From the NCBI GenBank assembly GCA_051294905.1, contig CM119373.1, positions 1,490,001-1,554,000 on the forward strand: DNA of 64,000 bases, written 5' to 3'. Source of the DNA: Botryllus schlosseri (taxonomy: Eukaryota). Of this stretch, positions 1 through 64,000 are shown piece after piece; position 1 is the first letter of the stretch; every line of letters starts with the position of its first letter. Both the position numbers and the translations under genes were made by a program. A model generated the notes under the pieces. It was not told the DNA's origin, did not search any database, and worked only from the letters and a program-made list of their open reading frames with translations.

Positions 1-720
1 CTCCATGTCATACATACCCGTAAAACGTAGCATATAAATACTAGAAATGCATTATTTTTATTGTGTGAGTCTTTGGTCGCGACTTGCCACTTAAACGATC
101 ACGCGGTTTTAAAAGTTCCAGAACTAATGTTATATATGTTGTACCAACATCTAAGGCAGTGACTCCCAAACTGTGTGATGTCGCATATTCTCAGCTGTGA
201 TGCTAGTCTTTTAGGGACTTTGGCAGCAACATTGTATAATATTGAATACCTTACATGCATACAAGGAGATAAGACTATAAATCAGGTTAATATCTTCAGC
301 AGGCTGATATATAAGCAGATTTGGCCATTTTTATGAAACTAATCGCGACAATGCCGATGAATGGGTTGATATCTACATCATCACTAGGTAGCTGGATGAA
401 CCTTTTTAATTTGATTCATATGGACTCATGAACTGGAAATCATGCCACAAATCATGAGCGCAGCGTTTGCAAGTCCATACTTACACTTCAACAATAGTTC
501 TCAGGATTTGCTGCAAACAGATGTAGGTCGGTACTCGGTACTTAATCCATTGGAAAGCCTCATTGATTTATGAAACGCCCCGACTGTTCAAATGCTTTCT
601 CCACGTAAAGTTTTGGATGTATCCTTCCAATTCATGATCCATAATGCATGCAATCAAACTTTATCATTTACACCTTATTTGGTGTGTAAACATCTAGTTT
701 TGACTGAAATTAAAAGCAAC
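1..720 (+). repeat. Segmental duplication block X, paralogous to 63260-64000
   Basis: Colinear diverged match, e.g. tccatgtcatacat...ctttggtcgcgacttgccac...gttgtaccaacatctaaggcagt, at both ends of the window. Confidence 0.95.
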
Positions 721-1078
721 GGAGAGACATTGCTCGAAAATAAAAGAAATGCGACAATGTTTGTTAAAAATTAAACATCGGTTCAATCGTATATACATGT
801 TTGCAAAAACAAGCATGGCCAACGCGTCAACACGTGAATAGATTTTAAGCTATACTTTCTTGTAAGTGTAATGCGAGAGTCAAATAATATCTCTAACGTA
901 CCACAAGCCGAAAAAGTTTAACCCTCATACTAATAACAATGATGTTGCGCGATGCTCGTTATGGCGATCTTGATATGAATGTAGATCGTGAATCCATTGA
1001 TGGCAGATCGCTGGAGCTATATAGCAGAGAGCGCTGTCATGCGCATGATAAGTTACAATGGACGGAGCATGTCATAGT

Positions 1079-1271
1079 CAATGTTCCGTCTAAGGTGCGC
1101 CCGTCCATTAATGCGCAATGCTGGCACGGTCTCTGCGCAAATAAAATCTAAGTTGCGCACAAAAAATTCGAAGTGATGACCTTTTTTTAGTCATCACGCA
1201 CTGTTGTCCAAGGGCCTGCGAAGTGAGTTGGTGAGTGTGCGCAGTATTGTCACAAATTAGAGGGAACATTG
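1079..1271. mobile_element. Short hAT-type (Blackjack-like) MITE
   Basis: TIRs CAATGTTCC/GGAACATTG; near-TSD GTCATAGT/GTGATAGT; empty paralogous site near 46845; relative at 54093-54287. Confidence 0.85.
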
Positions 1272-1962
1272 GTGATAGTGACACTCAATTAAATATATTA
1301 GTAAAGACAAAACAAACAGTTTAAAGCGACAGTGATAAATCAATGAAATAAATAAATCGAAATCAGCTAAATAGTTGGCACTGCAGCATCAGATGTTCGG
1401 GTTCGCATGAAAGCGATCTTTATTACAGGTTCGCTCGCTCAAACTCGATCTTAGCTTTAAGAGGTTTCGAAGGAACTTTTGCACCGACATTAACACACCG
1501 ATCTCCATATTTGAAGATCCAAACGGTGCTTTCATCAACATCTTCCGACTATAGACACAGACATTATGTGTTTTCCCTCTTCGATCCCGACTCCACAGCC
1601 CTGATGCTAACGGATTCCTAACGATATTTTCCATAGATAGGCCTGCACACCGACACACTTATTTTTCGCAGTTTTAGATCCGTACATTCTTAGCGAAAAG
1701 AAGGTGTATGCACAAGCACACTCCAAAAGGTGGTGCACGAAAACAGAACAAATCCCCGTTGCCTATGTACGTGACCAGAACTCACCCCATTTATAAGGTG
1801 TACATTGAAAATTTCAGCCCACCGATTAGAATTGGAATGGGTGTAATTTCCGTATTAACTGCAGTCAGTTCCTACTACTCCTTCGATACGCCATACTTGT
1901 GCAAATAAACAACAGATCCGACCTTGATTGCGTCAATTCTTTATGAATTGCACCGTAATAAC

Positions 1963-2805
1963 TAGTGCGTTTTTTTTTTGACATTTCAAAAATAGTCAAA
2001 ATTTTGTCAAAATTGTAGCGTTAGGTCAAAAATGTCAAAATTGTTTACAAAGTCAAAATTATTTTGCAACCTGCATTTCGTATGTACCGTAGATTTTGCA
2101 CTGTCGGTGAACTTGTCATTTGACATTTTACAGCTTGTATCCTATTTTATAGGCCTACCGTTGTAGACTGCGCGTTGTATGCTCATTGTGAATCATAAAC
2201 ACAAGCAAATATAGGTTGACACGGTGTTATGCTCAACGTACCGCAATATCCTAACTAAAGCAAGACTGCGTGGGCATTGCATGATTCTTATATCAAGAAG
2301 CGCATGATGAAAATTATTATGTAGACACCATTGAGAGAATGAACCAACACGGTTTGTCACCAGCAGTGTACGCACAATATCAGTGTTGTTAGCCAACAAC
2401 TGCTGCTGTTGAACGTTCTTTCTCCATTCATGGCAAGCTACTTAGTAAAAACAGACACTTTCTACCCGAGAATGTATGGAAGTATCTTTCGTTGTACCAA
2501 AAGAAATTGCATTTATTTCTACGATAATACGTGATGTAACTACTGGAATTCCTCATAGGGCAATGCAAACATTTGTCAGTTTTTCAGTCAAAAAAGTTTT
2601 TTCAGGCCGAACTACTTCGTAAGGACAGACAGCCCCAACCATAAATGAAGATAAGTAGTACAATTCTAACATTATATGAAAACACACCTAATTGGCACAT
2701 TGCACACGTTTGCTCAATATTAAGTTTTTTGAGGTAAAAAAAGTCCAAATTTTGATTTTTTTCACTTCAAAATCTTCCGTTTTATACGAGAAAAAGATCG
2801 ATCTA
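1963..2805 (+). mobile_element. Diverged non-autonomous hAT element (TAGGGCG family), SINE-free copy
   Basis: Homologous to 44391-45551 and 52707-53882; GTCAAAA subterminal repeats; remnant motif PTTAAVERSFS (hAT dimerisation domain) near 2393-2430. Confidence 0.85.
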
Positions 2806-3089
2806 TCTATACCATAAATAGAAGGATATTTCGTGAAATAATGAAGAACAGAGAATCCGACAAGGAAGAAACAAAATTCAGTGAAAACAATCCTCGAAGA
2901 AGATTGTCGTGTAATATCGAGAAATCGTCTTCTCCTGATTTTCATAAAACACTCTTGAACCGTCGAACGTTGCGTCACTGTCTTTCAGTAAGAACTTGTG
3001 GCAGTATCCTGAAATCAAACCGAATATTCACAACGCAATCAATAGGCACATAGGCTAATACAATTTCAAACTGGAATGTTGATAACTAA

Positions 3090-6000
3090 GGGTGGATTGC
3101 ACAGATGTCGATTAATCCCTAATCGCCGATTAAACGTCAGTAATCGGCTGGCTTCCGTGACACAGATGCCGATCTGCAACTAATCGGTGAATTTTAATCG
3201 GCCAAATGTTATCCGCCGAGAGAGGTGTCTAGAAAGTTAATCGGCTGTGTGCTTCGCGTTGACTGCGGTCCGGGCTGGCTATAGGTACACTAGTATTTGG
3301 TATTGAGATGGTGTTAACTGGATGCTCTGACGTGCAGTTGCGGTATTACCTGAAAATATTGTACTCAGACACTACTACAACTGTTGGCGCATATTATGGG
3401 CGTGGGCCTACCACAGCCGATAGTACCTTATGCTATGATTACCGGTATGACATTTTTTACAGACTGTACACTGTACAGAATTCGATAGTATACTTTGGTA
3501 ATAAAATAGGAGGACGGAAAATTGCAACAGACAAGAAGAGTTTAGAATAATTGAATTGATAGAAGAATATATTGAAAACAAGGAAGACAAAAAGACTGAT
3601 GGCAAAACAAAAGATGCGGCCTGAGATGTAATGAGTTAGAAATATGCAGCTATGAATAGTAGTCCTGCGCGTGCAGCCGTACAACTGGCCAAATCCAGAA
3701 TGTATTGAAAAATTTGAAACGAAAAGCAAAAAAGACATATGCATCACAACACGTCGAACGGGCCAAAACTGGCCCACCTCCAGTTGACGAACTCCTTGGA
3801 AAAGGTTTTTGATAGGTAATTTTACTGGCAATTCTTTAAAATTCGCAGTAGGAGATGTATTGTTTCCATCGGTGTGTATCGTGACTCTCTGCGTGCTTCA
3901 TACTCACGTTTTAACGCTCGTTTTGAACTGAATAGACAAATTTTGATGATCATGAAAACATGGATTTATTGTCTTTTTGTAATTCCCAACAAACTAACCA
4001 TAGCCAGAGACTGCTGCACGTCATCAGCTATACGAAAACGACACATGGGGAACACTGCTCGGCAAATTCCTAATCTGAAATTGATTTTTATAGCACTGGT
4101 ATATTTATTATCACTTTTCAGACCTTATTCCATCTCAAATTGAATGTTTGAAACATCGGTATGACTACGATTGCGTATTCGATAGTCACATGAACAATGG
4201 TGAGTGCATTTAGGACATCAACTTTTTTAATATGTTACAACCAACGGCAGAGGAACTTGCATCCAATTTTAACTTGCAACAGTCTGGCTTTGCTACTGTG
4301 CGTGTGCAGGTGCCTGAGCAGTATCGTTGGCCATTATTATTGTTAGGCTTGCAACTTGACTTGAAGATTTGACTTCGAGTCAGGATTTCTCATACCGTAT
4401 ATCATATTGAAGCAGTGACTCGAGTCAAATCCATTCATCCTATTACAACTCGAGTCAAGTCATGATTTTAGTCCTCCATGCTTCCTATGTTTCGCGGGGT
4501 TAAGATAAACCGTGAAAAAATCATTTGAAAGTAACTTATCTAATGTATTTCTAACTAACATTTTTAAATAATATGTTTATTCAGATGCATATTCCGAAGA
4601 TTCAGTTTGCACCTTCATCGTCGACGAGGATGTGAACACAGAGGCTGGTTCTTCATGTCACAACAGCGATGGTAAGTTGAGGTACTAATTTGAAATCCAT
4701 ATGAATAGTGTTGGTACTAACATAGCCACACGAATACTTCAAATAGAACATTGCGGGTTGTTCTGATTGACATTAACATTGCTCTATTGAATTTGAACTC
4801 TATTGAATCAATACAACTGTTGTTAACCATAGTTTTCTTGCAGCAAATGAAATTGCTGCCTTTTCGTTGCTGATGGCGATGTGACGCTTCCTTCAGTTCC
4901 CTCGACAGACTTCAGGATGGAACACCAGACCGGTAAGTGTTAGCATACAAAGATGGTGATGCAACCCACAGTTTATTCATTACTACATTCAGATATGCAA
5001 GATGAAACAGAGAACACAAAAAGCTCAACGGCAATTGTCTTGAAAAAGAGAGCCAGGTGTGTTGCTGAAAAATCATATTTTAACTATAATGTTGGTGATC
5101 AAAATGTGGTGTTCAGAAATGAGCGTCCTGGAAATGGCAAAGAAGCAGCATGATATCAGAATGAAATATTTTGAATTACAGATGCATATCAAGTACCAGA
5201 AACTGGAAATGGAAAAAGAACTGCAAAATTGAGAAAATACAGCAACAAATCGAAATAGCACAAAAACCAGACTTGGACAACTAGTTAATTGGCTGTATAA
5301 TTAGAATAGTAAGTGCAAAATGCCAGTAATATATTTCTAACTTAATTTATGGTTTTGCTGAAAATTCTACAGTACAACTCTAGAATACTTAGTAGAGTTG
5401 TGCAGATTTCCAAATTTTGATATAATTGAAAAATGACTACTGTGTCTATAATTCTATTCTAATTTGGAAAAATATGCAGCCATAATTATCATCATAGTCT
5501 AATAATTTTGAAAATCTGATTTTCTAGTTGTCCAATTCTGACTACAGCATAGGTTACTGGATCTCGTAATAAAAATAATCGACGAGGAATTGAATGTGTG
5601 GTTATTGGTGTTCAAACACGAGATGAAATACTCAAGACATTGTAGAGAAGTGGTTTTGAACTATCTGTCTGCGCTGAAGTCGTGCTCGGTTGTGCCTTCA
5701 CGTTATCGGTGTCGCTAACCTCCAGGGTATATTCCAATGGATTTGCTCGGTCTTTGACCAATCTTCTTGGCACTCTCTGTTCTGCTAGGCTATCTAACAT
5801 CTGGAGGGTAGCAAGAACATTGAGGTATGGATCCATTGTTATTCTCAGTCGATATTACACTATATTAATGTAGCTCTCTATAAAACAGGTTGTATTGAAT
5901 TTTATGGTTGACCAAATTCTTGATAAACTGAAGTGGGGTTTGGCTGTCAACAAACAAGATTACTCAACTGGGTAACAGCAGATAACTTTGCATTGCAAAA

Positions 6001-6760
6001 TTGTAACATAAATGCTTACTGTTGGTACAGCACTTGAGCACATGTATGCATATGACTTATTATATGATAACATCGTCACATTGCTCAACAGTTAGATCCT
6101 TGCAATGGCTGAAATTTACTTCTACACTCCCGCAGAGCCAATTGTCATTGGTATGGAGAAATCAAAATGGTACGGTATGCAAATGTGTGTGTATGAGCTC
6201 AATTTGTATATCTTCACATTGGTAAAGCGGCTATCATGACTAATGCACCAATAAACGGAAAATATAGTTCTATCTGAAAAGTATCTATCTAGATCTAGAT
6301 CCCTGAGTAATGAGATAAATGTCCTGCAATATACGAAATTTGTAGTAGAGTTTCTGGCACAGCAATACCGGTATAAGACGAAGATTTTGGTACGCTATTC
6401 CTACAATACCTCTTTTCATAACCTCAAAACGTTTGTTCTAACGTTCATAACCTTACACTGTGCAGTAGCAACAGCTTAGTTAGCTGCTATACGCACATGA
6501 CATCAACTAAATATACATATCTATGAAGAGCTCATCTCTCCGTTATGACGACACACTTCATATCGCCACCGAACGAAAACAGCTGATTGCTAACGTACGT
6601 CATTTGCGTCGATTTGCGTCAGTAATCCGCGATAAGATAACTCACAGGCGAATCCGTATCTGTACCACAGAGTCACCAGGTGACCTTGCTCGCTGATTAA
6701 ATTATCGCCGATTAAGGCAATCGGTGATTACTTTTCAATCGGCATCTGTGCAATCCACCC
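3090..6760. mobile_element. Decayed PIF/Harbinger DNA transposon
   Basis: TIRs GGGTGGATTGCACAGATG/CATCTGTGCAATCCACCC with TAA on both sides. Plus strand has spliced Myb/SANT-like gene remnants (3540-5232, ag/gtaag-bounded pieces). Minus strand has MDPYLNVL...RRLVKDRANPLEY, resembling a Harbinger transposase N-terminus (5836-5725). Confidence 0.88.
5268..5540. mobile_element. Small MITE nested in the Harbinger element
   Basis: TIRs CAGACTTGGACAACTAG/CTAGTTGTCCAATTCTG; related ends at about 34847 and 37385; TSD not clear. Confidence 0.65.
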
Positions 6761-7098
6761 TAAATGAAAAACAACAAAAATGGAAATCGTAATGAAGTTT
6801 ATATTTTCAAAAAGTACTGGCAAAAAAAATGATGTTTCACTTGATACGATATTGCTAGCATTTTGCTAAAGGTAACTCCAATGACTGAATGCATTTCTAA
6901 GATTCTGAACCTTTTAATTTGTGTGTTTTCGGCTACATCAATTCTAGTAGTAAGTGGAATCATACCAGCTTCAATTATAGAGTGCGATCACAATCTTTAT
7001 TTATTATAATATAAATTCTGATGCTTGTTGAGGACATAGATTCAAATTAATCATCGTAGTTGGCTTCTAACTTGCGATCCTGTTTGATGTATATATGT

Positions 7099-7781
7099 CA
7101 GGGGTGGCCAACCTTTTCATCCAAAGGGCCACATTCGATTGACCAGCTATTGCGCGGGCCACTAGCCGCGCCAAGCGAGAAAATTTTTCGAAGTTCATAG
7201 GTCAATAATATTGTCACTTGACTATATTGCGGGCCTGCTGTATATCGCTGCGCTCAGTTTGCAAGGACTGGACTATTCGACGCCTGGACATATCGATATC
7301 GAAAGCTTCGATCAACATGCGTCAATCATTTTGTGCCTAGGTTTCATAGTCGACGTTCTTTCTGCGAGCGCAAACATAGGTCGCATATGTTGAACGACAC
7401 TTTGTCTCGTAATCGCGAATATAGTTAGACTCAATCTGATACATTAGGCGTTATTTCATTTTCACAAAGGGGTAACAATACTAAAATCAAGAAATCGCGT
7501 GACAACATGTTGCGCGAAGCGTGTAGAAAATTTTTACTTTTGATAAATCAATCGCAAATTATTCTGCTTTATTGTACTGTACGAAGATTTACCAAAATGT
7601 GACTGGCTCATGGATCTGCCAATGCGTCGAAACTGATATTTTAGTCTTCACATCTCAAGTGTTGCGGCCAGACTATTCAAATTTTTGGTTGGCATTTCAA
7701 GTTCACAATCTGTGCAATCCATTTTTGATAATATTACTAATTTCGGAAATTACCTCGCGGGCAACCGGTTGGCCAGCCCTG
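7099..7781. mobile_element. hAT-Charlie-like MITE
   Basis: TIRs CAGGGGTGGCCAACC/GGTTGGCCAGCCCTG; imperfect 8-bp TSD atatatgt/atgtatat. Confidence 0.8.
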
Positions 7782-8319
7782 ATGTATATCATCTTTCAGA
7801 AATGGTCAGTGATGATGAACCTATTTTTTGAAATTAATTTTGCCTACTCTCAGTTCTTACTCAAGTATAGTTATGTTTTCAAATTACTTGAAGTTGCTTC
7901 TGGCACGCGTTATTTTGCAAAGTAGAAAGTAGTTTTGTAGCGTTTCGATTACATTGCGCGATATTTTTATTGTATTCGAACAGGCATATCACATTGAAAG
8001 CAACTAGGAAGTTACAAAGCATATTTGTAATGAATGCGACGCGAATTCCAACGGAATGATTTCGTGAAAGTCGTTACATGTCTGCCAATCCACGCCCGTA
8101 CGCGAGTTTAATTATATCATAGACATATCGCTGGCGATAAAAATCTTGAAACCATACACTTGAGCTACTACTTGAGCACGGATCTCAATGCGAGCCCTAA
8201 GCGTGACACACCTTAATCAACCAATGAACAAGTCAAACCCAATCTCTAATCTCTAATGTGCATATCATTAACATTGCATTCCTACCCAAACCGTCGATAA
8301 GTATAGATAACTATAAATT

Positions 8320-8830
8320 AAACTTTTATGTGTCCTGAGGTCACAAATGATGAACTTTTGTGTCCTGATTTCAAAATTCACAAAACCTAATACTGTTTAA
8401 ACAAAAAGCTCCGCACAAGAAAAATTCAGCGATCTAGAAAACCGATTAGAGCAGTGGTTCCCAACCTTTTTTTAGACACGCCCCCCTTTATGATAGTCAA
8501 AATTTTCGCCGATAATATCGAAACGATATCACACTTTGAAATAATTATCGGTGTCGGCCATTGGAGCTGAAAAGTTATCGGCAATTTTCAGGACGTCACA
8601 ACATGGCGGTGGGAAGTCAGAAAACTATAATCCTTGACTGCTAGACTGAAAATATTGATATATTTAATAGCTTAGACTTTAAAGGTGTCCAGATGCAGCC
8701 TTCCTAGTTTATTTCATTTTCAGGTATAACAATGGATGTGAAGATGTTCAAATAAATGCTCTGAAGCTTTAAAAATGTGCATATGTATATTGAACTTCTA
8801 TTGAAAAACGGTTGAATGTATTGGCTGTAT
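8320..8830 (+). repeat. Deleted paralog of 50735-52080 (intron, 30-bp scrap of the large exon, shared MITE)
   Basis: 8320-8428 matches 50735-50850; cagcgatctagaaaaccgattagag matches 51158-51182; 8510-8830 matches the MITE at 51740-52146. Confidence 0.85.
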
Positions 8831-8919
8831 GACGAAATATAGCAGGGGTAGCTAACACGTGGCCAGCCAGCCGCACGCGTAAGCCTAATTTGTCGAAAGG
8901 ATGAGATATGGACATTGGA

Positions 8920-10003
8920 CACTATAGCCTAATCCAGGTTTGTAATATTGTAGCAGATAAATTGACACATAAATATAATTATCAATGTGTCATAGTACTA
9001 AAATTTTCCAATCGCCGAACAGTCCATTGGTGTTACAGCCGTCTTTAACCGGCGATAATAACATCGACTACGGGACCCAAGATGCAACTGACCATATATT
9101 AAAGGGACAACAGAATGCTAATGCTTGTAATAAAGCCTTGATTTGAGAGCAAAATACAATGCTACGACATTTTGATCTATTACTACCTCCCTGGACAAGC
9201 GAATAATAATGTGTAGCTTACATAGTTATGACCATGTCAAGCCGAGTCACTCGGAGTCAACTCGAGTCATTCTCATATTGTCACCGAGTCAGTCCGAGTG
9301 ACTCACAATTTTTAGTCTCGAATCGTAATAAGGATCATGTTTTATTGTCATAATTAGGCTATCGACGTAATAGCAAATCTTCCATTGCATGGTAGCATTT
9401 CAAAGTGATATGATATAGTGGAGTTTGATCAGTAGTTTCGTGTTTTGGGGTCAAATTTAGAGTGATTTGTAACTTTCAAATCTGATAAAATGAAATGTAG
9501 CTCTTAAATATTGTCAAGTAATTGGAAATTCAAATTTCGACGCGGGCTGCGCAAGTTGTACTCGCAGTTCGCATATTTGAGAACCCTGGCTTAGAGCATG
9601 CGGATTACTACTTAAAAATCCAATGCTGTTGTAAATACGGAAGAGAATATGTAGCTTTGGCATGGCGTTACTGGTATATTGCGAAGTAATCGGAAAAATA
9701 TACGTGACAAGATCGTGCTTACGACTCTAGACCTCAAACTAAGAATTCCTCCCCGTGCAGGTCTGCAGACTAAGTTCGCATTTAAATTACGACGGAGTGA
9801 CCTATATGCTGAACCATACCACCGCGTACACGCAGTCTGACATAATGCATATTCTTTACTCGGACAACGGTCACTAAATGTCGCTAAATATTCACCACAA
9901 TAATTATATGTCAATGCGAGCGCCGGAATAGGCGTGCTAATTGTGCTATCGCCAAGCGCGCACCGATCCCGAAAAAACTCTTAGAATCTAACCGTAACGC
10001 AAC
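8920..10003 (+). repeat. Segmental duplication block W (copies at about 22960-24100 and 41865-43320)
   Basis: Shared colinear strings such as aagatgcaactgac, ctcggagtcaactcgagtcatt, catggtagc.ttt and cggtcactaaatgtcgctaaa. Confidence 0.9.
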
Positions 10004-11180
10004 AGTAGTTATTATGATCGCTCAACCGGTGGCAGGGGGGCAACTCTAAACGGCGGACCGCGGAACAGCGGAACATGTAATACTAAACGGCGGACCGAGC
10101 GGAACTGCGGACCGGGCGGACCATAACAAAATAGCTCAATACTAAACGGCGGAACGAGCGGACCGCGGAACTAGCGGAACTTGCAAAACTAAACGGCGGA
10201 CCGAGCGGAACTGCGGACCGGGCGGACCATAACAAAATAGCTCAATACTAAACGGCGGAACGAGCGGACCGCGGAACTAGCGGAACTTACAATACTAAGC
10301 GGCGGACCGAGCGGAACTGCGGACCGAGCGGACTACTACAAAGACCACAATGTAAACAACGGACCGCGGATCAGGCGTAACTCGCAAATGTCGCAATGCT
10401 CCTAATTTCTGAAAGGGTGCCTTTCATTTTGGCAATAAGGAGCATACCGAACATGAGGACATCTTGTCTAGGGTAACTATGGGGTGTCTTCAAGTGTGGC
10501 AACGTAGTACCAACACACCCCAAGCATACTCCAGACTTGCTGTTCAGGTTGCAATGCATTACGAACACACCTCAAACATGATGTCCGGGATGTAACACAG
10601 TACGAACACACCCCAGACATGATGTCCTGGTTGCAATGCAGTACTCTACTAGACACATCACAGACATGGTATATATCAACTATATCTCTGATCGATGGGA
10701 GATTTCTCTGTCTGTTTCTACTTGAGTAGTAAATATAATGAAAAGTAACTAGCTAACTCTGATGCTCTCTTGTCGATGGATGTTTCCATCACGACGGTGA
10801 TGGTGCTCTTAGTCTATCTAGCTAAATAAGGAAAGTACTTATTATTTTGGAACATGCCAGTAGGTTTTCATCTGCTCACTCTTCTAGTGGTTACGATTCT
10901 GGACTATATCCAAATTAACCGATTAATTTAAAGTTGAAATACGAACTGTTTACTTTCTGACATGTAGAGAGTAGTATTTTGCTCGAACACGATAATTTGG
11001 CAAGGGAAAGTTATAACAACTTTCTATATAAATCCCAGAAGGATTTCATCATCATCATCATTGGTTTATTGGCAATTTTATCAGTTCAATACACCACAAA
11101 AATGTGATACAATGAAAAGAGGAAGGTGTCGAAGCGACTTGGAGTAGTCTATGGAATGAGACACCAGCCTTGGCCTAGGC

Positions 11181-12497
11181 CAGGGGCGGGCAACTTCTCC
11201 AGGCGGCGGGCCGGATATAGAAAAATTAAGTACTTGGCGGGCCGGATTTCTGAATCGCTACATTATTCGCCCATTTATCCACATACACAAGGAATATATC
11301 GTATTTAATGGATGCATTTTAACGACAGCAATGTCACTTCAAAGCAATTTGTCGCCGATAATGACGAAGACAATGTGGATTTGAGAATAGCATTGTCATA
11401 CAGGCGCCGCCATGTCTCCTTCTATCTGATCAATCAACACACGAGTCACGATGCAATCCTTTATTAAGATTTCAAGAAATTCGATAACCCTGGTACCCCT
11501 AATTTACCAAGATATCAATTCATTATGGTGGAGTAGGTGACGAGATAGCGTCGTTGTTCAACTGTGTGGCCTGATTAATCTCGATATTGAATTCATGCGG
11601 TCCGCGTCCTCTACGAAATTTGAAAAGTGGCCTGCGACCCGTTTTGAGTTGGCGACCCCTGGTATAAGCGGTGTCCTACTAGGATTACCATACGTCCTCT
11701 TTTAAGAGGATTTTTCCTCTTTTTTGACTTTTTTGAAAGTGTCCTCGGAGGACGCCCAAATGTCCTCTTTTTGGATATTTTGTCCTCTTTTTTATTTGAA
11801 TTTTGGTCAAATATATGGCAAAGTCGACTGAGATACAGTGAATTAGCACTGAAGTAACGCTCCAGCGGCTATTTCAGAAGTTGAGCCGGTAAGTTGACCT
11901 TTTTTTAGTCAACCAACTGATAATGTGAAAGGAAAAACTGTATTTTGGGCGCTGAGCAAGAAAGTTGACCTTTCATTTTTTTAGTCAACCGACCACGAAG
12001 TGGGAAAAATTTACCATTTTTCAGGATTTTCCTCCGGTTTTGCGAGTCTGAAAAGTTTTAAAAAAGTGTCCTCTTTTCAGATTTCCAAGATATAGTAACC
12101 CTACTTCTTACAAAAGCCTAGAAGTGTGCCGTGCTACAAGTCGGCGGTTACGGAATGAAAAATAAGAAATATCAGTCTGGTGTAAATTATCATTGTAATC
12201 GACAAACACAATGATTACCACAAACGCAATTATGGTTGAGTACATCGTAAATGCCGATAATGCAAGTCTCGCTTCGACGAACTTCAGCGTAAGCTCCACT
12301 CTTGCACGCTGCGCATACATGTTGTATATCATAACATTCAGTCACTAAAATTGTAGGTAGTAAGCAAGTAGTGGGAAAGCTCGGCCGACTGGGGCCGCGG
12401 GCCACATTATCATGTAAAACGGAAAACTCTCCGCGGGCCGGACAAAATCCCTTCGCGGGCCGGATCCGGCCCGCGGGCCGTATGTTGCCCACCCTTG
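11181..12497. mobile_element. Composite hAT-Charlie-like element
   Basis: 8-bp TSD GCCTAGGC; ends CAGGGGCGGGCAAC/GTTGCCCACCCTTG; contains a further MITE and a SINE 3' part. Confidence 0.85.
11680..12103. mobile_element. hAT-Tip100-like MITE inserted in a SINE fragment
   Basis: Ends TAGGATTACCATA/TATAGTAACCCTA; GTCCTCTTTT subterminal repeats; splits the SINE string gcggtgtcttac|aaaagcctaga; inverted relative at ~54830-55155. Confidence 0.75.
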
Positions 12498-12647
12498 GCC
12501 TAGGCGATGTAAAGAGGAGGAATGCACCCTGAATGAAAAGTAAAGAAGATAGTATAGAAAAAAGCAAGCGACGAAATGAAAACGACGGGTCAGACAACAG
12601 ATTACACAAACACAAATCGTGGACAATGTAATAGCAGACTAAGATGA

Positions 12648-12734
12648 ATATGCTTGTCTCAAAGATTATAAGCCATGCAGGTGTAAGTATACGAACTGAA
12701 CGTAAAGTGAAACTGCGAACGGCTCATTAAATCA
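12648..12734 (+). pseudogene. 18S rRNA 5' fragment (non-functional)
   Basis: ATATGCTTGTCTCAAAGATTA..AGCCATGCA...GTGAAACTGCGAACGGCTCATTAAATCA matches the conserved 5' region of eukaryotic SSU rRNA, with small indels; only ~87 bp. Confidence 0.93.
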
Positions 12735-12745
12735 TTGCTTGAAGG

Positions 12746-15038
12746 TGTGGAAACCCGAGGTTTCCAGAATGTTCTGTATTTGCCGTTTAGAATATTGTTG
12801 CGCGTGGTATGGCTGGAGACCGCGTGTTGAGTGGGTTGAGTGGAGAGTTGGCTGAGAGCGTGACTGAAGATGGATGCGAGTGAGTATGTCTCTGTGTTTG
12901 GTAGCGTAAAGTATTAGTAGTCTGGGGCAGCAGCGTGAAGTAGTGGTGGTATTCGGCAGTTAGGGCGTGAACTAGTAGGTAGTTGGTCTTGTATTGGCGG
13001 GCTTGAGTTGGACGTACCGGTCAGAATCTCTGCGCGGATGGTTGGTTGGGGCACGGCCTAGTCACTGACGGTGCTGCGCGAGCACCTAGGGAGTGATGTT
13101 GCCCCGTTGGTAGTCCGTACTCGCTTGTAGATGGCAAGACTGCTGCTGGGCTAGGTTTAGGCTGATGGGTATATGTGTGCTTGGGCGTGAGGCTTGTGTG
13201 GAGTTTTGTTTCAGTTTCCTGTGCAGTGTGTATCGTATAGGAGTTATAGATCGTCTGGGTTCCGTTATATGTGTCCGTGAGTATCGTTGTTATGAGTTTC
13301 TTGTGTCGTATTAATATACTCTTATAACCGCATAGACTTGTGGTGTTGTCGGTTGTGTCGAGATTGTAAGTGTCATTTTGAGCAGGCGGCAGTCGCAAAG
13401 AGACGAGGTCCCGAGCCCAGTAACACACCCGCGATCCCGTTAGTGCTACCGGTATACGCCGTAACGGGGTCGCTACAAATTTGGCGAGCACGCCAGGACC
13501 TTGTTTATCTTTGTGATTGCCGCTGCTGTGCATGTGCATGTGTATTATGTCGACTATCGAGTGCCGGTTTATCGTATGAGAGACGAAGAAATTTGAACGA
13601 ACGTTTGGAAAAGCAATTTTGTTATTGTGTCTTGCGGTGGCCGAGTGTTCAGTGTATTCGTTTATGACGTGAACAATGGGAACGAGCGTTCGTACTGGTT
13701 TGGCTACTACGAAGTACGAAGCGGAGGCCAATTATAGTGAGTGGATTGGCTGTGAAGAACTGCAACCAGCGCTTGGAGTACTTGAGCGGGACTTGAAGAT
13801 ACGACTGAGCCTGGGGTTATGTGCTGGCGGAGTGCAGTATAGCGGCGAATAGCTGAAAATAACTGGACAATTGACGTTGATTGCGGAAGCTTCAGTAAAT
13901 GTGTATGCTGGATTGCTGGATGAGCGGAGTATCGGGTCGTAACTGATAGCCCTGGCGTGGGCCGTGTCGAAGCGCAGGGTTGGCTCAGGCACTGATGGCT
14001 GATGACGGTGACAAGCTCGTCAGTGTGTGTCGGCGGCGGAGAATCGGGCGTCTCCTTCCGGGAACCTTAATTCGTTGATGGTGGGCTCGCATTCAACCGA
14101 TGGCAGCTTGGACGGGGGCCATGGCAAGCTGTGGAATGCAGTCGGAACTAGCGCGACGGACTTTGATGTCGTGGAGCAGTCTGTGAGGTGGAGCGTATTC
14201 CTGTTATTGGAAGCTGTTTGTGGACTTGGGCGTACTGTTTTGGAATTGGGCAATTAGTGATTTCGATTTTGTTTGAGAAAATCTCAATCAAAATAGGCCG
14301 GGGTAGTGTGGAAACCCGAGGTTTCCAGAATGTTCTGTATTTGCCGTTTAGAATATTGTTGCGCGTGGTATGGCTGGAGACCGCGTGTTGAGTGGGTTGA
14401 GTGGAGAGTTGGCTGAGAGCGTGACTGAAGATGGATGCGAGTGAGTATGTCTCTGTGTTTGGTAGCGTAAAGTATTAGTAGTCTGGGGCAGCAGCGTGAA
14501 GTAGTGGTGGTATTCGGCAGTTAGGGCGTGAACTAGTAGGTAGTTGGTCTTGTATTGGCGGGCTTGAGTTGGACGTACCGGTCAGAATCTCTGCGCGGAT
14601 GGTTGGTTGGGGCACGGCCTAGTCACTGACGGTGCTGCGCGAGCACCTAGGGAGTGATGTTGCCCCGTTGGTAGTCCGTACTCGCTTGTAGATGGCAAGA
14701 CTGCTGCTGGGCTAGGTTTAGGCTGATGGGTATATGTGTGCTTGGGCGTGAGGCTTGTGTGGAGTTTTGTTTCAGTTTCCTGTGCAGTGTGTATCGTATA
14801 GGAGTTATAGATCGTCTGGGTTCCGTTATATGTGTCCGTGAGTATCGTTGTTATGAGTTTCTTGTGTCGTATTAATATACTCTTATAACCGCATAGACTT
14901 GTGGTGTTGTCGGTTGTGTCGAGATTGTAAGTGTCGTTTGAGCAGGCGACAGTCGCAAAGAGACGAGGTCCCGAGCCCAGTAATACACCCCGCGATCCCG
15001 TTATTGCTACTGGCTTGCGCCGTAACGGGGTCGCTACA
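12746..15038 (+). mobile_element. Non-autonomous LTR retroelement (Ty3/Gypsy-like; TRIM/LARD-type)
   Basis: Two 732-bp TG...CA LTRs (12746-13477, 14307-15038); 4-bp TSD AAGG; PBS at 13482; purine-rich tract AAATAGGCCGGGGTAG before the 3' LTR; 829-bp interior without recognisable gag/pol. Confidence 0.95.
13482..13498 (+). promoter_or_regulatory. Primer-binding site, tRNA-Arg-like
   Basis: TGGCGAGCACGCCAGGA 4 nt after the 5' LTR; close to the reverse complement of the metazoan tRNA-Arg(ACG) 3' end (TGGCGAGCCAGCCAGGA). Confidence 0.75.
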
Positions 15039-15355
15039 AAGGTATAAAAGATTATGGATGTCACCTAGCTACTACGCTGGTTAACTTCTTTTATGAAAAT
15101 GACTTAATTTTCCCGCGGGGCATCAGATGAAGTACCTTTGATCTGTGTATTCTGGGTCTGGTGTAAACTGTTTACCACTGCTCCCGCAGCCCAAGATAAT
15201 AAGAGGATAATCGTTGGGTTATATTTTTCACCTGAAGTCACACACAATGTACAATGCGATAACACACAATACGATGTAATGAACAGATAGGAGGATGTTG
15301 AACGACACGCATGCAGTTGCGATCCTTTTAATCTAGCATACACCTCGGTCTAGAG

Positions 15356-16707
15356 CAGTGGTTCCCAACGTGGGCGATATGTCGGTCCAGGGGGCCAAAA
15401 TAGCCAAGGGGGCGATAGAGGGGCGAAAACGGACGAAGGGGGCGATAGGGGGGACGATGGCGCGTTGAAATGGCTATATTGGCGTCCATGACGGTAACTG
15501 TCACACCCAAACCTTAAATTGGGATGTGGGGCCCGAGCTCGAAGGAGGCCCACAATTTTTTCCTGAATTAACAATAATTATAGAGCATTATTTTAAAAAT
15601 TTAGGCAACTTTTTCACAAAGTTTCGCGCTGGCGCGATTCCGTATCGCATATTTCTTGCTTATCGGATACCCTTCCTCCAAGAAATAATACGCATGAGTT
15701 ATAGAAATGGGCATCTCGGCGTCAGCCATTGTCACACCATGACGCACCAAGACATACGAAGTTTCAGGCCATGTAACGATGTAATATGCGACTCCGAGAA
15801 GTGTGCCAGAACGAGAAAACCTTGGCGGAAAAGGACTGCCTTATTTATGCTGACCGACTTCGATATATATACAATATACATATATATTTAATTGTCCATA
15901 GACGCCTAAATGGCTGGCGCCAAATGGTCCTGTTCTGGCAATCAGAACCCCACAAAAATGCCATTTCGCAGAGAAAAATTAATTGCCAGTGCAGAAATGC
16001 CAATTTGAAATCGTGTGCGTCTTTTAGTCTAGTACGTATGGGCGATTTGAATATCTTTTGACATAGCAGACAGGCCACGTAATGTCATTACGTAACGAAG
16101 TCATTATACCCACGGGTCCGCCCGAATATGTTCAATTATTATTTACGGGCCCTACATTTTCCAAGACACCTCACTCAGCTTTACCGGTAAATCTGAATAC
16201 ATGAGCAGAGAGAGGACAAAAAATTGACAGCAATATATATGCAATTCCCGATCATATGGACCGAATCAATCATGAATGATAGAAATTTTTCTCGCTTTGC
16301 GCGAATCAAGTCGACTGACTAAAGAGTCCAACAATTTGTGCTGAGAAGTAGCGGTAAAGAGGTATCGGGGGAGTTTGGTCTGAGGGGTGCAGAAGTTTGC
16401 TTTATCGCCCTATGGAGGGGGGGTCAAGGCCAACTGGCCAACGTATTGGGGTGGGGGCTGACGAAGTGCTGTTACGGTCCTTTGGAATCAAGTCGGAGAA
16501 ATCATCTTTTTTGTTAGTCAGCTCACCCAAATTTAGCTGGAAAAGTGTAATTTCGAGGTCGAGCCGAAAAGTTGACCTTTTTTCTTAGTCAACTCGCCGG
16601 TGATTTCAGTCTGCATGCACATTTTTCGGTTCCCAATATTTGGGGGGCGATGATCGGTGTGGAGTTTGAAAAGGGGGCGATGAGTCGAAAACGGTTGGGA
16701 ACCACTG
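15356..16707. mobile_element. hAT-Charlie-like non-autonomous element
   Basis: TIRs CAGTGGTTCCCAAC/GTTGGGAACCACTG; TCTAGAG on both sides (imperfect TSD); interior matches ~38760-39800 in reverse. Confidence 0.85.
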
Positions 16708-16774
16708 GACTCTAGAGTGCCCGATGTCGCAGTCGATCTTGATCTCGATGAGGCCGCGGCCCTTTCTACTAGTT

Positions 16775-17025
16775 CAGTGGTTCCCAACCTTTTTCGACCC
16801 ATCGCCCCCTTTTCCAGCTCAAGACCCGATCATCGCTCCCCAAATTTTGTATACCGAAAAATGGGCATACAAACTGTAATCACCGGCGGGTTGACTAAAA
16901 AAAAAGGTCAGCCGTTTTTACGCGTCATCGCCCCATTCGCAATTTTCGCCCCCTTTGTCCATTTTCGCCCCCTTCGTCATTTTCGACCCCCTAGACCGCC
17001 AATTCGCCCACGTTGGGAACCACTG
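16775..17025. mobile_element. Short hAT-Charlie-like MITE, inverted relative of 15356-16707
   Basis: Same TIR; perfect 8-bp TSD TACTAGTT. Confidence 0.92.
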
Positions 17026-17843
17026 TACTAGTTATTTCCATTCCGTGCGAGCGCTTTCTTCCGTCGGGTCTTTTACTGGGCTTTTTTGTCGCCGTAAGAA
17101 CGGCAACGGCGGGGGAAGAGGTACCTAGATAAACCTCCGACGGGACTCGTACCGGGTCCGCCAGATTGGTGAGCGCTTATCGTTACCACTACGCTATCTC
17201 CCCCGTCCATTCGACAACTTCCTATCTTTTCATTGTCTCGCAGTGTTGTAGTCTTTTGAAATGATGGAATTGTTAATAAAAGTTCTATTATAGAACTGAC
17301 ACTGTGGTCCGGTGATAACAGATTATAATGTCATAACCATTAAAAGTTTACAGCATTATAGAAATAAAGTTGAATAAAGTACAAAACGACATGGACTAAA
17401 GTAAAATTGTGTCGTAATTCATAACTAGACGTTGAAGAATTACATTACTTGACAATAAGCTTCAACAAAGTCCAGAAAAAGATAACTTGAGAAAATTACG
17501 AGATGCGCCTGAACCGCGGTCCGCCGGTTACATTGCAAATTTTATAATAGTCCGCCGGTCCGCAGTTCCGTTCCGTCCGCCGTTTAGTATTACATGTCCC
17601 GCTGTTCCGCGGTCCGCCGTTTAGTATTGAGCTATTTTGTTATGGTCCGCTCGGTCCGCAGTTCCGCTCGGTCCGCTGTTTAGTATTACATGTTCCGATG
17701 TTCCGCGGTCCACCGTTTAGTATTGAGCTATTTTGTTATGGTCCGCTCGGTCCGCAGTTCCGCTTGGTCCGCCGTTTAGTATCGCAAGTTCCGCTAGTTC
17801 CGCAGTCCGCTCGTTCCGCCGTTTAGAGTTGCCCGTGGCAGGG

Positions 17844-18370
17844 GCTCTTATGGGCCCGCTGGTGATTCGCCGCGAAACTCGTGTTGGTGATTCGCCCTTT
17901 TGGACCCCCCCTATCGCTGGTGAGTCGCCATGTGTTCTTATGGGTGCGGTCGTGATTCGCCCTTCCAGGTATAGCTCGTGGCGGTGATTCGCCGTGAAAA
18001 CTCGTGGTGGTGATCCGCCTTTTTTGATATAGGCTGTGGCGGTGATTCGCCTGTCATGTATTCTTACGTGGTCTCTGGTGATTCGCTATGTGTTCTTATG
18101 GGTGCGACGGTGATTCGCCTGGAAACTCATGGTGGTGACTCGCCTTTTTAGACCCCCCTCTCGGCGGTGAGTCGCCATGTGTTCTTATGGGTGCGGTCGT
18201 GATTCGCACTTTCAGGTATAGGCCGTGGCGGTGATTCGCCGTGAAAACTCGTGGTGGTGATTCGCCTTTTTTGATATAGGCTGTGGCGGTGATTCGCCTG
18301 TCATGTATTCTTACGGGGTCTCTGCTGATTCACCATGTGTTCTTATGGGCGTGGCGTTGATTCGTACTTT
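17844..18370 (+). repeat. GGTGATTCGCC motif array with ~249-bp higher-order duplication
   Basis: Motif recurs every ~25-35 bp; 17860-18108 is repeated from 18109. Confidence 0.9.
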
Positions 18371-18650
18371 CGAGTATAGGCAATAGGCATCTCTCGCGCG
18401 GTGTTGAATATGTATCAGGTATGGTAAATAGTCACGTGATTGGTCCTTACTTAATGTGTATATCGCAAATTATTATATATGACCAAGTTGAAGTAATCCC
18501 AACGTTTACGGTGAGTGCGACAATGATATATCGTTATTCTTATGGACGCGGCGGTGATTCGTACTTACGGTTATAGACTGTGGGTGGTATGTCGTACTTT
18601 GAGCAAAAAAGGTGTGAAATAGTTTGCTAAATCTAGGAATCACTTCCAAG

Positions 18651-19370
18651 GTAATATTTTGGTAATTAGTTTACCACAGAGCCGGCGTAGACGGCGATTC
18701 GAATACCAATAATAGCCGCGTTCACATACTAACACTCCAAAAAGGTGTGAAATATTTGTAAAATCCTACGACCACTCACAAGATAACGCATCAGAATAGC
18801 CATCTCTCGTGGTTTGATGTTACAAAGGTAGGAATTACGCACAAGTAATATTTTGGTAATTAGTTTGCCACAGAGCCGGCGTAGACGGCGATTCGAATAC
18901 TAACAATAGCCGCGTTCACATACTAACACTCCAGAAAGGTGTGAAATATTTGTAAAATCCTACGATCACTCACAAGATAACACATCAGAATAGCCATCTC
19001 TCGCGGTTAGATGTTACAAAGGTAGGAATTACACACAAGTAATATTTTGGTAATTAGTTTGCCACAGAGCCGGCGTAGACGGCGATTCGAATACTAACAA
19101 TAGCCGCGTTCACATACTAACACTCCAGAAAGGTGTGAAATATTTGTAAAATCCTACCATCACTCACAAGATAACACATCAGAATAGCCATCTCTCGCGG
19201 TTAGATGTTACAAAGGTAGGAATTACACACAAGTAATATTTTGGTAATTAGTTTGCCACAGAGCCGGCGTAGACGGCGATTCGGATATCAACAATAGTCG
19301 CGTTCACAAACTAACACTTCAAAAATGTGTGAAATAGTTTGCAAAACCCCGCGATCGCTGACAAGATAAT
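18651..19370 (+). repeat. 194-bp tandem repeat, ~3.7 copies
   Basis: gtaatattttggtaattagttt at 18651, 18845, 19039 and 19233. Confidence 0.95.
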
Positions 19371-22074
19371 GTCTCGGGCGACATGATAACGTTACAGGTA
19401 TAGGGATCGCTCACACGGTTTCACATGAAGACGCCGTAGTTTAGTCGTGACAAATGACCGATCGTGTTCTAACTCAAGTCTTTCCTCGCTGGTGATTGAT
19501 TCCTACGTAACCTGAATAGTACGCCGACTTTCAAATCGGATTATTCGCACCTTCCATACCGCTGTTTCGCACCTACAGAATAGTCTGCTGTTCACAGTCG
19601 CGACAAGAATCACAAGTATACACATTTATACTTTGATCGAGTCACATTTCAATATTATACTTTGAAACAATCCTTGAAACTGACAACTCTATTCACGACT
19701 CCGTTTCCGTTTGTAAAATAGAGTTTCAGAAATACTATCACTATGACAACTCAACATTTTAACATCTTGCCATGCACAAAAGAGTAAAATACAAAAACCT
19801 TGGTAAGTCAATCCGTTTGTAGTAACTCACCAAACCAAAACAAAAAGTGTCAGTACGAAAAGTAGACAAGACTACGCGAGTAATCACGACAACCCACAAA
19901 CATACCAACTCAGTTGTATCCATATCCCATCTTTTTTATTCAACTGTAATATGAAGTAATTACTACTTGGCGCGCGACTTGAGATTAACATGTCTTTTGA
20001 ATATACGACATTTGAAAGTCTGACCAACGCAGTTAAGAATTCATTTCTTACGATCAAACGCCGGTGTTACATTGAAAGTTATCATACTGTAAACATAAGG
20101 ATTGACACAGTGATTTGACATATGACGTATATTTTGTAATGCTCGACCATGACTTGATTATTAAATTATTCACGGTAATTAGACTCGGTGTTTTGGTAAA
20201 GGTTATTATGACAGCAACAAACTTTTCACTACCATGGTTATTAAAACATCAATTTTGCTCGTAAGTATAGTATCCATTAGAATTTTTCCATTTCCTCTCG
20301 CCAAAGTAGATGTAATTATAGTCACTAAAGAACTTACTTGGACGTGCTTGAATTCTAGACATAGTTGTGATTTACCCGACACAAGACCCAAGGACAACCC
20401 TAGTTTCAACCGAGCACACATATCCAAAATATCACACACTTCGCTATTCCTAAAGCGCAAATACCCGATACAAAATATTACTTGTTGTGTTGTTGCGGTA
20501 TCATCTTCACAATATCACACACAATACGGATGATGGTTATGTGTAACATGCTGTCGACTTGAATCACACCAACCTGGAAGATTATTTACTCACTCTTTAC
20601 ATACCGGATATTGATCAACATCACGTCATCGGTGTGTATCGGTTTTTCTAGATACAAACTATATGTTAGTGTAGCGGAAAATAATTTAGTGTAACAAAAA
20701 CAATTTTCACTCTCTTGACTCATGAAAACAACAGACGAGTCTTCCTTCCATATTTTGTTTGTGTCAACTAGTTGCTTTGTATGATACGACCGATACCCCC
20801 GCGACTTTTTCAGATCGCAATATGAAAGATATTTACATCACACAAAATACTCCACTCGATATTCCCATACTATACTAAACCGCGGAATGATTGTCCATAC
20901 TCTACAAAATGTTTTGATATTGTTTTTACACGAATGGTTACGTATCTAAATATTCAAATAATCCAAAACGTAACTATGGTACTTACAGAAATATCATATA
21001 GTTGTTGTAACAAAGTTGTATGAATATACTATTGAATTGCATACTAAAGTTTTGTACCTTCAAGAAGCTCTTCAAAGTTGTATGTGTACAATGTTTATCG
21101 TGAGTCCTACACATTCATGATATCCGTCCGAGTTTGACTTTTAGAAAATATTATCACTTATTATGTCGACATACTGATGTCTTTCAAAAACCAAACCGTG
21201 GTCACTGCTTGGGAGACCTATCAATGTCATGACAGTAATCTAGTTACTTCCACCAAAGAGTATGTATTCGACTTACGTTCCACAAATCTAACGCACAAAA
21301 CAATTTACTTTACTAACGAGAAGCGCCGAGCCTCACATCAAAACAACTAGAAGGTGGAACTATATTAAAAACGTCGCTAACCTTTGTGCACCAGCTGTAA
21401 ATCACACAAGCAACAAGTTTCAGGATTCTGGTTATTGAAGAAACGTTAAAGTGTTTCTCCTGCGCCAAGTCGTTATGTTGACGAAAGCGTATATTGTAAT
21501 ATCACGATCGATTTGCATTCGTTGGTCGCAAACTGTCACTACTCCAAATAATTATTTTTCACTCAAACACAAAAGCATACTTGTCACCAATCGTTTTCAT
21601 CAAGCACGAGTTCAAGAAAGTTACTTGCTACGACATGAATTCCGATTTAGTTTTGCAAATATTTTATAATTATTTTTAGTAACACTATATCAATGTCATC
21701 GAGTTGAGTGTTTACGATATTAGTGTGTATCTGTTTGTGTGTCATACTTGGGGGATCCGTATTACAATTGATTCGAATTGACTAAATGCAAGAAGGGTTG
21801 AAATGTTTCGAATCGATTCATAAGTGGTCTTCGTTGTGCTTTTTATCGGGACATACAGCACGAACTAACTGTAGACTCTTCTCTGTTGTACAGCTACTCG
21901 GTAATCGAGATACTTGCGGTCATATTTAAACAACGATCTTGTTTAGTCACACCAAAAATATGTTCACTGTCGCGATACTCTGCACAAGACGTGCAAATCC
22001 TTTTCACACTCGTAATAGTATACCAACGTCAAGCGATAACGTTTAACAATACCAACGACACTAAACATACGTTA

Positions 22075-22600
22075 CCTACCCAAGTAAAATTACCATTTTC
22101 ACCTGGAGGTCAGCCGTTACCACAGTAAAAACACCATTGTCCTTTGGAGATTTATCGTTTACTCAGAGTAACAATACATTTTCACTTAGGGGTCTATCGT
22201 TTCCTAGAGTAACAAACCCCTTTTCCTTTGGAAATCTATTTTTTCCCTGGGTAACAAACCTTTTTCACTTGGAAATCTATTTTTTGCCTGGGTAACAAAC
22301 CTTTTTCACTTGGAAATATATTTTTTCCCTGAGCAACAAACCATTTTGACTTGGTGGTCCGTCGTTTACCTGAGTAAAAATATCATTTTCCTTTGGAGAT
22401 CTGGCGTTTACCCAGTGTAACAATACATTTTCACTTGGAAAAATACTTTTACCTAGAGTAACTAATCATTTTCTTTTAGAAATATATTTTCTCCCTGGGT
22501 AACAAACCGTTTTCGTTTGGAAAACTATCATTTACCTGAGTACCAATACCGTTTTCACTTGGAAATCTATCTTTTCCCTGGGTAAAATACCATTTTCGTT
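22075..22600 (+). repeat. 41-bp minisatellite, ~13 diverged copies
   Basis: Unit like gtaacaaacctttttcacttggaaatctattttttccctgg at 22251, 22292, 22333. Confidence 0.9.
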
Positions 22601-24099
22601 TTGAAAACTGACAACCACACCGGACTATTTGATATTTTTGTATATTGTTACAACGGGCAGCGACAAAATATACACCAACAACGACTCCAATACATTTGTG
22701 TAATCGCATATTCACTTGTTCTGGTGCATCCCATCTAAATCCTCAGTTACCCACATGCAATGTGATTTTTACCTAAAAAATCAGAATAGTGACATTTTTA
22801 GCGTGAAAATCTTAATTTTGACCAAATTTCGACCTAACTTATGCAAATTAGGTGTTTTACCACATAATGTTGGAATTGTACTACCTATCTTCACTTCTGG
22901 TTGGATCTGTCCGTTCTTTCGAAGTGGTTTGGCCTGAAAAAAACTATTTGACTCCACAGGATAATAACCCATGCTAGAAATCTAGCCGCCAAGGCCGACT
23001 GAGTGAGAAAAATCAATTTAGTGTTTGATGTTTGACTCAAATGTACTCGGGGGCCAATTTCCTAGTTTTCTATCACCCCGCATGCCACAACGTCAATATG
23101 GGTATTCAATGTATTTTTAAGTAGATCATATTTGACGAAGTGAAATTGTCCGATTGAAGGTTAACTGAAATAGCAGACTGAGATGAGTGAAATTGTGATT
23201 TACTACTTATTTTAGCAATTTACGCGTGGCACGATTAAAAACAACATTTATAAATATTTGACTAAAATTTTCGTTGTACTAGGCAGGTAGTACGCATCAT
23301 TTGGCGAAATTATGAGAAACAGTTACCATAGCCTAATCTAGGTTCAGGGCACACTATTGATAAGAATAAGCTATTGATCATGACATTGCAAAAGTCAAAA
23401 TAAAACAACGTTGGATTTAACTTCACTGGTGTTGCAGCGGTTGAGCGTGCCGCTACAGTATTCGCCATCTTAAATCGGCGATAAAGCTATGGATATATGG
23501 ATCAAAGATGCAACTGACTACACATTAAGGGGGCAACATAATGCTTGCGTTGATAGCGATATACTATGCCAATAGCTTATCATCTAATACGATCCCCTGG
23601 ACACGCGAATAATATATATAACCATGTCACGACGTTTCGAGTAACTCGGAGTCAACTCGAGTCATTTTCATCTTCTCACCGAGTCATCCCGAGTAGTTGT
23701 GCAAAAGGTCGCGTCCAACTCCAAGTCACAATCTTCAGTCTCGAATCATAAACGATTAATGCATTATCATCATGATATGGCTATTCCATGTAGTCACAGA
23801 TCTTCCACCGCATGGTAGCGTTTGAAATTGATGCCATATCGCGAATTCTGATCAGTAGTATTGAGTTTTTTGGGCAAATTTAAAGTGAATGATAACTTTT
23901 CAAATCTGACAAGAAGAAATGTTGCACTTAACTTCTGCCAAATAGTGCAAGTATAGCCTACTTGGATATCCAAACCTTTGACGTAGCTGCGAAAAATGTC
24001 CTCGCGGGCCGCGTGTTTGGGACCCAGCCTTAGAGCTTTGTCGAACAATAACAGAGAAATCTAGCGTGCACGCAGTGCGGCATGATGCTTATTCTTCGC

Positions 24100-25472
24100 G
24101 TCGGGTTTTCAAGGTTGCTGATTACGAATATCACATTTGTTTTACCAAATTGACTCTGGAAAATAAGATATTTATACCCCTAAAAAAGCTTCAAAACACT
24201 GTATTTACTCTTGAATATTTCACTTGGTAGGACGTTATTGTCAGATTTTTTATTTTTCTACTGCGAAAAAATAGATAAATGACTATGATGAACATTCATG
24301 TCATTCTCAGTTATTCCATCAATATTACCATGACCTGATGCGAAAACTTTGTTTGTTAAAAAATAGTTTGTCAAGCCTAAAAAATGTACTTTTGCGCAAT
24401 GGTAGGCTAATATATTTTCTCCTGTACCGATCGGTCATTCTACCAAGATTAAGGAGGAGTATAAAGCTATCAAGTTTGTCTCGGGAAAGCTTTACTAAAA
24501 TACTCATATGCGTCCCATCTCTTTTCACTTGTAAATATATAATTTTCCATGAAGTCAACAAATTGGGTATACCCCGTATCAATATCAAATGAGAAGCTCA
24601 AATACGGAATATTTGATGGATTTCATATTCGAATACGGACTAAGGATTATAATTTATTGTTAACAAAGGTGCTCTCTGCATGAATCCATTCTATGATGTG
24701 CATCTAAAACTTTATGGAAGATCACAAAGCACCCAACTGCAAACAGTTAGTCCTAGAATTGGTATTGCAGATGGAAACCTTGGAGCAAACATGAGCATTA
24801 AATTTCACTTCCTGCTCAGTCATCTTGATATTCTTTCTGTTATTATTGTTCATTGGAGGGAATAGAAAATGGAAGGTTCCACCAATAACAATAGAACGAT
24901 ATCAGTGCAGATGCGACGAGCATATTATAACAGGCAATTGTAAGAACCTTTCGAAATACTGCACTAAATTGCTTACAACCGAAAATATAGTACAATAACC
25001 AATTTTGCTTCAGGTTAAGTTATTAATATTATACTCCAACTGATTATTTTGAATTTAAAATAGGTGGTTGACATGAAACTGATACAATTAATGCAACGTT
25101 ATTTGAGTATTTAGGTAAATACTTATATACAAGATTAAAGTTTATTAATGTACATGATATACGCGAAAGTCTCCAATTAAGATTAATCTACTACCTCGAA
25201 ATATAATTCTGTTGCTGTATTTTAATTTAAAACAGTCTTCAGCGTATCTAAATAATTAGATTTAATTTCTGAACTTTATAGTGCGACCGAGCTGATTTTT
25301 TTTATCTAGCCCATACAACGAAAATATGAGATTTCAGTCAAAATAGCCCCATGGATCATCTCCAAAAATAGAGGCAATTTGAAAAAACTATGGTCATATT
25401 CGGAATCAGTGCTCCTCAGAACCCTCAAATCCACTCTTATTTTCTATGCCTAAAAATATGTGTTAACCAGTG
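24100..25472 (+). mobile_element. Decayed Chapaev3 (CMC) transposon, right end retained
   Basis: Remnant NLGANMSIKFHFLLSHLD followed by RFHQ-like and RYQ-like scraps, typical of Chapaev transposases; right end GTTAACCAGTG followed by TAA. Confidence 0.8.
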
Positions 25473-25804
25473 TAATCAAACCAAACCGATATTTGATAAA
25501 ATCAGATGAATAGTATATAATTGAAATCCGAAGCGAACGTGTTTTATGATAACGCATTATATACAATATACATTACTAACTCACACAGATATATGGAACA
25601 TTCGGATGATAGGTGCAAAACGTCCGCTTGCACGTAAATACCATACTAATAGCGAAAAGAGTGTGCATTCCTACCCGTATACCACCCTTACTGCACCGGT
25701 ATGAATATACGCTCATGGCGCACGGATCCTGAACCTTTCTCAGACTTACACCGCGGCATATATTGAGTACAAAATTTTATGGAAATTACATATGCACTCT
25801 TCAG

Positions 25805-27518
25805 TAGAGCCCGACCGATATTGGATTTCTGAGCCGATACCGATAAGACCGATATCCAGTACCTCCACCGATAACCCCGATATATTCAGCCGATATTCAA
25901 AAGATATGGAATCTAGCTCGAGGCCCATATTTAACACATCAGAGCATTTATTTCAACAACTTTACAGCCATTGATATGCTTGAACATAAAATATATGATC
26001 TAGGGGCTATAAAAATATATCAAAAGCACCAATCCAGCAGTTGCAGATTACAGTTCACGAAGCACTATTTCTCGCCCCTTTCTCCATGGAGTGAACTTCT
26101 GTGGTCTTCCATAAATGATGTATATAGTTCTAAACACAGTGAGCAATCTTTCACTTGGTACCATAATTAGTGGCACAGCAAGAATTGGAAATCTTTCACC
26201 ATTTCGGTTCCACCGCTCCCTTGCAGGGGATCTTTCCTTTCAATGGTTTCACCAAATATTGATATTCTTTTGGCAGTGCACCTGGAGCCTTCAGCACATC
26301 ATTAACAAATAGCTGAATAGAATGTGCAAACAACTCAAATTGTCCACGTCTGCAACTGCAACTACTCCACCCATCCCCCTTGGGCATTGAGGTGACCATG
26401 ACCAGCATTTCAATAATCAATTGATCAATATTTTACGCTTTTTGGCAGTATTGGCCAATGTCATCATGGAATCAAAAATTTTCGTATCAATTATTGACTT
26501 TACTCCGCGTTTGCTTGATTTTTCTTCCCCTCTATGCTCGCATATTTCCTATCATGGTGGCCCGCATGCCTCAGTCAAACGACTTCATGGTGCATCACTG
26601 GTATAATTAGCTCTGTTGGTACCGAACCAATAGCACTATCTTCAGAGATAGGTTTCGACGCGACGCTTTTCTCTATCATCACGAGGGTCAGTCCGGCACG
26701 ATTGAAGTTCTCATTTCTCATACTGATTGAAAACTTCTGCAGACAACTATCCATCCAGCTGCTCTCTGCCTTTGGTGCAGAGATGAGCGGATTTGAAATT
26801 TCTATGTCCTAATCCAATCCAAATCCGAACCTTCAAATCCATATCCAAAACCTAATCCATACCTTTTTCATATTCAAGTCCATGTCCAAACCTAATCCGA
26901 TTCCAACTGGAAATTCAGAAAAAAACTAATTTATGCAATGGAGGGATTCGAAATTTTTCTTTCACAGCCAACGATTTACTTGATTCAAGATAACCTAGTA
27001 ACTATAACTACATTAATAACTGATCTGAATAAAGTTTGTCGCAATTCGCCACACGACATTTCAATCTCCCAGAAAATAGGTATATCCAATCCAGATCCTA
27101 ATCCGTTCTGAAAAAAATGTCTAATCCAAATCCAATCCAAATCCGACAAAATTTCACAAATCCTGTTTTTTCAAAACCTAATCCTAATCCATGCTCATCT
27201 CTGCTTTGGTGATCGATCACTGCCGGGGAATTCCCACGAAGTCAGTGGGGCATAACGGTGGTTAGTTATCTATGATATTTTTCAGATTGGCACGCCTACT
27301 GCCCTGTATGTAGTATGCACTATATGCAGGTTGGCCATCTATTTTTATAATTTACCGTCCTGACGTCTTCTATCGACTTCTCTGACTCCCTGCCACCATG
27401 TTGTGACGTCACGAAAATGGCCGATATTTTTTTACCTTCAATGGCCGATACCGATATTTCTCTCCAAGCGTGATATCGACTCGATATTATCGGCGAGCCG
27501 ATAATCGGTCGGGCTCTA
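25805..27518. mobile_element. Young 1280-bp non-autonomous hAT element plus nested MITE
   Basis: TIR TAGAGCCCGACCGAT; perfect TSD CTCTTCAG; near-identical to 47931-49210. Confidence 0.95.
26778..27203. mobile_element. hAT MITE with AATCC subterminal repeats
   Basis: TIR CAGAGATGAGC; TSD CTTTGGTG; empty site present in the sister copy near 48900. Confidence 0.95.
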
Positions 27519-28555
27519 CTCTTCAGGACCCGCAAGATTTATGACCGCGATATAATTCTGAGTTAAGTTCTCTTTTCGTGTACCACGACTACCACCATTT
27601 TCAGCCCTTTTTGTGTGAATAAACCCTCGTTTCGCTTATAGCGCAATCGAATAAAATATTCAGTTTACGCACAGAACGTGTAGTATAGCATGCCTGTTAG
27701 AAGTGGGTGTCTACTTCACCAGTTGTAAAGCAAAGGGTATCAAAGTCCACTGCATTTATTGATTCGATATACGTGCAATTCCATTGTGATTCAGCGAACC
27801 TAACTAAAATATGAGGACACTGCAAAGTGGTCGATTGTCGCTTGATTACATAAGACTCGTTGTACACATCGATGTACGCAACTCGAATTCTCCTCTGCGA
27901 TTGGCAATACGGCGCAGTCAATTGTATTGGTTTCGTTTTATTGCTTTGTGCCGAGCTTGATTTAGTAGATATTAGAGCGCGGCAGGTAGTAGAAAGGGGG
28001 ATTTTGTGTCGACTCAATTCAATGTCTTTTCTATGTACTTTAATAATGTAAGTATTTAAGTATTACGCAGATACTACAGCGTTCATCAGCGCGTGGGATG
28101 TAGATCCGCTGGTTAAAATACCACCCTGTCACACTCCTTCCCGCTTCACCTAGTTAGGCATACCTGATCATAATAGCATGCCGTCACATATGCAATGGTA
28201 TCCACTACCCATTACCTTGTATTATATAAAGATCATAAAACAGATAATAACATGAAATGAGTTGGAGAAGCGAAAACAAATTAGAATTGGCATTATTGAA
28301 AAAGCCAAGACAACTAACAATACAATAAAACGAGGATTAATTAAGAAACACAACTGAGTGGATAATATGTCTCTGCAATGAGTAATAAAGTTGCTTTCAA
28401 GTGTAGGCAGATACAAAATATTACAGTTATTATGACAGAAATGCAACTTACAATGAAAAAAGATGCATATTAGGATACAGCACATGAAAAGTTGACTATA
28501 TAGTCAATAGACCGAACCAAGAGCACCCAAATATCAACATATTACGGAAGTAGAT

Positions 28556-29846
28556 TAGGGTTGGATTATCCGGATAACGGTTAACCGGTTAACCGGTTAA
28601 CCGCAGGTATTGTCACTATCTGATATCCGGATATTTTTCTGCCGGTTAACCGGATAAAAAAGAATCGTTGCTAATGCATTTTACACGTTTTAGTAAGCTT
28701 CAATAAGTCGTATTCAGTGTTGGCGCGGCCGATTAACGATAAGCGTGTTGCCAATTAGCGAGATGCGTCTGTACACATTGCACAATGTAATGTGACGCGA
28801 TCTCCTGCTGAGAAGATCGTTAAATTATGTCATTGATTGCCGCGCGCTCGGCTATCGTCTCTGGCCTGATTTATCGCGTCTTCAACAAGCCGATAGTTCC
28901 ACTGGATTGAAGAATCGCATTTGCAATGGGCCATGTGCAGTGTACACACTATTCCATCGCTGGCCTGCACAATCGCATCTTCATTGGCTTGGTGCTCATG
29001 ATATTATCGTTGACCTACACAATCGCATCTGCAATAGGCCTACGAACGATATAATCGCTGGCCTAACCATCTCGGACCCAGCATGCATTGACTCCTATCT
29101 CTCGATGGCTTGTTGACGATACGCCGTTAAGTGTATTCTAATTAGTGATTCTGAAAGTGACACCGCGAAACTGAATGACATCGAATGTTCGCAAAAATGT
29201 GCGTGCGTGCAAGCGTAATTGATTTCCGCTGATGATTAATTCGAAAAAAAAAATCGAAACCCCCTGATTTTATTTCAATCCCCCTACATTTTCGGCTGGC
29301 TGCGTGCCTGATCACGTGAATTAGAGCGAGGTATCATGTCGGCATCAATTCCAGTATCAGCTAGTCGTCCTTCTAGTACTCCATACCTAAACATAAGGAT
29401 GGTCAAAAGGATGTAAAGGCGTTGAAGTTTCCGGCGTACGACCTGCCAACCTTTTGACTCTCTACGAAGCGCTGCTTTCTATTCAGCCCACTTCTGTGGA
29501 AGCTGAAAAAGCATTCAATGAACGTGGACTCTTTGTTACAAAATTCCGGTCCCCGCTACAGGATCCCACAATTGATGCATCTGTGCTTTAAAAAGTGGGC
29601 ATTGCAGAAGCAGTGAACATTAAATTTGCGTGGTTTTTCTCGTATTCGCTCATACTGCGCGCGTAGGTAGGTACTCTACAATAACACTGTGTAATGATTT
29701 TGCGATCCGTTTTACATGCAGACCTAATGAAATCGATTGTCTCACTTAGCAGTTATTATCCGGTTAACCGGTTAGATAAATTTCAAAATATCCGGATATA
29801 TCCGTTATCCGGATAGTGAAAATTATTGATATCCGAACTAACCCTA
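28556..29846 (+). mobile_element. Non-autonomous hAT element
   Basis: TAGGGTT ends; TSD AAGTAGAT; GGTTAACC/ATCCGGAT palindromic subterminal repeats; remnant YEALLSIQPTSVEAEKAF...GLFVTKFRS (dimerisation domain) at ~29463-29580. Confidence 0.92.
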
Positions 29847-31725
29847 AAGTAGATACTGAGGTCAGCGGATTGCATGGATTCAGTGACAGAAAGGTTTATG
29901 TAACAGTTATGGCACAGTGTGCAGGGATTAGGTTGGAGAGATATATACTCAAGTCTAGAAAGTGGAATGATACTCTGCCTGGAAAGCTGAAGACCTAACA
30001 ATATTGTGTACAGAGAACAAAACATTTGAGTGCCTGCACTGGTATAGGCATTAACAAATTATTAGAATTGACAGCAAGAGAACCAGCAAGACATTAAAAT
30101 GAGAATTAGTGCAGTTTCTTAGGCTGTAGTGATACTCAGCCAGGAAAGTAATTGACCTAGCAGAGAGCAAAACGTTGTAAATAAAGCGAGCGAAACCTCC
30201 GACAAATGATACGATAAAACATTCGAATCGACAGTCTTACTAGAAGCAGAATAACTATCATGAGGGGTTAGAGAACAGAAGCCTGGGAAGTGACTATCAG
30301 AAATTACTGCATATTGGCCGAACAAATCCATGACCACAAACAAATGGACTTTTAATAGTCAATATTGATACCAAATGACACCACCCCTATTTCACCGCAA
30401 CATTTAGCAAATACAGCGCTGGGGTCAACCTTATATAAGCGCTAACCAAACGCCCCGTTAGTTTTCCCATCTACTACTTCGCGGATGGAAATACGCATTA
30501 AAGCGAACGGACGCGACTTGTCACACTCTTGCTTTTTCTGTCCTTTCTTTCTCTTAGTTCCTCTTCTCTGTCGCTTCCGCTTGAGGAGAGAAACAGTCGG
30601 ACACGTTTACGGATCGTGGATTCCCGGCTTAAGGGTGATTCTTCCTCCAATGGTCAACACCTTGAAAATTGAGAACAATGTTGTTGCAAAATGCATGACA
30701 ATTTGAAAGTTACGTCATTCTAATTATTCCAGTTATGGCCGTGAATCGTTACAAGTGCGGTAACCATAAGAATTATTACTATACTTCAACTACAAATACA
30801 ATATATTGTATAAAATAATTAACAATTCTTTTACGTTGATCGAGTCCCAAATAGATGAAATACGTCAAAGAATTTACTATTATTTTTTGTATAATTTGAC
30901 AGATTCCGAAATCCTCTCCAAAGTGCACCTTTCAAAAATTTGATATCAAGACTCCTAACATTTTACAATTCGAAGTTGGATGGCTTTACCAATACAAGCG
31001 AACAGTTTGTATCGCAATTGACAATTATGTAGAGAACGCTGCGAGACATGTGAGTAGGCCTACCCTAAAACGTTTCTCTGACATGGACATTAGGGCTCTT
31101 AAAAATGACTTTTTTTCTCAAATCGTTCTGGCTACTTGATAAAATTGTTAGGTTACCTAATTCAAGCCTACACACCAAATTTAGCTCAATTCCAACCAGT
31201 AGCCGCATTGCTACAGGAGAACAAAGTTTCTATTTATTAAATAAAAAAGAATAGAAAAAATTTGAAAATTTTCTGTTCACCCCATGAAAGTGTTAGGTTA
31301 TGTATAGAAACGATGTTCATCAAATTTGGTTCGATTCAAACAAGTGGAAGCGGAGTTATTGCCATCGAAAAATTTTGATAAAATAGTATTTACGGTGGGC
31401 ACCACTATAATAAATAATTAAAGAATTGTGTCACGCTGTCATACTTTTTTCCGCAACCGTTGTTACACACTGCATTGTTGCTGTGTTCTGGCTCCATTGA
31501 TGTTATTTCTAAATTCGACATTAATGCGTCCTAATTCTCCATTTGGTTTTGAATTCAACTCTGTTTTGCTTCTTTATCGTGCCGGTAACTCTTGATAATT
31601 GGCACGCAAAAAGTTCTTCGGGTTTCAATAACGTTTATCATGAAGGTACTTTTTAAAGCAGTATTAAAATTTTGTACCACCAACCATTACTATTTATCTT
31701 CAAAGTAGAAGCTCATAGCATGAAG

Positions 31726-32510
31726 CAGGGTTGTAAGACTCGAGTCGCGATTTTCTGTTGACTCGACTTGACTCAGGTCATCTTCTTACAGTATGGAAAT
31801 GACTCGACTCATTGCGCATGACTTGAGACTCAGACGGCCAAGACCAACATTTCATGGTTATTTTAAAGAATAGTACAGTAAATCGCTATTGGGATTTCGT
31901 CTATTGATACTGGTATTGGAAAATGCGACCAGAAACTGCTAAAAGTAAGGAAAATTAATATTATAAATGCGACCCACTCGATATCACAAAAAAAAATATA
32001 AAAAGTTGGTTTAACAAGACTTAAATTGGAAACTGAGCAGCTAACACAATGACTTAGAATCTGACTCGAGTCATAATACCATAACTCGGAGTGGCGAGAC
32101 AGCGCAGTGGTATAATCCGCGGCTGCAACACCAATGGGTGCGGGTTCGAGTCCGACCGAGGTCGACTTCCGAATTCCGATTTTTAAGTGTTGGAGGTTTA
32201 CCTAGGCTCCTCCTCGCCACATCATCCGCGTCAGCGGTGTCTTACAAAAGCCTAGAGGTGGGCCGTGCTATAAGTCGGCAGTTACGGAAAATAAGAAGAA
32301 TAACGGCCTGGTGTAAATGACCATAGTAGTCGACAAACACCATGAATACCCCAAAAAACAAACAAACAAAACCATAACTCGGACTCGGCCCTCTGCTCGC
32401 TGACATGGACTTGGACTTGACTCGGTGGTGAATTGAAAATGACTCGAGTCAAAACAATAAAAGTGACATTGACTTGCGATTCGGAGCCTTGTGACTTGGT
32501 TACAACCCTG
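31726..32510. mobile_element. hAT MITE (GACTCGAGTC family) carrying a SINE
   Basis: TIR CAGGGTTGTAA; TSD GCATGAAG; same ends as 57344-59902. Confidence 0.93.
32093..32370 (+). mobile_element. Full-length tRNA-derived SINE (tRNA-Cys-like head)
   Basis: A box AGCGCAGTGG, B box GGTTCGAGTCC, CT-GCA-AC loop, (CAAA)n tail, TSD ACCATAACTCGGA. Confidence 0.93.
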
Positions 32511-33230
32511 GCATGAAGCCTCAATAGTTACATGAGTGGGGTGACTAGACAAAGAACACAGTCACATTTGCAGCATATCATGAATATCTCTTACAAAATG
32601 TGATCTTGTTCAAATGGAGGTTGATAAAAGCGTATTTCTCATTCTTTCCGACTCTGCTATAATCACACCAGACTGGCAACCTTCTTCATGATGCTTCTTG
32701 CTGACTGACCAACATTGTCGCCACCAACGGTACTGAGTGCAAATGTCTGATATGTCAATATAGGAACAGAATTAGTTGACTGTTCATGACCGTCCACGTT
32801 CAGAGTTGCATCTCAAAGATGCTAAAATAAGCCTAAATATAATCCAAGCAATACGATCGTCCACTTTGACTGACTGAATTTCTAAAAATAATAAACATAA
32901 CACCATGATAGCTTCCACATCTTACGTTTATATATACCGTCTGCTATCGGCACAACAAAGTATTTAAAAATAACAAAACAGATTCTACATACCACATATC
33001 TTGCAAAGGCTTTTGCTTTCATTCAATTTGTCATCAAACTTCTTTAAATCCTCCTTTGTGGTGAGTGGCTTTGGAATTCTTCTAGGATTAATTCCGATAT
33101 CGTTTTATCATATACAATCTATGGCGGAATAAAAGTTTCGGATAAGTTCTAAAACGAACACAATTTTCCACACAAAAGTCAATTGCCACACGAAATGTCA
33201 AATGCTACGGTCCCATTTTACAAGGTATAT

Positions 33231-34352
33231 GGCGAGATAACGTATAGTGGTACGTTCCACTATAGCTAAACACCAATGAATTGCGGGTTCGAGCCTGACA
33301 CGTCGACTCCATAATTCCTACCGAAGTGTTGGCAGTTTATCTAGGCTCCTCCTCGCCATCTGATCCGCATAGCCATAGCCATGTCTTAAAAAGCCTAGGA
33401 GCGGGCCGTGCTATAAGTGGGCAGATGGTTGCCGATCAACTCGGAACTTGGTGAATTCGGCCCTCGGGAAATTTTGTAATGAAGTGTATTAACAGCTATT
33501 AATATGAATTATTAAACTAATAATAGTATTATCAAGTGATTCGTCAATCTTGTAAGTAGGTCAGGGCATCCGTAGATCACGCAGTCTCGGCATGATTAGA
33601 TTACGGATTGCGTAGCCGCGGGGAATGACGCAGCGCTCATATACCGACCACGCGCGGTCTGCTTGGAATCGATGGCGTGAGTGACGGGCCTGTGTCGTGT
33701 AAGTTTTGAGAAGATGGATCTTGTCGTTGTATATGAGATCGGAGCTGTGGAAGCTCAAGCGGCGCTTCTTCGTTTATCGATCACGACAAGCCAGTGTTCC
33801 TTATCAACAAATGTTTCGCATGATCACGTCAAAATAAATTATTTTTTGCCTTTGGAGAGACGATTCCACTCTGGGGTTAGGGTGTCTAGATAACAGGGTT
33901 GAAGGATCCCAAGATTACGAGATCTACCGCGAGCCACGACACGTTTAAATTTCCTTTTTGATACTATTCATTCATATTAAATGCATTTCTAATGCGAAGG
34001 TGTTCTAGTGTCAATTCCTCCTAGGGCCGAGTTCACCAAGTGAAGAGCGTCGCGTTATTTCACACGGTTACGCAATCTGTGATCTAATCACGCCGTGAGC
34101 CCCGTACAACATTGACAACCACTCAAAGTGCCAAGTTCGCCAGCAAACAGTCCAGTAACCAATCATGGTGACCGGTACCGTTACGAGATCTACCACGGCC
34201 GAATTCACCAAGTGCCGAGTTTGTGCGGCCGAATTCACCAAGTGCCGAGTTCACTGGTAATCGGGCACATACGGAATAATAATAAGAACCGGCCTGGTGT
34301 AAAATGACCAGTGTAGTCGAACCACCACCATGAACACCACAAACAAACAAAC
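33231..34352 (+). mobile_element. SINE copy split by a TIR element
   Basis: Head and body at 33231-33426; 3' part and CAAA tail at 34263-34352. Confidence 0.85.
33427..34262. mobile_element. Non-autonomous TIR element with GG termini (MULE- or Merlin-like, superfamily uncertain)
   Basis: Inverted ends containing ACTCGG.ACTTGGTGAATTCGGCC; ~8-bp TSD GGGCAGAT/GGGCACAT. Confidence 0.75.
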
Positions 34353-34846
34353 CTCTAACATGGAAAAGAAATTACCTTTACAGCCTTTGACAAACACAGT
34401 TAACATTGAAACCAGCAATTTAGGTCTTATTCGAAAGCAGAATAACAACTGTTTTACCTGACATATCAAATCAAATGTTGGAAAGTTCATGTAAAATAGC
34501 TCAAAATATTATCTGACTGTGACCATATTCTATCAATATGGTCTGGCTAGCCAAATGCTCTGGGCCAACATAAACAAGCCGTGTTTGGTTTCAACGATTA
34601 ATAATCTTGTCACTGGATTCGAGGTATAATTGCACTCAAATATCAAATTTTGCTCCATTAATCAACATCAAATTGAAAATGTCCATTCTTGGACCAACTT
34701 TTATAAAATCAGGATGCCAGTACGAAGGCAGGTAACCTACGAATCAGTGTTCTATACAGGTATGTATCTATATGACTTATATACCTAGAAAATTCAAGCA
34801 TAAATATTATGATACCGTATAGGTACCGGTAATTCAGATGTTTGAA

Positions 34847-37385
34847 GCGACTTGGACAATTAGATAATTTTAGTGGTCTAATTTCACTAAATTAGAGCGA
34901 AATTCCAGTAATATAATTGTAATCTAATTAGGAAAAAACGGTTTAGCTCTATAATTCTAACCTGGAAAAGTTGAGACTTTTCTATAGTTGTCTACGCCTG
35001 GTTTGAAGAAAGTCAACAGCTCAAGGCGTCATATACTACAGTCAATTCGAAATACCCAATAAGCTATATGCTACTGCATATATACCTTTTACCCGCTACC
35101 TCATTCAGTCACAATTCCTATATATTTACGGCATTTACCATACAGAAAGAGCGAACTATGCCTGGCTGCTACCTGTTGCGAGTCAAATCTTTGTCCCGCG
35201 CGATGACGTAAAATTTGAATCGCCGAAATATTCCACAAGTCACGCACCGATAATCATATTCCTAAACGTACAACACCTCACTTATTTAGTTATTCTCTGA
35301 ATAAAACTATTATCCATACTCGTTGAACATACGAGATTACCGAAAGAGCGAATATATATATAATGAAGATCATATATATCAGAAGAAAACGAAACTGTTC
35401 GACCTTAGAGCAACAACAGGAATGTACAACACCGTTGACATCCTCACGCAATAAAACGAAGGGAGAACATTGTTTTCTAATGGATATAACGAAGCTACTG
35501 CATGAGATCCAACAAAACCGGATAGTAATTTATTGTTATTGAATGTAACACAAACAATATCCTTTCTACGTATTTTAGACATACCCGCAAGCGATAGAAA
35601 ATTCGCATTATTAGGTTAACAACGAGATATAACGAAGTCTAACGCATGTCATGAAACAACACCGAGTTGGAATTTATTCTGATTGAATATAACCACAAGA
35701 CCACCCTACTACGTATTTTAGACATTCTCCCGACACTTAGAAAATCAGAACCTAATCGAGATGATCCCGGATTATCCTTTTACGGTTTTGTGTTTGTTGG
35801 GGTGGTAGAGATTTGCTCACATTACATTTAGTGCTGCTATTAGCTTCAACATGAATGCGGGTAACAACACTCAGCAGTATCATCCTTTATGATACGATTA
35901 CGAAATATTCTGACGACATAATTTTGTAGCTCCCAAATACAAGTATATTTAGTTAGGCTACTCGTTTTTGCCAAAAAGCTGCAAAACACCTTTAATGTAC
36001 GAAGGACATCACTCTCGAAAGTTGTTCAGTAGCCTTCAGCGCCTTTACGATTTAGGCACGCAGTGCGCTTCAGGATAAAATACCTAGTTAAAAATATTTT
36101 ATGGAAAACAACCCGAGCTATCAGTATAAGTATCAGTTTATTACTATTTTCATCATTTCAAAACACGACAAAACTGTGATACAATGAAAGGATAGGAAGA
36201 TGTCAAAACTACTTGGAGTAGCTAGCGTGAAATGAGTGTTATAACGGGGAATTAGCAATCCAAAAGTACGCCAAATTCATTTTACATGATTTAATATAAA
36301 CCACTGCATTCATGGAATCATGGATCGGTTGATATTTCGCGATGAGCGCAACGAAAAACGTTGTGATTAAACAGATTTTGTCGAATGTTAGTTTGCAATG
36401 AGAAGTCAGGAATAATCATATGTCCTTACTACACCATCTGCTGCGAGATCATTTTCTTCAGCCCCCCAACCGTCGCCAGAGCCCAATGCCCCCTATGTCG
36501 TCCCCTGAGTGCTTCCGCCCATTCAAAATCCAAGTCGCACCCTGGGAGGCGCTGGAGACAAGGTTAAGAACCACTGATCTAAATCATCACGAACTATATT
36601 GGTAAAATCACGCCTCCTCCAGCTTCATAAACTGCTCATCTTCGACAGTAGCCTACAATGCTCCCGGGCACGTAGAAGAGTAGCGTACGGCCAGTGTTGC
36701 TGAATACAAATTCTGTAGGCAGAATTGGGCTCTGAGCTGTCGTAAGAATTCGTCAGAAGCAACCATATACAAATGCGCGTGGCCGTGTTCGTGTAGTTTT
36801 CGCGTTATCATGAAGCAACTAACGATCCAGATTAAATGTTTAAATTCTAACCTTATCCAAGTCTATATCATGGTCTCATGCTCAATCTTCTAGAATGATT
36901 GATACTTTTGTACTCAGCGCTTCTTTGGAAATTGTATCAATCATCACACCCATCTCTGATCTGAACATATAAAGTGTCATTATCATGTTTTCATCTGCTA
37001 TCACCCTAATCTAATTTGTGAATTGTTCTTATGCTCTAATTTTAATTCTAATCTAATTTATAAAATGTTTCTATGCTCCAATTTTAATTATAATCTAAGC
37101 GAAGCTTGATATACAGACGTTAACCAATCTCTTTGTTATGAGAGTCCACTGTGGTTTGATATGAACTGAACTTTTTTCTGTGTTTATTTCTCATTCAGAA
37201 TTTCATTCCATTTCCAAGTTTTTCCGAATTCAGTAGCCAAATTCTAATTGTAAGTATAATCTAATTTGGAAATAACTGTGTTAATCTAATTCTAATTGTA
37301 ATCTAATTTGAAAAAATTGTATAGCTCTAATTATAATTCTAATCTAATTCGGAAATGCTAAAAAATTTCTAGTTGTCCTAGTCTG
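34847..37385. mobile_element. Old TIR element with CTAATT subterminal repeats
   Basis: GACTTGGACAATTAG...CTAGTTGTCCTAGTCTG ends like the 5268-5540 MITE; pairing of the two ends unproven (no TSD). Confidence 0.5.
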
Positions 37386-37435
37386 CCGCGTTAGTGGCGT
37401 CTTATAAAAGCCTATGAGTGGGCCGTGCTGCAGGT

Positions 37436-37633
37436 ATTGTTTGTTTGTTTTGCGGTATTCATGGTGTTTGTCGACTACGATGGTCATTTACACCAGGCCG
37501 ACATTCTTTTTATTTTCCGTAACGGCCGACTTATAGCACGGCCCACCTCTAGGCTTTTGTAAGACACCGGTGACGCGGATGAGGTGGCGAGGAGGAGCCT
37601 AGGTAAACCTCCAACACTTGGGTATCGAAATTC
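37436..37633 (-). mobile_element. 5'-truncated SINE inserted antisense into another copy of the same SINE (37386-37716)
   Basis: 13-bp TSD CCGTGCTGCAGGT (37423-37435, 37634-37646); TTTG tail on the + strand. Confidence 0.9.
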
Positions 37634-38064
37634 CCGTGCTGCAGGTCAGCAGCTACGAAATGTAAATGACCATAGTAGTCGACAAACCCCACTAATACCT
37701 CAAATCAAACAAACAAGCGACTAAAAAGGAGCATAGAAATACGCCAACTCATATCGTCGTTAGTGCCACTGATTTAGCGCTCCATAACTGTACTCAACGG
37801 GCAAATCATCGCAATTTTGCCAATACCATTGTTCGCGAATAAATTCGTTGCTAGAATATAAACCCTATGATCCGTGATATGATTTAATGTATTATTATGT
37901 ACATATGATTGATAATAAAGTATTCAAGCGAAGATATACGGACATGTGGCAAAATTTTGAAACGAGTTGACTGATGGTTAGGCCCGTGAGAGATTTTAAG
38001 ATTTTAATCCTACCCGCGTAGCCATTTGAGTTTGACAACCGTGCTCTAAGCTTAATCGCCATGA

Positions 38065-38237
38065 CGAGATAGCAAAATGGTATGATCCACGGCTGCAACA
38101 CCAATTGGTTGCGGGTTCGAGTCTGACTGAGGTCGCTTCCATAATTCCCAGCCAAGTGTTAGAGGTTTATATAGGGCTAGGCTCCTCTTCATTCACCTGA
38201 TCGGCGCTCGCGATTTCTTAAAAAAGCCTAGAAGTGG
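38065..38237 (+). mobile_element. SINE 5' part
   Basis: cgagatagcaaaatggtatgatccacggctgcaacaccaa...ggttcgagtc. Confidence 0.85.
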
Positions 38238-38533
38238 TTTTTGGTATGAGTGCGCTCAATATTGCAGGCCCTGAGTATTTTCCTGCATAGTGATCAATGC
38301 ATATTTTTGAAATTAGATGCATCGTGGTTTTGCATTCAGAACAGTTTGCTTTACATGCAGTCGATATTCAAATCATTGATAAAAAAAGTATATATTGCAC
38401 GACATTAAAAGTTGGCGATTTCGTCGATTATAACATTTGAGATTCTATATAGTTGCTGAGTGACGTGAAGACCGAGTGTCTCATTTCGATTTCCCAGAAG
38501 TGTTTATGATTACTGGCTGAGCACCGTTTAAAC

Positions 38534-39810
38534 CAGTGGTTCCCAAACTTTTTCGGTGTGAGGGCCAAATTTAGAATTTCATAGTACGGTCGGGGCCGCA
38601 CGAATACTACGGCTATGAAACGGACCCAAACAGTCATCATGGCTATTTCGGAGTAGTTTTATTGCCCTGGCGATGTTTCAAAACTGTACACTGTTTACCG
38701 CTACATACTGCTGCATTGGGTCATTTGGGTGTCCGTTGAGTGAATCAGCTTTTCTCGCCTAAACGCGCGAAGCGCGAGAAATTTCCTTAGTTTCATGACT
38801 GAATCGATCAATATGATCGGGAATTGCATGTATTGCTATCAATTTTCATCCTGTCTCTGTTCACGTATATTCTGATTTACCTGTAGAGCTGAGTGAGGTG
38901 TGTTTGAAAAGATATGGGCCCCCTCAATAGTAATTAAACATCTCCGGGGGTATACCCGTTGGCAGGAACGTATCAGCACTTCATCAGGACCCCGGGCTCC
39001 CATAGGGCGATAAACTGACTCCGCATCACGTTGTTCGCTTTTGCCACGAAATTAAAGTTGTACTGTTTAGCGAGACAGCGCGACGCGCGAATATGTCGAT
39101 AATTCATGATAACATCGGTGAATAAGATCGGGAATTGCATGGTTGTCCTCTTTGCCCACGTAATCAGAGTTACCGGTAGAGCTGAGTGAGAGGTGTCTTT
39201 GAAACTGCAGACCCCAAAAAATTAAACATCTTCGGGCGGGACGACCCCTCTGTATGACTTCTTTACATGATGTTATTTCGTGACCTGGCTCCTGTCTGCT
39301 ATATCAAAAAATGTACAATTGCCTAAACCTACTAAACTGAAAGATCACACGATTTCAGATTGGTATTTCTTCACTGGCATATAATTTTCTTTCCTGTGGG
39401 ATGGTATTTGTCTTGTGAGGTTCAGATTGCCAAGACAAGAACATTCGGCGTCAGTCATTTAGGCGCCTATATGGACAGTTAAACCTATATGTATTTTGTA
39501 TATATAACGAAGTTTTGGTATTTCGAAGTTTTTGGTCAGCATACAAGCAGTCTTTTACGGCCAGGCCTTTCTCGCTGCCAATCGTTCTGACACACTTCTT
39601 GGAGTCTTATGTTACATGGCCTACAACTTTATATGTCTTGGTGCGTTGTGGTGCGGTCATGGCCAACGCTGATATGCCCATTTCTATAAATCTTGCGTAT
39701 TTTTTCTTGGGGAAGAGTACCCAATAATCAAGATATGTGGCGAATTGAAATCGCGCAATTTTTTTGACAAAGTTGCATAAATTTTCAAAAAATACTCTAT
39801 TTTTAGTTGA
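38534..39810. mobile_element. Truncated Charlie-like element
   Basis: CAGTGGTTCCCAAAC left end; interior is the reverse complement of ~15590-16300; no right TIR seen. Confidence 0.7.
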
Positions 39811-40141
39811 AATCGGCCCCATACATTTGTTACTCGGACGACCGAGTTTCCAAATAATGTCAGGGAACTAGCTCGTATGTGCTTTTACAAATTTCTGTTG
39901 TGTTTGAGTGTATTCGATCAAATGAAATCTAGAACATTCTACTCGACTCAAAGATCAATTCTCGATTTGGAATCGTATCTTAATTCCGAGCCCTCGATTT
40001 CGCCCAGCCACAATTGCAATATTATCTTCCTTGAAATGATGGTGAAGCAATCGTAGCACAGTACTGTGATACTGATAGTAATTTCGATTTCATTTTCGAA
40101 GCCTAATAAAAGTCATTTTATATTATATTTGATCATTTTAG

Positions 40142-40309
40142 TTGCAAACGCTCGGTATCGTCGACAATTCAATGAAAGAAGATGGATATGAAATACTCGT
40201 TCACATTCTGAAGCTGTCAGATTGCAAGGAATTGCTGCTCGCAGATTGTTGTCTCACCAAGACCAAGTTGCAAGGAGTATTGAACGGATGTCGGGATCAA
40301 AATATCCAG
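40142..40309 (+). CDS. Internal exon encoding two 28-aa RI-type leucine-rich repeats (NLR/RI-like LRR protein)
   Basis: ttttag| and CAG|gtgcgt boundaries, 168 nt, phase 0/0, open frame LQTLGIVDNSMKEDGYEILVHILKLSDCKELLLADCCLTKTKLQGVLNGCRDQNIQ; paralog at 61675. May be part of a pseudogene. Confidence 0.88.
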
Positions 40310-43300
40310 GTGCGTCATCATGAACAATCCGTAATATCCGAGAAAACGTGTCACCCAAAGATTCGAAATTTTTCGTCATCCTACTTGGCCTCAAAAACCA
40401 CGTAGCTTAAAATCGTTCACTGTTTATTCTGGCGCTTACCAATACTCGTCGGAGGTAATTCGAATATTGCAGGCGTTTAGTATTTTGCAACACAGAGAAC
40501 CTTGTATATTTTTAAAATTGTTAACGACGCGACAGAGTAGATGTTATCAATAGAGGAATATTCATGACATAAATCTAACTGGCGAGGCCGTTTTAATGTT
40601 AGATGATGCGGTTCCATGCACCTGTTGTCGTGGCATGTAATTTGGGAATTCTAGACAAACTGTTGCTGGTGGAAATGCGGAAAATAATTTGAAGCTTTTG
40701 GTATGGCGTCCCTGATATACAGTGAGGTAATCGGCAGAAAAGGGCCAATGTTAAATTTAGGATTTTAGGCCGAAAATTGGACACAATTTCATACTTTTAA
40801 GTTGCTTATAAATTTGGGTGGATAGAGTTATGTCAATCACCGATTGTCCAATAGGGAGGTCAGGAAATAACAGCATGTAATAAAGTGACTAATAACAATT
40901 GGCCCACAGCATGATGTATCATTGTATATAACTTGCCCTCAGTTTTCGAAGATACCCCTTGATCAACTCTACTGGTGAATGGGATCACGTGGGCTGAGAA
41001 AGGATTCATGCTTGATAGGAATATGTGAAACTATTAACATTAATGACGAAATTCATCTGTGAATCTGAACAGCTTCTTGGAGGTACATAACTTTAATATA
41101 TAATTGATTAGTATATTCATATTGAAATGAACCCGAATATTTTCGGCTGATACTCGTCAGAGGTAATCGTCAGAAACTAGTAGTGAATTCAAAAGAACAG
41201 CGTATATAATCAATCGTAACACAAAATATGACGTCACCAGCAGCATCAGTGAATCTGAAAGTTTTTCGCACTTCGCGCGATATTACCCGTTCCCATATCG
41301 TGACCACTCGCGATTTCGGTGCGTGTAGTAAGCGGATATGAAATAATCGATAAGTCCGGAGCTTAGCGGAAATGGACATGGATCTCTTAACATCAGTAGT
41401 TGGCGTCCAGCTAGTTCATCGCGACTAAGCCCTGGAATGCTGCCGTATGCTACATGATTAATCGAAATGCGGCCGTGAATAGTAAAAAGATTGGCGACCT
41501 ATTGTTTACACCTTGGAAATGAATTCCAGCTAAGCTTTTCATTTAAGAGAACTGGTTTGTCATGCACTTGAAATTCAAATCATTCCAACTTTTTTTTATA
41601 ATGGTGTCGAAGCATATACAATCTGCCAGCGACTTCAATACTAGATGACAATATGTAACAATATTTTAATAATCTGTAATATGTATTGTGCTGCATCCGG
41701 AAAATTTCGCGATCGGTATTTTTCGCTACATGTCGCTATATCTCCAATCGCAAAACCATGTATTCCATGGAGCCCATTGTAAAATGAAAACATATAACAA
41801 AGTTTCTGTAAGCGCTACAAACGAAACGACCGGCGGGCGGTCATATTGTCAATATATATTATAGGATAATACCCCATGGTATAAATTTAGCCGGCTGAGT
41901 GAAGAAAATCGATTTAGTGTTTGCTGCTTGACTCATATCTACTCGGGATCCAATTTCCTAGTTTTTGATCACCCCGCGGGTCACAGCGTCAATCTGGGTA
42001 TTTAATGTATGTTTAAGTATGTCGTATTTGACGAGGTGAAATTTTCCGATTGAAGGTTAACCGAAATAGCTGAATGAGATTCCGCAAATATCGTGATATT
42101 GTGATTTACAATTCTTTTTTAGCAATTTATGCGTGGCACGAATCAAAACCACATTTATAAATATTTTACTAGAACTGTCATTCCTTGGCAGGGAGTACGC
42201 AACATTTGTCAAAATTATGAGAAGTAGGCACCATAGTCGAATCCACATTTTGGGTGTCATATCAATAAGTATAGGCTATTGATTGCGTCATTGCCCAATT
42301 CAAAATAAAACAGCGTTGGATTTAAATTCACTGGTGTTACAGCGGTGGAGCGTAGCACTACAGTATTCACCATCTTAAATCGGCGATAAAGGTATGGATA
42401 AAGGGATCAAAGATGCAACTGACCACTTGCGTCGATAGAGAAATACCATGTCACGAGCTTATCATCTATTACTACCCCCTTGGACACGCGAAAATTAATT
42501 TTCGCGTCCATGGTTATAACCATGTCACGGCGTTCCGAGTTACTCGGAGTCAACTCGAGTCATTTTCATCTTGTCACCTAGTCATTCCGAGTAATTCTGC
42601 GAAAGGTAGCCTCAAACTCAAAGTCACAATTTTCAGTCTCGAAGCATATAAGGTTCATGTTTTATCATCAAGATTAGGCTATTCCATGTGATTGCAGATC
42701 TTCCACCGCGTGGTAGCGTTTGAAAGTGATGCCATATACGAAGTTTGATCAGTAGTTTTATGTTTTTAGGCAAATTTAAAGTGAATGATAACTTTTCAAA
42801 TCAGACAAAAAGAAATGTTGCACTTAACTGTGGCCAAGTATAGCCTAATTGGATATCCCAAATTTCACGTAGCCAAGCAAAATGTCCTCGTGGGCCGCGT
42901 GTTTGCGGATTACTATTATCAAAACCATGCTGGTGTAAATAAAGAAAAGAATTTCCAGCTTTGGAATGAGGTTACTGGTCTATTGCGAATTAATCACCGA
43001 ATATGAGGCAATACAAAATTTACGATTTTAGACCGAAAAGTGAGCATTTCTCCCCAGACAGGTCTATTTTGTAAGGTTGCTGTAAAATGGAAATTATGAC
43101 GGAGGGAGCTATGTCGAACAATAGCAGAGAAATCTAGCGTACACGAAGTGTGACATAATCCTCATTCTTCACGCGGAATGCGGTCACTAAATGTCGCTAA
43201 AAAGTCGCTACAAATAACGACATGTCAATGCGCGTGGGAATTTGAGTGATTTTGTGCTATCAGGAAACATCATGTCGATCCCCCCCAAAAAATCCTAAGA

Positions 43301-43560
43301 TCGAACCTAACCTAACCCAAGCCAAACTAATCTCTACGCTAATATACTTTCTTCATTTCTGGCCTTCAATAATATCCACGACACATCGCACCCTAAATAT
43401 CTTGACGATTACGTTCCGCAAAGAAAGATAACACTGGTCAACAAAATGAAGAGAAAAATGACAGAACATCTAGGTGGTGTTTCTGGGATTTTCAAGGTTG
43501 CCGATTACTAATATCACATTTGTTTTTCCAGATTGCCTCTAAAAAATAACATGTTTATAC

Positions 43561-45866
43561 TAGGGTTACCATATTTCAGGAACCAAAATTCCGGACACTC
43601 TTTAGCGCCCACAAGTGAATTTCAAAATGAGTTATGACGTCACACTAACAAAGCTTTGCTCATAGACCAGAGGTGGTCACGGTCCGGTTCAGGAGTATGT
43701 GGCTGTGTGTTGTGTAACCGGGACCGAAAGCACTTGTTTTCAGCCCCATCTCGACCAAATAAACAATGATTTTGTGCCCACACTATGGGGTAATCGATGC
43801 AACTTCTGGGCGCGGGGGGGGGGGGGGTGTACTTGCTCTATGAATCTGGTTTCTATATGCATCTGGTCGTTTAATTATTTGAATAAATTCTGTCAATAAT
43901 ATTGGTCGTTCTCTATATTACTATATAGATAAGCCTACTGCTCTCCGCCCTCACGATCAGAGTTACCGGTAGTGCTGGTGGAGGACGATGAAATCGAAAA
44001 TACACGGAGCGTAATTGCACATCGTTAAGTCATGTCCATGTTCTACCTATAAGATTGTTTATCAGCCTTATGCCGGTGCGCACGACGGAGCTTTATAAAC
44101 ACCCCACATCCAGTGGTTTCCAACCTTTTATGGTCGCGACTCCATCTGCAATTTGAAAATGTTCCGTGGCCCAGATCAAAATTTTACGAGCTGATTACTA
44201 AAAGAAGTCACTACCTTTGTCCAGACTTACTCACGGGCTATTTTGGAAGCTGATTACGTTCAACATATTCGCAAACCCCAGAATAAAGGCAAAAGACCCC
44301 CCTCCGTTTGGAACCACTTTCTCTGAATAAAGCATATGAACGGCCTTAACGATCTCTAGGAATATAGAGTTCTCCTATAATTGTGATTACTAGGGCGATT
44401 TTTTTTGACATGTCAAAAAAAGCCAAAATTAGGTCAAAATTGTAGCGTTAGGTCAAAATTTGTCAAAATTGCTTACAAAATCAAACATTTTTTGACCTCT
44501 ACATTTCGTTTGTATCGTAGATTTTGCGCTGTCTGTGAACTTATCATTTGATATTTTACGGCTTGTAGCCTACTTTATAGGCCTACCGTTGTAAACGGCC
44601 CATCGTCTGCTCATTCTGAATCATAAACGGTCAAATGAAACAAATAGTGACATGGTTTTATGGTCAACGTACCGCAATATCCTAACTGAAGCAATACTGC
44701 TTGGGCATTGCATGGTTCTTACATCAAGAAGCGCAAGCTGAAAAATTGTGATATACACAACATTGTCAGAATGAAGCTACACGGTGCATCACCAGCAAGC
44801 AGTGTGCACACAACTTCAGTGTTGTCAGCTAACAACTGCTGCTGTTGAACGTTCTTTGTACATTCTTAGCAAGCTACTTAGTAAGAACAGACACTTTCTA
44901 CCCGAGATAGCGCAGTGATATAATCCGCGGCTGCAACACCAATGGGTATGGGTTCGATTCCAACCGAGGTCGACTTCATAATTCCGATAGCTAAGTGTTG
45001 GAGGTTTACCTAGGCTCCTCCTCGCCATCTCATCCGCGTAAGCGGTGTCTTACAAAAAAGCCTAGAGGTGAACCGTGATATATGTTGGCAGTTACGGAAA
45101 ATAATGAAGAATATCGGCCTGGTGTAAATGACCATAGTAGTTGACAAACACCATGAATACCACAAAACAAACACTTTCTACCCGAGAATGTAGGAAAGTA
45201 TCTTTCGTTGTACTACAACAAATTTTAATTATTCCACCATAATACGTAATGTAACTACTGCAATTCTTCATAGGGCCAGATTTCGTTAAATCACTAGTTT
45301 TTTCATGTAAAAATCTGTCCGTTTTTGAGCCAAAAACGTTCTTTCAAGCCAATCTACTTTGTAAGGACAGACAGTTCCAACCAGAAATGAAGATAAGTAA
45401 TACAATTTTAACATTATGTGCGAAAACACCTCATTTGCATACGTAAGGTCAAAATTTGGTCAAATTTCAGTTTTTTTAGGTAAAAAAAAGTCAAAATTTA
45501 GATTTTTTAGGTCAAAATCTTCCGTTTTTTAGGTAAAAAAAAATCGCCCTAGTGATTACAATTAGGCTTATTCCAGTAAATGAAGGTCGTTTTTATTTAT
45601 ATTTTATGGCAGTTTTTGCGAGGGTGGTAGTCTCCATATTAACATCAATAAATGTGATAGTAAATCGCGCGCAGCGCGAAGAAAAAATCATACATCAGCA
45701 TAAATAGTCCCAAAATATATTGTTTTTATGCTGATTTACGAAAAAAATTATGAGCATACGTCAGAATTCCGGACATTTGGCAAATTTTAGAAATTCCTCC
45801 CGGACGCTAGTTTGAACAGTGAAATTCCGGACATGTCCGGGAAATTCCGGACGTATGGCAACCCTA
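43561..45866. mobile_element. hAT-Tip100-like non-autonomous element
   Basis: TAGGGTTACCATA/TATGGCAACCCTA; perfect TSD GTTTATAC; empty sites at ~24175 and ~55308. Confidence 0.93.
44391..45551 (+). mobile_element. hAT element (TAGGGCG family) with embedded SINE at ~44903-45170
   Basis: TIR TAGGGCGATTTTTTTT; TSD GTGATTAC; SINE flanked by ACACTTTCTACCCGAGA. Confidence 0.95.
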
Positions 45867-46429
45867 GTTTATACCCCTAAAAAGCTTCAAATCACTGTAT
45901 TTACCCTTGAATATTTCACTTGGTAGGAAATAAATGTTGGATTTCTCTTACTTTTATGCTGAGCATAAATATATAATAGACTAGAACACTCATGTCGTTA
46001 TCAGTTATTCCATCAATATTAACATGACCTGATGCGAGAACTTCGTTAAAAAACAGTTTGTCAAGCCAAAAAATTGTTCATTTGCTCGATGGTAATATAT
46101 TTTATCCTGTAACCATCGGTCATTCTGCCAAGAAGAAAGAGGTTTATTAAGCTATCAAATTTGTCCCTTGAAAGCTTACCTAGAATATTCATATGCTTCT
46201 CATCTCTTTTCACTTTTAAATGAATAATTTTCCATGAAGCCAAAAAAGTGAGTATACCAAGTATCAATATCAACATCAAGCGAGACGATCAACTCAGGAA
46301 TCTTTGATGGATCTCAGATTAGAATACGGGCTAATAAGGACAATTTAATATTAAGAAAGGTGCTCCTTGCATGGAATACCTTCCAGGATGTAGCATATAA
46401 AACATTTTGTAAGATCACAAAGCACCCAT

Positions 46430-46640
46430 GTCTGACCGAGGTCGGATCCAGAATTCCCAGCTAAGTGCTAGAGGTTTATCTAGGCTCCTCTTGTTTCACC
46501 TGATCGACGCAAGCGGTTTCTTATAAAGCCTAAAGTGGACCGTGCTATAAGTCGGTAGATACCGATTAAAAAATAAGGTTAGTCGGCCTGGTGTAAATGA
46601 CCATTGTAATCGACAAACACCATTAATAAAGCAAACAAAC
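46430..46640 (+). mobile_element. 5'-truncated SINE
   Basis: Body and 3' end (ggcctggtgtaaatgacca...gacaaacacca, CAAA tail) of the same family. Confidence 0.85.
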
Positions 46641-47761
46641 TATACGCTGAATTTTGTCTGAAAGGTTTAAGAACTACTGTTATAAAGTTTGAACCACACC
46701 TACGGCCCTGTACCAAGGATGATGATTGTCAAGGGTCAAGGCGATCTCGATATGAATTTAGAATGCGATTCATTGACGACAGATTGCCGAAACCTTATAG
46801 CAGAGCGCGCTGTCATGCGCATCATCGATCACAATGGACGGAACTTGTTGTATTGACACTCAATTAACTATTAGTGCAGACAATACAAACAGAAAAAGCT
46901 TTAATGTTAGGCAATTAGGCATGAGATACGTGTTGAGCTCATTTTCATAGTCAGTTGACAGGAAGTCTAAAATGTTTGGAGTACACAATGGTATTGACTT
47001 TAGTCGGAAGATAGGTACACTACGGTGGCATATGTATCAGGAATCTAAATTGACACCTGCTGAATAGTATGCACTGCGGCATCGGATGTTTGGGTTTTTA
47101 TGAACGCCATATTTTATGAAAGGTTTGACAGCGGTAACTATATTTCAGTCTTAAGAGCTATCGAAGAAACTTTTGCATCGACACAAACACACCAATTTCC
47201 ATACTTGTGGATTTGAACAGTTATCCAACATGCCGTGGATCCTGTTCACTCTACCTCCGACTACAACCCTGGATATCCATATTACATGATAACTAACTCC
47301 ATTCTACGATTGTAAATCGTATCAAGTCCGACTAGAAAACTTTGGACTCAGCGACTCGACACTAGCTTCGACTCTTGATATTTTCTTCACAGAAGTCCGA
47401 CTGTGATTGCTGTACTTTGACTCATACATTTTTGTAAACCAAACAAATTATACACTTACTACATTTGAGGTGTTATTAATACCTAGAAAATCAACAAATA
47501 TGTAATTTAATTAGAATAAATTGACGGTTTACTAATTGGTGACGATCTACGCGCATGGAAATGTTCAGTAACTTCAGCGACATTTTGGGTAACCGGTGAC
47601 AAAATTTAGTTTGATCGAGTATCTGGAATCGAAATGTGGCAATCTACGACTCCGACTGCAGCCATATTTTCTGACCACTGCGCCAAAGCACTGAACCTAA
47701 CGAATTTCTGACGACCTTCTTCATAGATTCACAGATACTGATCCGTAGTATAGCACTAGTT

Positions 47762-50465
47762 CAGCGGTTCTCAACCGGGGGTCCGCGAAGCAATTTCAGG
47801 GGGTCCGCGAGACCTCTAAATTTTTAAAATGGTTGATAACCTAATTTTTATTGTATTTTTTTAATTTGAGAAAGCAAGAGGCAGTTTCGCACCAAAACTG
47901 CTAAAACCTCATGACTCATATCATCATAATTAGAGCCCGACCGATATTGGATTTCTGAGCCGATACCGATAAGACCGATATCCAGTACCTCCACCGATAA
48001 CCCCGATATATTCAGCCGATATTCAAAAGATATGGAATCTAGCTCGAGGCCCATATTTAACACATCAGAGCATTTATTTCAACAACTTTACAGCCATTGA
48101 TATGCTTGAACATAAAATATATGATCTAGGGGCTATAAAAATATATCAAAAGCACCAATCCAGCAGTTGCAGATTACAGTTCACGAAGCACTATTTCTCG
48201 CCCCTTTCTCCATGGAGTGAACTTCTGTGGTCTTCCATAAATGATGTATATAGTTCTAAACACAGTGAGCAATCTTTCACTTGGTACCATAATTAGTGGC
48301 ACAGCAAGAATTGGAAATCTTTCACCATTTCGGTTCCACCGCTCCCTTGCAGGGGATCTTTCCTTTCAATGGTTTCACCAAATATTGATATTCTTTTGGC
48401 AGTGCACCTGGAGCCTTCAGCACATCATTAACAAATAGCTGAATAGAATGTGCAAACAACTCAAATTGTCCACGTCTGCAACTGCAACTACTCCACCCAT
48501 CCCCCTTGGGCATTGAGGTGACCATGACCAGCATTTCAATAATCAATTGATCAATATTTTACGCTTTTTGGCAGTATTGGCCAATGTCATCATGGAATCA
48601 AAAATTTTCGTATCAATTATTGACTTTACTCCACGTTTGCTTGATTTTTCTTCCCCTCCATGCTCGCATATTTCCTATCATGGTGGCCCGCATGCCTCAG
48701 TCAAACGACTTCATGGTGCATCACTGGTATAATTAGCTCTGTTGGTACCGAACCAATAGCACTATCTTCAGAGATAGGTTTCGACGCGACGCTTTTCTCT
48801 ATCATCACGAGGGTCAGTCCGGCACGATTGAAGTTCTCATTTCTCATACTGATTGAAATCTTCTGCAGACAACTATCCATCCAGCTGCTCTCTGCCTTTG
48901 GTGATCGATCACTGCCGGGGAATTCCCACGAAGTCAGTGGGGCATAACGGTGGTTAGTTATCTATGATATTTTTCAGATTGGCACGCCTACTGCCCTGTA
49001 TGTAGTATGCACTATATGCAGCTTGGCCATCTATTTTTATAATTTACCGTCCTGACGTCTTCTATCGACTTCTCTGACTCCCTGCCACCATGTTGTGACG
49101 TCACGAAAATGGCCGATATTTTTTTACCTTCAATGGCCGATACCGATATTTCTCTCCAAGCGTGATATCGACTCGATATTATCGGCGAGCCGATAATCGG
49201 TCGGGCTCTAATCATAATAATAATAATCGTCTGACATGAACTATCGCAGTGTGGAAAATCATTTTCATTGCTAATTTTTCAATAACCTGCTGATACAAAC
49301 ATATTGCTGTTTAGAGACGTTTTGTTGAGGTTTGTGGAAAAAATAAAAATACAGAGATAACGTCAATCAGGGTGACTTCGTATTGTTTGCGAAACCTTCT
49401 CGATGCGAAGTGTCAGTCTCATAATATTAGTGAACAGTCGTTTGAAATAAAAATGTCCGAAGTATTTCCCTAATTTGTCCCAATGCAGGGATTAAAACCT
49501 CGCCCCAAAATCCATTTTATCCGTAACCACTATTTGAACAGCTTCTTGGAGGCACAGAACTTCAATATACAATGAATAGTATTGAAATGAACCCGAGTAT
49601 TTTCGACAGACACTCGTCATAAATCAGACAATGATATACCTGCCCTTAAATCTCGGCTATCACAATTGGCACATTCTTATTGCGGATCCCCTATCGACAA
49701 GGCTGGTTTTTTGATGAACAATGAGTGTTTCGTTGCTATCAAAGCATTACGTTCCGACCCTGAAATTCATATCACCAGTTATATTGGTATACAGCCTTGT
49801 CTTGTTAATGTTCAATTGTTCATGGTCGAAAATGTTTGCTCGTAAATATATATGTAAACTCGAACCTAACAAGTCGTTTCCTGACAGTCTTTCTCGGGTT
49901 GGAAAACTTGGATCCATTCTTTGGCGCATAAAATTTGTCTATACTTTTAGATTAGGATTTCACTTTGACGGTAGAAACTCTCTGCGGCTCGCGATCCGTA
50001 TGTTGCCCGTCCATGCGCTAGGTGCTGGACGTGATATATGTTCTTAAAATATATGTTTCTTAATTTTGGTGCCATAAATGTTGCGATAACACCAAAAGTA
50101 TCGTCGGAAGCGTTATGCGTTAATATTGCGTTAGCCTCCATCTATCTTTGCGGAAATGGTTTTCGGCACTCCTCGTTCATATCAAAATGAAGACGCGGAT
50201 TTTCAAGACTCGACCTATCAAGAAATACAGCAGCAAAATTTGCTTTGAAATAATAAAAGTATACCAATTTCTACATAAATGGTATGAGGTTATTTTCAAG
50301 AAAAATCAATATTTTGCTGTTTATCACTAGCCAGTTCATATCTGCACAAGGCAGATGCAGGTTGCACCATAATAGAGCTAAAATTCAACTAAAACTTGAG
50401 GGGGTCCGCGAGGGTCCGTGACGGTCAAAAGGGGTCCGCGAAGCCAAAAAGGTTGAGAACCACTG
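47762..50465 (+). mobile_element. hAT-Charlie/Buster non-autonomous element
   Basis: CAGCGGTTCTCAACC/GGTTGAGAACCACTG; TSD CACTAGTT; frameshifted remnant ASIYLC..GF/SALLVHIKMKTR at ~50134-50200. Confidence 0.92.
47931..49210. mobile_element. Young 1280-bp non-autonomous hAT element, second copy
   Basis: TIR TAGAGCCCGACCGAT; TSD ATCATAAT. Confidence 0.95.
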
Positions 50466-51063
50466 CACTAGTTTGACAGCACATTTGAATGAAGATGACT
50501 GCGTGTGATCGAATCAGCAGAAAGTTGTAACCAAGTCTATCACAAGGTTTGGCGTCATAAGTCAATCTCTCTTTTAAAGTTTTGTCTCGAGCCAAGTCGA
50601 ATCGTTTTCAATTGACCACCGAGTCAAGTACGAGTCCAGGTCAGCCACGAAAGGGTTGACTCCGAGTAATATTGTTTTGACTCGAGTCCGAGTCCAAGTC
50701 AATATGTTCAGTAGGGTTATGACTAGAAAAAAAAATTCAAAATTTTGTGTGTCCTGTAGTCACAAATGATGAGCTTTTGGGTCCTGATTTCAAACCTCAC
50801 AAAAGTTAAGACTGTTTGAACAAAAACCTCCCGCACAAAATTTTTCCAGTTTTCACTGTATGGAGGATAGGCTTTCTTTTGTAGATACAGACTATATAAT
50901 TTATTTATCGACTGATTTGAATTTAACTGACTCAATTCCAATTGCGAAGATTTAAAATAGTATTTTGGTACATTTTGACCGCCCAGATTGAATTATTCCT
51001 ATCGTGTTCTCGCTTACAGTCAATATTAAATAATTATTAAATAATTATTAATTCCTATTTTAG

Positions 51064-52332
51064 ATGTAGACTGTATATATCGTATAATTTCAATTTGTCT
51101 GGCACAAATCAAACTGGATGTTCGAAAAGGCGAAAGTAGAACAACTCTAGGCATTTTCAGCGGTCTAGAAAACCGCTTAGAGGAATATGATGTACAGGAA
51201 AATTTGAAAATCTCATATATCATATGTGACACCGTAGCATCTGTTGATACTAGACGGCAGAATGGGCGTTGTTTCGAAACTGCGAAATGCAATGATGAGC
51301 ATGGGTTTTCATATCCCTTGCCAACATCATATTATCGATTCTTAAAGCATATATTAGAGTTCTTCGATCCAACATCTTCAAGAAATCCAACTCTCAGCTA
51401 CAAATTTGGAGATGATGTGGAAAAACACTACGAAAACTAGGTGCAATCCACCAAGCACGAATTTCAGATGAAAATATTAGAAAACCAAGGATGTAAGGAT
51501 GATTTTAAGTTTATCTATGGCATGGGCAGAACATTCCGTTCTTTCAAAGAAAATAGTATAGATTACTACTGATCAAATGGCATAAACTTACATCTCTACG
51601 CAATGCGAGAGGGTGCTCAAGGGTTGCGTTGCGTTCTTCCACTTCCGCAGATAGAGAATAACTCTGGAGATACTTATTTATCGCAAATGCGTGTCAGGAA
51701 GACTGGTATTCTAACCAGATGTCTAAGGATGGAATATACTAGAGCCCGACCGATTATCGGTTCGTCGATAATATCGAGACGATATCACACTTTGAAAGAA
51801 TTATCGGTATCGGCCATTAACGGCAATTTGCGTGTGACGTCACAACATGGCGGAAGGAAGCCAGAAAACTATAATCTTTGATCGCTAGACTGAAAATATT
51901 GATATATTTCATATAGCTTACACTTTACAGGTGTCCAGATGCAGCCTTTCTAGTTCATTTCATGTTCAAGTATAACAATGGCTGTAAAGATGTTCAAATA
52001 GATGCCCTCTGAAGATTTGAAAATGTGCTTATGTATACATCCAACTTCTTTTGAATATCGGCTGAATGTATTGGGGTTATCGGCTAAGGTGTGAGATATT
52101 GGTTTTATTGGTATCGACCCAAAAATCCAATATCGGTCGGGCTCTAGAATATACCAAAGATCATTTGCTGCTATCTATGCGGGCGAATGTCCTGCAGCGA
52201 TAAAGTGCCCCAAAACCCCATTTGAAGTCGGATATGTCCGTCGTAGATGTCCCTGGCACTAACATAATAACAGAAAGGGAGGTCAAATTGATGAATGAAC
52301 TTTACAATAAGTGGAAAAGGACATATATTTGA
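51064..52332 (+). pseudogene. Large decayed coding exon (~284 codons), unknown domain, split by a MITE
   Basis: ttcctattttag acceptor; after removing the MITE and one TSD a single frame runs to TGA 52330-52332 with only three internal stops (51438, 51570, 52201). Confidence 0.72.
51740..52146. mobile_element. 407-bp hAT MITE (TAGAGCCCGACC family)
   Basis: Perfect TIRs; TSD GAATATAC. Confidence 0.95.
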
Positions 52333-52706
52333 ATATTAAATTTGTAGCAAAGAATATCTTTGAATTTTAAATTTTTTCCATATTTGGACCAGTGTCGAAA
52401 ATTTGATGTTAGTTTGTGCGGGACATTTTTTTCGATTTGAACAAAATGATTATGATTTTATTAATTTATACCAAAATGTTCATCAATTCCTGCTACAGGC
52501 GAAAATTTTTTTTTTTAGTCATAACCCTAATGTTCAGGCTCACGGTTCATTTTTCAGTGCAATCCGGCTCAGCTCATTTTTTCAACTCTGCTGTTACGAT
52601 AGAATGGCTCACATTCATAATATAATAATTTTCCTCACTCGTAACAGTTTCAAGCCCTATTTCCGAGTATCGGGACTGATAGATGAAATACCAATAATGT
52701 GATAAC

Positions 52707-53882
52707 TAGGGCGATTTTTTTTTGACATGTCAAAAAAAGTCAAAATTAGGTCAAAATTGTAGCGTTAGGTCAAAATTTGTCAAAATTGTTTACAAAATCA
52801 AACATTTTTTGACCTCTACATTTCGTTTGTATCGTAGATTTTGCGCTGTCTGTGAACTTATCATTTCATAATTTACAGCTTGTAGCCTACTTTATAGGCC
52901 TACCGTTGTAAACGGCCCATCGTCTGCTCATTGTGAATCATAAACGGTAAAATGAAACAAATAGTGACATGGTTTTATGGTCAACGTACCGCAATATCCT
53001 AACTGAAGCAAGACTGCTTGGGCATTGCATGGTTCTTACATCAAGAAGCGCAAGCTGAAAAATTGTGATATAGACAACATTGTCAGAATGAAGCAACACG
53101 GTGCATCACCAGAAAGCAGTGTGCACACAACTTCAGTGTTGTCAGCTAACAACTGCTGCTGTTGAACGTTCTTTCTCCATTCTTGGCAAGCTACTTAGTA
53201 AGAACAGACACTTTCTACCCGAGATAGCTCAGTGGTATAATCCGCGGCTGCAACACCAATGGGTGTGGGTTCGATTCCGACCTAGGTCGACTTCATAATT
53301 TCGATAGCTAAGTGTTGGAGGTTTACCTAGGCTCCTCCTCGCCACCTCATCCGCGTAATCGGTGTCTTACAAAAAAGCCTAGAGGTGGGCCGTGCTATAT
53401 GTTGACAGTTACGGAAAATAATGAAGAATATCGGCCTGGTGTAAATGACCATAGTAGTTGACAAACACCATGAATACCACAAAACAAACAAACAAAACAA
53501 ATACTTTCTACCCGAGAATGTAGGAAAGTATCTTTTGTTGTACTACAACAAATTTTAATTATTCCACCATTATACGTAATGTAACTACTGCAATTCTTCA
53601 TAGGGCCAGATTTCGTTGAAATACTAGTTTTTTCATGTAAAAATTTGTCAGTTTTTGAGCCAAAAACGTTCTTTCAGGCCAATCTACTTTGTAAGGACAG
53701 ACAGTTCCAACCAGAAATGAAGATAAGTAGTACAATTTTAACATTATGTGCGAAAACACCTAATTTGCATACGTGAGGTCAAAATTTGGTCAAATTTCAG
53801 TTTTTTTAGGTCAAAAAAAGTCAAAATTTAGATTTTTTAGGTCAAAATCTTCCTTTTTTTAGGTCAAAAAAAAATCGCCCTA
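52707..53882 (+). mobile_element. hAT element (TAGGGCG family) with embedded SINE at ~53220-53500
   Basis: TSD GTGATAAC; highly similar to 44391-45551, including the SINE position. Confidence 0.95.
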
Positions 53883-54092
53883 GTGATAACTTCACTATTC
53901 TTCGAATTTACAATGAAATGTCTGTCTTGGCCATCCTAGTCTCTAGTCATATAGCTTGGTTTGATTCATGCTCGGGTCCAAGTCGAGTCAATACAAAAAC
54001 TTTATGCATTTGTGCATTTGAAAAAAATGACTCCAGTCAAATCAAGTCACCAAAAAATCACGAATCGAGTCGGACTCGAGTCGAGTTATGAC

Positions 54093-54287
54093 CAATATTC
54101 TGTCTAAGCTGAGCACGTGCGCGAATCCGCAGTGCTGACCCGGTCTCTGCGCACAGAAATCTAAGTTGCGCACAAAAAAAATCCGAAGTGATGAACTTTT
54201 TTTTAGTCGGTACGCACTGTTGTCCAAGAGTCTGCGCAGTGATTTGGTGAGTGTACACAGACTCGTCAAAAATTAGAGGGAACATTG
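54093..54287. mobile_element. Blackjack-like MITE
   Basis: Relative of 1079-1271; near-TSD GTTATGAC/GTCATGAC. Confidence 0.85.
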
Positions 54288-55177
54288 GTCATGACTCGAG
54301 TCAATAAACCCAGGCCTATCAAATCGTAATCAGGCAGCCCAAGCTAACAAACCAACGACGCAAGCCAGGCCCAAGCCAGCCTAACCATATCTGACATTGT
54401 GGTACGCTGGTATTCTTCTCATATCCGCAATAATTATAACCTTCATCCAAGATTTGGTTTGTGGTCGGGTACGAAAATATTATTTTAAGGGATTGTATCG
54501 GCCCCCTTTTCCTCGGATATTTATTCAGACGTCATCCACATGTGAAATATGGCTCACACGTTAGGGGAGTTGTGATCATCTGCAAAGATATTCACGATAA
54601 ATATTACACCACATCGTATACATGTAGGCACGAACGTCAAGCCTCAAGGTGTAAACTATCGATAGTAATATTTGAATGGGTATGAAATATACCTACAAAC
54701 CAAAACCAGGGAGTTTTTTTGTTGGTCGATTATAGACATTAAAAATTCATCCGTGTGCTGTGATCCATTGAGGGAAAGGTGTTTCTGTTCACAAATATTG
54801 CCCAGGTGACGAAATAAAGTTGCGGATTTATCGAATATTGCAAAACCGGAGTGAAATTCTCAAAAATCGGTTAATTTTTCCCACTTTGTGATCGGTCGAC
54901 TAAAAAAAAAAAGAAAAAAAAAAAGGTCATCTTTTCCGCTCCAATCTCAAAATGACGTTTTTTCCTCCACATCGCCAGGTGGATGACTAAAAAAAAGGTC
55001 ATCTTTTCGCTCAGAGCTAAAATCACCGTTTTTCACCCGTCGGAGCTTCACTTCTGTGCTATTATGTGGAATATCACTCGCAATTTGCTCTAAATCTGCT
55101 CTAAATCCTAAAAAAGAGGACAAATCCTCTTAAAAGAGGACGTATGATATACCTAAGTTATATTATCATATCGATTA

Positions 55178-55995
55178 CACTGGTCAACAAAATGAAAAAA
55201 ATATTTTTTGGCTGAACATCTGAGAGCCGTTTCTGGGGTTTTCGAGGTTGCTGATTACGAATATCACATTAGTTTTGCCAGATTGGCTCTAGAAAAAAAG
55301 ATATTTATACCCCTAAAAAGCCTAAAATCACTGTTTTTACCCTTGAAAATTTCAATTATTAGGAAGTAAATCTTAGATTTTTCGACTTTTATACTGCGCA
55401 TAAATAGATAATTGATTATGATGAACACTCAGGTCGTTTTCAGTTATTCCCTCAATATTAACATGACCCAATACCAGAACTTTGTTTGTTAAAAAATGAG
55501 TTTGTCAAGCCTAAAAATTGTACTTTTGCACAATGGAAATATATTTTCTCCTGTACCAATTGGTCATTCTACCAAGATGAAAGAGTAGTATAAAGCTTTC
55601 AAGTTTGTCCCTGGAAAGCTTAACAAAAATACTCATATGCGTCTCATCTCTTTCCACTTGTAAATGGATAATTTTCCGGAAAGCCAACCAAGTGGGTATA
55701 CCAAGTATCAATATCAAACGAGAAGCTTAACTCTGGAATGTTTGATGGATCTCAGATTCGAATACGGACTAAGGATTACAATTTCATATTAAGAAAGGTG
55801 CTCACTGCATGGAATCCCTTCTAGGATTTAGTAAAGAAAACTTTTTGGAAGATCACAAAGCACCCAACTACAAACAGTTGGTCCGAGAATTGGAATCTGC
55901 ATATGGAAACCTTGGAGCAAACATGAGCATTAAATCTCACTTCCTGTTCAGTCATCTTCATATATTTTCTGTTAATATTGTTGATTAGAGGGAAT
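55178..55995 (+). mobile_element. Decayed Chapaev3 copy (left part)
   Basis: TTA|CACTGGTCAACAAAATG; GMFDGSQIR, AWNPF and NLGANMSIKSHFLFSHL remnants. Confidence 0.82.
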
Positions 55996-56160
55996 CAGAG
56001 GTGGTCAAAGTAGTAAAGAAAGCTACTCAAGTAGAAGTAGAAGTAGCGACGAAAAAATCTACTCAAGTACGAGTAGAAGTACTTCTTCCATAAGCAACCT
56101 AAAACTACTTGAAGTAGAAGTAGAATTGACTGACTTTAAAAGTACTCAAGTAAGTAAGAA
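55996..56160. mobile_element. Left end of a hAT-like MITE with AAGTAG/ACTCAAGTA repeats
   Basis: CAGAGGTGGTCAAAGTAG start and subterminal repeats; no matching right end found. Confidence 0.55.
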
Positions 56161-57343
56161 GTTGTGAAAACGATCGTAAGTCGTTCACATGGATTGTAAA
56201 AGGTGCAAATTGAGCTATGCGAAAGGTGACGAGCTTGATCAACAGGCATCCAATTTTCGATAGCATAAGCATTCGTCCACATCATGATAGGATTGATATC
56301 GAAATACGATACTAATCCTCTGTTTTCACGATTAGCACGTTTTTGAAAATAGCAGGGTACGGCGCCATCCCCGGGTGCCTTTATTTTGTACATGAAAAGC
56401 TAATGAAGCTACTTAAGCTAATGAAAAGCTAATTTAGCTAATGAAAAGCTAATGAAGCTGATGAAAAGCTAATGAAAAGCTAATGGAAAGCTAATTAAGC
56501 TAATGAAAAGCTAATGAAGCTAATGAAAGGCTAATTAAGCTAATGAAAAAGTAAGCTAATGAAAAGCAAGCTAATGAAGCTAATGAAAAGCTAATGAAAA
56601 GGTAATTAAGCTAATGAAAAGCTAATGAAGCTAATGAAAGGCTAATTAAGCTAATGAAAAAGTAAGCTAATGAAAAGCAAGCTAATGAAGCTAATGAAAA
56701 GCTAATTAAGCTAATGAAAAGCTAATGAAGCTAATGAAAAGCTAATTAAGCTAATGAAAAGCTAATGAAGCTAATGAAAACCTAATTAAGCTAATGAAAA
56801 GCTAATGAAGCTAATGAAAAGCTAATTAAGCTAATGAAAAAGTAAGCTAATGAAAAGCAAGCTAATGAAAAGCTAATTAAGCTAATGAAAAAGTACGGTA
56901 ATGAAAAGTAAGCTAATAAAAAGCTAATGAAGCTAATAACTGTTATTAATTAATTATCCGGAGCCGAGATATGTCCGGTCAATGGGCGGAAAAAAGCGAC
57001 CTTCGATCAACTCTGGAGGCCACATCGTTTGTCCGATCCGGATAATTTCTTCACAGGGCGTCTAGTTATCGAGAAAGGAACGCGACTAGGGGTGTTTGGA
57101 CGAAAATTTTTTTGGACTTCTGCTTTCTTTCGATTTCGACCCCGTGTTAAAGTATAGGGATTCGATCGGCTCTGGAGACCCCACCGTTTGCCCGATCGGT
57201 GCGATTTCTTCACAGGACTCAAATTTAGATTTATAAGATGTTTTTTTTTTCATTCAGATTTTAATTTTGTTGTGAGTCCATCATCTGGATATTCGATTCC
57301 AAATAGGGATTTCTGAATCATGATTACAATAGTGCCTGTTCAG

Positions 57344-59902
57344 CAGGGTTGTAATGACTCGAGTCAGACTCGAGTCACGATTTTTTTGTGACTCGACTTG
57401 TCTCGAGTCATTTTCTTGAAATGGGAAAATGACTCGATTCGACTCGAGTCAATATTTGGATTGACTCGACTTGTACTCGAGTCATTACGCATGACTCGAC
57501 CCAAGTCAATGACTCGGCTTATTTTATATGACTTGCCGATGAATAAATTTGTGAATCGTAATGGCTAGTTCAACACATCTGACGAATTCTGCCGACAACA
57601 CTATTTGTCACCACTGCTTTCGTTGCACTCGTCCGATGTCAGATATGCCGCCGCAAAAGCAACAGACAAGAGACAATGATACATAGTGGCAATGCATTGT
57701 TACGAAGCCAAAGTACCGTATCTCGCCTCTTCCGGCTGGACGCATGTCAGAGAGCAGAGTTTACGATCTCACTCAGGGAGAATATACACACCCACTATGA
57801 GTTGTGTCGTGCCAACCCTGCTCTCACTATACAACCATGCAAATAGGCACATCCTCACTGTCAATTACTTGCGCGCATTAGTTGAAGCTTTGAAAAATTC
57901 TCTTTTGAAGCGTTTTGCAGGAGTGTTTTAAAATGTGAACATAATGACAACTGATGAGTCTTGGGATAGACCTATCGGTAATCCCGAACCGTTTGGTGAA
58001 ACCATCTACCTCACAGCATGCGTGGTCGATCCGAAATTTGCCTTCCATTGGCGTATGGATCCAAATTGCTCAGAACAATCTCGAATTGCACTGCGGCAGA
58101 AAATAATCGAGTTGATAACGACTGAGGCTGACACTAATTCATACAATATGACCAGCCAAGGTACAAAATCATCCAGTGATGAAGAGGTAGTAGACTAGAT
58201 CATCCGCAATCAAAGTAGTCAAGAATTTTCAATTATACAAGCAAACAATCGAAGCAAAGTTCAATTAGAGCCAATGCAATGACTCAGATGATCAAGTACT
58301 TGGACGAGACTGATAAGCTCATGTGTAGATTTGAAAGCGGCGATTCTTTGCATTTTTGGGCGACTCGAAAGAATGAGTATCCAATGCTCTTCAGTGTGGT
58401 TCAAAAATGCTTGTCAACTTCTACATCTAGTGCACCAGTGGAACGTGTATTCAGTACAGGCGGATTTATTCTAAGGTCATGCCGCTCTTATATATCTGAG
58501 GATCTCTTTTCCACTTTGGTATTTTTGAAGTGTAACTCATCGTTGATTTGATCTGCTGTCTGTGAAAACACACAATACCCTCTGTCCATTTGACGTTTTG
58601 TTAGGTATGTGCATTGTGCACGTGAGTAATAATGAATTGCTAATGCTGCGTGATGTTTGTACAATAGGGCTGTTCAAAAATAACTTCTTTTTTTATTTTA
58701 ATCGGTGGCTACTTGATAAAATTGTTACCTTGCAGAAAAATAACATTGAATATGGCTCAATTTAAAAAAGTAGAATCAGTGATATGACAGGAGAAAATTT
58801 TGGATTTGAAAATAAATGAAGTATTTTTAGTGAGAAATTCTTTCATATAATATAATTACGTACTAGTAGTAAGCAGACTATTTTTTCATATCCAAAACAT
58901 TCTACTCTAATAACTTCACTTCTTCTAGTTGGCATTGAGCCAAATTTGCTGTGAATCATATTCATACACAATGTAACAATATGATGAGATAGCCGGTAAA
59001 ATTCGAAAATATCTATTTGTAATTAATCTAAAATTTTCTTTCGTAGCATTGCTTTCTACTGGTTTGAATTGAGCCCAATTTGATATTTTTTAGGCAATCT
59101 AACAATTTTAAGAAGTTGCCGGAAAATTTGAAAAAATGTTTTTGTTATTTTTCTCTCTTCTTATTTTTCTCCGATGCGGTAACTGCGAAGTAGTCTGTAA
59201 TGGAAAAATGTTTCATTGTAGAATTATTTCTCTAATGCTGTAACTGCGAAATAGTCTTTAATGCAATTAGGAAAACCTTTAGTAATATCAAAAGGTAGCC
59301 TATCTGTTCTTTTGTCACTGCACAGTGCACATAGCTGCATGCACGCTTTGACAGCATGCTGGCCATTTGTAAATACCTCTACATAAACATGCATCTGTTG
59401 ATTCTCTATCAACTGGTATGCTGATGTGAATTCGTTGGTTCTCTATCAGATAGTATGTAGACATGAGCTATCGTCGATGTTCTCATAATAAAACTGAATG
59501 CTTGTATTGGTGATGTATCCGACTGACAAGACATATATTTGATTTTAAGTTCTAAGATTAGTAAAGTTATCTGTAGCATCAGTAAATGAGGCCAGGACCG
59601 GTCCGTTATCTGCCTAAATAAACACGTGCCAAAACTCTGGTAGGGACAAAATGAGCATGTTTGGCAAGCAAGGAATTCGATATCACCCAAGCAGAATTGA
59701 AAACATGAGTTGAACATGACTTCAATACTGTGACTTGGACTCGACTCGAGTCATAACACTATGACTCGGACTTGACCCTTTAAACGGTGACTTGGATTCG
59801 GACTCGACTCGGTGATGAATTGAAAATGACTCGACTCGAGTCAAAACCGCAAAAGTAAGATTGACTCGTGACTCGGAACCATGTGACTTGGTTACAACCC
59901 TG
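57344..59902 (+). mobile_element. Internally deleted hAT (Ac/ZBED-like) element
   Basis: TIR CAGGGTTGTAA; TSD CTGTTCAG; GACTCGAGTC subterminal repeats. Confidence 0.95.
57740..58551 (+). pseudogene. hAT transposase C-terminal remnant
   Basis: SLLKRF, YLTACVVDPKF and LHFWATRKNEYPML...STSSAPVERVFSTGG...LVFLKCN (hATC dimerisation domain), broken by stops and frameshifts. Confidence 0.93.
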
Positions 59903-60453
59903 CTGTTCAGATTCAGACAGACCAGTGGTTGTCAAAATTTTCAACCTCGCGGCACCCTCTGTAAATGAAAAATAGTCCGTGGCACCCTGGCATAGTGATT
60001 CGCAGTGTAGATTATACCGCTACGACCGTCTAACGTCTAAGTCCGAAATCCCTATACTTAACGAAATCTGGGAGCGATCCGAGCAAGTATAGGCGGTTTG
60101 CCATAGGGTCGCGCGTTTTGGGGTAGGCGACGTGCGGCAAAGTTTCGGCAGTTATGTCGCCCACGTTAAAGTATAGGCGAGCTCGAAAATTTTCGAAGTC
60201 TAATCTCCTTTTTAAAATGCATGGGCCACGTTAAAAGGTCTGCTCCCGCAAGGCGGGTCGAAAGGCCCGTGCTACAGCATAGTTGTTAGCTTAATTAGCT
60301 TTTCATTAGCTTACTTTTTCATTAACTTCATTAGCTTTTCATTAGTTTGCTTTTCATTAGCTTACTTTTTCATTAGCTTAATTAGCTTTTCATTAGCTTT
60401 TCATTAGCTTAATTAGCTTTTCATTAGCTTGCATGTACAAAATAAAGACACCC

Positions 60454-60567
60454 CTGGCAACTGTTGTTAAAGCTTCGAAGTGCGCATTTGTCACATTCGG
60501 GGATTGTGATTTGTCAAATATCAAATTGGAATGCTTCGCGAAGGGATGTAAGGAAAATCAAGTTTCA
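60454..60567 (+). pseudogene. 3' two-thirds of a paralogous LRR exon, cut by the foldback element
   Basis: LATVVKASKCAFVTFGDCDLSNIKLECFAKGCKENQVS|gtaaga aligns without gaps to the last 38 aa of the 168-nt exons (K-S-C, DC-L, KL, GC conserved), with a donor at the same position. Confidence 0.82.
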
Positions 60568-61674
60568 GTAAGACGAAATATGTTCTTATACATTTTGTCA
60601 TGCTTGTGTATCTTCGGGACGACACGAGATGAAATCAGTAGCGTTTACATTCCGATATGCAAAGGACGACTATATTCTGAAATAATATAGGCAGGACATG
60701 GTGCATTTCAAGTTAACAGAATACTACGTTGAAATCGGCAACAAATTTGTTGCTCAGGAGGTCGAGTTTCCAAGTTGTGAAAGGAAACAATCTCATTATT
60801 TATTCTCACTTCATACAGTAGTTTATTCTAAACATGCTAGGGCGGCTTTGTGTAATCGATGATATGAATTCTGATTTTCGATGCACTATAGCCGGAACGA
60901 ATGATTTGCATCCCATAACTAATTCCCAAAACATGTAATATCTAGCAGATTTTGTTGACTATAGTTGAGGATACGCCGAATGCTTTGGTCGCCGCGTTTA
61001 AAGCTTAGCCCTCATTAGAATGATATATTTTAAAATAAAATAGAACTTGGCCCCTTTCTTGCTGGGCAGTACGTTTCGGTTACTCGAATACGAGTCGGAA
61101 TCAGTCATCATGCTTCAGGCCGAGTGTTGCGTGCAGATATATTCGAAATATGAAATTAACTTCTCGTCACTCCGAGACATATTTTATCAACAGAAGAAAT
61201 ATTGTTATAAACATAGGTATCCAAAACAGGTTGCATGAACCTAAGCATGTTCGTTTACACGACCTAAGAGTAAGGAATCGACTCTCGGCATCTTAAGAAA
61301 ACGGTATAAAATAACTATGGTCCCTTAAAAAGATATTGTGTGACGTGAAACTGGGGCTAGTATGTCTGTGACCGTAGAAAGTACACACTTTCAACTTTCC
61401 TAGTCATCAGTCATCTTGTTGTAATCTCGTAATCAGTGGCACTACAAACACTTGACTAGACTCGAATTTTAATATTCGATTCGGAGTCGTATCATCCAAG
61501 CACTCGATTTCGCCCGGTCCTAATTGCATTATTCGAACTTCCGTTAAAATGATGATGAAGTACAGTCGCAGCACAGTAAAGGGATGACGATAATTTTACG
61601 GGTAGCTGTCAGTAATAAATACTTCCTTATCGCCGCTCAATACACTATTTGTGTAAAATATTTATTTACTTCAG

Positions 61675-61842
61675 TTGCAAAAGCTTGGTATCCGTGACAA
61701 TTCAATGAAAGAAGATGGATATGAAATACTCGTTGACGTTCTGAAACTGTCAGATTGCAAAGAGTTGGTGCTCGAAAAATGTTTTCTCACCAAGAAAAAG
61801 TTGGAAAAAGTATCGAGCGGATGCCAGATTCAAAATATCCAG
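61675..61842 (+). CDS. Internal exon encoding two 28-aa RI-type LRRs (paralog of 40142-40309)
   Basis: tttacttcag| and CAG|gtgcgt, 168 nt, open frame LQKLGIRDNSMKEDGYEILVDVLKLSDCKELVLEKCFLTKKKLEKVSSGCQIQNIQ. Confidence 0.88.
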
Positions 61843-61853
61843 GTGCGTCATAT

Positions 61854-61944
61854 TGTTGTTGTTGATTATTATAATAATTTGCGATTAAAACGCAAGGGGT
61901 TATGTTTGCCATATCCAAAAATCCTTTTAAAATCTAGGGGTGAC
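61854..61944 (-). mobile_element. Short antisense retroposon fragment
   Basis: 12-bp TSD GGTGCGTCATAT; (TTG)n on + strand = (CAA)n tail; absent after the paralogous exon at 40310. Confidence 0.7.
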
Positions 61945-62249
61945 GGTGCGTCATATGACCAATCCATAATACTCTATCTGTCATGTCACCAAGCGATTCG
62001 AAATCTTCCATTATCTTACTCCTCATGAAACATATCGCTTGATGAAACCGTTAACGGTCGATTCAATCTATAACAATACTCGGGCGATGTAATTCCAATA
62101 ATGTGGTTTCAAGTATCTACAAGTATATAAATCATTACATATTTTTGAAAATAATTGCTGCAAGAATTGAGGATATCTTGATTTTCATGTAATCTAAATT
62201 CCAATTATTCAAATTGTTTTATTCGGGTTGACAATCCAATTTATAAATT

Positions 62250-62635
62250 ATCTACAGTAAATTTTGTAAAGTAGAAAGAAAACTACTTGTACTTATGTAT
62301 TAAAGACTGCCCACTAAATTTTGTAAGGTAGACATAAAATTGCTTGTACTCAACTACAAAAGACTCTACACTACATTTTGTAAAATAGACATAAAAGTGC
62401 GTGTACTCCACTACTAAACTTCTAAACTAAATTTCGTAAAGTAGAAAGAAAACTTCTTGTATTAATCTATTCAAACTCCTAACTAAACTATACCAATCAC
62501 TCTACACCCGATTCATAAAAGTAGAAAACTACTTGTAATTGAATACTAAACACTTCACACTCAATTTTGTGAAGTAGGAAGAAAACTTCGTTTAGCAATA
62601 TACTAAGCACTCTACTCCGGATTTTGTAAAGTAGT
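62250..62635 (+). repeat. 57-bp minisatellite, ~6-7 diverged copies
   Basis: aaattttgtaa.gtaga at 62259, 62316 and onward. Confidence 0.85.
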
Positions 62636-63259
62636 GCACTGTGCAGGGAATGTCTGGGTATTGCTGGAGTAGAAGCAGAGCTATCCGCAGTATTTGGTTT
62701 AGCTGACTGGATACGTAACCTGAAGGTCATGTCCTGAACGTATGAGATATTTACGAAGCCACAGATATTACTCAAGACATACAATATATTTCAGACGTTC
62801 ATCCAAGTAGGTTTTGCAATGAATCTCCTCGATTCTCTCGAAACCTGATTTAATACCTGTCGTAATTCAAGACAGGATGTAATCATCGATTGCCGTCTGT
62901 GTCGAGATCAATAGGCCTACACATGGTTGAGATATTCATGGTACTGCTGCAATATGCATGTGATAGTTGCGAAATTTTTTGCTAAAACGTATTTTCGCCA
63001 CGCGTCGCATAATATCCGGTACGTAACAAAGATAACCGTATTGACGGTCGCTTGTTGGTGAAAACCTACGATACTGATATGTTCAAATGTCGAAATGATC
63101 GGCTACTACTATACTTCAGTCCTTGCAAGCTGAGTAGACAATAGTATATATGCGATACCAATCCGACGTGGAGAAGAAAACAAAACACACCAATTGAGAT
63201 CGCGTGCATGAGACATGTTCTATGGAGCAGTGTTGTGTGAAACTGCTGTCTACATGTTT

Positions 63260-64000
63260 TCCATGTCATACATGCCCGTAAAACGCAGCATGCGAATATT
63301 AGTAATGCATTCTTTTTAATGTGTGAGGCTTTGGTCGCGACTTGCCACTCAAACGATCACGCGGTTTGAAAAGTTCAAGAACTAATGTTATATATATGTT
63401 GTACCAACATCTAAGGCAGTAACTCCCAAAATGTGTGATGTTAGTGTGATACTAGTCTTTTAGGGACTTTAGCAGCAACATTGTTTAATATTGAATGCCT
63501 TGCATGCATACGAGGAGATAAAGACGAGAAATCAGGTTAATATCTTCGGCAGGCTGATATATAAGCGGATATGACCATGACCATTTGTATGAAACCAGTC
63601 GCGACAATGATGAATATGTTGAATGAATAGGTATGTCGATGAATAGGTTGATGTCCACATCATCACTAGGTAGCTATATCGGGATGAACCTCTTTAATTT
63701 GATTCATATCAACTGATGTACTGGAAATCATGCCGCAAATCATGAGCACAGCGTTTGCAAGTCCATGCTTACACAATAATTCTCAGGATTTGCTGCAAAC
63801 AGATATAAGTAGGTACTTATTCCATTGAGAAGCCTTTATTGATTTATGAAACGCCTCGACTGTACAAATGCTTTCTTCACGTAAAGCTTTGGGTGTCTCC
63901 TTCCAATTCATATTCCATAATACATGCAATCAAACTTTAACTATCATTTACATCTTATTTGGTAAGTAAACAAGTTGTTTTTGTTGAAATTAAAAGTAAC
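63260..64000 (+). repeat. Segmental duplication block X, paralogous to 1-720
   Basis: Colinear diverged match to the window start. Confidence 0.95.

Follow-up and report, generated by a model that had tools for sequence, protein, structure and literature searches.

How immune sensors are diversified without antibodies in invertebrate chordates is an open question, and the locus described here bears directly on it. Two paralogous LRR exons, A2 and A3, lie within a 64 000-nt stretch of DNA (the window). The initial annotation took them either as pieces of several paralogs in a birth-and-death cluster or as alternative cassettes of one long gene, with a tentative NLR label. Here, we consider to which gene the two exons belong, how their copies vary and how the copies may be used. 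Positions prefixed C3 follow the numbering of the whole contig (window position 40142 is C3:1530142); the others are window positions.

The A exons and the broken B exon

The features of the window are listed in Table 1. A2 and A3 are bounded by AG and GTGCGT, and frame 0 is the sole open frame in each exon. They are identical at 142 of 168 nucleotides; at the protein level 41 of 56 residues agree (73%), with a tblastn E of 2e-22 in a search of the window. Their flanks (39933–40318 and 61447–61851) match at 73% across 410 columns. The earlier description of paralogous phase-0 exons of 56 codons, with splice sites, no stops, many amino-acid differences and homologous flanking introns, was borne out in each of these respects. 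A distance comparison of the A copies indicates that A2 and A3 are not mutual closest copies: A2 lies closest to two gene 3 copies (4.8% divergence) and A3 to A1 at C3:1487510 (13.1%). A3 is a duplicate of the B–A1 block about 64 kb upstream, with the two blocks collinear at an offset of 63–65 kb.

Table 1
Features of the window (strand relative to the forward strand)
Feature	Position	Strand	Description
Whole window	1–64000	+	Within NLR gene 1, in the repeat-rich intronic sequence from A1 (C3:1487510) to A4 (C3:1572599)
B′-type LRR exon remnant, first third	36623–36690 (end approximate)	+	5-nt frameshift; 3.5 kb before A2
LRR exon A2	40142–40309 (C3:1530142–1530309)	+	168 nt, phase 0, two predicted β–α repeats; copy 2 of 5 of the A type in NLR gene 1
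Intron remains upstream of broken B	54350–54602	+	91–92% identical to the intron preceding intact B
Element with terminal inverted repeats and satellite-like end	56373–60453	.	Adjoins broken B exon
Broken B-type LRR exon	60454–60567	+	Final 114 nt of a 168-nt exon, with donor GTAAGA; lacks the acceptor and the first 54 nt
LRR exon A3	61675–61842	+	168 nt, phase 0; copy 3 of 5 of the A type in NLR gene 1

The stretch 60454–60567 was recovered at E = 0.002. It had been described as a half exon and a more distant copy of the same exon. An exon fragment it is, but it represents the tail of a different exon type, B, and is 82% identical in DNA sequence to the intact B exon at C3:1485415. The missing part has been replaced by an inverted-repeat-bounded element (approximately 56373–60453; its end 56373–56543 matches 60453–60286 in inverted orientation), which judging from its shape is probably a DNA transposon. 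Other A copies are also preceded by B or B′ remnants like that at 36623–36690. Across the three genes described below there are ten broken B/B′ remnants compared with five intact exons, and gene 3 has three interspersed, intact B′ exons.

Gene 1 and its relatives

Gene 1 extends over at least 178 kb (C3:1422156–1600781) in the order NACHT, two linker exons, Ea, Eb, B, five A copies, B′ and terminal exon C, so that NACHT is followed on the same strand by ten LRR-type exons, all in phase 0. The window (1–64000) contains neither a NACHT nor a terminal exon; it lies between the single NACHT exon 67 kb before it and the single terminal LRR exon 47 kb after it; A1 is 2.3 kb before the window start. 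The NACHT exon (C3:1422156) lies upstream in the same orientation; its open frame spans 404 codons and scores 55.3 bits with PF05729 (Pfam; cut-off 26.7). With a NACHT exon in the flanking sequence, the NLR (NACHT-LRR) label is justified for the gene, and by genomic layout A2 and A3 lie among the internal LRR exons of a single gene of this type in an ascidian-like genome. The five A copies all lie between a single set of NACHT, Ea and Eb exons and a single terminal exon, so A2 and A3 are not pieces of separate paralogs. The reading as exons of one long gene is supported, and that as pieces of several paralogs is not supported for these two exons; that they act as alternative cassettes of the gene is one possibility considered below.

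Three such genes, of 140–240 kb, follow one another along the contig (C3:1.40–2.17 Mb); they contain 5, 7 and 15 A copies, respectively, while NACHT, Ea, Eb and C occur once in each. For genes 2 and 3 the map is based on search coordinates and on 3-kb loci (1.5 kb around each A exon), and their exon lists are lower bounds. Three A-like copies at C3:33.0–33.3 Mb are left out of the total of 27 because they belong to other genes. The family comprises at least 30 NACHT exons and at least 35 terminal exons, and 150 of the 150 candidates scored in the A-exon search match (only the best candidates were scored). These matches, and the NACHT upstream, are not those of a single-copy housekeeping RI-LRR protein such as RanGAP or CARMIL, which had been named as an alternative.

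None of the 122 Death-domain matches listed lies near C3:1.35–1.42 Mb, and the Styela N-termini gave no match to the 22 kb before NACHT among those listed; an effector exon may lie further upstream. The best named homologues of the NACHT exon are the Styela clava RefSeq models XP_077976001.1, XP_077966284.1, XP_039248824.1 and XP_077976309.1 (32–37% identity), all annotated as 'uncharacterized protein' and containing from few to about 30 units. XP_039248824.1 carries the 56-residue A-type unit (profile E = 2e-146) in 30 profile matches arranged head to tail. Relatives were recovered with an HMMER library search, and a word-indexed homologue search restricted to longer proteins returned nothing for either the A exon or the NACHT exon. 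The Styela models share with gene 1 both NACHT homology and the same 56-residue unit. They differ in that Pfam finds a Death domain in three of the four, whereas none was found for gene 1, and they are annotations rather than studied genes.

Predicted fold of the A exon

The LRR assignment rests on an AlphaFold model and on the homologues, because Pfam finds no LRR family in the three window peptides (0/3 at E up to 10). The model of the A exon is strand–helix–strand–helix (pLDDT 83.5), and the exon is accordingly predicted to comprise two LRR-type β–α repeats. Foldseek comparison of this single-exon model with the PDB gave no match at E up to 0.001, the best LRR match being NLRP1 at E = 0.41. 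A 527-residue stretch of a Styela model is predicted to form a continuous β–α solenoid (pLDDT 79), and resembles F-box LRR, RNase inhibitor and NLRP chains with E down to 1e-8 and an r.m.s.d. of about 10. The initial annotation proposed two 28/29-residue RI-type LRRs per exon; the two repeats agree with the model, but the strand spacing is 27 + 29 residues. An RI-type module is a 171-nt exon with alternating 28/29 repeats, from which the A exons (168 nt, 27 + 29) depart, and the A exon works like such a module in a divergent form. Terminal exon C, alone among the LRR exons, is 171 nt long.

Variation and selection

All 27 A copies read are open and bounded by AG and GTGCG, with one in-frame 6-nt deletion among them. 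They encode 25 distinct peptides, and 25 of the 27 exon sequences are distinct. Statistics given for the '25 main' copies leave out two divergent copies (C3:1487510 and C3:1551675). The 330 nt upstream of these 25 copies contain 21 distinct gap blocks, 13 of which are not multiples of three, and the neutral probability of no stop in the exons is about 0.011 (for a minimum of 74 changes). Gene conversion could, however, keep unused A copies intact too.

For the 10 strand codons pN is 0.256, and for the remaining 46 it is 0.028, compared with a pS of 0.098. The estimated ω is about 3.5 at the ten β-strand codons and 0.39 elsewhere, a contrast that is not blind because the choice of the ten 'surface' codons, by the LxxLxLxx motif, was made once the alignment had been seen, and one that was obtained from non-independent pairwise values with kappa fixed at 1 and with recombination inflating ω. 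These dN/dS values among the A copies support the diversification that had been suspected. Variable residues 3, 5, 7, 30, 32 and 34 alternate along the two predicted strands, and residue 35 lies just past the second. The A exon is a constrained scaffold with hypervariable strand positions. Private changes number 14 nonsynonymous and 0 synonymous at the strand codons (p = 0.15 versus neutrality) and 17 and 9, respectively, at the remaining codons (ratio 0.55, p = 0.16). Since these private changes alone show no significant departure from neutrality in either class, recent copies may be drifting.

Exchange between copies and genes

Two pairs of A exons are identical, and identical exons are common to genes 2 and 3. 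The copies do not cluster by gene (distances of 0.078 within and 0.075 between genes, p = 0.77), and for 13 of the 27 the nearest neighbour is found only in another gene. For two strand variants, all four combinations are present. The copies at C3:2042801 and C3:2126092 differ at 2 of 330 upstream positions and at 15 of 168 exon positions (Fisher p = 4e-6, for a pair picked post hoc). Fifteen pairs with low upstream divergence show 36/4950 differences upstream and 85/2514 in the exon, a comparison biased by its own selection and a sign of mosaicism only; the reverse selection gave five pairs, all of which are close upstream too. Within the exon 41 of 136 site pairs are incompatible, with a weak dependence on distance (0.25 near, 0.33 far). 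The downstream-flank distance (0.31) is inflated by insertions and was not used. The A copies are mosaic, and genes 2 and 3 share exons.

Use of the A array

In our view, with a probability of roughly 55%, gene 1 is a germline-diversifying NLR gene and its transcripts join the A exons in series, possibly skipping some, to encode a long solenoid. In the germline, unequal crossing-over and gene conversion would add, remove and patch blocks consisting of an A exon, often together with a dead B/B′ remnant. With all exons in phase 0 and two repeats in each, every such change would only lengthen, shorten or resurface the solenoid, and selection would vary the side chains of the concave sheet, the presumed ligand face. 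NLRs are intracellular sensors that oligomerize via NACHT upon ligand binding, and the protein would act likewise. The weakest step is the consecutive splicing of the exons, which would give gene 1 ten exons and about 20 repeats, some skipping being likely, and gene 3 a long LRR domain of up to about 21 exons; a 43-repeat model exists for the NLR NLRC5 (PMC3848420). Tandem splicing is suggested by the Styela clava RefSeq models, which join the units head to tail, by the continuous solenoid predicted for the 527-residue stretch and by the compact paralogues, in which A-like exons are less than 1 kb apart.

Portions (6–13%) of four bulk RNA runs, whose species may differ from that of the genome, were compared with the locus containing A5 and B′. 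The depth was 0–0.5 per strand in the exon bins, and 0 of the 15 joints shown (24 in all) fell at an exon border; the signal comes from repeats and says nothing either way on expression. The best RNA organisms share word fractions of 0.16 (organism A) and 0.24 (organism B) with the genome.

It is possible, although we are doubtful, that the array is instead a menu from which one or few A exons enter each mRNA (mutually exclusive or combinatorial, as in Dscam), the three genes thereby yielding many receptors that differ in one variable two-repeat module set between constant flanks. The exons on either side are single-copy and only the one type between them is multiplied, the copies share phase 0 and the same donor and differ almost only on the strand face, and in most duplicated blocks the B/B′ partner has died while A is intact, all of which would suit such a use. 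The cited passages also record LRR-exon skipping for NLRP3 (PMC6642158) and alternative splicing of LRR exons in brown-algal ROCO genes (PMC11378527). However, no means of exclusion is evident: all introns are GT-AG, the donors are not weak and the closest A copies are about 730 nt apart. When five gene 1 introns were scanned for exact 11-mer complements to the 1.5-kb flanks of the 27 copies, disallowing G-U pairs and without a shuffle control, no long shared docking-like complement was seen; the 11-mers complementary in at least 12 of the 27 flanks are scattered, and none lies in the B–A1 intron. The interspersed intact B′ exons of gene 3 and the Styela models, which take in all units, also argue against a menu. 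A bolder and similarly tentative proposal is that the 27 or more A exons are a module library shared by the three NLR genes, with one or few used per cell or transcript via mutually exclusive or combinatorial splicing or somatic conversion and the library refreshed by exchange between genes. If true, an invertebrate chordate would have a repertoire of the Dscam/VLR kind for an intracellular NLR.

We think it unlikely that most A copies stay unspliced and serve as a library of donors for gene conversion that rewrites a single used exon, whether in germline cells or, most boldly, in somatic ones. Lamprey VLR and chicken Ig pseudogenes provide such libraries for sequence rewriting. Clear mosaics such as the post hoc pair above, identical exons in different genes and private scaffold changes that are not significantly constrained are consistent with this, but all 27 A copies keep acceptor, donor and frame while unused B/B′ exons in the same blocks have decayed, a contrast which is expected if the A copies are themselves translated. 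That the A exons are many separate small or truncated paralogues, or in part an assembly artefact, is highly improbable: in its favour, the family has many, clustered members, there are two pairs of identical exons and the searches score only the best candidates, but the region contains only three each of NACHT, Ea, Eb and C, the tiles of C3:1400001–1664000 hold one NACHT frame only, the distinct exon sequences have flanks with different insertions and, for gene 1, the single NACHT/Ea/Eb/C set largely refutes this reading.

Comparison with known systems

Whether the A exons are spliced in tandem, as we prefer, or otherwise, one NLR exon has been amplified within genes, exchanged between genes and varied on its strand face, and the copies can be distinguished by sequence. 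Ascidian NLR genes are probably undercounted even if the ordinary reading holds, because these genes with degenerate LRRs escape the Pfam LRR models. No title on ascidian arrays of this type was found in the open-licence literature, subscription journals being outside the scope of the search.

Arthropod Dscam exon arrays and lamprey VLR cassettes place one variable module between constant parts, and arrays of the Dscam type have docking/selector complementarity in their introns. Gene 1 likewise has tandem paralogous exons between constant exons, but no docking-like element was seen in the exact 11-mer scan. A VLR-type system combines an incomplete germline gene with cassettes that lack splice function and are assembled in somatic cells; gene 1, in contrast, lacks nothing between its NACHT and terminal exons, and acceptor and donor are present in every A copy.

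The vertebrate NLRP/NLRC and ribonuclease inhibitor genes resemble gene 1 in having frame-preserving two-repeat exons with their border at the strand (passages of Hoss et al., 2019; PMC6642158). The NLRP3 exons described there are 171 nt long (28 + 29), compared with 168 nt (27 + 29) for the A exons, and their skipping gives in-frame variants; those passages report no near-identical, hypervariable, exchanged exon array in vertebrate NLRP/NLRC genes. The zebrafish NLR-B30.2 genes, according to the sections cited from Howe et al. (2016; PMC4852459), are likewise clustered, undergo gene conversion and combine one fixed C-terminal LRR with variable internal LRRs, more than 20 in some groups. Variation there is in B30.2 and the LRRs are not particularly variable, whereas here the LRR strand face is hypervariable.

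The brown-algal ROCO genes encode a ROC-COR GTPase rather than NACHT and have one LRR per 72-nt exon, and alternative transcripts are reported for them, whereas the A array is known from genome sequence (Teng et al., 2024; PMC11378527, in the parts cited). By analogy they are nevertheless the closest working parallel to the A array: for these genes, and for NB-TPR genes, the same parts of that account describe a repeat-per-exon organization, exon shuffling, diversifying selection and a proposed immune role (for the ROCO repeat exons, see also Zambounis et al., 2012, as cited in PMC11378527).

Exons A2 and A3 and the surrounding window

Exons A2 and A3, two copies of a 168-nt LRR exon type (A), are as the initial annotation described them, intact phase-0 exons of 56 codons with splice sites. 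The two are identical at 142 of 168 bases and 41 of 56 residues, neither contains a stop and their flanking DNA is 73% identical across 410 alignment columns, in agreement with the many amino-acid differences and homologous flanks reported. A Pfam scan of the window's three exon peptides assigned none of them (0/3) to any family. An AlphaFold model of exon A from a 17-row alignment (pLDDT 83.5) places strands at residues 3–7 and 30–34 and helices at 13–25 and 40–52; as modelled, the exon is two β-α repeats. The two repeats per exon that had been claimed are therefore retained, but with a predicted spacing of 27 + 29 rather than 28/29 residues. Foldseek gave no significant match for this very small single-exon model, the best LRR match being the NLRP1 LRR (E = 0.41).

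The DNA of the window (C3:1490001–1554000) is mostly repeats, and no NACHT-type frame was present among the 12 frames of at least 120 codons examined there. The half exon at 60454, thought to be a distant copy of the same kind, belongs to another internal exon type, B. We note recent repeat copies, 95–99.7% identical, at 25805–26777/47931–48903, 12745–13479/14306–15040 and 44374–45559/52691–53890, and a 194-bp tandem array at 18651–19369.

Coordinates of exons, remnants and Death-domain pairs (C3 and other prefixes, contigs; no prefix, window positions)
Feature	Position	Strand	Remarks
Exon A2	40142–40309	+	168 nt; preceding AG, following GTGCGT; frame 0 alone open
Exon A3	61675–61842	+	168 nt; preceding AG, following GTGCGT; frame 0 alone open
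Broken B exon	60454–60567	+	final 114 nt of B type; acceptor and initial 54 nt replaced
Inverted-repeat element	~56373–60453		in place of B acceptor and first 54 nt
B'-type remnant	from 36623		frameshifted
Gene 1 NACHT exon	C3:1422156		PF05729
Gene 1 linker exons (two)	near C3:1427945 and 1435785		tblastn with Styela proteins
Gene 1 exon Ea	C3:1436852
Gene 1 exon Eb	C3:1471355
Gene 1 exon B	C3:1485415
Gene 1 exon B'	C3:1593276
Gene 1 terminal LRR exon C	C3:1600611		171 nt
Death inverted pair	C4:20656892/20667428	+/−
Death inverted pair	C5:25440527/25450416	−/+
Death inverted pair	C12:17220158/17243607	−/+
Death inverted pair	C17:1419149/1430577	−/+

Three neighbouring NACHT-LRR genes

The proposed genome-wide search, run with exon A2 on the 495.5-Mb assembly, gave at least 150 matches (150 of 150 scored from 302 candidates, so that counts are lower bounds). 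The forward strand of contig C3 holds 27 of the best 30, from 1487510 to 2152528, with reported identities of 71–98%. Among the best 30 of 107 scored matches, family NACHT exons occur in this region only at 1422156, 1696722 and 1929385; the first, upstream of the window in the flanking DNA where such exons were to be sought, exceeds the PF05729 (Pfam NACHT) threshold. In genome searches the region yielded exactly three copies each of exons Ea, Eb and C, every NACHT having one of each, and therefore three genes are recognized. Genes 1, 2 and 3 carry five, seven and 15 A copies, respectively, those of gene 3 interspersed with three intact B' exons. The exons of gene 1 were found by reading C3:1400001–1664000 as tiles plus the window, while genes 2 and 3 were mapped from search coordinates and 3-kb loci alone. 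A2 and A3 both lie inside gene 1, 107 and 128 kb downstream of its NACHT exon, which supports the suggestion of one long gene, with a single NACHT, Ea, Eb and C.

No Death match lies near gene 1, among the 122 Pfam Death matches listed, that could supply its effector domain. Many of the 122 are equal-scoring inverted pairs ~5–25 kb apart on many contigs, an arrangement suggestive of a mobile element that bears a Death-domain frame and has long inverted repeats; two pairs fall within NLR gene spans (C12:17.22–17.24 Mb and C9:4.25 Mb). The Ea–Eb intron of gene 1 is occupied by two giant near-perfect palindromes (C3:1437317–1450819 and 1452203–1471342; loci L034–L037), with arms of ~6–8 kb that are 98–99.9% identical, the second stopping 13 nt short of Eb. 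These may be foldback elements, or could fold the pre-mRNA into long hairpins. Long frames in gene 1 introns and downstream (L033–L034, L041, L045, L046 and L050) resemble, judging by their motifs, non-LTR reverse transcriptases, LTR retrotransposon gag-pol and a hAT-like transposase.

Variation and exchange among the A copies

All 27 A copies retain AG, GTGCG and an open frame, with one in-frame 6-nt deletion and 25 distinct peptides. In contrast to the intact exons, 21 distinct gap blocks occur in the 330-nt sequences that precede the 25 main copies; ten B/B' copies in A-bearing blocks are broken. Given at least 74 changes in the main copies, and that 30 of 504 single changes create a stop, the chance of finding none is ~0.011.

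Differences concentrate at ten strand codons (2, 3, 5, 7, 8, 29, 30, 32, 34 and 35), a set chosen by the LxxLxLxx motif with the alignment already in view. Here pN is 0.256, compared with 0.028 at the remaining 46 codons (overall pS 0.098), and 61 of 117 parsimony changes fall there. The suggested dN/dS comparison (IQ-TREE MG, 23 unique sequences, κ fixed, recombination ignored) gave ω of 3.5 at these codons, which were not chosen blind, and 0.39 elsewhere. Private changes are not significant in either class (strand codons, 14 N:0 S, p = 0.15; others, 17 N:9 S, p = 0.16), which cautions against over-reading selection.

The copies do not group by gene (distance 0.078 within, 0.075 between; permutation p = 0.77): the nearest copy is only in another gene for 13, only in the same gene for 11 and tied for three of the 27. 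Genes 2 and 3 share identical exons (1812552 = 2033580; 1820251 = 2002881), and some pairs are nearly identical upstream yet divergent in the exon (2/330 versus 15/168 differences). All four possible pairings of two strand-1 variants with two strand-2 variants are present. A3 derives from a duplication of the B–A1 block in gene 1 (offset 63–65 kb), while A2 is closest to gene 3 copies. From these sequence patterns, we infer that the array turns over through gene conversion and unequal crossing-over, both inside the three genes and from one to another.

Relatives

The top two relatives of the NACHT exon are Logan proteins (53 and 43% identity); the best named ones are Styela clava RefSeq models (32–37%). 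These relatives point to an ascidian origin of the DNA. Of four Styela models scanned with Pfam, three have a Death domain and none an LRR match. A profile of eight gene 1 exons matches XP_039248824.1 at least 30 times (E = 2e-146) and XP_077976001.1 at least ten times. Residues ~1124–1650 of the latter are predicted to form a continuous β-α solenoid (pLDDT 79, initial 61 residues poor) with 106 structural matches at E ≤ 0.001, mostly at r.m.s.d. 9–15, including COI1/MAX2 F-box LRRs, RNase inhibitor, NLRP/NLRC4 chains and some non-LRR proteins. Other members of the NLR family span 90–300 kb (C12:17099583–17395821, C1:23.45–24.96 Mb, C7:28.46–28.66 Mb and C3:33.0–33.4 Mb) and hold internal duplicated LRR-exon blocks, often two- or three-exon units.

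Use of the A exons

Four bulk RNA runs on the A5–B' stretch gave exon depths below 1, with no exon joint among those listed. Short repeats in this intron (L043:1333–2265 and 4443–5064) collect hundreds of reads, of which some have loose poly(A) ends; the likely source is a dispersed repeat that is transcribed elsewhere.

In our view, A exons would be included one after another, with optional skipping (probability roughly 0.55), because near-identical units are strung together in the related Styela models, A-like exons are direct neighbours in this genome's compact paralogues, a search of introns and splice sites for an exclusion device showed none, and long NLR solenoids have precedent in NLRC5, modelled with 43 repeats (PMC3848420). 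Selection of one A exon, or a combination, per transcript is less probable, although a single face-variable exon multiplied between constant exons, whose B partner died, would suit it. A silent donor library is consistent with the mosaic copies but doubtful, being at odds with the uniformly kept splice sites. Least probable are misassembly or separate paralogues, the annotation's pieces of several paralogs; these readings are largely excluded for gene 1, which has a single NACHT, Ea, Eb and C.

Comparison with known systems

The exon array is a real observation, and a title-level search of open-licence literature found no paper on one. Two-repeat exons, skipping and shuffling are already known: the excerpts available describe frame-preserving two-repeat LRR exons with skipping in NLRP3 (PMC6642158), shuffled LRR exons with positive selection and alternative transcripts in brown-algal ROCO genes (PMC11378527), and zebrafish NLRs in which the last LRR is fixed, the number of internal LRRs varies, gene conversion occurs and the LRRs themselves show little variability (PMC4852459). 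Compared with these systems, as far as those excerpts describe them, the distinguishing feature is the combination, in an ascidian-like genome, of one 168-nt exon amplified five- to 15-fold per gene, its exchange among three neighbouring genes and the hypervariability of its strand face.
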